Part shown: in pieces, positions 1 to 64,000 of the stretch
Numbering within the stretch: the first letter of the stretch is position 1
Layout: each line of letters begins with the position of its first letter
Source: Mycobacterium sp.
GTDB taxonomy: Bacteria; Actinomycetota; Actinomycetes; Mycobacteriales; Mycobacteriaceae
Length of the DNA: 64,000 nt
NCBI RefSeq assembly: GCF_004298145.1
Contig: NZ_SCRH01000030.1
Coordinates: forward strand, 68,526-132,525
Direction: 5' to 3'
Made by a program: the position numbers and the translations under genes
Notes under the pieces: generated by a model
What the model was told of the DNA's origin: nothing
The model's database searches: none
Seen by the model: only the letters and a program-made list of their open reading frames with translations

Positions 1-1
1 C

Positions 2-421
2 CGTACGCGCGCCGATATCGACGTCTGCCAGGGCGCCGAAGTCGCTTTCGCCGCCGGCGAAGACGAGTTGCGGGGGATGGTCGCGGGTCGCAAAAAGGAG
101 CTGGCCTTCAGCCTTGGCGGCATGGGATCGTCGAGCACCAATTTCTACAACCAGGCCTACAGTCGGCAGGGCTGGGCGGACGTCGCCGCCGAGGTCCGCG
201 AGCGCTGGCAGCGCGGCGACCGGGACGGAGCGGCCGGCTTGGTGACCGACGAGATGGTGTTGGCCACCACGCTCATCGGGACCGAGGAGATGGTTTCCGC
301 GCGCCTTGGGGTGTGGCGCGACGCCGGCGTGAACACCGTGCGGCTGTATCCCGCGGGCGACACGCTGGACGCCAAGCTGGCGACGTTGGGCCGGGCGATC
401 GAGCTGGTCCAGCGGACCTAG
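2..421 (+). CDS. LLM-class (probably F420-dependent) oxidoreductase, 3' fragment; gene starts left of the window
   Basis: Frame is open from position 2 (RTRADIDVCQGAEVAF...). The C-terminal pattern LAFSLGGMGS..NFYN.AY.RQGW...LIGTEE.V..RL..WRDAGV is typical of mycobacterial LLM oxidoreductases. Confidence 0.75.
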   Translation, partial: RTRADIDVCQGAEVAFAAGEDELRGMVAGRKKELAFSLGGMGSSSTNFYNQAYSRQGWADVAAEVRERWQRGDRDGAAGLVTDEMVLATTLIGTEEMVSARLGVWRDAGVNTVRLYPAGDTLDAKLATLGRAIELVQRT

Positions 422-1530
422 GTCACCGCGGTGGGGGCGTCGGCCGTCTTGACGAGTTTCACCTCCGGGCGCTCCGGCACCCCGGCGGCGAGGAACCACC
501 GGAAGGCCAGGTTGCCCTGCGGATAGCCCAGCGTGGTGAGGGAATTCGGGTGCGCCGTCTTTGCGCCGGACAGGACGATCGTCACCGAGCCGTCACTGTT
601 GGCGACGGCGCTGTGGCCGTTGATTGAGCAGCGGGCGTCGGGGCCCTCCGAGGGGCCATAGGTGGCCATGAACTGGTTCCACACCACCATGTTCCAGAAC
701 CTGCACGCGGGCGGCCGATGGGTGATCACCAGCGCCTCGTCCTCGTCGAGCACGAAACTGCCGTAGGAGTAGCAGGCGTCGCGCGCCGACCAGCCGAAGT
801 TGGCATCCGGTACCTGGTAGGGGTCGGCGAATGCGTTTGCCGCGTGGGCGGTTTCATGTCCGAGGGCGTGACTGTCGTCCAGCCGGTTCCCCACGGCCAG
901 CGGCACGATGGCGAACATGGTGCGCAGCCAGGTCGCGACCGCCCGCAGGCGCGCGGCGGTCTCCGCGTCACCGTGCCGGATGGGCGCCGGCTCGTCGAGC
1001 GCCTCGATCCGCCAGACGACCAGGCGCCCGGTCGCAGGATCGGCCTGGTAGTCGCGGGTCATCAGCACGGCCGCGCCGGCCGTCGGGGGGAATTCGAAGG
1101 AGAAGTTGCCGTCGGCGTCGACGTCGAGGTCGCTGTCGCGCACGATCGCGACGACCCGGTCCGACCACGCCCCGAGTGACGGCTCGTTGTAGGCGGTGAC
1201 CGAAAAGTACACGCTGTCACCCTTGTTCCCGCTGATGCGGTATCGACGCTCGGGATCAACCGGACAAATGAAGTAGTAGGCGTCGGTGTTGTCCCCGCCC
1301 CAGCGGCGGTCGCGGCGGAACGGAGTGTTGACCGCGACGAATTGCGGCCGACCGGGTTCGGGGAACAGGTAGGTGTCCAACGCCACGCCCAGGGTCGTGG
1401 CGAGCGTGCGGTAGCCGTCGGCGATGTGCCGGTCGTCGGTGACGGCGCGGTCGCCGGCCAAAAACGAGCGGTCCAGCTCGCCAAGGGTTTTCAGCAATTC
1501 CCGCCACGCGGTCGTCGATTCGTGCGTCAT
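418..1530 (-). CDS. DUF1214-like conserved protein (usual sulfotransferase partner)
   Basis: ATG at 1530 overlaps the TetR stop (ATGA coupling). Motifs WGGDNTDAYY, YRISGNKGDSVYFSVTAY, PPACRFWNMVVWNQFM and DGSVTIVLS fit the DUF1214-type family. Confidence 0.6.
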   Translation of the reverse strand: MTHESTTAWRELLKTLGELDRSFLAGDRAVTDDRHIADGYRTLATTLGVALDTYLFPEPGRPQFVAVNTPFRRDRRWGGDNTDAYYFICPVDPERRYRISGNKGDSVYFSVTAYNEPSLGAWSDRVVAIVRDSDLDVDADGNFSFEFPPTAGAAVLMTRDYQADPATGRLVVWRIEALDEPAPIRHGDAETAARLRAVATWLRTMFAIVPLAVGNRLDDSHALGHETAHAANAFADPYQVPDANFGWSARDACYSYGSFVLDEDEALVITHRPPACRFWNMVVWNQFMATYGPSEGPDARCSINGHSAVANSDGSVTIVLSGAKTAHPNSLTTLGYPQGNLAFRWFLAAGVPERPEVKLVKTADAPTAVT

Positions 1531-2102
1531 GCGCTGATTCCTTTCAGGAGCAACCGGGTGGTGCGATCGACCCACCCGTCATCGAGTTCGGTGACGCGGG
1601 TGAGCAGTGCCACCAGCGTGACGCCGGCGATGGTCTCGGCCAGTTCGGCCGCGGTCACGTCCGGCCGCACCTCACCACGGGCAGCGGCCGCCCCGAGCCA
1701 GTCGGCGAGGCCGCCGCCGATGACACCGGCGAAGCGCTCCAGCAGTGCCGAGTGCAGGCTCGGATCCGCGGCCATTTCGCCGATGAGGCCCGGCAGGGCG
1801 GCCTTGGCGGACGGCGTGGTGAGGAAATCCGTTGTGCGGCGCACCATCTCGCGCAGCCCGTCGGGTGTCGAGCCGGTTTCGGGGAGAGCGGTGCCGGCAC
1901 CGATCGGGAACACCGCCTCGTGCACCAGATGTGCCTTGCTGGGCCAGCGGCGGTAGATGGCGGGCTTGCTGGTACCCGCCCGCTGGGCAATGGCGGAGAC
2001 CAATAGCCCGGGATAGCCCGTCTCGGCGAGCAGTTCGACCGTCGCGCGTAACACCGCAGCGTCGATACGCGGGTCGCGGGGCCGGCCAAAATCAACAACC
2101 AT
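1527..2102 (-). CDS. TetR/AcrR family regulator
   Basis: N-terminal HTH GRPRDPRID...IAQRAGTSKPAIYRRWPSK; TetR_C-type tail. Confidence 0.92.
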   Translation of the reverse strand: MVVDFGRPRDPRIDAAVLRATVELLAETGYPGLLVSAIAQRAGTSKPAIYRRWPSKAHLVHEAVFPIGAGTALPETGSTPDGLREMVRRTTDFLTTPSAKAALPGLIGEMAADPSLHSALLERFAGVIGGGLADWLGAAAARGEVRPDVTAAELAETIAGVTLVALLTRVTELDDGWVDRTTRLLLKGISA

Positions 2103-2130
2103 TACGAAACTGAGAGTAACATAAGTCGCC
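2103..2130. promoter_or_regulatory. Overlapping divergent promoter/operator for TetR and sulfotransferase
   Basis: 28-bp AT-rich gap containing TTAC-N10-GTAA and a TANNNT (TAACAT, 2117-2122) 8 nt before the GTG at 2131. Confidence 0.4.
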
Positions 2131-3375
2131 GTGACCGATGCCGTTCGCTCCGTTTCCCTCGATGACCTGGCCGCACCCCGATTCAGTGCCGAGGGTCAGC
2201 AGATCCTCGACATGATGACCGCGATGGCCCCCGAGTGCCCCTTGGAGGCCGATGCCCTGCACGCCAAGGCCAGTGCGGACACCGGGCTGCGCGATTTCGG
2301 GCCCGACGACTACCGGGAACGCCTCGAGGTCTACCTCGCCGCCTTGCGCGAGATCGACGGTCTGCACGACGCCGGCGCGGTGAACTTCTACGGGCAACTC
2401 CTGCAGATCCTCAAAAACCGCTTGCTGCTGGCCGACCTGCTGAGGCGGCATCCCGAGATCAACGACATCGAATTGCGCTCGCCCGTGGTGATCGCCGGGT
2501 TGCCCCGCACCGGCACCACCCACCTGCACAACCTGCTGGCGGCGCCGCCCACCTTCCGCACCATGCCGTACTGGGAAAGCGTGGAGCCGTTCCCGTTGCC
2601 GAATGAGGTTGGCGCCCAACCGGATCCGCGGCGGATTCGGATGGACGTCGCGGTCGGGGTGATCAACATGGTGATGCCGCACTTCGCGCTCATGCACGAG
2701 ATGACGACCGACCACGTCCACGAGGAGATCCAGCTGCTGGCCAACGACGTTTCCACGATGCTGCTGGAGACGCTCGCCGAAGTGCCCCGCTGGCGTGACT
2801 ACTACCAGGCCCACGACCAGACGCCGCACTACGAATACCTGGCCACGCAGCTGCGGGCGATGCAGTTCCTGCGCGGGGGCCGGCGCTGGCTGCTCAAGTC
2901 GCCCCAGCATCTCGAACAGGTGCCGGTCCTGGATCGGGTCTTCTCCGACAGCATTGTCGTGTTCACCCACCGTGACCCCGTGCCGGTGGCACTGTCGATG
3001 ATCGCGATGATCACCTATTCGGCGCGTATGCACCGCTCGCCCGTGCCGGTCGAGCAGATAGCCAACTCCTGGATCGACCGCCTCGAGACGATGCTCAGCG
3101 CGCTGGTCCGCGACCGCGACACCATCGGCCCGGACCGCTCCATCGACATCCGGTTCGACGACTTCATGGCCGACGAAGTTGGCGTTGCCGAACGGGTCTA
3201 CACCCTGGCCGGCGAGCCCTTCACCGACGCGGCGCGCAACGCCATCGCCGATTACCTGGCCGGTCATCGCCGCGGCCGATTGGGCAACGCCGAAACGTCA
3301 TACGAGATGTTCGGGCTGAACGAGGACGACCTGCGCGAGCGCTTCGCGCCCTATGTCGAGCGGTTTCTGGCCTAA
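2131..3375 (+). CDS. Sulfotransferase family protein (Sulfotransfer_3 type)
   Basis: 5'-PSB loop GLPRTGTTHL, plus KSPQHL and HRDP motifs. Confidence 0.88.
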   Translation: MTDAVRSVSLDDLAAPRFSAEGQQILDMMTAMAPECPLEADALHAKASADTGLRDFGPDDYRERLEVYLAALREIDGLHDAGAVNFYGQLLQILKNRLLLADLLRRHPEINDIELRSPVVIAGLPRTGTTHLHNLLAAPPTFRTMPYWESVEPFPLPNEVGAQPDPRRIRMDVAVGVINMVMPHFALMHEMTTDHVHEEIQLLANDVSTMLLETLAEVPRWRDYYQAHDQTPHYEYLATQLRAMQFLRGGRRWLLKSPQHLEQVPVLDRVFSDSIVVFTHRDPVPVALSMIAMITYSARMHRSPVPVEQIANSWIDRLETMLSALVRDRDTIGPDRSIDIRFDDFMADEVGVAERVYTLAGEPFTDAARNAIADYLAGHRRGRLGNAETSYEMFGLNEDDLRERFAPYVERFLA

Positions 3376-3404
3376 CCGTTTCCGAGCCGCTACCTTCTCA
3401 ACAC

Positions 3405-4295
3405 ATGGTCACTATGCCCGAGCTGGACGGTGTCGAACACCGATACGTCGATCTGGGAAATGGCGTGACGATCCATGTCGCGGATGCGGGTCCGGCGAAC
3501 GGGCCGGTGGTGATGCTGGTGCACGGCTTCCCCCAGAACTGGTGGGAATGGCGCGAGCTGATCGGACCGTTGGCGGCCGACGGCTACCGGGTGTTGTGCC
3601 CGGACCTGCGCGGGGCGGGCTGGAGTTCGGCGCCCCGCTCCAGTTACCGCAAGGACGAGATGGCCGACGATCTGGCCGGCGTGCTGGATCGGTTGGGCGT
3701 CGCGTCGGTCAATCTGGTGGCCCACGACTGGGGTGGGCCGGTCGCATTCATCATGATGCTGCGCCACCCGGAAAAGGTGACCGGATTTTTCGGCGTGAAC
3801 ACCTCGGCGCCGTTCGTGAAGCGCTCGTTGTCGATGCTGCGCAATGTCTGGCGATTCTGGTACCAGATCCCGATCTCGTTGCCGATCATCGGCCCCCGGG
3901 TGATCAGCTCACCGAACTCCCGGTTCGTCCACCTGCTCGGGTCATGGGTCGGTGGTGGCTACACGCTGCCCGAGGAGGACATGCGGCTGTACCTCGAATG
4001 CATGCGCCAGCCCGGCCACGCCGAGGCGGGCTCGCGGTGGTATCGATCGTTCCAGACCAAAGAGATGCTGGGCTGGATGCGCGGCGAGTATGACGACGCT
4101 CGCGTCGGTGTTCCCGTCCGATGGCTTTCCGGCACCGAAGATCCGGTGCTCACCCCGGATCTGCTGCAGGGATACGCCGAGCGCATCAGCGATTTCCAGC
4201 TCGAACTGGTCGACGGTGTCGGTCATTGGATCGTCGACCAGCGGCCCGAACTGGTCCTGGACCGGGTCCGCGCCTTCCTCAACGCCCAAACTTAG
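3405..4295 (+). CDS. ephF: Epoxide hydrolase-type alpha/beta hydrolase (EphF-like)
   Basis: HGFPQ oxyanion motif, AHDWG nucleophile Asp, C-terminal GHW. Position upstream of the TetR/cyp138 pair matches Rv0134. Start may be ATG 3414. Confidence 0.75.
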   Translation: MVTMPELDGVEHRYVDLGNGVTIHVADAGPANGPVVMLVHGFPQNWWEWRELIGPLAADGYRVLCPDLRGAGWSSAPRSSYRKDEMADDLAGVLDRLGVASVNLVAHDWGGPVAFIMMLRHPEKVTGFFGVNTSAPFVKRSLSMLRNVWRFWYQIPISLPIIGPRVISSPNSRFVHLLGSWVGGGYTLPEEDMRLYLECMRQPGHAEAGSRWYRSFQTKEMLGWMRGEYDDARVGVPVRWLSGTEDPVLTPDLLQGYAERISDFQLELVDGVGHWIVDQRPELVLDRVRAFLNAQT

Positions 4296-4321
4296 TTCGC
4301 GGTAAGGCCTTTCGGCGTGTC

Positions 4322-4534
4322 CTAGTCGACGCCGATGGTGACTTCCGTCGATTTGATGAACACGGACGCCGGCTGCCCCACCTTGAGCCCGAGGTCGGTC
4401 GCGGCGTCCTTGGTGACCGACGACGTCACGACCTGGTCGCCACCGTCGAGCGTCACCTTCACCACGGCCATCACGGCACCGATTTCGACGTCGGTGATCT
4501 TTCCCCTGAGCTGGTTTCGAGTCGAGAGCCGCAT
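4322..4534 (-). CDS. Single TOBE-domain molybdate-binding protein (Mop/molbindin)
   Basis: 70 aa MRLSTRNQLRGKI...SSVT..AA.DLGL.VG....FIKSTEV is the Mop signature. GGAGG lies 8 nt upstream of ATG 4534. Confidence 0.88.
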   Translation of the reverse strand: MRLSTRNQLRGKITDVEIGAVMAVVKVTLDGGDQVVTSSVTKDAATDLGLKVGQPASVFIKSTEVTIGVD

Positions 4535-4639
4535 CGCAGAATCCTCCATGTCAGAACGGGCGTGTCTGCGATGAGCGTAGCCCCACCAAGCCCGGCCCGG
4601 AATGGCTTGTGACACTCCCGTTTACGGGAGCGGCCGCAT

Positions 4640-5245
4640 CTAGTGTCGCGGACCGAGCAGGGCTACGGACGCATCCACGGCCGGTTCAACGATTCCTCGG
4701 ACCGGCTTTCCGTCTTCGACCGCAAGTGCGGTCAGCTCCCGCAGCCCGCCCAACAGGATCACCGCCAGCGGCGCGGTCAACGGGGGCAGCTCCGCGCGCC
4801 GGAAACCCGGGCTGGCGCTGAGGTCGATCAACAGGTTGGACAACAACTGCAGCCCGCGGCGCTGCACCGGGCGGGCGGCGGCGCCGAGCGACGGCAGCTC
4901 CCGAATCCAGCTCAACGTGATGGCCGGCCGGGATTCGATGTGTCCGACGTAGGCCTCGACCGCCTGGCGGATCTGCGCGTGCCATTCGGCCTCGGGATCG
5001 ACCGAGGCTCCGATGCGCTCGCCGAGCTTCTCGATATCGGTGCGCAGCAACTCCAGGAAGCACTCTTCCCGGCCGGCGAACTGGCCGTAGAAGGTGCGCT
5101 TGGAGGTGCGGGCGTAACGGACGATGTCGGCCACCGTGCTGGCGCGGTACCCGCGCTCGCCGATCGAGGCGGCCAGGCCGTCGAGCAACCGCAGCCGAAA
5201 CGGGTCGACCTCCGCCAGATCCGGGGCGCCATCCGTTGCTGTCAT
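4640..5245 (-). CDS. TetR family regulator (Rv0135c-like), divergent from cyp138
   Basis: HTH TVADIVRYARTSKRTFY; ATG 5245 chosen over the long upstream extension in the ORF track. Confidence 0.88.
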   Translation of the reverse strand: MTATDGAPDLAEVDPFRLRLLDGLAASIGERGYRASTVADIVRYARTSKRTFYGQFAGREECFLELLRTDIEKLGERIGASVDPEAEWHAQIRQAVEAYVGHIESRPAITLSWIRELPSLGAAARPVQRRGLQLLSNLLIDLSASPGFRRAELPPLTAPLAVILLGGLRELTALAVEDGKPVRGIVEPAVDASVALLGPRH

Positions 5246-5300
5246 CGCTGATGTCACGTCCGGCGCCTCCGTTCCGTTCGATACGCGTCTTGTCAGGGTT

Positions 5301-5349
5301 GGTACTTCAGAGTACCGTACTGGGAAAGGTTGCGGTACACCGTCGTACC
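5301..5349. promoter_or_regulatory. Two palindromic GGTAC-N6-GTACC sites (candidate TetR operators)
   Basis: GGTACTTCAGAGTACC (5301-5316) and GGTACACCGTCGTACC (5334-5349) between the divergent TetR and cyp138 genes. Confidence 0.65.
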
Positions 5350-5390
5350 ACCCCGGTTCCCGGGGCCTGATATTGGGGAGCGTCACCGCC

Positions 5391-6716
5391 ATGAGTGAAC
5401 TGGTCACCGCCGCGCCGGCGTCCACCACGGTCAAGTTGCCCCCCGCCCCCCGCATCCCAAAAGCACTGCAGGGGCTGGGGTTTGCACTGTCGCGCCGAGG
5501 GATGATGGCGCGCCTGGCACGCCGTTACGGTGACGCGTTCACGTTGAATCTGCCGATGTACGGCCGCGTGGTGGTGGTCGGCGATGCGCAGCTGGCCAAG
5601 CAGATCTTCACCACCGGCCCCGAAGATCTCGGCAACATCCAGCCCAACCTGAGCCGGCTGTTCGGCTCCGGTTCCGTTTTCGCGCTCGACGGCGAGCCCC
5701 ACCGCCGCCGGCGGCGGTTGCTGGCGCCGCCGTTTCATGGCAAGAGCATCAAAAACTACGAGACCATCATCGAAGAAGAGACGTTGCGGGAGATCGCCGG
5801 CTGGCCGGACGGCACGCCGTTCGCGACGCTGCCGTCCACGATGCACATCACGCTGAACGCCATCCTGCGCGCTGTCTTCGGGGCCGAAGGCACCGAGCTC
5901 GATGAGCTGCGCCGGCTCATCCCGCCGTGGGTCACGTTGGGCTCGCGCATGGCGACGGTTCCCAAACCCCAACGCACATATGGCCGCTACACCCCGTGGG
6001 GACGGCTCGAAGACTGGCGCCGCCGATACGACGCCGTGATTGACAAGCTGATCGACGCCGAGCGCGCGGATCCGGATTTCGATGATCGCGCCGACGTGCT
6101 CGCGCTGATGCTGCGCAGCACCTACGAGGACGGTTCGACCATGTCGCGCAAGGATATTGGCGACGAACTGCTCACGCTGCTGGCGGCCGGGCACGAAACG
6201 ACGGCGGCGACGCTGGCCTGGGCGTTCGAGAGGCTGACGCGGGATCCCGATGTGCTCGCGGCCCTCGCCCGGGAGGCGGACGAGGGCGGCAACGAGTTGC
6301 GGCAGGCGACCATCCTGGAGGTCCAGCGGGTAAGGACCGTCATCGATTTCGCGCCGCGCCGTGTCTACGCGCCGAGGTTCCAACTCGGCGAGTGGGTCAT
6401 TCCGCGGGGATGCTCGATCATCGTGGGAATCGCCCAGATCCACGAGGATCCCGCCGTCTTCGCCGACCCGGAGCGTTTCGATCCGCAGCGTTACCTCGGA
6501 ACCAAGCCGTCATCGTTCGCGTGGATCCCCTTCGGCGGCGGGACCCGCCGCTGCGTGGGGGCGACGTTCGCCAACATGGAAATGGATGTCGTGCTGCGAA
6601 CGGTGTTGCGCCACTTCACAATCGAGACGACGAGCGCGCCGGGGGAACGCCGGCACTGCCGGGGAGTCGCCTACACACCGAAAGACGGTGGGCGGATCGT
6701 GGTGCGCCGCCGCTGA
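5391..6716 (+). CDS. cyp138: Cytochrome P450 (CYP138-like)
   Basis: I-helix AAGHETT, EVQR (ExxR), heme motif FGGGTRRCVG; 441 aa; syntenic with Rv0136. Confidence 0.85.
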   Translation: MSELVTAAPASTTVKLPPAPRIPKALQGLGFALSRRGMMARLARRYGDAFTLNLPMYGRVVVVGDAQLAKQIFTTGPEDLGNIQPNLSRLFGSGSVFALDGEPHRRRRRLLAPPFHGKSIKNYETIIEEETLREIAGWPDGTPFATLPSTMHITLNAILRAVFGAEGTELDELRRLIPPWVTLGSRMATVPKPQRTYGRYTPWGRLEDWRRRYDAVIDKLIDAERADPDFDDRADVLALMLRSTYEDGSTMSRKDIGDELLTLLAAGHETTAATLAWAFERLTRDPDVLAALAREADEGGNELRQATILEVQRVRTVIDFAPRRVYAPRFQLGEWVIPRGCSIIVGIAQIHEDPAVFADPERFDPQRYLGTKPSSFAWIPFGGGTRRCVGATFANMEMDVVLRTVLRHFTIETTSAPGERRHCRGVAYTPKDGGRIVVRRR

Positions 6717-6730
6717 ACCCGGCTGGCTCG

Positions 6731-7243
6731 CTACTGGTTCGAGGCGGCCCGGTGCGGCAGTTTCCAGCCGGGGCGGATGTAGTGGCAGGTGTATCCGCTC
6801 GGATAGTGCTGCAGATAGTCCTGGTGCTCGGGCTCGGCTTCCCAGAAGTCGCCCGCGGGGCTGATCTCGGTCACCACCTTGCCGGGCCACAGGCCGGACG
6901 CCTCGACGTCGGCGACGGTGTCCAGCGCGATCCGCTTCTGGTCCTCGTCCAGATAGAAGATGGCCGACCGGTAACTGGTCCCGCGGTCATTGCCCTGGCG
7001 GTCTTTCGTTGTCGGATCGTGGATCTGGAAGAAGAACTCCAGCATCGCGCGGTAGTCGGTGACCGCAGGGTCATAGCCGATCTCGATCGCCTCGGCGTGC
7101 GTGCCGTGATTGCGGTAGGTCGCATTGGGGACGTCACCGCCGGTGTAACCGACCCGGGTCGAAACCACACCCGGCTGCTTGCGGATCAATTCCTGCATCC
7201 CCCAAAAGCAGCCGCCGGCGAGAATCGCTTTCTCGTTGGTCAT
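6731..7243 (-). CDS. msrA: Peptide methionine sulfoxide reductase A
   Basis: GCFWG catalytic motif, [28 protein letters not shown]; GGAGG upstream of ATG 7243. Confidence 0.96.
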
Positions 7244-7319
7244 CGTTCGTCCTCCATCACCGGCCAGCAATGACGCCAGGTTACACTCCGCCGATGAGCT
7301 GCAATGGTGCCGCGAAATC

Positions 7320-7826
7320 ATGAGCACGCCGAAGTTCTCCCGTAGCGAACTGGCCGCCGCCTTCGAAAAATTCGAAGCGACCGTCGATACGGCGGCGCAG
7401 TCGCAGGACTGGGACGCATGGGTCCAGCACTACACACCCGATGTCTTGTACATCGAACACGCGGCGGGCACCATGCATGGCCGCGACGAGGTCCGCGAGT
7501 GGATCAGCCGGACGATGGGCAGCTTTCCCGGCAGCCACATGGTCGCGTTCCCGTCGCTGTGGTCGGTGATCGACGAGCCCACCGGACGCGTCATCATGGA
7601 ACTCGACAACCCGATGCGCGATCCCGGCGACGGCACCGTCATCGGCGCGACGAACATCTCGATCATCACCTATGCCGGCGACGGCCTGTGGCGTCAGCAG
7701 GAAGACATCTACAACCCGCTGCGCTTCGTGCAGGCCACGTTGAAGTGGTGCCGCAAGGCGCAGGAGCTCGGCACCCTCGACGAGGCCGGCGCGCAATTCA
7801 TGCGGCAGTACGGAGGCGCCGAGTGA
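7320..7826 (+). CDS. SnoaL-like/NTF2-fold protein (Rv0138-like)
   Basis: NTF2 pattern ([11 protein letters not shown]...GRDEV..W; W...EDIYNP); synteny. Confidence 0.75.
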
Positions 7827-8854
7827 GCACCAAGCCCAAGCTGGTGATCGGTGCCAATGGCTTTCTCGGTTCACACGTCACCCGCCAGCTCGTTGCCAAG
7901 GGCGCATCGGAGAATTTCGAAGTGCGGGCGATGGTGCGTGCCGGCGCCAACACCCGCGCCATCGATGACCTCGCGGTGACCCGGTTTCACGGCGACGTGT
8001 TCGACACCGCCGTGCTGCAGGAGGCGATGGACGGCGTCGACGACGTCTACTACTGCGTCGTCGACACCCGCGCCTGGCTGCGCGACCCGTCACCGTTGTT
8101 CCGCACCAACGTCGAAGGCCTGGGCAACGTTCTCGATGTTGCCGTCGGAGAACCCGCCCTGCGCCGGTTCATCTTCACCAGCACCTATGCGACGGTGGGC
8201 CGCCGCCACGGGCACGTGGCGACCGAAGACGACCTGATCGACGCGCGCGGGCTGACGCCCTATGTGCGGTCCCGGGTTCAGGCCGAAAACCTGGTGATGC
8301 GGTTCGTGGACGAAGCGGGGTTGCCCGCCGTGGCGATGTGTGTGTCAACGACTTACGGCAGCGGGGACTGGGGCCGCACCCCACACGGTGCGTTCATCGC
8401 CGGCGCCGTCTTCGGCAAGCTGCCCTTCACGATGGACGGGATCCAGCTCGAGGTCGTCGGCGTCACCGACGCCGCCCGGGCCATGATCGCCGCCGCCGAC
8501 CGCGGGCGCATCGGCGAGCGGTACCTGATTTCCGAGCGGATGATCGCCTTGACGGAGGTGGTGCGGATCGCGGCCGACGAAGCCGGTGTGCCGCCACCGC
8601 GACGTTCGATCTCCGTTCCGGTGCTGTACGCCCTCGGCGCGCTGGGCAGTCTGCGAGCCCGGCTCACCGGCAAGGACGCCGAGCTCAGCCTCGCGTCGGT
8701 GCGCATGATGCGTGCCGAAGCGCCCGTCGATCACAGCAAGGCCGTCCGCGAATTGGGTTGGCAGCCGCGCCCGGTCGAGGAATCCATCCGGGAGGCGGCT
8801 CGGTTCTGGTCGGCGATGCGAAATGCCAAGGGTAGGAGCATGACTCCCGGCTGA
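7823..8854 (+). CDS. NAD-dependent epimerase/dehydratase family oxidoreductase (Rv0139-like)
   Basis: GANGFLG Rossmann motif, FTSTYAT, YVRSR; GTG overlaps the upstream stop. Confidence 0.85.
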   Translation: MSTKPKLVIGANGFLGSHVTRQLVAKGASENFEVRAMVRAGANTRAIDDLAVTRFHGDVFDTAVLQEAMDGVDDVYYCVVDTRAWLRDPSPLFRTNVEGLGNVLDVAVGEPALRRFIFTSTYATVGRRHGHVATEDDLIDARGLTPYVRSRVQAENLVMRFVDEAGLPAVAMCVSTTYGSGDWGRTPHGAFIAGAVFGKLPFTMDGIQLEVVGVTDAARAMIAAADRGRIGERYLISERMIALTEVVRIAADEAGVPPPRRSISVPVLYALGALGSLRARLTGKDAELSLASVRMMRAEAPVDHSKAVRELGWQPRPVEESIREAARFWSAMRNAKGRSMTPG

Positions 8855-8918
8855 ACACCACGCCGACCGTTGTTCAGGGCGCAGCGCGGCGCCTGGTGCG
8901 GGACTAGCCTCGGGCGGT

Positions 8919-9749
8919 GTGAATACCGCACGAGTGTCCGTCGATCTCACCGGGGCGCCCCAGACCATGCTCGCGACGTTGTACGCCAAGGCGCTGGACG
9001 CCGACTTCCCGAAGCCGGTCCTGGGCGATCGGTACGCGAAGGAGATCGTCGAGCGCATCGACTACGACTGGAAGAAGACGACCATCACCGCCCGGCGGGC
9101 GCCGTCGGTGACCACCCGTTCCGCGCATTTCGATGAGTGGACGCGCGAATTCCTTGCAGCGCACCCGTGTTCGACCGTGCTGCACCTGGGCTGCGGGCTG
9201 GACAGCCGGTTTTTCCGCTTACAGCCGGGTCCGGACGTCCAGTGGTACGACGTCGACTACCCCGAGGTCGCCGCGCTGCGCGCCCAGCTTTACCCGAGCC
9301 GCGATCACTACCGCGTCATCGCCGCCTCGGTCACCGACCCGGCATGGCTGGCCGAAATCCCCGCCGACCGTCCCACACTGATGATCGGGGAGGGGCTGAC
9401 CATGTACCTGACCGAGCAGGACGGCACCGCGCTGCTGCGTCGGGTCGTCGACCGGTTCGGTTCGGGTGAGTTGCAGTTCGACGCTTTCAATTGGCTCGGG
9501 ATCAAGTCGCAATGGCTCAACACAGTGGTGCGACGGTCGGGGTCCACACTGCGGTGGGCGATCAACGGGCCAGACGACATCATCGAAGCCGTACCATCGG
9601 TGCGGCTGCTGGCCTGGGAGCGATGGTTTGAGTCGTACACCTTCGCGCAGCTGCCACGCTCAGCCCGGGTGCTGGCCAGGTTCATGGCGCAGGTCCAGGC
9701 CGTGGCGAACATGTCGCAATATCACCGCTACGCATTCGGTCCGGCCTGA
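8919..9749 (+). CDS. Class I SAM-dependent methyltransferase (LCM/O-methyltransferase type)
   Basis: TMLATLYAKALD, LGCGLDSR, WYDVDYPEV, GEGLTMYL. Confidence 0.88.
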   Translation: MNTARVSVDLTGAPQTMLATLYAKALDADFPKPVLGDRYAKEIVERIDYDWKKTTITARRAPSVTTRSAHFDEWTREFLAAHPCSTVLHLGCGLDSRFFRLQPGPDVQWYDVDYPEVAALRAQLYPSRDHYRVIAASVTDPAWLAEIPADRPTLMIGEGLTMYLTEQDGTALLRRVVDRFGSGELQFDAFNWLGIKSQWLNTVVRRSGSTLRWAINGPDDIIEAVPSVRLLAWERWFESYTFAQLPRSARVLARFMAQVQAVANMSQYHRYAFGPA

Positions 9750-9750
9750 C

Positions 9751-9778
9751 GGGAAGTCTTGACCTCCGCCCTGTGTTG
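9751..9778 (+). promoter_or_regulatory. SigH/SigE-like promoter upstream of the DUF427 gene
   Basis: GGAA (9752-9755)-N19-GTT (9775-9777), matching the mycobacterial ECF consensus GGAA-N18/19-GTT. Confidence 0.5.
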
Positions 9779-9808
9779 CACCCCTTACCCGTATCTGAGG
9801 AGGAGACC

Positions 9809-10189
9809 ATGAGCCACCCGGAAATCAAAGAACCCAACGCCGGGCACCCGATCACCATCGAGCCCACGAAGGGGCGGGTTCAGGTTCGTGTCAATGGCGA
9901 GCTCGTCGCGGACACCACCGCCGCGCTGGAACTGCGCGAAGCCACAATCCCTGGGGTGCAATACATTCCGATCGCCGATGTGGTAGAGGATCGGCTCACC
10001 CGCACCGACACCAGCACGTACTGCCCGTTCAAGGGTGTCGCCAGCTATTACAGCGTGACCACCGCGGCCGGCGAGACCGTCGACGATGTGATTTGGACCT
10101 ACGAGCAGCCCTACCCGGCGGTCGCGGCGATCGCCGGGCATGTCGCGTTCTACCCCAACAAGGCCGAGATCAGCGTCTCGGCTCAGTAG
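9809..10189 (+). CDS. DUF427 protein (Rv0140-like)
   Basis: TYCPFKGVASYY, WTYEQP..AV..I.GHVAFY; strong AGGAG RBS before ATG 9809. Confidence 0.88.
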   Translation: MSHPEIKEPNAGHPITIEPTKGRVQVRVNGELVADTTAALELREATIPGVQYIPIADVVEDRLTRTDTSTYCPFKGVASYYSVTTAAGETVDDVIWTYEQPYPAVAAIAGHVAFYPNKAEISVSAQ

Positions 10190-10581
10190 GGGTCCCACCC
10201 GGGAAGCGCGGTCGCCGTCGCCCGGGTGTCGCTGTAGAGGCGCATCGAGACGATGAGCCCGTCGCGGGTGTCGAAGATGCACACGAACGGGCTGTCGTAG
10301 GCGATGCCGCCGGAGGTGGTGCCGGTCGCATGCGCCTCCACCACGACGGTCTCTCCCTCGTTGACACAGCGCACCAAGTCGATGACCAGCTCGAGGTCTT
10401 GTTTACGCCGCTCGATCGCGCGCCGGAATGCGCCCTTGTCGCAAGTGCTGCGCGTGTACAGCGTCCAGTAGGTGAAGTCGTCGCGCAGCAGCGCGAAGCC
10501 CTCGTCCAGATCGCCGCCCTCGCTGGTGCTCTGCAGGAACATCCAGGCCAGTTCGCCCTGCGGGTCATCGAACGGCGTCAT
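10183..10581 (-). CDS. NTF2/SnoaL-like protein (Rv0141c-like)
   Basis: MTPFDDPQGELAWMFLQS...GETVVVE...YDSPFVCIFDTRDGLI; synteny. Confidence 0.8.
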   Translation of the reverse strand: MTPFDDPQGELAWMFLQSTSEGGDLDEGFALLRDDFTYWTLYTRSTCDKGAFRRAIERRKQDLELVIDLVRCVNEGETVVVEAHATGTTSGGIAYDSPFVCIFDTRDGLIVSMRLYSDTRATATALPGWDPY

Positions 10582-10644
10582 CACACCGCAATATTGACTG
10601 GGGACAGAGTTCACGGTCAATCAGAGCTTTCGGAGAGTCATCAG

Positions 10645-11556
10645 GTGAAGAGCACGCGCACGGTGGTGTTCCCCGGGGCCGCCAGCTTCGGGCACACGCT
10701 GGCGCCGCTTCGCCGCGGCCCCGGGGATCCCTGCTTCAGGGCTCCCGGCGACGGCTCGATCTGGCGGACCAGCCTGCTGCCCACCGGTCCCGTCACGGCA
10801 CGGATCAGTCGCGCGGCCCCCAACGCCGCGCACTGTGTGGCGTGGGGCGGCGGCGCGCACGAGTTCGTCGAAACGCTGCCCGCGATGCTGGGTCTCGAGG
10901 ACGACGCCTCGGACTTCGCGCCGCGGCATCCAACGGTCGCCGCCGCGCACCAACGGGTTCCGCACCTGCGGCTGGGCCGCACCGGTCTGGTGCTGGAAGC
11001 GCTGATCCCGGCGATCATCGAGCAGCGGGTGCCCGGCGCCGACGCGTTTCGCTCCTGGCGCGTGCTGGTGACGAAGTACGGGAGTCCGGCGCCGGGACCG
11101 GCCCCGGACGGGATGCGGGTGCTGCCGCCGGCGCAGGTGTGGAGAAGCATCCCGTCGTGGGAGTTTCATCGCGCCAACGTCGACTCCAGGCGGGCGCAGA
11201 CGGTGGTGACCTGCGCGCGCCGCGCCGCCTCGCTGGAGCGGTTGACGTCACGGCCGGCGGCACAGGCGCGCCGAGCGTTGACGTCCTTGCCGGGGGTGGG
11301 GGAGTGGACCGCCGCCGAGACGGCGCAACGGGCCTTCGGCGACGCCGACGCCGTGTCGGTGGGCGACTACCACATCCCGAAGATGATCGGCTGGACGTTG
11401 CTGGGCCGCCCGGTCGACGATGCGGGCATGCTCGAATTGTTGGAGCCGATGCGGCCGCACCGCCAGCGCGTGGTCCGGCTGCTCGAAGCCAGCGGATTGG
11501 CATACGAACCGCGCCGGGGGCCGCGGCTGCCGGTGCAGCAAATCCACTCGCTGTGA
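10645..11556 (+). CDS. AlkA-like HhH-GPD DNA-3-methyladenine glycosylase (Rv0142-like)
   Basis: AIIEQRV, HhH LTSLPGVGEWTA and conserved Asp in VSVGDYHI; GTG 10645. Confidence 0.85.
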   Translation: MKSTRTVVFPGAASFGHTLAPLRRGPGDPCFRAPGDGSIWRTSLLPTGPVTARISRAAPNAAHCVAWGGGAHEFVETLPAMLGLEDDASDFAPRHPTVAAAHQRVPHLRLGRTGLVLEALIPAIIEQRVPGADAFRSWRVLVTKYGSPAPGPAPDGMRVLPPAQVWRSIPSWEFHRANVDSRRAQTVVTCARRAASLERLTSRPAAQARRALTSLPGVGEWTAAETAQRAFGDADAVSVGDYHIPKMIGWTLLGRPVDDAGMLELLEPMRPHRQRVVRLLEASGLAYEPRRGPRLPVQQIHSL

Positions 11557-11564
11557 TTCGCCGC

Positions 11565-11589
11565 GTTTTTCGCATCCGCCATCGGGTAC
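11565..11589 (+). promoter_or_regulatory. SigF-like promoter upstream of dps
   Basis: GTTT (11565-11568)-N15-GGGTAC (11584-11589), fitting the mycobacterial SigF consensus GTTT-N15-17-GGGTA. Confidence 0.6.
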
Positions 11590-11644
11590 CCAATGGGGCA
11601 AGTAACTGTGTGCGACCCGATGAAAGGAAGCCAGGAAACAAACG

Positions 11645-12193
11645 ATGACTCAGTTCACAATCCCGGGATTGACCGACAAGCAGGCGGCGCGGCTCACCGA
11701 ACTGCTGCAAAGGCAACTGAGCACCTACAACGATCTTCACCTGACGCTCAAGCACATTCACTGGAACGTGGTGGGCGCGAACTTCATCGGTGTGCACGAG
11801 ATGATCGACCCGCAGGTGGAAGCGGTGCGCAGTTTCGCCGACGACGTCGCCGAACGCATTGCCGCCCTGGGCTCTTCACCGCAAGGCACACCGGGCGCCA
11901 TCATCAAGGACCGCTCTTGGGACGACTATTCGGTCGGCCGTGACACCGTCCAGGCCCACCTGGCCGCCCTGGACCTTGTCTACAACGGCGTCATCGAAGA
12001 CATCCGCCGATACATCGACGAGACTGACGAACTCGACCAGGTGACCCAGGACCTGCTGATCGGCCAGGCGGGACAGCTGGAGAAGTTCCAGTGGTTCGTC
12101 CGGGCGCACCTGGAAAGCGCCGGCGGCCAGCTGGCTCACGCGGGCAAGAGCACCGAAAAGGCCGCCGCCAAGAGCGCGCGCAGCAAATCCTGA
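11645..12193 (+). CDS. dps: DNA starvation/stationary-phase protection protein Dps
   Basis: Ferroxidase residues in KHIHWNVVGANFIGVHEMID and DDVAERI; basic C-terminal tail KSTEKAAAKSARSKS. Confidence 0.95.
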   Translation: MTQFTIPGLTDKQAARLTELLQRQLSTYNDLHLTLKHIHWNVVGANFIGVHEMIDPQVEAVRSFADDVAERIAALGSSPQGTPGAIIKDRSWDDYSVGRDTVQAHLAALDLVYNGVIEDIRRYIDETDELDQVTQDLLIGQAGQLEKFQWFVRAHLESAGGQLAHAGKSTEKAAAKSARSKS

Positions 12194-12213
12194 CGAGCCC
12201 GTTCGCGTACTTT

Positions 12214-12253
12214 GCGCAGTCGCCCCGGCAAATCGCTGCCGGGGCGACTGCGC
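12214..12253 (+). terminator. Perfect 17-bp GC stem-loop downstream of dps
   Basis: GCGCAGTCGCCCCGGCA-AATCGC-TGCCGGGGCGACTGCGC; no U-tract, as is common in mycobacteria. Confidence 0.65.
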
Positions 12254-12290
12254 GTGACCGCGCTGCCGCCGCGGGGCCGACCGTCTGGAC

Positions 12291-12317
12291 CGGAATAAGT
12301 GGACCCTAGTCCGGTTA
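12291..12317 (+). promoter_or_regulatory. SigH/SigE-like promoter upstream of pirin
   Basis: CGGAAT-N17-GGTTA (GGAA 12292-12295, GTT 12314-12316). Confidence 0.6.
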
Positions 12318-12346
12318 TATAGGTAGTTCACTTTTGAGGAGGTCAG

Positions 12347-13330
12347 ATGCCTGCAGTTACGGCCAACACGCTGACATTGCCGCGAGTCCACGGCCCCAGG
12401 CCCGCCGACACCGAGCGGCCGGTGCGATCGATCACCACCGGTCCGCGCGGGTATGAGGGCGAGGGCTTCCCGGTCGTCCGGGCTTTCGCCGGGGTCAGCA
12501 CCGCCGCCCTGGATCCCTTCGTCCACATGGACCAGATGGGCGAGGTCGACTACCAGCCGGGCGAGCCCAGGGGCACCGACTGGCATCCACACCGCGGCTT
12601 CGAAACCGTGACCTACATGCTCGACGGGAGATTCGCGCACCAGGACTCCCACGGGGGCGGCGGTCTGATCAGCGACGGAGCGACACAGTGGATGACCGCC
12701 GGTTCCGGCATCCTGCACATCGAGACCCCGCCGGCCGAGCTCGTCGACGGCGGAGGCCTCTTTCACGGCGTCCAGCTCTGGGTGAACCTGCCGAAGAAAG
12801 ACAAGTTCGCGCCGCCGCGATACCAGGCCATCGAGGGCGGCGACGCCACGTTGCTCGCGTCCGACGACGGCGGCGCGCTGATCCGCATCATCGCCGGCGA
12901 GATCGACGGCCACCGGGGCCCTGGTCTCACGCACACGCCGATTACCCTCGCGCACGCGACGGTCGAGAACGGCGCCCGGCTCAACATTCCATGGCAGCGC
13001 GACTTCAATGCGCTGGTGTACGTGTTGTCGGGCAGCGGGTACGTCGGCCCGGTCGCCCACCCGATCCACCAGGGGCAGCTGGGGGTCCTGGGGCCCGGCG
13101 ATCGGATCACCGTGGGAGCCCAGCGGATCCAAGATTCGAACCGGACGGCGGCCATTGACGTGCTGCTTCTGGGGGGCCGTCCCATCCGCGAGCCCGTATT
13201 CCACTACGGGCCTTTCGTGATGAACACCCGCGCGGAATTGATCGAGGCGATGCAGGACTACCGGGCCGGAAAGTTTGGCAGCATTCCGCCAAACGCGCTG
13301 ATGCCGCACCATGGCGGTGGCACACTTTAG
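12347..13330 (+). CDS. Pirin family protein
   Basis: DPFVHMDQM, HPHRGFETVTY, H.DSHG, QWMTAGSGILH.E, HGVQLWVNLP; GAGGAGG RBS. Confidence 0.95.
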   Translation: MPAVTANTLTLPRVHGPRPADTERPVRSITTGPRGYEGEGFPVVRAFAGVSTAALDPFVHMDQMGEVDYQPGEPRGTDWHPHRGFETVTYMLDGRFAHQDSHGGGGLISDGATQWMTAGSGILHIETPPAELVDGGGLFHGVQLWVNLPKKDKFAPPRYQAIEGGDATLLASDDGGALIRIIAGEIDGHRGPGLTHTPITLAHATVENGARLNIPWQRDFNALVYVLSGSGYVGPVAHPIHQGQLGVLGPGDRITVGAQRIQDSNRTAAIDVLLLGGRPIREPVFHYGPFVMNTRAELIEAMQDYRAGKFGSIPPNALMPHHGGGTL

Positions 13331-13332
13331 CA

Positions 13333-13968
13333 ATGCTTCCACGGGGGACTCGCCGGCCGGGGCGTCCGCCTGCGGCAAAGGCCGACGAGACTCGGCAACG
13401 GATCATCCAAGCCGCCCGTTTGGTGTTCAGCGAACGCGGCTACGACGGCGGGACGTTCCAGGCCATCGCGGCGCGCGCCGACCTCACCCGACCGGCGATC
13501 AACCACTACTTTTCGAGCAAACGAGCGTTGTATCGCGAAGTTCTGGCCGAGACCAATGAATTCGTCATCGGGGCTGGCATAAGACAAGCCGAAGGCGAGA
13601 CCACGCTGGTGGCGCGGTTGACGGCATTCATCTCCGCGGCCGTCAGGGCCAATTCGGACAACCCCGCGGGATCGGCGTTTTTAATCAGCAGCGCTCTCGA
13701 GTCCCAGCGTCACCCGGAGCTGACGGGAACCGAAAACGATTCCCTGCGGCTGAGCAGAGAATTCCTGACGCGCGTCGTCAATGACGCGATCGAGCATGGC
13801 GAGATCGTCACCGACTTTGACGCGTCGGCATTGGTCGAGGCACTGCTCGTGGTGATCTGCGGGGTGGGTCTGTACGCGGGCTACATCCAGAGCCCTGAAG
13901 CGATGCTGGCCATCACCGGAGTGATGCGCCGGTTGCTGGAAGGTGCGCTCCGGGGACCTGAGGCTTAG
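13333..13968 (+). CDS. TetR family regulator (Rv0144-like)
   Basis: GRPP...TRQRII.AA..VFSERGY...TFQAIA.RADLTRPAINHYFSSK. Confidence 0.9.
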   Translation: MLPRGTRRPGRPPAAKADETRQRIIQAARLVFSERGYDGGTFQAIAARADLTRPAINHYFSSKRALYREVLAETNEFVIGAGIRQAEGETTLVARLTAFISAAVRANSDNPAGSAFLISSALESQRHPELTGTENDSLRLSREFLTRVVNDAIEHGEIVTDFDASALVEALLVVICGVGLYAGYIQSPEAMLAITGVMRRLLEGALRGPEA

Positions 13969-14040
13969 CCCATCGGGCACAGTGAAGTTTCACACAAAGA
14001 GTATAGGCTAACTAACTTATCCCGGTACCATGGTCCGGAT

Positions 14041-15957
<1,917 letters not shown>

Positions 15958-15958
<1 letters not shown>

Positions 15959-16893
15959 TGGCGCGCACCGCGGACGACTCCTGGGACATCGCCACCAGCG
16001 TCGGGGCGACCGCGGTGATGGTCGCGCTGGCCCGGGCTGCCGAGACGGCCGGCGCCGATCCGCTCATCCGAGATCAATTCGCCGAGCCGCTGGTTTCCAC
16101 GCCGGAGCTCGAGGGAGTCCGTGAGCAGGTCGCCGCCTGGTGGGCGGGCGATCCGGATGACGACCCCGAGGATGGCGCCCCGAACGCCGGTTACATGATC
16201 AACTACCAGGCCGTGCGCACCCACTTCTTCGACGCGTACTTCACCGAGGCCACCCAAGCCTGTCGCGCCGGTATCCGGCAGGTCGTGATTTTGGCCGCCG
16301 GCCTGGATTCGCGCGCCTACCGCCTGGCCTGGCCGGCCGGCACCGTCGTGTACGAGATCGATCTGCCGAGGGTGCTCGAGTACAAGAGCGATACGCTCGC
16401 CAGCCACGGCGCCACACCCACCGCCGACCGCCGGCCGGTACCCGTGGACCTGCGCCACGACTGGCCGCAGGCATTGCGCGACAACGGCTTTGACGCCGGA
16501 CAGCCCACCGCGTGGCTGGCCGAAGGGCTGCTGCCCTTCCTCCCTGCGTCGGCACAGGAGGCCCTGTTCGCCTCGATCGACGCGCTGAGCGGATCGGGCA
16601 GCCGGGTGGCCGTTGAGAACTTCGGGGTCGATGCGGACAAGCGCCGCGAGGCCGAACAGCGGTGGCACGAACTGCGGTCCAAGCGCGAAGCGCGCGGCCT
16701 GGACACCTCCTTCAACCCGTTTGACCTCTGGTTCTCTGACGAAGGCCGCCCCGACTGCGCCGAGTGGTTCACCGCGCGCGGCTGGACCACGAGCACGGTG
16801 AGTGCGCGCGACGAGGGGCTGCGACTGGGCCGGGCCCCACAGCCCGAAGATCGCCCGTTCGCGAACAGCTTCGTGACGGCAGCCAAGCCCTGA
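15958..16893 (+). CDS. Third tandem SAM-dependent methyltransferase, LCM family
   Basis: Same family motifs; ATG overlaps the upstream TAA. Confidence 0.9.
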
Positions 16894-17005
16894 GCGATCA
16901 CGCCCGACTGCACTCGATGCCGCAGACCCGTAGCGTGTTCACCGTCGGCTCGCGGCCGCGGCTACCGGGATTTCGCCAGGTCATCGAGGACAATGGTGAC
17001 TCATT

Positions 17006-18583
17006 ATGGGCGGCGGCGCGGCTGAGCGATCACACCGCTGGGTGCTGTTAAAGGGCCGGCTCGTCGCCGGCCTCGCTTCGGCCTTCGTCATGGCCGTCAC
17101 CGGCGTCGGCTGGACGGGCTACCACACCGCCCTGGGCAGAATCATCATTTCCCACGCGCTGCCGAATGGGGCGACGTCGCTCGGCGACAACCAGAACATC
17201 CTGCTGATGGGCTTGGACAGCCGGTTGGACCAGAATGGTCAGCCGCTATCGCAGGAGATCTACGAGGCGCTGCACGCGGGCGACGAAACCTCGGGTGGCT
17301 ACAACGCCAATGTCCTTATCGTCGTGCACATTTCGGACCGTGACGGGCCGGTCACCGCGGTATCGATTCCCCGCGACGACTACGCCGAGTTGCCGGGCTG
17401 CCCGGGCTCGGTCTGCGCGGGCAAGATCAAGCAGGCGTACGGGCTGGCCTATCAGCAGTCGTTGAACGCGCAGGCCGCCGGGAACTCGGGCGGCGCGGGA
17501 GCGACCGATCTGGTGGCTCGCGAGCAGACCGCCCGCGAGGCCGGCCGCAAGGCCGAAATCGCCGCCGTCAACGATTTCCTGGGTATCTCGGTCGACCACT
17601 TCGTCGAGGTCACGTTGGGCGCCTTCTACCAAATCGCCAAGGCCGTGGAGCCCATCACGGTCTGCCTCAGCGGCGATACGCGTGACAGCTATTCGGGTGC
17701 GGACTTCCACCAAGGGGTTCAGCGCATCGATGCCGCGGAGGCGATGGCCTTCGTTCGGCAACGGCGCGACGAAACCGACGGCTCTTTCACCGATTTCGAC
17801 CGGACACGACGCCAGCAGGCGTTCCTGGTGTCGTTGGTCAATGCGGCGCGCAGCGGCGGTGTGCTGTCCAGCGTGAGCGGGCTGCGCAAGATGCTCCAGG
17901 TCGCCCGCGACAACGTCGCCGTCGACGCCGGGCTGGACCTCGTGCAGTTCGCCTCACGCGCCTCCCGACTGACCGAGCGGCCCCTGTCGCTCTACACCCT
18001 GCCGATCTCGGGCTTCGGCAAGGACCCGAACGGATCCGACATCAACCTCGTCGACCTTTCGGTCATCCGGCGCATCGTCAACGAGCGCTTCATGTCGGAC
18101 GCGCCGGCCGCGCTCGACGCCGCGTCACCGACCGCCCAGCCACCGCCCACCCCGGCCGAACCCGTCATTCTCGACGTCGTCAACGCCACCTCGCATGACG
18201 GGCTCGCGGCCGCCCTCGAGGAGGCCTTCGCCGGCCGAGGCTTCACCCGGGGCAGCGCCACGACCGCCCCCACCCCGGCCGACGACAGCATGATCGAGTA
18301 CGGCCCCGAGGCCGGCCAGGGCGCGCGGATCCTGGCCGACCAACTGCACGTGCCGGTGAGCGAAGATCCCACTGTGGCCTCCGGAACCGTCCGGCTGACC
18401 GTGGGAACCCGGTTTCCCGCGGCGGACTACCTCGCCCACCCCGGCGCCCACCCCGCCGGCGGGGGCGACGCGTCGGCGTCCGGGCAGGTGAGTGCCGTCG
18501 CCGCCACCGGCACCGGCGACCGCGCCCCGGCACCGACCGACCTCAGCCAGATGACGGCGTCGAGCGTCCCCTGCGTCAAGTAG
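17006..18583 (+). CDS. LytR-CpsA-Psr (LCP) protein with LytR_C domain, CpsA-like
   Basis: N-terminal TM helix, NILLMGLDSR, SIPRD, KIKQAYG, AMAFVRQR, DFDRTRRQQAF, LytR_C (VDVVNA...RLTVG), C-terminal VPCVK. Start codon uncertain. Confidence 0.88.
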   Translation: MGGGAAERSHRWVLLKGRLVAGLASAFVMAVTGVGWTGYHTALGRIIISHALPNGATSLGDNQNILLMGLDSRLDQNGQPLSQEIYEALHAGDETSGGYNANVLIVVHISDRDGPVTAVSIPRDDYAELPGCPGSVCAGKIKQAYGLAYQQSLNAQAAGNSGGAGATDLVAREQTAREAGRKAEIAAVNDFLGISVDHFVEVTLGAFYQIAKAVEPITVCLSGDTRDSYSGADFHQGVQRIDAAEAMAFVRQRRDETDGSFTDFDRTRRQQAFLVSLVNAARSGGVLSSVSGLRKMLQVARDNVAVDAGLDLVQFASRASRLTERPLSLYTLPISGFGKDPNGSDINLVDLSVIRRIVNERFMSDAPAALDAASPTAQPPPTPAEPVILDVVNATSHDGLAAALEEAFAGRGFTRGSATTAPTPADDSMIEYGPEAGQGARILADQLHVPVSEDPTVASGTVRLTVGTRFPAADYLAHPGAHPAGGGDASASGQVSAVAATGTGDRAPAPTDLSQMTASSVPCVK

Positions 18584-18689
18584 CCCCGCGCGCCCGGTCC
18601 TTTCTACTGCCCTCCCAACCGGATGGTTAGTATCGCGGTTATCACCGATGAGCGGCCGCCACGCGGCGGGACTCTGCTCGGGAAGGACA

Positions 18690-20123
18690 ATGATGACCAC
18701 CGAATCGGTTGCATCGAAGACATCGCTGGCCAAGGACTCCAAGAACGGGACCGGAGCGGCCGACATCGCCGGCACGGTTGCCCGGCTTCGTCAGACCTTC
18801 GCCACCGGACGCACCCGCGACATCGAATGGCGCAAGCGGCAGTTGCTGCAACTGCAGAAGTTGATGGAGGAGAACGAGGGCGCGCTGGCCGCGGCGCTCG
18901 CCGAAGACCTGGATCGCAGCCCCTTTGAGGCCTACATCGCGGACATCGCCACCACCGCGGGTGAGGCCAAGTACGCGGCCAAACGGGTGCGCAAGTGGAC
19001 GCGGCGCAAGTATCAACTGCTCGAGCTGCCGCAGCTGCCCGGCCGCGGCTGGGTGGAATACGAGCCCTACGGCACGGTGCTGATCATCGGCGCCTGGAAC
19101 TACCCCTTCTACCTGACGCTGGGGCCCGCCGTCGGAGCGATCGCCGCCGGGAACACCGTGATCCTCAAGCCGTCGGAAATCGCGGCCGCGTCCTCGCGTG
19201 TGATTGCCGAGCTGGTGCCCAAGTATCTCGACAACGACGCCATCGCGGTGATCGAGGGCGACGGTGCCACGAGCCAGGAGCTCATCGCGCAGGGCCTGGA
19301 CCGGGTGATGTTCACGGGCGGCACCGAGATCGGCCGCAAGGTCTACGAGGGTGCGGCACCGCACCTGACCCCCTGCACCCTCGAACTCGGCGGAAAGAGC
19401 CCGGTCATCGTCGCAGCGGACGCCGACGTGGACGTGGCCGCCAAGCGGATCGCCTGGATGAAGCTGCTCAACGCCGGACAAACCTGCGTCGCACCGGATT
19501 ACGTGTTGGCGGACGCGTCGATTCGCGACGAACTGGTGAACAAGATCGGTGCCGCCATCACGAAGTTCACCTCGGACAAGCCGGACGGCATGCGGGTGAT
19601 CAACCAGCGGCAGTTCGATCGGATCAGTGGCTACCTGTCCGGAGCGGACGGCAAGGTCACCGTCGGCGGGGCCTGCGATGCGTCGACGCTGCGCATCCAG
19701 CCCGCCGTGGTGGTGGACCCCGCCCCGGACGGGCCGCTGATGCAGAACGAGATCTTCGGTCCGGTCCTGCCGGTGATCACCGTCCAAAACCTGGATGAGG
19801 CGATACGTTTCGTGAACTCACGACCCAAGCCGCTGTCGGCGTACCTGTTCACCAAACGGCGCGAGACGCGCGAGCGGGTGATCAAGGAGGTGCCGGCGGG
19901 CGGCATGCTGGTCAACCACGTCGCCTTCCAGGTGTCGACGGCCAAGCTGCCCTTCGGCGGGGTCGGCCCATCGGGCATGGGCGCCTACCACGGCAAGTGG
20001 GGTTTCGAAGAGTTCAGCCACCGCAAGTCGGTCTTGACCAAACCCACTCGGCCCGACCTGTCGAGCTTCATCTACCCTCCATACACCGAGCGGGCCTTCA
20101 AGATGGCCCGCCGGATGTTCTGA
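18690..20123 (+). CDS. Aldehyde dehydrogenase (Rv0147-like)
   Basis: GAWNYP, FTGG, LELGGKSP (catalytic Glu), NAGQTCVAPD (catalytic Cys), EIFGP. Confidence 0.95.
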   Translation: MMTTESVASKTSLAKDSKNGTGAADIAGTVARLRQTFATGRTRDIEWRKRQLLQLQKLMEENEGALAAALAEDLDRSPFEAYIADIATTAGEAKYAAKRVRKWTRRKYQLLELPQLPGRGWVEYEPYGTVLIIGAWNYPFYLTLGPAVGAIAAGNTVILKPSEIAAASSRVIAELVPKYLDNDAIAVIEGDGATSQELIAQGLDRVMFTGGTEIGRKVYEGAAPHLTPCTLELGGKSPVIVAADADVDVAAKRIAWMKLLNAGQTCVAPDYVLADASIRDELVNKIGAAITKFTSDKPDGMRVINQRQFDRISGYLSGADGKVTVGGACDASTLRIQPAVVVDPAPDGPLMQNEIFGPVLPVITVQNLDEAIRFVNSRPKPLSAYLFTKRRETRERVIKEVPAGGMLVNHVAFQVSTAKLPFGGVGPSGMGAYHGKWGFEEFSHRKSVLTKPTRPDLSSFIYPPYTERAFKMARRMF

Positions 20124-20179
20124 CCCGGTTTCGCCAAACCAGTTGCTAGACAGAGATTTTCATAGCGGAGAGGAACCTT

Positions 20180-21043
20180 ATGCCCGGAGTGCAGGATCGC
20201 GTCGTCATCGTCACCGGAGCCGGTGGGGGGCTGGGCCGTGAGTACGCCCTGACCCTCGCCAAGGAGGGTGCCAGCGTCGTCGTCAACGACCTCGGCGGTG
20301 CCCGCGACGGCACCGGCGCCGGCCACAACATGGCCGACGAGGTGGTCAACGAGATCAAGGACGCGGGCGGCCGGGCGGTCGCCAACTATGACAGCGTCGC
20401 CGAACCCGAGGGCGCCGAGAACATGGTCAAGACCGCGCTCGACGAATTCGGTGCCGTGCACGGCGTGGTCAGCAACGCCGGGATCCTGCGCGACGGCACC
20501 TTCCACAAGATGTCCTTCGAGAACTGGGACGCCGTCCTCAAGGTGCACCTCTACGGTGGCTACAACGTCATCCGCGCCGCATGGCCGCACTTCCGTGAGC
20601 AGAGCTACGGCCGGGTCGTCGTCGCCACCTCCACCAGTGGTCTGTTCGGCAACTTCGGCCAAACCAACTACGGGGCGGCCAAACTCGGCCTCGTGGGCCT
20701 GATCAACAGCCTGGCGCTGGAGGGGGCGAAGTACAACATCCGCGCCAACGCGGTCGCCCCGATCGCCGCGACGCGGATGACCGAAGACATCCTGCCCCCC
20801 GAAGTGCTCGAGAAGCTGACGCCGGAGTACGTCGCGCCGGTGGTGGCCTACCTGTGCACCGAGGAAAACCCCAACAGCGCTTCGGTTTTCGTGGTCGGCG
20901 GTGGCAAGGTGCAGCGGGTCGCGCTGTTCCAGAACGCCGGCGTCAACTACGACAAGCCGCCGACGGTGCAGGACATCGCCGCGCAGTGGGGCGAGATCAC
21001 CGATCTGTCCGCGGCCAAGCCGGCCGACTTCAAGCTGGGCTGA
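20180..21043 (+). CDS. Short-chain dehydrogenase, MFE-2 hydroxyacyl-CoA dehydrogenase-like (Rv0148-like)
   Basis: TGAGGGLG, VVVNDLGG, NAGILRD, YGAAK. Confidence 0.92.
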   Translation: MPGVQDRVVIVTGAGGGLGREYALTLAKEGASVVVNDLGGARDGTGAGHNMADEVVNEIKDAGGRAVANYDSVAEPEGAENMVKTALDEFGAVHGVVSNAGILRDGTFHKMSFENWDAVLKVHLYGGYNVIRAAWPHFREQSYGRVVVATSTSGLFGNFGQTNYGAAKLGLVGLINSLALEGAKYNIRANAVAPIAATRMTEDILPPEVLEKLTPEYVAPVVAYLCTEENPNSASVFVVGGGKVQRVALFQNAGVNYDKPPTVQDIAAQWGEITDLSAAKPADFKLG

Positions 21044-21070
21044 GCCCGCGGGCGGCGGAGTGTCGGCGGG

Positions 21071-21889
21071 TCAGACGAGCAGCGCTTCGCGCAGGCGCTC
21101 CGCGTCCGACTCGCTGACACCCGCGGCGCGCAGGTAGGCGTTCAGCGACCCGAATTCCTCGTCGATCACCCGGCGCGACGCGGCCAGGTATTCGGGGCGG
21201 ACGCCCAGGACCCTTTCCGAGAGCCGCGCGTCGCTCCAGGTCATGACCTCGGGGGTGAGTTCGGTGTTCGCGCGTTCCTTGACCATCTCCAAGACCGCCG
21301 TCCGGAGCTCGCCGACGGCGTCGTTGCTGCGCAGGTAGTCGGCGACGATGATGTCGCGATCGATTCCGATCGCCTCCAGCACGAGCGCGACGATGAAGCC
21401 GGTGCGGTCCTTGCCGGCGAAGCAGTGGGTGAGCACCGCGCGTCCCGCGGACAGCAGCGTGACGACCTGCCGCAGCGCTTGCCGCGACCCGTTACGGGTT
21501 GGAAATTCCCGATATTCGTTGACCATGTATCGGGCGGCAGTCACGTCGACGGATTCATCCGACTCGCCGTTGGCCCACAGGTGTCGAAAGGCGCGCTCGT
21601 GCGGGGCCTCACCGTCGGGCTGCTCCTCAGCGCCGAGGTCGGGCATCGGCAACAGGTGCACCTCGATGCCGTCGGGAACGCGTCCAGGCCCGCGCCGGGC
21701 GACCTCCTTGGCCGCGCGCAGGTCGGCGACGTCGGTGATGCCCACTTGACGCAGCGTCGTCCGGCCCTCGTCGTCCAGGCGGCTCAGCTCACCGGACCGA
21801 AACAACCGGCCCGGCCGCAAGCCGTTGGCGCCGTCGGCGACGTCGCGAAAGTTCCACCCGCCGGACAGTTCTCGCAGGGATTCAGTCAT
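21071..21889 (-). CDS. ptpB: Protein tyrosine/phosphoinositide phosphatase PtpB (MptpB)
   Basis: P-loop HCFAGKDRTG, N-terminal WNFRDVA, LFRSGEL; synteny with Rv0153c. Confidence 0.92.
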   Translation of the reverse strand: MTESLRELSGGWNFRDVADGANGLRPGRLFRSGELSRLDDEGRTTLRQVGITDVADLRAAKEVARRGPGRVPDGIEVHLLPMPDLGAEEQPDGEAPHERAFRHLWANGESDESVDVTAARYMVNEYREFPTRNGSRQALRQVVTLLSAGRAVLTHCFAGKDRTGFIVALVLEAIGIDRDIIVADYLRSNDAVGELRTAVLEMVKERANTELTPEVMTWSDARLSERVLGVRPEYLAASRRVIDEEFGSLNAYLRAAGVSESDAERLREALLV

Positions 21890-23114
21890 GTGAGGTCACC
21901 GCCGCGGCGAGCGCGGACTTTTCCTTGCCGAGCTCGGTGCGCGCGATGGTCCGCATGTGCACCTCGTCCGGGCCGTCGAAGATCCGCATGGCGCGGTGCC
22001 AGCCGTAGAGGCGGGCCAGCACCGTGTCGTCGCTGACACCGGCGGCCCCGTGCACCTGGATGGCGCGGTCGATGACGTCGCAGGCCACCCGCGGCGCGAC
22101 CGCCTTGATCTGGGAGACCAGCAGATGCGCGGCCTTGTTTCCGTGCTGGTCGATGGTCCACGCCGCCTTCTCGCACAGCAGCCGGGCCTGATCGATTTCG
22201 TTGCGGGACTTGGCAATTGATTCCCGCACCACACCCTGCTCGGCCAGCGGGCGACCGAAGGCGATCCGTTTCTGGGCCCGGTCGGACATCAGTGCCAGCG
22301 CACGCTCGGCGCCGCCGAGGGCGCGCATGCAGTGGTGGATGCGGCCCGGTCCGAGCCGGGCCTGGGCGATCGCGAAGCCGCCGCCCTCTTCGCCGAGCAG
22401 GTTGGTCGCCGGCACGCGCACGTTGTCGTAAATGACCTCGCAGTGGCCGTGCTGGTCCTGCCAGCCGAAGACCGGCGTGGAGCGCACGACCGTCACGCCC
22501 GGCGTGTCCATCGGCACCAGCACCATCGACTGCTGCTGGTGGCTGGCCGCGTCGGGGTTGGTGCGGCCCATGACGATGAGTACCTTGCAGCGCGGGTCGG
22601 CGGCACCCGAGGTCCACCACTTGCGCCCGTTGATCACGTAGTCGCCGCCGTCGCGCACGATCGAGGTCTCGATGTTGCGGGCGTCGCTGCTGGCAACGGC
22701 CGGCTCGGTCATGGAGAAGGCGCTGCGGATCTCGCCGGCGAGCAACGGCTCCAGCCACTGCTTGCGCTGTTCGTCGGTGGCGAACAGGTGCAGCGTCTCC
22801 ATGTTGCCGGTGTCGGGTGCCGCGCAGTTGAGCGCCTCGGGAGCGATCTCCAGGCTCCAGCCGGTGATCTCGGCCAGCGGCGCATATTCCAAGTTGGTCA
22901 GGCCCGACTCGGCCGGCAGGAACAGGTTCCACAGGCCCTGCTGCCTGGCCTTGACCTTCAGCTCCTCGACGACGGGCGGAACCGTATGGTCGCGCGGGCC
23001 GGCTTCGTGACGGTATTTGTCGTAGTCGGCCTCGGCTCCGAACACGTGCTCGGTCATGAAATCGGAGAGCCGCTTGTGGTAGTCGCTGGCCTTGGCCGAC
23101 ATCGCGAAGTCCAT
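21882..23114 (-). CDS. fadE2: Acyl-CoA dehydrogenase FadE2
   Basis: [36 protein letters not shown] 23114 lies 7 nt after a TATCGT -10 (possibly leaderless); overlaps the ptpB start. Confidence 0.9.
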
Positions 23115-23222
23115 GCCCGTCACGATAGGACACGTGCTATTGGACGTCGCGAGCAGACGCTAAATCGCATGCTGCAGTGCGGATTGGTGCGATTCCGTGT
23201 CTGCTCGCGCAGGATAAGGGGC

Positions 23223-23684
23223 GTGACCGAATCCCGCCCCCCGTTCCCGCCGTTCACGCGGCAAACCGCGATCCACAAGGTGCAGGCGGCAGAGGATGCC
23301 TGGAACACCCGGGATCCCCGGCGCGTCAGCCTGGCGTACACGGTCGACTCGCAGTGGCGAAACCGCAGCGAACACGTCGTGGGCCGCGACGAGATCGTGG
23401 CGTTTTTGACCCGCAAGTGGCAGCGCGAGCTCGATTACGCGCTGCGCAAGGCTCTTTGGGACTTCCACGACAACCGCATCGCCGTGCGGTTCCAATACGA
23501 GTGCCACGATCAATCCGGACAGTGGTATCGCAGCTACGGCAACGAGCTGTGGGAGTTCACCGAGTCCGGACTGATGGCGCGCCGCGAAGCCAGCATCAAC
23601 GACGTGCCGATCGACGAGTCGCAGCGACGCTATTTCGGGCCCCGTCCGTCGTCCGAACACGGCCACGACATCCCGCTCTGGTAG
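23223..23684 (+). CDS. DUF1348 / NTF2-like protein
   Basis: PPFPPFT...[40 protein letters not shown]. Confidence 0.88.
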
Positions 23685-23929
23685 CTCCTTTGATGGGCGG
23701 GCGCAACAATGCGCTCTTGTGACGTCACAACGCGGCGGCCGCTACTGCATCGCGTTGCGGCGGCGAAGCATCGACCGGGAGTCGATCGCCGACGGCCGGG
23801 GCATCCCGCCGTGGGCGATCACCCGTCCATGGTGAAACCTGGTTATGGTAGCGAAGCGCGCGGCCGAGCCGGCGCCACGCCCATCAGCAGGGACAGTACG
23901 GAAAAGTACGGAAAGTAGATGCACGCGCC

Positions 23930-25075
23930 ATGACAAATGCGCAGACCAACGCGGTCAAGGTAGGGGTGGTCTCCGAGTCCGGTGCCGACGAGCGGCGGGT
24001 TGCGCTGGTGCCGAAGGCGGTGGCGTCGCTGGTGGGCACCGGCGTGGCGGTCGTGGTCGAGTCGGGAGCCGGTGAGCGGGCCCTGCTGCCCGACGCGCTC
24101 TACACCGAGGCCGGGGCGAGCGTCGGTGACGCGTGGGCCGCCGATGTCGTGGTCAAGGTCGCGCCGCCGACCCAGGCCGAGGTCGCCAAGTTGCGCAGCG
24201 GTCAGACGCTGATCGGATTTTTGGCGCCGCGCAACGCCGACAACTCGATCGGCGCGCTGAAACAGGCGGGTGTGCAGGCGTTCGCGCTGGAGGCGATCCC
24301 GCGGATCTCGCGGGCCCAGGCGATGGATGCGTTGTCGTCGCAGGGCAACGTGGCCGGGTACAAGGCCGTGTTGCTGGCGGCCTCGGAATCGACCCGGTTC
24401 TTCCCCATGCTGACGACCGCGGCCGGAACGGTGAAGCCGGCCACGGTGCTGGTGCTCGGAGTCGGGGTGGCCGGGCTGCAGGCGCTGGCGACGGCCAAAC
24501 GGCTGGGTGCGCGCACCACCGGTTACGACGTGCGGCCCGAAGTCGCCGACCAGGTGCGCTCGGTGGGCGCGCAGTGGCTCGACCTGGGCATCACAGCGGC
24601 CGGCGAGGGCGGATACGCCCGTGAGCTGACCGACGAGGAACGCGCGCAGCAGCAGCAGGCGTTGGAGAAGGCGATCAGCGGTTTCGACGTCGTCATCACC
24701 ACGGCGCTGGTTCCGGGCCGGCCGGCGCCGCGTCTGGTGACCGCCGCGGCCGTGGAGGCGATGAAGTCCGGCAGCGTGGTGGTGGACCTGGCCGGTGAGA
24801 CTGGCGGCAACTGCGAGCTCACCGAACCCGGGAAGACGGTCGTCAAGCACGACGTCACGATCGCCTCGCCGTTGAACCTGCCGGCGACCATGCCCGAGCA
24901 CGCCAGCGAGCTCTACAGCAAGAACATCACCGCGCTACTGGACTTGTTGGTCACCGACGGAAAACTGGCCCCGGACTTCGATGACGAAGTCATCGCGGAG
25001 TCCTGCGTGACGCGGGCCGGCGCCGGCGACGATGCAGAGCGCAGCGATGCCGCGACGCGGCGCCCGACAGGCTGA
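23930..25075 (+). CDS. pntAa: NAD(P) transhydrogenase subunit alpha, part 1
   Basis: ERRVAL.P, RISRAQ.MDALSSQ, GVGVAGL, DVVITTALVPGRPAP, GGNCE. Confidence 0.96.
   Translation: MTNAQTNAVKVGVVSESGADERRVALVPKAVASLVGTGVAVVVESGAGERALLPDALYTEAGASVGDAWAADVVVKVAPPTQAEVAKLRSGQTLIGFLAPRNADNSIGALKQAGVQAFALEAIPRISRAQAMDALSSQGNVAGYKAVLLAASESTRFFPMLTTAAGTVKPATVLVLGVGVAGLQALATAKRLGARTTGYDVRPEVADQVRSVGAQWLDLGITAAGEGGYARELTDEERAQQQQALEKAISGFDVVITTALVPGRPAPRLVTAAAVEAMKSGSVVVDLAGETGGNCELTEPGKTVVKHDVTIASPLNLPATMPEHASELYSKNITALLDLLVTDGKLAPDFDDEVIAESCVTRAGAGDDAERSDAATRRPTG
25020..25063 (+). repeat. Degenerate MIRU-like element inside the pntAa 3' end
   Basis: GCGCCGGCGACGATGCAGAGCGCAGCGATG...GCGGCGC closely matches the recalled MIRU core GCGCCGACGACGATGCAGAGCGCAGCGATGAGGAGGAGCGGCGC. 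Confidence 0.7.
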
Positions 25076-25084
25076 GAGGACTAC

Positions 25085-25414
25085 ATGTACGACGAGCTAT
25101 TGGCCAACCTGGCGATCCTGGTGCTCTCCGGATTCGTCGGGTTCGCGGTCATTTCCAAGGTGCCCAACACCCTGCACACGCCGCTGATGTCGGGCACCAA
25201 CGCCATTCACGGCATCGTGGTGCTGGGCGCACTGGTGGTGTTCGGCTCCGTCGAGCATCCCTCGTTGGCGCTGCAGATCATCCTGTTCGTCGCGGTGGTG
25301 TTCGGCACCCTGAACGTCATCGGCGGGTTCATCGTCACCGACCGGATGCTGGGCATGTTCAAGGGCAAGAAGAAACCGGTCACTGCCAACAGCGAGGAGC
25401 CGGCGGCCAAATGA
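25085..25414 (+). CDS. pntAb: NAD(P) transhydrogenase subunit alpha, part 2
   Basis: VPNTLHTPLMSGTNAIHG, NVIGGFIVTDRML. Confidence 0.96.
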   Translation: MYDELLANLAILVLSGFVGFAVISKVPNTLHTPLMSGTNAIHGIVVLGALVVFGSVEHPSLALQIILFVAVVFGTLNVIGGFIVTDRMLGMFKGKKKPVTANSEEPAAK

Positions 25415-26835
25415 ACTACTTGGTGATCGGCCTCTACATCATTTCTTTCGGCCTCTTCATCTACGGCTTGATGGGCCTGACCGGGCCCAAAACGGCGGTG
25501 CGGGGCAACCTGATCGCGGCGGTGGGTATGGCGCTGGCGGTGGTTGCGACGCTGATCAAGATCCGCCACACCGACCAATGGGTGCTGATCATCGCCGGTC
25601 TGGTGGTGGGGGTGGTGCTCGGTGTCCCGCCGGCGCGCTACACCAAGATGACGGCGATGCCGCAGCTGGTGGCGTTCTTCAACGGCGTCGGCGGTGGCAC
25701 GGTCGCGCTGATCGCGCTGTCGGAATTCATTGAGACGAAGGGCTTTTCGGCGTTCCAGCACGGCGAGTCACCGACCGTGCACATCGTGGTGGCGTCGCTG
25801 TTCGCCGCGATCATCGGGTCGATCTCGTTCTGGGGGTCGATCATCGCGTTCGGCAAGCTGCAGGAGATCATCTCCGGCCGGCCGATCGGCTTCGGCAGGG
25901 CCCAGCAGCCGGTCAACCTGCTGCTGCTGGGGGCCGCGGTGGCCGCGGCGGTGGTGATCGGCGTGCACGCCCATCCCGGCACCGGCGGAACGTCGCTGTG
26001 GTGGATGATCGGGCTGCTCGCCGCGGCGGGCGTGCTGGGCCTGATGGTGGTGCTGCCCATCGGCGGCGCGGACATGCCGGTCGTCATCTCGCTGCTCAAC
26101 GCGATGACCGGGTTGTCGGCCGCGGCCGCCGGTTTGGCGCTGAACAACACCGCGATGATCGTGGCGGGCATGATCGTCGGCGCGTCCGGCTCGATCCTGA
26201 CCAACCTGATGGCCAAGGCGATGAACCGCTCGATCCCGGCGATCGTGGCCGGCGGCTTCGGCGGCGGAGGGGTCGCCCCCAGCGGCGGCGGCGGTGGCGA
26301 CAAGCACGTCAAGGCCACCTCGGCGGCCGACGCGGCGATCCAGATGGCCTACGCCAACCAGGTGATCGTGGTGCCCGGCTACGGCCTGGCCGTCGCGCAG
26401 GCGCAGCACGCCGTCAAGGACATGGCCGCGCTGCTCGAGGACAAGGGCGTGACGGTGAAGTACGCGATCCACCCGGTCGCCGGCCGCATGCCCGGGCACA
26501 TGAACGTGTTGCTGGCCGAGGCCGAGGTCGACTACGACGCCATGAAGGACATGGACGACATCAACGACGAGTTCGCGCGCACCGACGTCGCGATCGTCAT
26601 CGGCGCCAACGACGTCACCAACCCGGCGGCCCGCAACGACGCGTCCAGCCCGATTTACGGCATGCCGATCCTCAACGTGGACAAGGCGCGCTCGGTGATC
26701 GTGCTGAAGCGGTCGATGAACTCCGGGTTCGCGGGCATCGACAACCCGCTGTTCTACGGCGAGGGCACCAGCATGCTGTTCGGCGACGCGAAGAAATCGG
26801 TGACCGAGGTCGCCGAGGAACTCAAAGCGCTATAG
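25411..26835 (+). CDS. pntB: NAD(P) transhydrogenase subunit beta
   Basis: MPQLVAFFNG.GG, IGGADMPVVIS.LN, HPVAGRMPGHMNVLLAEA, IGAND..NP, LFGDAK. Confidence 0.97.
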   Translation: MNYLVIGLYIISFGLFIYGLMGLTGPKTAVRGNLIAAVGMALAVVATLIKIRHTDQWVLIIAGLVVGVVLGVPPARYTKMTAMPQLVAFFNGVGGGTVALIALSEFIETKGFSAFQHGESPTVHIVVASLFAAIIGSISFWGSIIAFGKLQEIISGRPIGFGRAQQPVNLLLLGAAVAAAVVIGVHAHPGTGGTSLWWMIGLLAAAGVLGLMVVLPIGGADMPVVISLLNAMTGLSAAAAGLALNNTAMIVAGMIVGASGSILTNLMAKAMNRSIPAIVAGGFGGGGVAPSGGGGGDKHVKATSAADAAIQMAYANQVIVVPGYGLAVAQAQHAVKDMAALLEDKGVTVKYAIHPVAGRMPGHMNVLLAEAEVDYDAMKDMDDINDEFARTDVAIVIGANDVTNPAARNDASSPIYGMPILNVDKARSVIVLKRSMNSGFAGIDNPLFYGEGTSMLFGDAKKSVTEVAEELKAL

Positions 26836-26869
26836 CTCGGTAGGCCGGCGGCGCCTGCGCGCCGGGTGC

Positions 26870-26995
26870 CTAAACGGGGGGGTAGGCCGGCGGCGGGTAT
26901 CCGTTGCCGTCGGTGACGCCGCGCAAACCCCAGGTGAAGTACCGCATGAAGAACTCGATCTCGTCGCTTGCGTCGTAGCTCGGACTCGGATCCAT
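26870..26995 (-). CDS. 41-aa small protein (Rv0157A-like), absent from the ORF track
   Basis: Translated by hand: MDPSPSYDASDEIEFFMRYFTWGLRGVTDGNGYPPPAYPPV*. GAGAGG-type RBS upstream; same position as the recalled Rv0157A. Confidence 0.8.
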   Translation of the reverse strand: MDPSPSYDASDEIEFFMRYFTWGLRGVTDGNGYPPPAYPPV

Positions 26996-27152
26996 CGGCC
27001 CCACCTCTCGAATCTCGTTCGATCAGCAGTCTAGTCGCACGGCCGTCGACGTGACACCCGGCGTTTTTGCATAAACTGTCCAACCAGTTGATTGATAGTT
27101 ATTCTTGGCCGAACCGGGCCTGGCCTGCCCATACCGACGATAGTGAGAACAG

Positions 27153-27788
27153 ATGCCCACCGACAGCGTCACACCCAATGGGCAAACGCGGCGCGAAGAG
27201 TTGCTGGCCGTTGCCACCAAGCTCTTCGCGGCGCGCGGCTATCACGGCACGCGGATGGACGATGTGGCCGACGTGATCGGCCTCAACAAGGCGACGGTCT
27301 ATCACTACTACGCCAGCAAGGCGCTGATTCTGTACGACATCTACCGCCAGGCCGCCGAGGGCACGCTGGCCGCCGTCCACGACGACCCGTCCTGGACGGC
27401 GCGCGAGGCGCTCTACCAGTACACGGTCCGGCTGCTCACCGGCATCGCCAGCGATCCCGAGCGGGCCGCCGTGTACTTCCAGGAGGCGCCCTACATCACC
27501 GAGTGGTTCACCAGCGAGCAGGTCGCCGAGGTCCGCGAGAAGGAAGTCCAGGTTTACCACCACGTGCACGGCCTCATCGACCGCGGGATCGCCAGCGGCG
27601 AGTTCTACCCGTGCGACTCGCATGTGCTGGCGCTGGGCTACATCGGCATGACGCTGGGCAGCTACCGCTGGCTGCGGCCCAGCGGACGACGCTCGGCCAA
27701 GGAGATCGCGGCCGAGTTCAGCACCGCGCTGCTGCGCGGACTGATCCGCGACGAGGCGATCCGCACGACGTCGCCGCTGGGACCCTAG
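27153..27788 (+). CDS. TetR family regulator (Rv0158-like)
   Basis: RREELLAVATKLFAARGYHGTRMDDVADVIGLNKATVYHYYASK; follows pnt as in H37Rv. Confidence 0.92.
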   Translation: MPTDSVTPNGQTRREELLAVATKLFAARGYHGTRMDDVADVIGLNKATVYHYYASKALILYDIYRQAAEGTLAAVHDDPSWTAREALYQYTVRLLTGIASDPERAAVYFQEAPYITEWFTSEQVAEVREKEVQVYHHVHGLIDRGIASGEFYPCDSHVLALGYIGMTLGSYRWLRPSGRRSAKEIAAEFSTALLRGLIRDEAIRTTSPLGP

Positions 27789-28684
27789 GCGCGCGCACCC
27801 TTGAGGTGCTTGTCGAGGAATGCGAGCTGGTCGGTGACCGCACGCTCGAATGCGTCGTCGACGTAGATCGCGAAATGGCCCTCGGGGTACAGCTTGACCT
27901 CACCGCGGGGCGCTTTTGCCGCGTAGTGCAGCGTCGCCGCCGCGGGAGCCACCGAGTCGGCTTCGCACACGCAGAACAGGATCGGGCAGGTGATCCTCGG
28001 CGTCAGGCGTCCCGGGCGATAGGTGAAGACGTGCAACGCGATTCGGGCGGCGACCTCATTGCGCAGTTCGACGCCATCGGGCACCAGCCGCAGGTAGCCC
28101 GAATACGCGTCGGGTGTGTTCATCAACGCGACCTCGCCGGGCCGGCCCGCCGTTGCGACCATCACCGGTGGCTTGCCCAGCCGACTTGCGAGCACGTCGC
28201 GCACCGCCCGCGCGGCGATGCGCGCGGTGATCAACGGGTTGGTGACGGTGCGCGCCGACGCGATGCCGTCGGTGAAGGGGCACTGGGCGACGGCCGCGGC
28301 GATACCCGGTAACCGCGCCGCGGTGGCGATCACGTGACCGCCACCAAAAGAGGTGCCCCACAACCCGATCCGGTCGGGGTCGATCCCCGGGAGGGTGCGG
28401 GCGTAGGAGACGGCGGCAGCCCAGTCGGCAAGCTGCATGCCGATGTCGAGGACCTGACGCGGCCGGCCCGCGCTGTCGCCGAAATTGCGGTAGTCGAACA
28501 CCAGGCAGGCATAGCCGGCGGCACTGAAGCGTTCGGCGTAGGCGTCCAGCCGCATGCTGCGCACCGCGCCCAGGCCGTGCGCCATCACCAGCAGCGGCGA
28601 GGGCCCGCCGCCCGGCGGGCGGTAGAGCCAGGCGCTGATCAGGTCGTCGCCGGACGGGAACCGAAGGTCTTCGCGTTGTGTCAT
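27785..28684 (-). CDS. Alpha/beta hydrolase (serine nucleophile)
   Basis: MAHGLG, FDYRNFGDS, GLWGTSFGG, DSV, GHF. Confidence 0.88.
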   Translation of the reverse strand: MTQREDLRFPSGDDLISAWLYRPPGGGPSPLLVMAHGLGAVRSMRLDAYAERFSAAGYACLVFDYRNFGDSAGRPRQVLDIGMQLADWAAAVSYARTLPGIDPDRIGLWGTSFGGGHVIATAARLPGIAAAVAQCPFTDGIASARTVTNPLITARIAARAVRDVLASRLGKPPVMVATAGRPGEVALMNTPDAYSGYLRLVPDGVELRNEVAARIALHVFTYRPGRLTPRITCPILFCVCEADSVAPAAATLHYAAKAPRGEVKLYPEGHFAIYVDDAFERAVTDQLAFLDKHLKGARA

Positions 28685-28795
28685 CAGCGGTTGATTCTGC
28701 CCCCGCGGATCACCACGAGTCCGGCAGGTATGCGCGCCCAAATTAATGGACTAGTGTCTAGAAAAGTTTTGAGCGCTCAACGGACGGAGATTCTC

Positions 28796-29908
28796 ATGGC
28801 GATCCGCGTCGCGCACGTCGGTACCGGAAATGTCGGTGGGCTTGCCCTCGCCGAACTCATCACCAACCCGCAGTTCGAGCTGACCGGGGTGTGTGTCTCA
28901 ACCCCGGAAAAGGTGGGTAAGGACGCCGGGGAACTGTGCGGCGTCGGCCTGGACGCCGCAGTGAACGACGGAAGAGCCACCGGCGTCACGGCCGTCGACG
29001 ACCTGGACGCCATCATCGCCGCCAAGCCCGAGTGCGTCGTCTACTGCGCGATGGGCGACACCCGGCTGCCCGACGCGATGGCCGACGTCATGCGCATCCT
29101 GGCCGCCGGCATCAACGTCGTCGGCTCGTCGCCGGGGCTGCTGCAGTACCCGTGGGGCGTGATGCCCGACAAATACATCGCCCGCGTGGAAGAAGCTGCC
29201 AAGCAAGGTAATTCGAGCATCTTCATCAGCGGTGTCGACCCGGGGTTCGCGAACGACCTGATTCCGTTCGCGCTCGCCGGGACGTGTCAGCGCATCGAGC
29301 AGGTGCGCTGCATGGAGATTCACGATTACGCGTCGTACAACGGGACCGAGGTCATGGACTACATGGGATTCGCCAAGCCCATGGACGAGATCCCGATGCT
29401 GCTGCAGCCGGGCATCCTCGGCATCGCCTGGGGAACCGCCATCCGTCAGCTGGCGGCCGGCCTGGGCATCGAGGTCGACGAGATCACCGAGTCCTACCAG
29501 CGCGAGCCGGCGCCGGAGGACTTCGATATCGCGGTCGGCCGCGTCGCCAAGGGGACCGTGGCCGTGCTGCAGTTCGAGATTCGCGGCATGGTCAAGGGCC
29601 ACCCCGCCATCGTCATCGAGCATGTCACCCGGTTGCGGCCCGACCTGCGGCCCGACCTGCCCCAGCCCGCCGGGGGCGACGGTTCGTACCGCGTCGAGAT
29701 CACCGGCGAGCCGTCGTACGCGGTCGACATCATCCCGAGCAGCCGCAAGGGCGACCACAACCACGCCGCGATCGCGGGCGCCGCGGGTCGCGTCGTCAAC
29801 GCCATCCCGGCGGTGATCGCGGCGCCGCCCGGCATCCGGACCACGCTCGATCTCCCGCTGGTCACCGGCAAAGGCCTTTACGCACCAAGCACTTTGGTGA
29901 CCACTTAA
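28796..29908 (+). CDS. DapB-like / 2,4-diaminopentanoate dehydrogenase-like NAD(P)-dependent oxidoreductase
   Basis: HVGTGNVG Rossmann motif, KVGKDAGEL, AAGINVV, SGVDPGF, I.GEP, VNAIPAV..A.PGI.T.LDLP. Confidence 0.75.
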   Translation: MAIRVAHVGTGNVGGLALAELITNPQFELTGVCVSTPEKVGKDAGELCGVGLDAAVNDGRATGVTAVDDLDAIIAAKPECVVYCAMGDTRLPDAMADVMRILAAGINVVGSSPGLLQYPWGVMPDKYIARVEEAAKQGNSSIFISGVDPGFANDLIPFALAGTCQRIEQVRCMEIHDYASYNGTEVMDYMGFAKPMDEIPMLLQPGILGIAWGTAIRQLAAGLGIEVDEITESYQREPAPEDFDIAVGRVAKGTVAVLQFEIRGMVKGHPAIVIEHVTRLRPDLRPDLPQPAGGDGSYRVEITGEPSYAVDIIPSSRKGDHNHAAIAGAAGRVVNAIPAVIAAPPGIRTTLDLPLVTGKGLYAPSTLVTT

Positions 29909-29926
29909 ATCGAAAGGAGCCCCTAC

Positions 29927-30676
29927 GTGGGACGGGTAGACGGCAAGGTTGCACTCATCAGTGGCGGCGCTCGGGGGATGGGCGCCGAGCATGCGCGGCT
30001 GCTGGCGGCCGAGGGTGCCAAGGTGGTGATCGGCGACATCCTCGACGACGAGGGAGAAGCCGTGGCCGCTGAAATCAATGCGATCGGTGACGCGGTGCGC
30101 TACGTCCACCTCGACGTCACCCAACCCGACCAGTGGGACGCCGCCGTCGAGACGGCGGTCGGCGAATTCGGCAAGCTCAACGTGTTGGTCAACAACGCGG
30201 GAACCGTCGCGCTGGGCCCGCTGAAGAGCTTCGATCTGGCCAAGTGGCAGAAGGTGATTGACGTCAACCTGACCGGGACGTTCCTGGGCATGCGGGTGGC
30301 CGTCGAGCCGATGATCGCGGCCGGGGGCGGCTCGATCATCAACGTGTCCTCCATCGAGGGCCTGCGCGGCGCGCCGATGGTGCACCCGTACGTCGCCTCC
30401 AAGTGGGGGGTGCGCGGGCTGGCCAAGTCCGCGGCGTTGGAGCTGGCGCCGCACAACATCCGGGTCAACTCCGTGCACCCCGGCTTCATCCGCACCCCGA
30501 TGACCCAGCACCTGCCCGAGGACATGGTGACCATTCCGCTCGGCCGCCCGGCCGAGTCGCGGGAGGTGTCGACCTTCATCCTGTTCCTGGCCAGCGACGA
30601 ATCGTCGTATGCCACCGGCAGCGAGTTCGTCATGGACGGCGGCCTGGTCACCGACGTGCCGCACAAACAGTTCTAG
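29927..30676 (+). CDS. SDR, 3-alpha,20-beta-hydroxysteroid dehydrogenase-like
   Basis: SGGARGMG, LDVT, NNAG, SS, YVASK, NSVHPG; AAAGGAG RBS. Confidence 0.88.
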   Translation: MGRVDGKVALISGGARGMGAEHARLLAAEGAKVVIGDILDDEGEAVAAEINAIGDAVRYVHLDVTQPDQWDAAVETAVGEFGKLNVLVNNAGTVALGPLKSFDLAKWQKVIDVNLTGTFLGMRVAVEPMIAAGGGSIINVSSIEGLRGAPMVHPYVASKWGVRGLAKSAALELAPHNIRVNSVHPGFIRTPMTQHLPEDMVTIPLGRPAESREVSTFILFLASDESSYATGSEFVMDGGLVTDVPHKQF

Positions 30677-30698
30677 AGCCGGTGCTATAACCGCGAAT

Positions 30699-32048
30699 AT
30701 GCCAGGCAGTCTTGGCGACCTGAAAAGGATCGTCGGATCCAACCACGTCGTCACCGACCCCGACGTGCTGGCGGCGCGCAGCGTCGACCACACCGGCCGT
30801 TATCGCGGGCGGGCCAGCGCGCTGGTGCGACCCGGCTCGGCCGAGCAGGTCGCCCAGGTGCTGCGGGTGTGCCGCGATGCCGGCGCGCACGTGACGGTGC
30901 AGGGCGGCCGGACCTCGCTGGTGGCCGGCACCGTCCCCGAACACGACGACGTGCTGTTGTCCACCGAACGGCTGCACTCCATCGGGGGCGTCGACACCGT
31001 CGAGAGCCGCATCGAGGTCGGTGCCGGAGCCACCCTGGCCGCGGTGCAACAGACCGCAGCCGCGGCCGGCCTGGTGTTCGGCGTGGATCTGGCCGCCCGC
31101 GACACCGCGACCGTCGGCGGCATGGCGTCGACCAACGCCGGCGGCCTGCGCACCGTCCGCTACGGCAACATGGGCGAGCAGGTCATCGGCGTGCAGGTCG
31201 CGCTGCCCGACGGCTCGCTGCTGCGTCGGCACAGCCGGGTGCGCAGGGACAACACCGGCTACGACCTTCCGGCGCTGTTCGTGGGCGCCGAAGGGACGCT
31301 GGGCGTCATCACCGGGCTGGACCTGCGGCTGCACGCCATCCCCCCGCACCGGGTGACGGCGATCTGCGGGTTCGCCGATCTGGACGCGCTGGTGGCCGCC
31401 GGCCGGGTCTTTCGCGACGTGGACGGCATCGCGGCCCTGGAATTGATCGACGGCCGGGCCGCCGCGCTGACCCGCGAGCATCGCGGGGTGGGGGCCCCGG
31501 TCACCGGCGACTGGCTGTTGCTGGTGGAGTTGGCCGCCGATCATGACCAGACCGAGCGCCTCGCCGGTCTGCTCGAGGACGTGCCGATGTGCGGCGAGCC
31601 GGCGGTGGGTGTGGATCTTGCCGCGCAGCAACGGCTTTGGCAGGTCCGCGAATCACTCGCCGAGGTGCTCGGTGTGTACGGGCCACCGCTGAAGTTCGAC
31701 GTCTCGCTGCCGTTGTCGACGATCGGCGAATTCGAAAGACACGCAGTCGATTTGGTCGGCACCCACGCCCCCGAGGCGCTGCCGGTGCTGTTCGGACATG
31801 TCGGTGAGGGCAACCTGCATCTGAACGTGTTGCGTTGCCCTGCCGACCGGGAGCGCGACCTCTACGAGCCGATGATGGAACTCATCGCGCGATCGGGCGG
31901 CAATGTCAGCTCCGAGCACGGCGTCGGCAGCCGCAAGCGGCCCTACCTCGGCATGTCACGCGAGCCCGCCGACATCGCCGCGATGCGGACGCTCAAGGCC
32001 GCGCTGGATCCGACGGGCTATCTCAACGCCGCGGTGTTGTTCGACTGA
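30699..32048 (+). CDS. FAD-binding oxidoreductase, D-2-hydroxyacid oxidase type (Rv0161-like)
   Basis: QGGRTSLVAG, TVGGMASTNAGG, GAEGTLGVIT, GHVGEGNLH, SSEHGVG, DP.GYLN; 449 aa from ATG 30699. Confidence 0.9.
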   Translation: MPGSLGDLKRIVGSNHVVTDPDVLAARSVDHTGRYRGRASALVRPGSAEQVAQVLRVCRDAGAHVTVQGGRTSLVAGTVPEHDDVLLSTERLHSIGGVDTVESRIEVGAGATLAAVQQTAAAAGLVFGVDLAARDTATVGGMASTNAGGLRTVRYGNMGEQVIGVQVALPDGSLLRRHSRVRRDNTGYDLPALFVGAEGTLGVITGLDLRLHAIPPHRVTAICGFADLDALVAAGRVFRDVDGIAALELIDGRAAALTREHRGVGAPVTGDWLLLVELAADHDQTERLAGLLEDVPMCGEPAVGVDLAAQQRLWQVRESLAEVLGVYGPPLKFDVSLPLSTIGEFERHAVDLVGTHAPEALPVLFGHVGEGNLHLNVLRCPADRERDLYEPMMELIARSGGNVSSEHGVGSRKRPYLGMSREPADIAAMRTLKAALDPTGYLNAAVLFD

Positions 32049-32059
32049 TCACGCATTCG

Positions 32060-32122
32060 CCGCGAGAGTGCAAGTACCGACGCTGCTACTCGGGAAATGC
32101 GTCGCCCGTTGCACTCTCGCGG
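32060..32122. terminator. Long inverted repeat between convergent genes at the left edge of the catabolic block
   Basis: CCGCGAGAGTGCAA (32060-32073) / TTGCACTCTCGCGG (32109-32122), with an inner CGACGC/GCGTCG stem. Confidence 0.65.
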
Positions 32123-32131
32123 GAGATCCGC

Positions 32132-32677
32132 TCAACTGCCCTTGATGCCGACCGCGTGCCTCAGCTGCGCCAGGAACTGTTCGGCGTCGTCGCTGCGCAC
32201 GATGTAGTGCGAGATCGCGATCCGGATCACCGTCGCCGCTTTCACCGCGGCGTTGGGTCCGGGGAGGTGCCGTTGCAGGCCTTCGCGCATCTGCGGGATG
32301 ACCCAGGAGAACTGGGCGATGGTGTGCTCGGGCTCGACGTCGACCATGCGCACCCCGGAGTACGAATGCTGGTAATCGACGATGAAGCGCAGCACGGCGT
32401 CCAGCTTGTCCACGCCCTTGAGGCCCGCGGTGGCCTTGATCAGGCCGCTTTCGAAGATCTGTCGCTCGTAGCTCGAAAACGCCGACAGCAACTCCTCTTT
32501 GGAGGCGAACCAGCGGTACAGCGTCGGGCGGGAGACGCCCGCCTGGGTGGCCACGTCGGACAGGCTGAGCTTGGTCTTGCCGTTTCGGCCGAGCACCTCG
32601 GCGGTGGCCGCCAGGATGCGCTGACGGGTCGAGGTGTCGGTGTCGGCGATCGTCGCCGCCCGGGCCGGCTGGCTCAT
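32132..32677 (-). CDS. TetR family regulator (candidate regulator of the catabolic block)
   Basis: RQRILAATAEVL...LSLSDVATQAGVSRPTLYRWFASKEELL. Confidence 0.92.
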   Translation of the reverse strand: MSQPARAATIADTDTSTRQRILAATAEVLGRNGKTKLSLSDVATQAGVSRPTLYRWFASKEELLSAFSSYERQIFESGLIKATAGLKGVDKLDAVLRFIVDYQHSYSGVRMVDVEPEHTIAQFSWVIPQMREGLQRHLPGPNAAVKAATVIRIAISHYIVRSDDAEQFLAQLRHAVGIKGS

Positions 32678-32719
32678 GATGCACGCTTTACGAGGTGTGT
32701 CATGGTTTTCGCCTCCACG

Positions 32720-33541
32720 TTAGGCCCGAGGGGGGCGCCGGCGCACCAGCACCGACTGCTGGATGGCGCCGACCGCGCCCTGCTCGTCGAACAATGTTCC
32801 GATCGTCGTCCCGATCCCGTCCGGCCCGTAGCTGGTCTCCGCCCGGATCCCGATCCATTCTCCGTCGGGGACACGAAATACGTGCACGGCCAGATCGGTG
32901 TTGAGAAACGTCCACTTGGTGATGTCGAGCTTGCTGCCGATGCCGTTGGCGCAGTCGGCCACCGCGAACAGCCGTTCCAGCTGGGTCATGGACTCGCCGT
33001 TGACCAGATCGACCGTCGGGCTGATCCACGATTCGCCGGGGCCTTCGCTGAGCGGCTCGGTCAGCCACAGCCACTGGAGACTGTGCACGTAATTGCGGTC
33101 CCAGTCCCTCGCCTTGAGGTTGCGGTCGTAGGCCTCGGTTCGGGGACGGGGCAGGGGGGCCGACGCGTGCGCCAGCACCCGCGTGTCCTGGTGCTGCAAC
33201 CGCCAGCCGCTGGCGCGCGCCACCGGCCGGGCGCCGCCGTCGGGGCCCGGGGCCAGCATCTCGGCGCTGACGAGTTCGATCTGCTTGCCGGGGCGCTGCA
33301 CGTGGGAGCGCACCCAGAGGTCACCCTCGGCCGGCACCCCGCCCAGCAGGTCGATGACGACCCTCGACAGGCGCGTGTCGTCGCGCTGTTCGCACCGCTG
33401 AAGCGCCCGCACCAGCAACGCCGACACCGGACCGCCGTGCTGGATCGCCGCCGACCAGGTGCCGCGCGCCAGATCGGTCGCCCGGAACTTCTCACCCGGC
33501 GCGTCGGCCGGGTCGATCAGCTCGTAGTAGGCGTCGGTCAT
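32720..33541 (-). CDS. Double-hotdog thioesterase family protein
   Basis: GTWSAAIQHGGPVSALL, ADCANG, FLNTDLAVH, W.G......GPDGIG; start ATG 33541 or TTG 33547. Confidence 0.85.
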   Translation of the reverse strand: MTDAYYELIDPADAPGEKFRATDLARGTWSAAIQHGGPVSALLVRALQRCEQRDDTRLSRVVIDLLGGVPAEGDLWVRSHVQRPGKQIELVSAEMLAPGPDGGARPVARASGWRLQHQDTRVLAHASAPLPRPRTEAYDRNLKARDWDRNYVHSLQWLWLTEPLSEGPGESWISPTVDLVNGESMTQLERLFAVADCANGIGSKLDITKWTFLNTDLAVHVFRVPDGEWIGIRAETSYGPDGIGTTIGTLFDEQGAVGAIQQSVLVRRRPPRA

Positions 33542-33560
33542 CGTCAACCTCTTCGGAGTG

Positions 33561-34388
33561 TCAGGGCAGGCCGGCGCCGGGAGTGGTCACCGTGACGGCG
33601 TCCAGCCGGGAAAGCCGGGTGCCGACCAGGCGCTGGGGATACGCTTCGGTGCTCGACAACAGAAACAGCGTGCGGCGCTGCGGGCCGCCGAGGGCGCACG
33701 CGATGGCGATGCGGTCGCCCATGTCGATGCGGTCCGTCACGTCGCCGCCGGCCACGATCCGCTCGAACTGATGGGCCAGGGTCATCGCCACCCATACGCC
33801 CCCTTCGGCGTCCAGCGCGATGCCGTCGGGCGGCCCGTCCAGTCCCTCGGCAAAGATCCGCCGGTCGGTCAGTCCACCGTCATCGCCGATGGAAAACGCG
33901 CTCAGCCGCCGGCCCGTCGATTCGGCGACGATCAGCGTCCCGCGGTCCGGGGTGATCGCCATTCCGTTGGGGAAGTCGAGGTCATCGGCCACGATAGTGG
34001 CCCCGGTGGCGTTGTCGTCGGGGTCGAGGCGGATGATGACGCCGCCGCGCAGCGCCTGGCATCCGATGTAGGCCCGGCCCACGTGGTCGATGACCATGTC
34101 ACCGAGGTTGGCCGGCGCCACGTCGGCGAGATCGGCGATGGTGACGACGGTTTCGCCGTCATAGCGCAGCACCTGCCGGTCCTCCGTGGAAGCGATCAGC
34201 AGCGACCCGTCGGGACGGAAGCCCAGACCCGACGGCGAGTGCCCGGGCAGCGGCAGCGTGGTCAGCGCGCCGCCCATGGTCGAGGTGTGGACCGCTTCGC
34301 CCAGCATGTCGGAGAACCACAGCAGGCCCTCGAACCAGCGCGGCCCCTCGCCGAAGCAGAACCCGTTGGCCAGCGGCTCGGGAATCAT
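33561..34388 (-). CDS. SMP-30/gluconolactonase/LRE family beta-propeller hydrolase
   Basis: FGEGPRW, WFSD, NLGDM, FPNGMAITPD, PDGIALD.EGGVWVA. Confidence 0.9.
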   Translation of the reverse strand: MIPEPLANGFCFGEGPRWFEGLLWFSDMLGEAVHTSTMGGALTTLPLPGHSPSGLGFRPDGSLLIASTEDRQVLRYDGETVVTIADLADVAPANLGDMVIDHVGRAYIGCQALRGGVIIRLDPDDNATGATIVADDLDFPNGMAITPDRGTLIVAESTGRRLSAFSIGDDGGLTDRRIFAEGLDGPPDGIALDAEGGVWVAMTLAHQFERIVAGGDVTDRIDMGDRIAIACALGGPQRRTLFLLSSTEAYPQRLVGTRLSRLDAVTVTTPGAGLP

Positions 34389-34415
34389 CCGCTCATGCCT
34401 CTGGCCAACCTTCCG

Positions 34416-34441
34416 CTTTACAAAACACCGAAAAAGTGTCA
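34416..34441. promoter_or_regulatory. Catabolic-block operator candidate, copy 1
   Basis: CTTTACAAA-ACACCGAA-AAAGTGTCA; TTTACA-N14-TGTCA. Confidence 0.65.
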
Positions 34442-34460
34442 TGCACCGCGGGTGCCGGTG

Positions 34461-34937
34461 TCAATCTGCCGATCGGGCGAGTTCGGTCGCGACGGCCTCG
34501 TGGTACGCGTCGATCCTCGCCGGGTTGGCCTGGATGAATAGCTGATCGGGCAGGGGCGCATGCCGGTACGCCTCGATCGTCATGGTCCGGGAGAACAGCG
34601 TGACGTCCTGGCCCGGCCTGGTGAAGTGGTAGGACACGGTGATCCGGCCCTCCATCCCGCCGTTCCCGTCGCGATCATGGCCCAGGCGGCCGATCGAGGT
34701 GAACACGAACAGGGTCGGGCGCACGGCGGCGGCCAGCTGCCAGCTGAAGATCCGGTTGCCGTCGGGTCCCGCTTCCTCCCAGGTGTCACCGACCTTGAGG
34801 GGCAGCTCCGGCAAGCCGCCGATGTGCGCGCTGCCGGGGTAGGTCTTGGCCCAGTTGGCCGGGTTGGTGACGAAGTCGTACACGGTCTCGGCGGACTGCG
34901 TGAACGCGGTCTCTGAAGTGGTGGTCACGATACCCAA
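34461..34937 (-). CDS. SRPBCC (START/polyketide cyclase) family protein
   Basis: AETVYDFVTNPANW..TYP, LKVGD.W.E; helix-grip pattern. Confidence 0.72.
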   Translation of the reverse strand: MGIVTTTSETAFTQSAETVYDFVTNPANWAKTYPGSAHIGGLPELPLKVGDTWEEAGPDGNRIFSWQLAAAVRPTLFVFTSIGRLGHDRDGNGGMEGRITVSYHFTRPGQDVTLFSRTMTIEAYRHAPLPDQLFIQANPARIDAYHEAVATELARSAD

Positions 34938-35003
34938 AGGTGTTGTCTCCCTGTGTGTTCCGTTGGCGGGTTCATCGGCTGGGCCGCGGTCTTGTTAGCC
35001 AAG

Positions 35004-35029
35004 CTTTACAAATCCTACTCAAAGTGTCA
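35004..35029. promoter_or_regulatory. Catabolic-block operator candidate, copy 2
   Basis: CTTTACAAA-TCCTACTC-AAAGTGTCA, between the divergent SRPBCC and thioesterase II genes. Confidence 0.65.
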
Positions 35030-35069
35030 CGCTGAGCCGAGTGCTGTCAGTGCGAGAGGTGGAGCGGAT

Positions 35070-35960
35070 TTGACGAAAGCTTCCGAGGAATCCGAGCAGA
35101 CCGAGTGGACGGTGCAGGGCCTGCTGGACCTGTTCGACGTGCGGGCCGACGGGCAAGACCGGTTCACCGGTGACACCGGGATCGCCGCCGGCGACGAACG
35201 CCAGGTGGTGGAGGGCACCCAGGTGCTCGCCCAGGCGATTGTCGCGGCGGCCAAACGATTTCCGGACAAGTCGGTGCGCTCGGCGCACGCGGTGTTCTCC
35301 CGTGCCGTGACCGTCGGGCCGTCGATCGAGCTGGTGCTCGACGTCGTGGCCGAGGGCCGGTCCACCGCGACCGCCGTCGTCGCCGTGCATCAGAACGGCC
35401 GGCGCTGCCTGAGCATCACGGTGCTGGCCGATGTCCCGACCGCCGATGTCATCCGTCACCACTTGCCGCGGCCCGACGTCGCCGCGCCGGCCGACGCGCA
35501 CCACTCCCCGATGCCGATGGTCGGACGCGAGCTGCGCCTGGTGGACGTCGTCGACGTGAACAGCCCCGAGGAGGTCGGCCCGCCGGAGCTCTACGCGTGG
35601 CTGCACTACGACCCGATCCCGACCCGCGACGACCTGGCCAAGGCGCTGCTGGCGTACTTCACCGGCCACCTGGGCATCTCCACCACCATGCGCGCGCACC
35701 CGGGCATCGGCACCGCCCAGGCGCACCTGACCGTGTCCACCGCACCGATGAGCATCTCGGTCGCCTTCCACGAGCCGGTGCGCTGGGACGGGTGGCTGCT
35801 CTACACGCACGAGAGCACTCAGGTCGGCGCTGGAATGTCCTACGTGCGTGGGGCTGTGCACTCCGAGGAGGGTGAGCTGCTGGCGTCCTTCGCGCAGGAG
35901 GCGCTGATCCGCCCGCTGCGGACCAGCGATACCGCGATCGATTCCCGCGCACGCTTCTGA
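35070..35960 (+). CDS. Acyl-CoA thioesterase II (TesB-like)
   Basis: LLDLFDV, VEGTQVLAQAIVAAA, SV.S.H..F, FHEP..WDGWLLY, GELLASFAQEAL; TTG 35070 after GAGGTGGAG. Confidence 0.82.
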   Translation: MTKASEESEQTEWTVQGLLDLFDVRADGQDRFTGDTGIAAGDERQVVEGTQVLAQAIVAAAKRFPDKSVRSAHAVFSRAVTVGPSIELVLDVVAEGRSTATAVVAVHQNGRRCLSITVLADVPTADVIRHHLPRPDVAAPADAHHSPMPMVGRELRLVDVVDVNSPEEVGPPELYAWLHYDPIPTRDDLAKALLAYFTGHLGISTTMRAHPGIGTAQAHLTVSTAPMSISVAFHEPVRWDGWLLYTHESTQVGAGMSYVRGAVHSEEGELLASFAQEALIRPLRTSDTAIDSRARF

Positions 35961-35965
35961 CGGCC

Positions 35966-36886
35966 ATGTACTTCACCATCACCCACCCCATGCACAGCTA
36001 TCCCTACAATCCGGAGCTGGTGAGTGGGGACGGCATCGGAAAGGTGGCCGCCGCCGCCGAGGCGGCCGGCATCCACGGCTTCGGCTTCACCGACCATCCC
36101 GCACCGTCGCAGCGCTGGCTGGAGGCCGGCGGCCACGACGCGGTGGATCCCTTTGTCGCTTTGAGCTTCGCGGCGGCCGCGACGACCACGCTGCGGCTGA
36201 TCCCTAACATCGTGGTGCTGCCGTACCGAAACCCGTTCGTGGTGGCCAAATCCGGCGCCACCCTGGATCTGCTCTCCGGGGGCCGTTTCACGCTCGCGGT
36301 CGGTTTGGGCTACCTCAAGCGCGAGTTCGCGGCGCTGGGGGTCAGCTACGACGAGCGCGCCGAGCTCTTCGAGGAATCCCTGCAGGTAATCCGGGCGATC
36401 TGGACCGGCGACGACATCACCTTCGAGGGAAAGCATTTCAGCGCGCGCGGCATCACCGCGCATCCCCGGCCCGTCAGCCGCCCGCATCCGCCGATCTGGA
36501 TCGGCGGCAACACCACGACCGCCCGGCAACGGGTCGCGCAATACGGCGACGGCTGGTGCCCGTTCCCCGCCCCGCCACAACTGGCCCAGACGGCGGGTAC
36601 CGCGGCCATCACTTCCACCGAGGAGCTCTCGGTGGCCATCGACGATCTGCGGCGCCGCTGTGAGGGAATCGGAAAAGACTGGTCCGCATTGGATATAACC
36701 TTCACCAGCTTCGAGGGCGGCAGTCCCGCCGATGACGCGTTCAACGCCGACGCCTACCTGGACGGCCTGGACAAGCTGGCCAAGCTGGGCGTCACCTGGG
36801 TCAGTGTCCACCTACCCGGCGACAGCATGACGCATGCACTCGAGACTCTCGACCGTTTCCGCACCCTCGTGATCGACGCGGCCTGA
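35966..36886 (+). CDS. LLM-class F420-dependent oxidoreductase
   Basis: FTDHPAP, DPFVALSFAAAATTTLRL, LPYRNP, ATLDLLSGGRF, HPPIWIGG, DGW.P. Confidence 0.88.
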   Translation: MYFTITHPMHSYPYNPELVSGDGIGKVAAAAEAAGIHGFGFTDHPAPSQRWLEAGGHDAVDPFVALSFAAAATTTLRLIPNIVVLPYRNPFVVAKSGATLDLLSGGRFTLAVGLGYLKREFAALGVSYDERAELFEESLQVIRAIWTGDDITFEGKHFSARGITAHPRPVSRPHPPIWIGGNTTTARQRVAQYGDGWCPFPAPPQLAQTAGTAAITSTEELSVAIDDLRRRCEGIGKDWSALDITFTSFEGGSPADDAFNADAYLDGLDKLAKLGVTWVSVHLPGDSMTHALETLDRFRTLVIDAA

Positions 36887-38062
36887 ATGGACTTCTCCCG
36901 TGTGGCGCTCTCACCCGAGGACCAGGATTTCCACGATCAGTTCCGGGAGTTCATCACCGAACATGTCACCGACGAGGTGCGGCGGCGCGATCGTGAGACC
37001 GGTGAAAACTTCAGTGAGCAAGTGCATTTGGCATTGGGCGAAGCGGGTTATCTGGCGTCGGACTGGAGGCTGGAGTCCGAAGGCGGCTTCGATCCGGTGC
37101 GGCGCCGGATCTTCCACCTCGAGATCGGTCGCGCCCATGCCCCGTGGTTCCACTGGGGCACCACGGCGGTCGTCGCGCGGTTGGTGCAGCGGTTCGGGGC
37201 AGCCGAACTCGTCGACGCGGTGCTGCCGGGCGTGCTGTCCGGTGAGATCCGGCTATGCCTGGGCTACACCGAGCCCGAGGGCGGCTCCGACGTCGCCACC
37301 TGCAAGACGCGTGCCGTGCGCGACGGTGACGGATGGATCATTAACGGCTCCAAGATGTTCACCTCGAACGCGCAGAACGCCAAGTATGTCTTCCTGCTCA
37401 CCAACACCGATCCGCAGGGACGCAAGCACAAAAACCTGACCATGTTTCTGGTGCCGCTGGATTCGGCGGGCATCGAGATCCAGGGCATCCGCACGCTGGA
37501 TGGTGACCGCACCAACATCGTGTATTACAGCGACGTGCGGGTCGATGACCGCTACCGGATCGGTGAGGTCAACGGTGGCTGGACGGTGATGCGGTTCGCC
37601 CTCGACGCCGAACATGGCATCACCGATATCGAAGACCATGGCCTGCAGAATATTTCGATGCTATCAGAGCACGGCCACCTGCTGGCCGAGGCGGCCGACG
37701 GAGTCGCGGCGATCCTGTCCACGCCCGACGCGAACGGGTGGCGCCCGATCGACGACGAGTCGACGAAATATCGGCTGGGCCGCGGCATGGCCCGCATCGA
37801 GGCGGCGCTGTCGACTCCCGGAACGTACGGACGCGTGGCGCTCATCCAGACAATGCGTGAAGTCTCGCCGGAATTGATGGACATGCTAGGGGTGGCATCG
37901 GCATTGCCCACCGACACAACGGGTTCCGCGGACGACGGTGCCATCGAGTTCATCTTCCGCCACGGCGTGCCCGCCGGGATCTACGGCGGCACCATGGAGG
38001 TGTTCCGCAACATGATCGCCCAGCACGAGCTGGGGCTCGGGCGTCCGAGCTACGGCCGCTGA
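36887..38062 (+). CDS. Acyl-CoA dehydrogenase (FadE26/FadE29-like subunit)
   Basis: CLGYTEPEGGSD, INGSKMFTS, IYGGT.EVFRNMIA...LGL. Confidence 0.88.
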   Translation: MDFSRVALSPEDQDFHDQFREFITEHVTDEVRRRDRETGENFSEQVHLALGEAGYLASDWRLESEGGFDPVRRRIFHLEIGRAHAPWFHWGTTAVVARLVQRFGAAELVDAVLPGVLSGEIRLCLGYTEPEGGSDVATCKTRAVRDGDGWIINGSKMFTSNAQNAKYVFLLTNTDPQGRKHKNLTMFLVPLDSAGIEIQGIRTLDGDRTNIVYYSDVRVDDRYRIGEVNGGWTVMRFALDAEHGITDIEDHGLQNISMLSEHGHLLAEAADGVAAILSTPDANGWRPIDDESTKYRLGRGMARIEAALSTPGTYGRVALIQTMREVSPELMDMLGVASALPTDTTGSADDGAIEFIFRHGVPAGIYGGTMEVFRNMIAQHELGLGRPSYGR

Positions 38063-38742
38063 CCGGGCAGCTCGGCCAGCACGTCGACGCGGGCGTCGTC
38101 GAAACTCAGAAATCCCTTGATGGGCAGGCTTTCCGGTGGTGGATCGGGGTAACACCAGGCGACGTCCTGCACCACGCGGTCACCCGAGGCGAACGACCAA
38201 TACGTCGCAAAGCCTTTGTAGTTGCAGTAGCTCGACGTCTCGGATTGCCGCAGCAGATCGGTGCGCACGTGTGCCGGGTCGACATACAGCCTCGGCCCCA
38301 GCGCGGTCTCGAAAAGAATCATCGTGTCGTCCGTGTCGACCAGCGTGGTGCCGGCGACGCGGACGCGCAGGCGGCGTTGTGTCGGACGGCAGTCGACGCG
38401 GTGATAGGGATTGGGTGGGTAGTGGACGAGTTTGCGGCCCTCCTCGAACCAGGTGTCGACGGCGTCCCACGGGACGTGAACGAAACCCGGTGCCTCCGGC
38501 TCCGGCTCACTCGGCAGGTCGCCGACGTCGTCGGCGGCGAAGACGTAGCACAGCGGTCGGCCCCGTCGGTGCACCATCAGCGCCCGCTCGGTGTCGATCA
38601 CCCGCCGCCCGTCCCTGACCGCCTGCACGCGCCGGGGATGCGGCTCGACGTAGACCCCGATGTCCAGGCCGCCGGGTATCGCGGGCGAGAAGCGCCCCGC
38701 CGGATCGCTGCTGAGCGGACCACTTCCTGCTACCAGACTCAT
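38050..38742 (-). CDS. Tandem DUF427 protein
   Basis: EPHPRRVQA, NPYHRVDCRP, LFET.L.PR.Y, S.CNYKG.A.YW, DVAWCYPDP; TAGGCT -10 7 nt before ATG (leaderless). Confidence 0.85.
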   Translation of the reverse strand: MSLVAGSGPLSSDPAGRFSPAIPGGLDIGVYVEPHPRRVQAVRDGRRVIDTERALMVHRRGRPLCYVFAADDVGDLPSEPEPEAPGFVHVPWDAVDTWFEEGRKLVHYPPNPYHRVDCRPTQRRLRVRVAGTTLVDTDDTMILFETALGPRLYVDPAHVRTDLLRQSETSSYCNYKGFATYWSFASGDRVVQDVAWCYPDPPPESLPIKGFLSFDDARVDVLAELPGQRP

Positions 38743-38769
38743 GAAGCCAAGCCTAGAAGGCCGTCCGGC

Positions 38770-38817
38770 GTGGGGCCTATGCACCAAATTGGGGCAGTTC
38801 CGGTGCATAGCGCCCAC
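38770..38817. repeat. 16-bp imperfect inverted repeat between divergent leaderless genes
   Basis: GTGGGGCCTATGCACC-N16-GGTGCATAGCGCCCAC (14/16 pairing). Confidence 0.6.
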
Positions 38818-38839
38818 ACTCGGCGCCTAGGGTAAACCC

Positions 38840-40009
38840 ATGGCGGGACCGGTGGAAGGCGTCAAAGTCGTCGAGCTCGGGGTGTGGGTGGCCGGACCGG
38901 CCGCCGGCGGCATCCTGGCGGACTGGGGCGCCGACGTGATCAAGATCGAGCCGCCGACCGGTGATCCGGCGCGCATGTTCGGCCGGATGCTGGGATGCGA
39001 CCTCGGTCTCAACCCGCCGTTCGAAATGGACAACCGGTCCAAGCGCAGCGTGGTGCTGGACCTGGGCACCGACGCGGGTCGCGGCACCGCGTTCGAATTG
39101 CTCGCCGGCGCAGATGTTTTCCTGACCAATGTGCGTCCCGGCGCGCTGCAACGACTCGGGCTGGACTTCGAATCGGTGTCGGTGGCCAACCCCCGCCTGG
39201 TCTACGGGCTGATCACCGGCTACGGCGAAAGCGGGCCGGACGCCGATCGCGCCGCCTACGACGTGGCCGCGTTCTGGTCCCGGGCCGGCGTGGCCCACCT
39301 GCTCACCCGGCCCGGCGAGACGCCGCCGTTTCAGCGCGGCGGCATGGGCGACCACTCGGCCGGGATGACGATGGCCGCGGCGGTCTGCGCGGCACTGCTC
39401 GCGCGCCAGCGCACCGGAACGGGCCAACTGGTGACGACCTCGCTGTACCGGCAGGGCGCCTACACCGTCAGCTTCGACCTGAACACCTATCTGATGAGCG
39501 GCCAGCCGATCGCGATCGGGCAACGCGATTCCATGGGCAACCCGTGCATGAACAACTACACCGCCCAAGACGGGCGGCGGTTCTGGATCGTGGGCCTGGA
39601 GCCCGAGCGGCACTGGCCGGCGCTGTGCCGCGCGGTGGGCCGCCCCGAGTGGCGCGACGATCCCCGGTTCGCCGATGCCCGCTCCCGCGCGGTCAACTCG
39701 GCGGTGCTGATCGCTGCGCTCGATGAGATCTTCGCGACACGCCCGCTCGACGAGTGGGCGCAGGTATTCGCCGGCGAACCGGATTTCTTCTGGTCACCGG
39801 TCAATACGCTCGAGGACGTCGTGGCCGACGAGCAGTTCCACGCCGCGGGCGGCATTGTCGACGTACCCGACGGGGACGCCGCGGTACCGATGGTGGCCAC
39901 CCCGGCGGATTTTCACGGCACCCCCTGGGCACCGCGTTCTGCGGCACCAGAACTCGGGCAGCACACCGAGGAGGTCCTGGCCGACCTCGAGGCGCGCCGC
40001 GGTTCGTGA
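38840..40009 (+). CDS. CaiB/BaiF family III CoA-transferase
   Basis: LADWGADVIKIEPPTGD, NRSKRSV.LDL, ADVFLTN.RPG, GMGDH (catalytic Asp), AP.LGQHT.EVL; TAGGGT -10 6 nt before ATG. Confidence 0.93.
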   Translation: MAGPVEGVKVVELGVWVAGPAAGGILADWGADVIKIEPPTGDPARMFGRMLGCDLGLNPPFEMDNRSKRSVVLDLGTDAGRGTAFELLAGADVFLTNVRPGALQRLGLDFESVSVANPRLVYGLITGYGESGPDADRAAYDVAAFWSRAGVAHLLTRPGETPPFQRGGMGDHSAGMTMAAAVCAALLARQRTGTGQLVTTSLYRQGAYTVSFDLNTYLMSGQPIAIGQRDSMGNPCMNNYTAQDGRRFWIVGLEPERHWPALCRAVGRPEWRDDPRFADARSRAVNSAVLIAALDEIFATRPLDEWAQVFAGEPDFFWSPVNTLEDVVADEQFHAAGGIVDVPDGDAAVPMVATPADFHGTPWAPRSAAPELGQHTEEVLADLEARRGS

Positions 40010-40023
40010 CGGCCCGCCGGGAC

Positions 40024-40049
40024 CTTTACAAATTTCGCCAGAAGTGTCA
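40024..40049. promoter_or_regulatory. Catabolic-block operator candidate, copy 3
   Basis: CTTTACAAA-TTTCGCCA-GAAGTGTCA upstream of the nine-gene P450/BVMO operon. Confidence 0.65.
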
Positions 40050-40170
40050 CGCTGTGCGGTGAGTCGCTTCACCCGACGCGTGCAGCGGCTACACGCCCTT
40101 GGGAAAGCCCATGACAAGCGCTTGAGGCCCGCCAGCGGAGTCGTTGCGGGCAGTGGTGAGGAATGGATCG

Positions 40171-40734
40171 ATGGTCGCTCCAACGTTCGACATCAGCAAG
40201 AGCAGCGCCGCCCGAGCAACCCAGGCCAACGGCGAGGGCCTGCGGTATCGACTGGACGTCGTCGCGGCCAGCGCCGTCGATGTCGTGCAATCGGCCGGCG
40301 GTTGGCTCTACGACCGTGCGATGGCCGGCTGGGAGGTGACCGTGTTGCTCCCGCAGGGCTGCGACACCCGGTCGCTGCGGATCCTGGGCGTGCGGGCATC
40401 GGACCTCGAGTCATCCCTCGCCGCGCTGGCGGCGGGCTCGACAAGCCTGGCCGTCAGCGCCGAGGCATTCACCACCTACGCGCGGGTGCGTGCCGCCGTG
40501 CTCGAATCGCTGGACAACCGGCTCACGGAGGTCGCGTTGTGGGGTGACGGGTGGCCGCTGGAAGTGAACCGTACGACCACCCGCGCCCAACACCTGCTCA
40601 GCGGCGCCGCGCGCACGTTCAAGGGTTATGCGCTTGCGGCAGAGGGTATTTCGGATACCGCCGTCGCTCCCGCCGAGAAGCTGCTGTGCGACGTGGGTTC
40701 GGGGGCCGACTCAGAGCTGATCCGGCTCGACTAG
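40171..40734 (+). CDS. Conserved hypothetical protein
   Basis: 187 aa with host-like codon usage; YRLDVVAASAVDVV.SAGGWLYDR.MAGW.VTV motif recalled from other mycobacterial hypotheticals; no catalytic motif recognised. Confidence 0.7.
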   Translation: MVAPTFDISKSSAARATQANGEGLRYRLDVVAASAVDVVQSAGGWLYDRAMAGWEVTVLLPQGCDTRSLRILGVRASDLESSLAALAAGSTSLAVSAEAFTTYARVRAAVLESLDNRLTEVALWGDGWPLEVNRTTTRAQHLLSGAARTFKGYALAAEGISDTAVAPAEKLLCDVGSGADSELIRLD

Positions 40735-40738
40735 GCCT

Positions 40739-41443
40739 ATGAAGAAGTACCACAAACACGCGCTGCTTTACCTACACGAGACGATCTCGTTGGGATCCGG
40801 ACGACGCGACCCCTTCACCGAGATCTTCGCCGACACCTATCAGCCGATGATGGAACAACTGGGCGCCCGGCTGTTCGCGATCTGGGAATCCACCCCGTAC
40901 AACGGTCACTGGCCGCAGGTGACGGTGATCTGGGAGATCGACGGGTTCGCCGACTACGCCCGGATCGGCGCCGCTCAGGCTCGCGGTGGCAGCCACGAGG
41001 CCGCGGCCGGTAACTGGGCGGCGTTTCTGGCCGACGTCGGCGCGTCGGGCGAGGGGCGAATCATGTACGCCGGACCCAGCAACAGGACGCTCGCCCAGCT
41101 GCGCGAGGCCAATTTCACTGCGCCGCTGGTGATCCAGGAGATCATGCAGACCAAGCCGGGCCGCCAGGACGACTACATCCGGGAGCTGGAGCGGCTCTAC
41201 GTGCCGTGGTCGGAACGTACCGGGAAGCGCTGGCTCGGTTCGTTCACCACCACTTTCCGCTACAACGAAGTCATCCACTACTGGGCGTTGGACGGGGGAT
41301 GGGACTGCTTCGCCGAGCACTACCCCTCGTGGAAAGAGAGCCCGCCCGCCGAGATCATCACCTGGATGAGCGTGGCACCCGCGCTGCGTGACGGCTGGGA
41401 AGATTCCATCCTGGCCGCCCTACCGCCATCGCCGCTGCAGTGA
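40739..41443 (+). CDS. Tandem NIPSNAP-like dimeric alpha+beta barrel protein
   Basis: Two similar halves (LYLHETI..../LVIQEIM.TKPGR..DY; GARLFAIW/GKRWLGSF; VTVIWE/VIHYWA). Confidence 0.6.
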   Translation: MKKYHKHALLYLHETISLGSGRRDPFTEIFADTYQPMMEQLGARLFAIWESTPYNGHWPQVTVIWEIDGFADYARIGAAQARGGSHEAAAGNWAAFLADVGASGEGRIMYAGPSNRTLAQLREANFTAPLVIQEIMQTKPGRQDDYIRELERLYVPWSERTGKRWLGSFTTTFRYNEVIHYWALDGGWDCFAEHYPSWKESPPAEIITWMSVAPALRDGWEDSILAALPPSPLQ

Positions 41444-42681
41444 CCGAGCGCCAAAGACCCATGAACCACACCGACTTCAGCTACGACCCCTTCGACGACG
41501 CGGTGATGGCAAACCCCTTGCCCTACTACCGAATCCTGCGCGACCACCACCCGGTCTACTACATGCCGCAGTGGGACACCTTCGCGCTGTCCCGTTTCGA
41601 GGACATCTGGAAAGTGCTGGAAGTCAACAACGGCACCTTCGTCGCCTCGGAGGGCACGTTGCCGGCGGCATCGGTTCTGGCCCAACACAACACCGGGCCG
41701 GTCGACGACCCGCCGCTGCAGCCGCTGCCGTTCCACGCCGTGTTCGACGCGGACCTCTACGGTGAGATCCGGCGCACCCACTCGCGGCCGTTTCGGCCAC
41801 GTTCGGTCACCGACCTCGAGGGCAGGATCAGGGCGCTGGCCAACGAACGCCTCGACCTGCTGCTGCCGCGCGGCTCATTCGACCTGACCCAGGACTACGG
41901 CGGCGTCGTGGTAGCCGCCATCGTCTGCGAACTCCTGGGCATACCAACCGATCTCGCGCCGCAAGTCCTCGCCGCGGTCAATGCCGGCAGCCTCGCCCAG
42001 CCCGGCGTCGGCGTGGACACCGGGCAGGCGCGCCCCAACTACTTCGAGTTTCTGCTGCCGGCGGTCGCCCGCCGCCGCGCCGGAGAGTCCGGGGCACCAC
42101 TGGACGTGGTCGACGGCCTCCTCGGCTATCACCTGCCCGACGGCCGCGCCCTCGACGACATGGAAGTCGCCACCCAGATGCTGTGCATCTTCATCGGGGG
42201 CACCGAAACGGTGCCCAAAATCGTCGCCCACGGGCTGTGGGAGCTCAGTCAGCGACCCGACCAGCTGGCCGCCGTCCGCGCCGATCCCGAGAGCAACGTG
42301 CCCGTCGCCCGGGATGAGATAGTCAGATACTGCGCGCCTGCGCAGTGGTTCGCGCGAACGGCGCGCAAGCCCTTCGACCTTCACGGTCAAACCATCAACC
42401 CCGGCCAGCGCGTCATCACCCTGCTCGCGTCGGCCAGCCGCGACGAGCGGGAATACCCCGAGCCCGACGAATTCGTCTGGGACCGGCCCATCCGCCGCTC
42501 GCTGGCGTTCGGCCGCGGCCAGCACTTCTGCATCGGATACCACCTGGCGAGGCTGGAAATGGATGTGCTGCTTGCCGAATGGCTGCGCCGGGTGCCCGAC
42601 TACGCGATCCAGGCCGAAACCGCCACCCGGCTGCCGTCCAGCTTCCAATGGGGTTGGAACAACATCCCGGTGGAGGTTTGA
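41440..42681 (+). CDS. Cytochrome P450
   Basis: I-helix IGGTETV, EIVR, heme motif FGRGQHFCIG; GTG overlaps the upstream stop. Confidence 0.95.
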   Translation: MTERQRPMNHTDFSYDPFDDAVMANPLPYYRILRDHHPVYYMPQWDTFALSRFEDIWKVLEVNNGTFVASEGTLPAASVLAQHNTGPVDDPPLQPLPFHAVFDADLYGEIRRTHSRPFRPRSVTDLEGRIRALANERLDLLLPRGSFDLTQDYGGVVVAAIVCELLGIPTDLAPQVLAAVNAGSLAQPGVGVDTGQARPNYFEFLLPAVARRRAGESGAPLDVVDGLLGYHLPDGRALDDMEVATQMLCIFIGGTETVPKIVAHGLWELSQRPDQLAAVRADPESNVPVARDEIVRYCAPAQWFARTARKPFDLHGQTINPGQRVITLLASASRDEREYPEPDEFVWDRPIRRSLAFGRGQHFCIGYHLARLEMDVLLAEWLRRVPDYAIQAETATRLPSSFQWGWNNIPVEV

Positions 42682-42682
42682 C

Positions 42683-43651
42683 GTGTGGTCCTACCGGATC
42701 ATCGCCCCGTACCTGTTCGAGCGGACCACGATCGCCGACAAGACACCCGAATGCCTGACCGACGGGCAGGTGCTGCTGCGGTTTTCGGCCGCCGGCGTCT
42801 GTGGCAGCGACCTGCCCGCGTTTCGCGGGGCCAAGGGCCGACTCCCGGGTGACGACGGCCGCAGCGGTCCCGAGAAAGACGGCTTCCCCATCCATGAGGT
42901 CGCCGGCGAGGTGATCGCCAGCCGGCATCCCGCACACCGCCCCGGAGACCTCGTGGTCGGCTGGGCGTCCGAGTTCGACGGCATGATGGAACGCGTGGTC
43001 AGCAACGGTGACGGGTTGGCGCCATACGATCCGGCGCTGACCCCGGCGCAGGCTATCGGGCTGCAACCGCTGGCCTGTGTGCTCTACGCCTGCGAGCAGC
43101 TGGGTGACTTGGCCGGCCGGCACGTCGCGATCATCGGCCAAGGATCGATCGGCCTGCTGTTCTCCTATGTCGCCAAGGCGGCCGGTGCGCGGCGCGTCAC
43201 CGGGATCGACCCGATCGATCGTCGTGATCTGGCAAGGGCATTCGGCGTCGACGATCCGGTGCGGGCCACCAGTGACCGCTGGGCGAGTCAGCTCGAGCCC
43301 GGGGATCGCGCCGACGTCGTCATCGAGGCGGTCGGTCACCAGGTCGCCACCTTGGCGCACGCCATCGACGCCACCGCCCCCGGCGGCACCGTCTTCTACT
43401 TCGGCGTGGCCGACGACGAGATGTATCCGATCAGCATGCGGGCCATGCTGCGCAACAATCTGACACTGAAATCCGGTGTGACGCTTGACCGGCGGCGGAT
43501 GCTGGAGCTCGCGAGCAAGTTCACCGCCGAGCATCCCTACCTGCTCGGTGCCTACCTCACCCACACGTTCGGTGTCGAGGCGGTGCAGGACGCATTCGAG
43601 CTGGCCTGCCGACCGGTTGCCGAACGCATCAAGATCGCGATCGCCGGGTGA
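42683..43651 (+). CDS. Zinc-binding MDR dehydrogenase lacking the structural-zinc lobe
   Basis: GVCGSD, HEVAGEV, GQGSIG; no CxxCxxC; GGAGG RBS before GTG 42683. Confidence 0.85.
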   Translation: MWSYRIIAPYLFERTTIADKTPECLTDGQVLLRFSAAGVCGSDLPAFRGAKGRLPGDDGRSGPEKDGFPIHEVAGEVIASRHPAHRPGDLVVGWASEFDGMMERVVSNGDGLAPYDPALTPAQAIGLQPLACVLYACEQLGDLAGRHVAIIGQGSIGLLFSYVAKAAGARRVTGIDPIDRRDLARAFGVDDPVRATSDRWASQLEPGDRADVVIEAVGHQVATLAHAIDATAPGGTVFYFGVADDEMYPISMRAMLRNNLTLKSGVTLDRRRMLELASKFTAEHPYLLGAYLTHTFGVEAVQDAFELACRPVAERIKIAIAG

Positions 43652-43661
43652 GGGACCGACC

Positions 43662-44420
43662 GTGACGAACGCTTCGCCGAGCAATCTGCAGCTGGCACTG
43701 AGCAGCAAATCCGTGATATTCGGCGGCTGGGTCACCGGCCCGACATTGCTGGGACCCGAGGAATTCGCACGTGCCGGTTACGATTACGTCGGATTCGACG
43801 CCCAACACGGCTATCTCGACGACGCCGACATCGCGGGCATGCTGCGCCGCACCGAACACCTGCCCCTCGGCACCGTGGTGCGCCTACCCAACGCCGAAGC
43901 CGCACCCATCGGGCGGGTGGCCGACGCCGGCGCCGACGCCGTCGTCATCGCGATGATCGAGTCGGCCGATCAGGCCGCCGCGGCGGTGGCCGCGACCCGC
44001 TACCCGCCGGGCGGCGTGCGTAGCTTCGGACCGCTGCGCGCCAGCCTGGGTCACGACCCCGCCGCCCACGAATCCCGGGTCAGCGTGTTCGCGATGATCG
44101 AAACCGCGGCGGCGCTGGCGGACATCCGGGAAATCTGCGCCGTCGACGGCCTGACCGGAATCTACGTCGGCCCCGCCGATCTCGCGATCTCCCTGGGCGC
44201 CGGTGTGGTCGGCGCGACCCGACATCCGGAGGTGCTCGACGCGATAACGCGCGTCCAACGCGCGGCGTCGGACGCGGGCCTGGTCACCGGCATCCACGCC
44301 GGGGACGGCAACACGGGTCACGCCATGGCGCGATTGGGGTTTGGCATGATCACCCTGGCCGCCGAGTCGCAGGCGCTGCGGCGGGGGGCCGCGGAGCACC
44401 TGCGTGAGGCGACGCAATGA
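43662..44420 (+). CDS. HpcH/HpaI family class II pyruvate aldolase
   Basis: FDAQHG, VVRLP (Arg), RYPPGGVRSFG, AMIET, YVGPADL. Confidence 0.9.
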   Translation: MTNASPSNLQLALSSKSVIFGGWVTGPTLLGPEEFARAGYDYVGFDAQHGYLDDADIAGMLRRTEHLPLGTVVRLPNAEAAPIGRVADAGADAVVIAMIESADQAAAAVAATRYPPGGVRSFGPLRASLGHDPAAHESRVSVFAMIETAAALADIREICAVDGLTGIYVGPADLAISLGAGVVGATRHPEVLDAITRVQRAASDAGLVTGIHAGDGNTGHAMARLGFGMITLAAESQALRRGAAEHLREATQ

Positions 44421-44827
44421 CCACCCGCCTTTTGGATGACCACGCCGCGATCCGCGAACTGATCGCCGGCTACGCGCTCGCACTCGACGCCGGTGACTTC
44501 GACGCGTGCGTGCAGCTGTTCGCTCCCGACGGTGAATTCCTGGTCTACGGCACGACGTTCGCGGGCCATGACGGCATCGCCGGCATGTTCCGCGACGCCC
44601 CGCGCGGCCTGCATCTGACCGGCGTGTCACGGATTGCTGTCGAGGCGGAGACCGCCACCGCCAGATCGCAGGTGTTGTTCGTCCGCGCCGGCGATCTGCA
44701 GCTGCGGCCCGCCCTCTACGACGACGAACTGACGCGCATCACCGGTCACTGGCGCTTTGCGCGGCGGCGGTGCAGCTTCATCACCAGCGGTGGATTGGCC
44801 GACAGTCCGGAGGGCGGGCCGGCATGA
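44417..44827 (+). CDS. SnoaL_4/NTF2-like protein (BaiE/LinA-like fold)
   Basis: AIRELIAGYALALD.GD....LFAPDG, LHLTG, YDD.L.R..G.WRF..R. Confidence 0.78.
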   Translation: MTTRLLDDHAAIRELIAGYALALDAGDFDACVQLFAPDGEFLVYGTTFAGHDGIAGMFRDAPRGLHLTGVSRIAVEAETATARSQVLFVRAGDLQLRPALYDDELTRITGHWRFARRRCSFITSGGLADSPEGGPA

Positions 44828-45552
44828 ACCCACGTGTCGCGTTGGTGACCGGCGCCGCCGGCGGGCAGGGCCGGGCCATCGCCGAACGGCTACGCGCCAA
44901 GGGGTTTTCGGTGGCCGCGTGCGATCGGCGCACCGACGAACTCATCGCGGCGATACGCGAATCGCGCGACCAGGAGCTGATCGCGGTCGAGCTCGACGTC
45001 ACGTCGGAGCAGCAGTGGAACTCGGCCGTCGCACAGGTCGTCGACCGCTTCGGGTCGCTGAGCACGCTGGTCAATTGCGCCGGGGTGCTGCACCGGGCGT
45101 CGCTGAGCGAGGAGACGGCCGAAGGTTTCGAAAACTCTTGGCGGGTCAACTGTCTGGGCGCCTTCCTCGGCGTGCGCGCGGTGCTGGAACACCTTCGCGA
45201 GGCGCCGGATGCGTCCATCGTGAACATCTGCAGCACCGGCGCGATCCGCCCTTTCCCGCAGCACGGTGCCTACGGCTCGTCGAAGTGGGCACTGCGCGGC
45301 CTGACCCAGACCGCCGCGGCCGAACTCGCCCCCTCCGGCATCCGCGTCAACGCCGTATTTCCCGGACCGATCGCCACATCGATGCTCGACGAGGCCACCC
45401 AGACCCGGCTGGCCGAGGCGTCGATGTTCGGGCGGATAGGCCGGGCCGATGAAGTCGCCGACGCCGTCGCCTTCCTGGTCTCCGGCGAGGCGTCGTTCAT
45501 CACCGGCTCCGAACTGATTATCGACGGTGGTCAATGCCTGCAGATCCGATGA
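44824..45552 (+). CDS. Short-chain dehydrogenase/reductase
   Basis: TGAAGGQG, LDVT, NCAG, YGSSK, NAVFPG. Confidence 0.92.
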   Translation: MNPRVALVTGAAGGQGRAIAERLRAKGFSVAACDRRTDELIAAIRESRDQELIAVELDVTSEQQWNSAVAQVVDRFGSLSTLVNCAGVLHRASLSEETAEGFENSWRVNCLGAFLGVRAVLEHLREAPDASIVNICSTGAIRPFPQHGAYGSSKWALRGLTQTAAAELAPSGIRVNAVFPGPIATSMLDEATQTRLAEASMFGRIGRADEVADAVAFLVSGEASFITGSELIIDGGQCLQIR

Positions 45553-47054
45553 ACGACATTTCGGTCGGCATCATCGGCGCCGGCCCCGGCGGCCTGGCGC
45601 TGGGAATCATGCTGTCACGTAACGGGTTTGGCAACTTCACCATCTTCGACCGGGAAGACGGCGTCGGGGGCACCTGGCGGATCAACACCTACCCGGGACT
45701 CGCGTGCGACGTCAAGTCGCACCTCTACTCGTATTCCTTCGACCTGAACGCCCACTGGTCACGGCTGTGGTCGGGACAACCCGAGATCCTGGACTATTTC
45801 CAGCGAAGTGTCGATAAGTACGGTCTGCGGCCGCACCTGAAGCTGCGCACCGAGATTTGCGCGGCACACTGGGATCCGGATACCCAACTATGGTGCCTGA
45901 CCACCCCGGCCGGCGAACGGCATCACTTCAACGTCGTCGTGTCGGCCGTGGGCCTGTTCACCCGGCCGCTGCTCCCCGAACTCATCGAACAAGAGCCGTT
46001 CACCGGAACGGTGATGCACTCGTCGCGCTGGGACCACTCGATCCCGCTGGAAGGCAAACGGATTGCCGTGCTGGGTACCGGATCTACCGCCGCCCAGCTG
46101 ATCCCGGAATTGGCCAAGGTGGCCGACAAGGTGTATTCGGTGCAACGATCGGCGACCTGGATACTGCCCAAGCCGGACCGGCACTACACACGGCGGGAGC
46201 GCTGGGCCTTCGCGCACCTCCCGTTCGCCAAGAAGCTCTACCGGACCCGGCTGTGGCTGCGCAGCGAATCCAACGTCTCGGTGATCGAGCACGGCAGCGA
46301 AAAGACCGAGCAATTCACCGCTGTCGCACTGGGACTGCTCGAGAGGACCGTCGACGATGAGGAATTGCGCCGCAAGCTCACACCGGATCATCCGATGGGC
46401 TGCAAGCGGCTGGTGTTCTCCTCGGACTACCTGTCCGCACTGACCCGGCCCAACGTCGAGGTGGTGACCAGCGCGGCGCGCTACCTGCGCGCCCGATCCC
46501 TTCTCACCGAAGACGGCACCGAACGCGAGGTCGACCTGGTGGTGTGCGCCACCGGCTACGCCGCCGCCGACTATCTCGGGGAACTGGACGTGTCCGGCGA
46601 ACACGGAATCACGCTGCGGCAGGTCTGGCGCGACGGGGCGCACGCCTACCTCGGCATGGCGGTGCCGGGCTTCCCAAATTTCTTCATGCTGTACGGGCCG
46701 AACACCAACGTCGGCTCCAACAGCGTCATCTTCATCCTCGAAGCCCAGGCACGCTACGTCGTGCGGGCGCTGCGCTACCTGCGGCGCAACCGCAAGCGCT
46801 ACGTCGCGGTGCGTCCCTCGGCGCTGGCCGATTTCGTCGCCAAGATCGACCGCTGGATGGCGGGTACCGTGTGGACCACCCAGTGCAGCAACTACTTCCG
46901 CGCTCCCAACGGGCGAGTGGTCACCCAGTGGCCGCGTAGCGCGCGTACCTTCTGGGGAATGACGCGCAGGTTCAGGCCGGCCGATTTCCGCTTCGAAGCG
47001 CCCGCCATCCCCGTCTCGGCCGCGGCCGCCGCGCGCGAGCGGGGCACGCGATGA
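45549..47054 (+). CDS. Type I Baeyer-Villiger monooxygenase
   Basis: GAGPGG, GGTWRINTYPGLACDV, fingerprint FTGTVMHSSRWD (FxGxxxHxxxW), GTGSTA, ATGY. Confidence 0.92.
   Translation: MNDISVGIIGAGPGGLALGIMLSRNGFGNFTIFDREDGVGGTWRINTYPGLACDVKSHLYSYSFDLNAHWSRLWSGQPEILDYFQRSVDKYGLRPHLKLRTEICAAHWDPDTQLWCLTTPAGERHHFNVVVSAVGLFTRPLLPELIEQEPFTGTVMHSSRWDHSIPLEGKRIAVLGTGSTAAQLIPELAKVADKVYSVQRSATWILPKPDRHYTRRERWAFAHLPFAKKLYRTRLWLRSESNVSVIEHGSEKTEQFTAVALGLLERTVDDEELRRKLTPDHPMGCKRLVFSSDYLSALTRPNVEVVTSAARYLRARSLLTEDGTEREVDLVVCATGYAAADYLGELDVSGEHGITLRQVWRDGAHAYLGMAVPGFPNFFMLYGPNTNVGSNSVIFILEAQARYVVRALRYLRRNRKRYVAVRPSALADFVAKIDRWMAGTVWTTQCSNYFRAPNGRVVTQWPRSARTFWGMTRRFRPADFRFEAPAIPVSAAAAARERGTR

Positions 47055-64000: not shown

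What the first reader, a model, noticed from the sequence alone, without database searches (positions are those of the whole stretch)
34416..40049. Three identically spaced copies of a new operator motif define a regulon within the block
Seen: CTTTACAAA-N8-(A/G)AAGTGTCA at 34416, 35004 and 40024, each in an intergenic gap, a quasi-palindrome T(T/G)ACA-N14-TGT(C/A)A. In copies 2 and 3, TTTACA lies exactly 17 bp before CACGCT, so the site coincides with a -35/-10 promoter. Copy 1 has only minus-strand neighbours, which argues for orientation-independent protein binding. The same half-sites with a 5-nt spacer (TTTACG-AGGTG-TGTCA, 32687-32702) precede the TetR gene. Inference: the repressor box of the block TetR. 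It does not match the KstR or KstR2 consensus.
Basis: partly seen in the sequence, partly recalled or inferred. Interest (0 to 1): 0.7.

Follow-up and report, generated by a model that had tools for sequence, protein, structure and literature searches.

The report
Conserved TetR repressor box in mycobacteria
The three repeats are real copies of a roughly 30-bp DNA box, conserved across most Mycobacterium species, that almost certainly serves as the binding site of the neighbouring uncharacterised TetR repressor and overlaps the promoters of an oxidative, acyl-CoA-type catabolic gene set; it is a solid new regulon prediction of an ordinary kind.

Summary
CTTTACAAA-N8-RAAGTGTCA occurs at 34416, 35004 and 40024, with 0 expected by chance.

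**Own genome.** The 6.1-Mb genome holds only one more copy, 60 kb beyond the window, upstream of a fadD-like gene.

**Extent of the box.** The full element is about 30 bp: C-TTTACAAA-N9-AAGTGTCA-nG. It has a dyad (C·T·ACA / TGT·A·G) whose arms lie about 23 bp apart.

**Conservation.**
- It is present in 163 of 201 genomes of the genus, usually as 2-4 clustered copies.
- It is nearly absent from 33 other genera of the family.

**Link to the TetR at 32132-32677.**
- 162 of 174 genomes with an ortholog have the box; 1 of 27 without an ortholog has it.
- All 80 loci chosen only by TetR homology carry it.
- In many species a copy ends 8 nt before the TetR start codon.

**Promoter overlap.** The CGCT tail that makes the -10-like CACGCT is kept in 107 of 137 boxes with a forward gene but in only 4 of 93 without one. 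So the box overlaps a real forward promoter.

**The "5-nt-spacer" element.** This element before the TetR gene is the ancestral autoregulatory box carrying a 9-nt deletion.

**Limits.** Binding, repression and the effector are inferred, not shown. I found no prior description. Verdict: a new member of a known kind.

The parts
34414..34445 (+). Box 1 (CGC-TTTACAAA-ACACCGAAA-AAGTGTCA-TGCA), upstream of the minus-strand SGL-thioesterase-TetR operon. Its orientation is reversed relative to that operon, and there is no gene in its forward direction.
   Evidence: PWM 42.6 bits. Orthologous boxes lie upstream of SGL in all compared genomes. The tail is TGCA, not CGCT, as in other reverse-only boxes.
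35002..35033 (+). Box 2 (AGC-TTTACAAA-TCCTACTCA-AAGTGTCA-CGCT), in the divergent gap between the SRPBCC-like gene (minus) and the TesB-like thioesterase-LLM-ACAD unit (plus). It contains TTTACA-N17-CACGCT.
   Evidence: PWM 47.8 bits. An identical box is found in relatives G090, G118, G035 and G142.
40022..40053 (+). Box 3 (ACC-TTTACAAA-TTTCGCCAG-AAGTGTCA-CGCT). It starts 13 nt after the stop of the CoA-transferase gene and lies upstream of the 9-gene plus-strand unit. It is a forward-only site.
   Evidence: PWM 48.5 bits. Orthologous boxes lie upstream of the 196-aa gene or the NIPSNAP gene in other genomes.
32682..32705 (-). Remnant of the ancestral TetR-proximal (autoregulatory) box. On the TetR sense strand it reads CCATGACAC-AC-CTCGTAAAG-CGTG, followed by 8 nt and then the ATG. 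It carries a 9-nt internal deletion.
   Evidence: Alignment with close relatives that keep GTGACAC-N11-TTCGTAAAG-N8-ATG; the whole box is deleted in L055.
32132..32677 (-). TetR-family regulator (181 aa), the proposed binder of the box. It is the last gene of the SGL-thioesterase-TetR operon.
   Evidence: PF00440, E 1.9e-13. All-helical TetR fold, pLDDT 77.7. Orthologs in 174 of 201 genomes of the genus. Below the cut-off of every named TetR equivalog.
32720..34388 (-). SMP-30/gluconolactonase-like protein (33561-34388; the longest ORF runs to 34442) and a 4HBT_3 acyl-CoA thioesterase (32720-33547), co-directional with the TetR (gaps of 13 and 42 nt).
   Evidence: Pfam. Order conserved in relatives.
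34461..34927 (-). SRPBCC-like 155-158-aa protein with no Pfam hit, divergent from box 2.
   Evidence: GC3 0.91. Orthologs at 71-95% identity lie next to boxes in L032, L033, L034 and L045.
35070..38062 (+). TesB-like acyl-CoA thioesterase (TTG 35070-35960), F420-type luciferase-like oxidoreductase (35966-36886) and acyl-CoA dehydrogenase (36887-38062), downstream of box 2.
   Evidence: Pfam and NCBIfam.
40174..47974 (+). Nine-gene unit downstream of box 3: 196-aa unknown, NIPSNAP-like, P450, Zn-ADH, HpcH/HpaI-type aldolase, SnoaL-like, SDR, Baeyer-Villiger monooxygenase, esterase.
   Evidence: Pfam. The same gene string follows a box in 15 or more compared genomes.

Best explanation
**What it is.** The repeats are operator boxes of the local TetR-family repressor (32132-32677). 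The core is C-TTTACAAA-N9-AAGTGTCA-nG, about 28-32 bp. It has an imperfect dyad (C·T·ACA ... TGT·A·G) centred between positions 12 and 13.

**How it sits on promoters.** Each box lies on top of promoter elements.
- In the forward direction, TTTACA acts as a -35 and TGT-CACGCT as an extended -10.
- In the reverse direction, a promoter that I could not define fully reads out of the TTTACAAA end. TAAAGT ends 7 nt before the ATG of the TetR in species that keep the proximal box, a spacing that leaves no room for a Shine-Dalgarno and points to a leaderless mRNA.

**Proposed mechanism (inferred).** Without effector the TetR occupies the boxes and blocks RNA polymerase at 4-5 transcription units: SGL-thioesterase-TetR (so the TetR represses itself), the SRPBCC-like gene, thioesterase-LLM-ACAD, the 9-gene P450/BVMO unit, and a distant fadD-like gene. 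A pathway intermediate, plausibly an acyl-CoA or a ketone/lactone, would release it.

**Binding geometry (inferred).** The conserved arms are about 23 bp apart, too far for one TetR dimer. Two dimers per box, as for QacR or Ms6564, is the likeliest geometry.

**Shown versus inferred.** Shown: existence, rarity, conservation, genomic association with the TetR, use in both orientations, and -10 conservation that depends on a forward gene. Inferred: binding by this TetR, repression, stoichiometry and effector.
For: - **Rarity.** 3 copies against 0 expected in the window. 4 strong sites in 6.1 Mb.
- **Conservation.** The box is in 163 of 201 genomes of the genus. The reversed-pattern control gives 6 hits in all. 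Positions outside the 32-bp element carry almost no information, so this is a footprint, not a repeat element.
- **Association with the regulator.** Orthologs occur in 174 of 201 genomes. 162 of 174 of these have the box, against 1 of 27 without an ortholog; Fisher p = 2e-22. In 80 of 80 loci selected only by TetR homology there are 171 boxes above 20 bits and 0 in the reversed control, all upstream of the TetR.
- **Autoregulatory position.** A box lies directly upstream of the TetR gene in L031-L037, L041, L043, L044, L046 and L047. In many slow growers it ends exactly 8 nt before the ATG.
- **Acts in trans.** In G011 the TetR with its box lies 4.5 Mb from the SGL cluster, which has its own box.
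- **Paralog.** A 51%-identical paralog has an almost identical recognition helix (VSRPTLYRYF against VSRPTLYRWF). It has a related box 8 nt before its own start, divergent from a P450-BVMO operon.
- **Both orientations are used.** 93 boxes are reverse-only and 35 forward-only.
- **Promoter overlap.** The CGCT tail is present in 107 of 137 boxes with a forward gene against 4 of 93 without. T28 is present in 111 of 137 against 18 of 93. G26 and C27 stay conserved in both classes.
- **Regulator fold.** TetR_N HTH and TetR fold.
Against: - No binding, expression or TSS data.
- Co-occurrence is not corrected for phylogeny. The box and the TetR travel in the same gene cluster, so any other cluster gene would show a similar correlation.
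- The dyad is imperfect, about 8 of 12 paired positions. The inner blocks (ACAAA / AAGTG) are asymmetric yet invariant, which a simple homodimer model does not explain.
- The -10-like CACGCT matches TATAAT at only 2 of 6 positions, and an E. coli-type consensus scan does not call these boxes promoters.
- 12 genomes with a TetR ortholog have no box within 1 mismatch; a few show diverged versions.
- The reverse-direction promoter could not be defined.
Confidence: 0.8

Rival explanations
1. The box is purely a promoter for a dedicated alternative sigma factor (a two-block, fixed-spacing, asymmetric motif), and the TetR binds somewhere else.
For: The motif has two invariant blocks at a fixed distance and is clearly asymmetric. 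TTTACA-N17-CACGCT has promoter geometry. The CACGCT hexamer behaves like a -10: it is conserved only when a forward gene is present.
Against: 93 of 234 boxes have no gene in the forward direction and would drive antisense transcription. Examples are window box 1, box 4, the TetR-proximal boxes and the TetR-paralog-to-orf494 boxes. Yet their core is as conserved as elsewhere. No sigma or anti-sigma gene accompanies the clusters in the loci examined. The outer C(-1)/G(26) dyad is conserved whether or not a forward gene is present.
Confidence: 0.07
2. The box is bound by a different trans-acting regulator that is not adjacent to it. Candidates are the paralogous TetR on contig C50, the Rv0158-like TetR at 27153-27788, or an unlinked factor. 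The local TetR would recognise another site.
For: The paralog has a nearly identical recognition helix and a related box, so cross-binding is likely. Many fast growers carry 2-3 paralogs, each next to a box.
Against: Many slow growers have a single ortholog at E <= 1e-40 and still carry 2-4 boxes. The Rv0158-like TetR is absent from most box-bearing loci of fast growers. No other regulator is consistently adjacent. The 8-nt box-to-ATG spacing is conserved at both the TetR ortholog and its paralog.
Confidence: 0.08
3. The TetR binds the box but acts as an activator or a dual regulator (as FasR does), not as a repressor.
For: FasR, a TetR-family activator, is among the closest structural matches.
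Against: The box spans the -35 to -10 region of the forward promoter. At the TetR gene it ends 8 nt before the start codon. Those positions are typical of steric repression. By established knowledge, most TetR-family members next to catabolic operons are repressors.
Confidence: 0.05

Closest known systems
KstR / KstR2 (TetR repressors of cholesterol catabolism in mycobacteria)
   Same: A TetR-family repressor is conserved across mycobacteria. It has multiple operator copies in intergenic gaps of a lipid/alicyclic oxidative catabolic regulon, is autoregulated, and probably has a CoA-thioester-type effector.
   Different: The operator is different. There is no TnnAACnnGTTnnA or AnCAAGnnCTTGnT in the block. 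The protein scores 27.8 bits against the 280-bit cut-off of the KstR model. The box is about twice as long, with arms 14 bp apart. The regulon is missing from 27 of the 201 genomes sampled, most of them among the smaller ones.
QacR, Ms6564, CgmR and SlmA-type TetR proteins that bind long operators as two dimers
   Same: The operator is long (about 28-32 bp) and dyad-symmetric, with outer conserved arms too far apart for a single dimer. Ms6564-DNA, SlmA-DNA and Rv0078-DNA complexes are among the structural matches.
   Different: Here the central 9 bp are almost free and the inner parts of the arms are asymmetric. Stoichiometry is untested. Sequence identity to these proteins is about 17-20%.
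FadR (Bacillus, Thermus) and FasR: acyl-CoA-sensing TetR regulators
   Same: Closest folds by Foldseek (FasR with C20-CoA, Thermus FadR with lauroyl-CoA). The regulon is rich in acyl-CoA enzymes: two thioesterases, ACAD, CoA-transferase nearby, and a fadD-like gene.
   Different: Only about 20% identity and TM about 0.6. NCBIfam FasR score is 29 against a cut-off of 330. The effector is unknown.
The 11 predicted TetR motifs of Balhana et al. 2015 (PMC4482099)
   Same: [quoted passage not shown]
   Different: That survey covered 30 regulators named by M. tuberculosis Rv numbers. This TetR is not in that list. The motif logos are not held as text, so I could not compare them directly.

Membership tests
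TetR-family repressor with cognate operator | The regulator has an N-terminal TetR-type HTH | tested here: met
   PF00440 TetR_N, E 1.9e-13, residues 21-66
TetR-family repressor with cognate operator | All-helical two-domain TetR fold with a C-terminal ligand/dimerisation domain | tested here: met
   AF2 model with 8 helices, pLDDT 77.7. 39 PDB TetR structures at Foldseek E <= 1e-3.
TetR-family repressor with cognate operator | The operator is a (pseudo)palindrome | tested here: inconclusive
   Dyad positions are conserved: C-1/G26, T1/A24, A3/T22, C4/G21, A5/T20. But T0, T2, A6 and A7 have no symmetric partner, and the arms are 14 bp apart.
TetR-family repressor with cognate operator | The operator lies next to the regulator gene and/or adjacent target genes (autoregulation) | tested here: met
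   A box lies directly upstream of orthologs in many genomes. 80 of 80 homology-selected loci carry boxes upstream. In this window autoregulation runs through the operon promoter at box 1.
TetR-family repressor with cognate operator | The protein binds the operator and a ligand releases it | not testable with these tools
   Needs EMSA or footprinting and a ligand screen.
KstR regulon | Operator TnnAACnnGTTnnA and a KstR-equivalog protein | tested here: not met
   One chance-level match in the window, at 16711, outside the block. NF033703 scores 27.8 bits against a cut-off of 280.
KstR2 regulon | Operator AnCAAGnnCTTGnT | tested here: not met
   0 matches in the window.
Directional sigma-factor promoter only | Every copy has a gene downstream in one fixed orientation | tested here: not met
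   93 of 234 boxes have a gene only in the reverse direction and 35 only in the forward direction. Window boxes 1 and 3 are opposite cases.
Two-dimer (QacR-type) operator | Four TetR subunits per operator of about 28 bp | not testable with these tools
   Only the spacing of the arms, about 23 bp centre to centre, suggests it.

The most novel reading that the evidence does not exclude
The box is a composite bidirectional promoter-operator module, and its sequence is far more conserved than the regulator itself: about 20 near-invariant positions across some 160 species, against 58-98% protein identity. A TetR would read it in an unusual way, with arms two helical turns apart and invariant asymmetric inner blocks. 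That could be a cooperative pair of dimers, or a TetR-RNAP co-recognition mode not yet described. The module would switch a genus-wide pathway, so far unstudied, for an unknown alicyclic, ketone or lactone lipid substrate. The block lies beside the mce1 lipid-import locus, and the regulon is missing from 27 of the 201 genomes sampled.
Probability: 0.2. Interest if true: 0.6.

Novelty: new member of a known kind. Interest (0 to 1): 0.42.

Why it matters
It links a regulator of unknown function, found in about 85% of sampled Mycobacterium species, to a precise operator and a target set of roughly 16-20 genes. The targets include a P450, a Baeyer-Villiger monooxygenase, an esterase, a lactonase-like protein, an aldolase, thioesterases, an ACAD and a fadD-like gene. 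This makes the regulon directly testable by EMSA, knockout and ligand screening, and offers a way to find the substrate of an uncharacterised oxidative catabolic pathway that lies beside the mce1 lipid-import locus.

The box is short, extremely specific (4 sites in 6 Mb) and apparently tight, so with its repressor it might also serve as an orthogonal inducible switch for mycobacterial genetics.

The forward-gene-dependent conservation of CACGCT is a clean comparative example of how to separate promoter bases from operator bases. It also suggests that a non-canonical extended -10 (TGT-CACGCT) is functional in mycobacteria.

Tried and rejected
- **Chance or repeat element.** Rejected: 0 expected by shuffling, no conservation outside the 32 bp, and only 4 copies in the genome.
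- **KstR / KstR2 boxes.** Rejected.
- **CRP-type site (TGTGA-N6-TCACA).** Rejected by inspection: wrong spacing and wrong half-site order.
- **Directional promoter only.** Rejected by orientation statistics.
- **The 5-nt-spacer element as a designed variant operator.** Rejected in favour of a 9-nt deletion remnant.
- **Consensus sigma-70 scan.** It does not call the boxes, because CACGCT matches TATAAT at only 2 of 6 positions. It flags only an implausible ATGACA-16-CATCAT that overlaps the TetR start codon.
- **Literature.** Searches for the motif strings, for M. marinum locus tags near the ortholog, and for TetR/P450/BVMO regulons found nothing relevant. The locus tags searched were guessed from the ortholog's accession number, so that negative result is weak. 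The Balhana 2015 survey does not list this regulator.
- **PDB sequence search.** No close solved homolog.
- **Earlier scan notes.** They gave only context on the catabolic block and nothing on the motif.
- **Reverse-direction -10.** I could not define it. TAAAGT fits in slow-grower TetR-proximal boxes, but TAAAGC or TAAAGG elsewhere does not fit the mycobacterial TANNNT rule.


Full report
**1. The observation.**
- Copy 1, 34416: CTTTACAAA-ACACCGAA-AAAGTGTCA.
- Copy 2, 35004: CTTTACAAA-TCCTACTC-AAAGTGTCA.
- Copy 3, 40024: CTTTACAAA-TTTCGCCA-GAAGTGTCA.

With up to 3 mismatches allowed the window still holds only these three. Shuffles give 0.00. TTTACA-N17-CACGCT is present in copies 2 and 3, and TTTACG-AGGTG-TGTCA is at 32687-32702.

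**2. Gene context.** I called genes by GC3 and annotated them with Pfam and NCBIfam.
- The window carries the backbone pntAB - Rv0158-like TetR - ... - adhE1 - mce1R (GntR) - fadD5 - mce operon. An oxidative catabolic block of about 20 kb is inserted into it.
- Box 1 lies between the stop of an SRPBCC-like gene (34461) and the SMP-30/SGL gene (likely start 34388). SGL heads the minus-strand unit SGL - thioesterase - TetR (32132-32677).
- Box 2 lies in the divergent gap between the SRPBCC-like gene and the unit TesB-like thioesterase - F420-type LLM - ACAD.
- Box 3 starts 13 nt after the CoA-transferase stop. It precedes a nine-gene unit: unknown 196 aa, NIPSNAP-like, P450, Zn-ADH, HpcH/HpaI aldolase, SnoaL, SDR, BVMO, esterase.

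**3. Rarity in the genome.** The assembly is 6.14 Mb at 66.7% G+C; the window is C22:68526-132525.
- With up to 2 mismatches there are four sites. The fourth, C22:193043-193067 on the minus strand, lies upstream of a 511-aa fadD-like gene.
- A 32-nt PWM trained only on sites from other genomes scores the four at 48.5, 47.8, 42.6 and 34.7 bits.
- The next hit, 24.9 bits, lies 8 nt upstream of a 51%-identical TetR paralog on contig C50. That paralog is divergent from a P450-BVMO-glyoxalase-SDR operon.
- Only two further positions out of 12.27 million exceed 12 bits.

**4. Conservation.**
- The core pattern, with up to 1 mismatch, occurs in 163 of 201 genomes of the genus, typically as 2-4 copies within 5-15 kb. 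The reversed pattern gives 6 hits in all.
- Among 143 genomes of 33 other genera of the family, exact boxes appear only in one sister genus, in 2 of its 3 genomes.
- A frequency matrix from 89 unique sites shows near-invariant positions beyond the search pattern: C at -1 (88 of 89), T at 0 (81), then C, G, C, T after TGTCA (73, 77, 77, 68). Information is close to zero further out.
- The element is therefore about 32 bp: (A)nC-TTTACAAA-wyay-N5-AAGTGTCA-CGCT.

**5. Which protein?**
- In twenty 20-kb loci from 19 other genomes, boxes sit directly upstream of orthologs or paralogs of the 32132-32677 TetR. They also sit in the divergent SGL / NIPSNAP-P450-...-BVMO gap, and upstream of the 196-aa gene, the TesB-like thioesterase, the SRPBCC/ACAD pair and a second P450 divergent from the TetR.
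- The TetR is present (E <= 1e-40) in 174 of 201 genomes. 162 of these have the box, against 1 of 27 genomes without it (p = 2e-22, not corrected for phylogeny).
- In a test that does not select on the motif, all 80 named slow-grower loci fetched by TetR homology alone (M. colombiense, M. arosiense, M. scrofulaceum, M. triplex and others) carry at least one box above 20 bits. That is 171 boxes in total and 0 in the reversed control, all upstream of the TetR and all in one orientation.
- In G011 the TetR with its own box lies 4.5 Mb from the SGL cluster, which has another box, so the factor acts in trans.
- No other regulator is consistently adjacent.
- The paralog's recognition helix is almost identical (VSRPTLYRYF against VSRPTLYRWF), which fits its related box.

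**6. The element before the TetR gene.**
- In most slow growers the thioesterase-TetR gap holds a full-length variant box, GTGACAC-N11-TTCGTAAAG, ending exactly 8 nt before the ATG.
- In the M. colombiense group it is degraded. In several genomes it is gone.
- In this window it carries a 9-nt internal deletion (alignment A1).
Autoregulation here presumably runs through box 1 at the head of the operon.
- The fixed 8-nt distance leaves no room for a Shine-Dalgarno. This suggests a leaderless TetR mRNA whose -10 (TAAAGT) lies inside the box. That step is an inference from the known mycobacterial promoter rule TANNNT plus 6-8 nt to the TSS.

**7. Promoter or operator?**
- I selected 234 unique boxes on the core only, then classified each side by which strand is coding.
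- The CGCT tail that completes CACGCT is present in 107 of 137 boxes with a gene in the forward direction, but in only 4 of 93 with a gene only in the reverse direction.
- T28 follows the same pattern: 111 of 137 against 18 of 93.
- G26 and C27 remain conserved in both classes.
- Hence T28 and C25 behave as promoter (-10) bases. C(-1) and G26, with T1/A24, A3/T22, C4/G21 and A5/T20, form the orientation-independent dyad expected of a protein site.
- Window boxes 1 and 4 are reverse-only and have the tails TGCA and TGCT. Boxes 2 and 3 have forward genes and the tail CGCT.
- Caveat: many of the 234 boxes are orthologous, so the independent evidence amounts to roughly 4-5 site classes on each side.
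- An E. coli-type consensus scan does not call the boxes.
- The reverse -10 could not be defined in general.

**8. The regulator.**
- It has a TetR_N HTH.
- The AF2 model is all-helical (pLDDT 77.7).
- The closest PDB folds are a Rhodococcus RHA1 TetR, FasR with C20-CoA, Thermus FadR with lauroyl-CoA, Rv0078-DNA and Ms6564-DNA, at TM about 0.6 and about 20% identity.
- It falls far below the cut-off of every named NCBIfam TetR equivalog and has no close solved homolog by sequence.
- Orthologs carry only automatic names.

**9. Mechanism proposed.**
- TetR dimers occupy the box and occlude the -35 and -10 of the forward promoter and the reverse promoter. Two dimers per box is likely, because the arms are about 23 bp apart.
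- This represses 4-5 units, including the regulator's own operon.
- A pathway intermediate releases the repressor. The gene content suggests this order of reactions: P450 hydroxylation, ADH/SDR oxidation, Baeyer-Villiger oxygenation, esterase/lactonase hydrolysis, CoA activation, ACAD/aldolase, thioesterase.
- Binding, repression, stoichiometry and effector are all inferences.

**10. Comparison and novelty.**
- This works like KstR/KstR2 and other catabolic TetR repressors, but it belongs to none of the named families.
- I found no prior description of the motif or regulator in the searchable literature. The 2015 survey of mycobacterial TetR motifs covers only regulators with M. tuberculosis Rv numbers and does not list this one.
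- By my own knowledge of the H37Rv map, the Rv0158-Rv0162c interval there holds PE3, PE4 and Rv0161 and no such TetR. This was not tested here.
- Verdict: a well-supported, previously undescribed operator-regulator pair, a new member of a known kind. The operator geometry is somewhat unusual and the regulon is clearly testable.

Noticed in passing
window 27153-49095: The catabolic block of about 20 kb sits between an Rv0158-like TetR and adhE1, just upstream of mce1R-fadD5-mce1. Its content varies between species: the TesB-LLM-ACAD, DUF427 and CoA-transferase genes are present, absent or rearranged, and the SnoaL gene is often missing.
   Followed up: partly
genome contig C50:17022-21637: A TetR paralog (51% identity) has a 24.9-bit variant box (TTTACATA-N8-CAAATGTCA) 8 nt before its GTG. 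It is divergent from a P450-BVMO-glyoxalase-SDR operon. This looks like a second, probably cross-talking, member of the same regulator/box family.
   Followed up: partly
genome contig C41:58633-62676: A weak box (17.0 bits) lies upstream of a P450. Nearby is a paralog of the unknown 196-aa protein, sharing the motif YRLDVVAA...GGW..DR, together with another TetR and another P450. The 196-aa family has no Pfam or NCBIfam hit.
   Followed up: no
genome contig C22:192150-195632 (outside the window): Box 4 precedes a fadD-like gene (511 aa) and a 98-aa ORF. An enoyl-CoA hydratase-like gene lies upstream, and an unrelated TetR (226 aa) is convergent downstream. The box is conserved in close relatives G118, G066, G090 and G193.
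   Followed up: partly
window 38817-38840: The DUF427 gene and the CoA-transferase gene are divergent with only a 22-bp gap and no box here. In L031 and L046 the DUF427 gene shares a weaker box (…AACTGTAATATC) with the 196-aa gene.
   Followed up: no
loci L032, L037, L039 (other genomes): In several fast growers a TetR paralog is followed, on the same strand, by a box and then a gene of about 494 aa that I did not annotate. Those boxes lack the CGCT tail.
   Followed up: no
window 16711-16724: A single match to the KstR pattern TnnAACnnGTTnnA (TTCAACCCGTTTGA), at chance level: 14 of 100 shuffles give at least one.
   Followed up: no
window 32681-32700: The remnant box region can form a small hairpin, which the scan flagged as terminator-like on the plus strand (GCACGCTTTACGAGGTGTGT followed by a T-rich tail). 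The flanking genes are on the minus strand, so it is probably meaningless.
   Followed up: no
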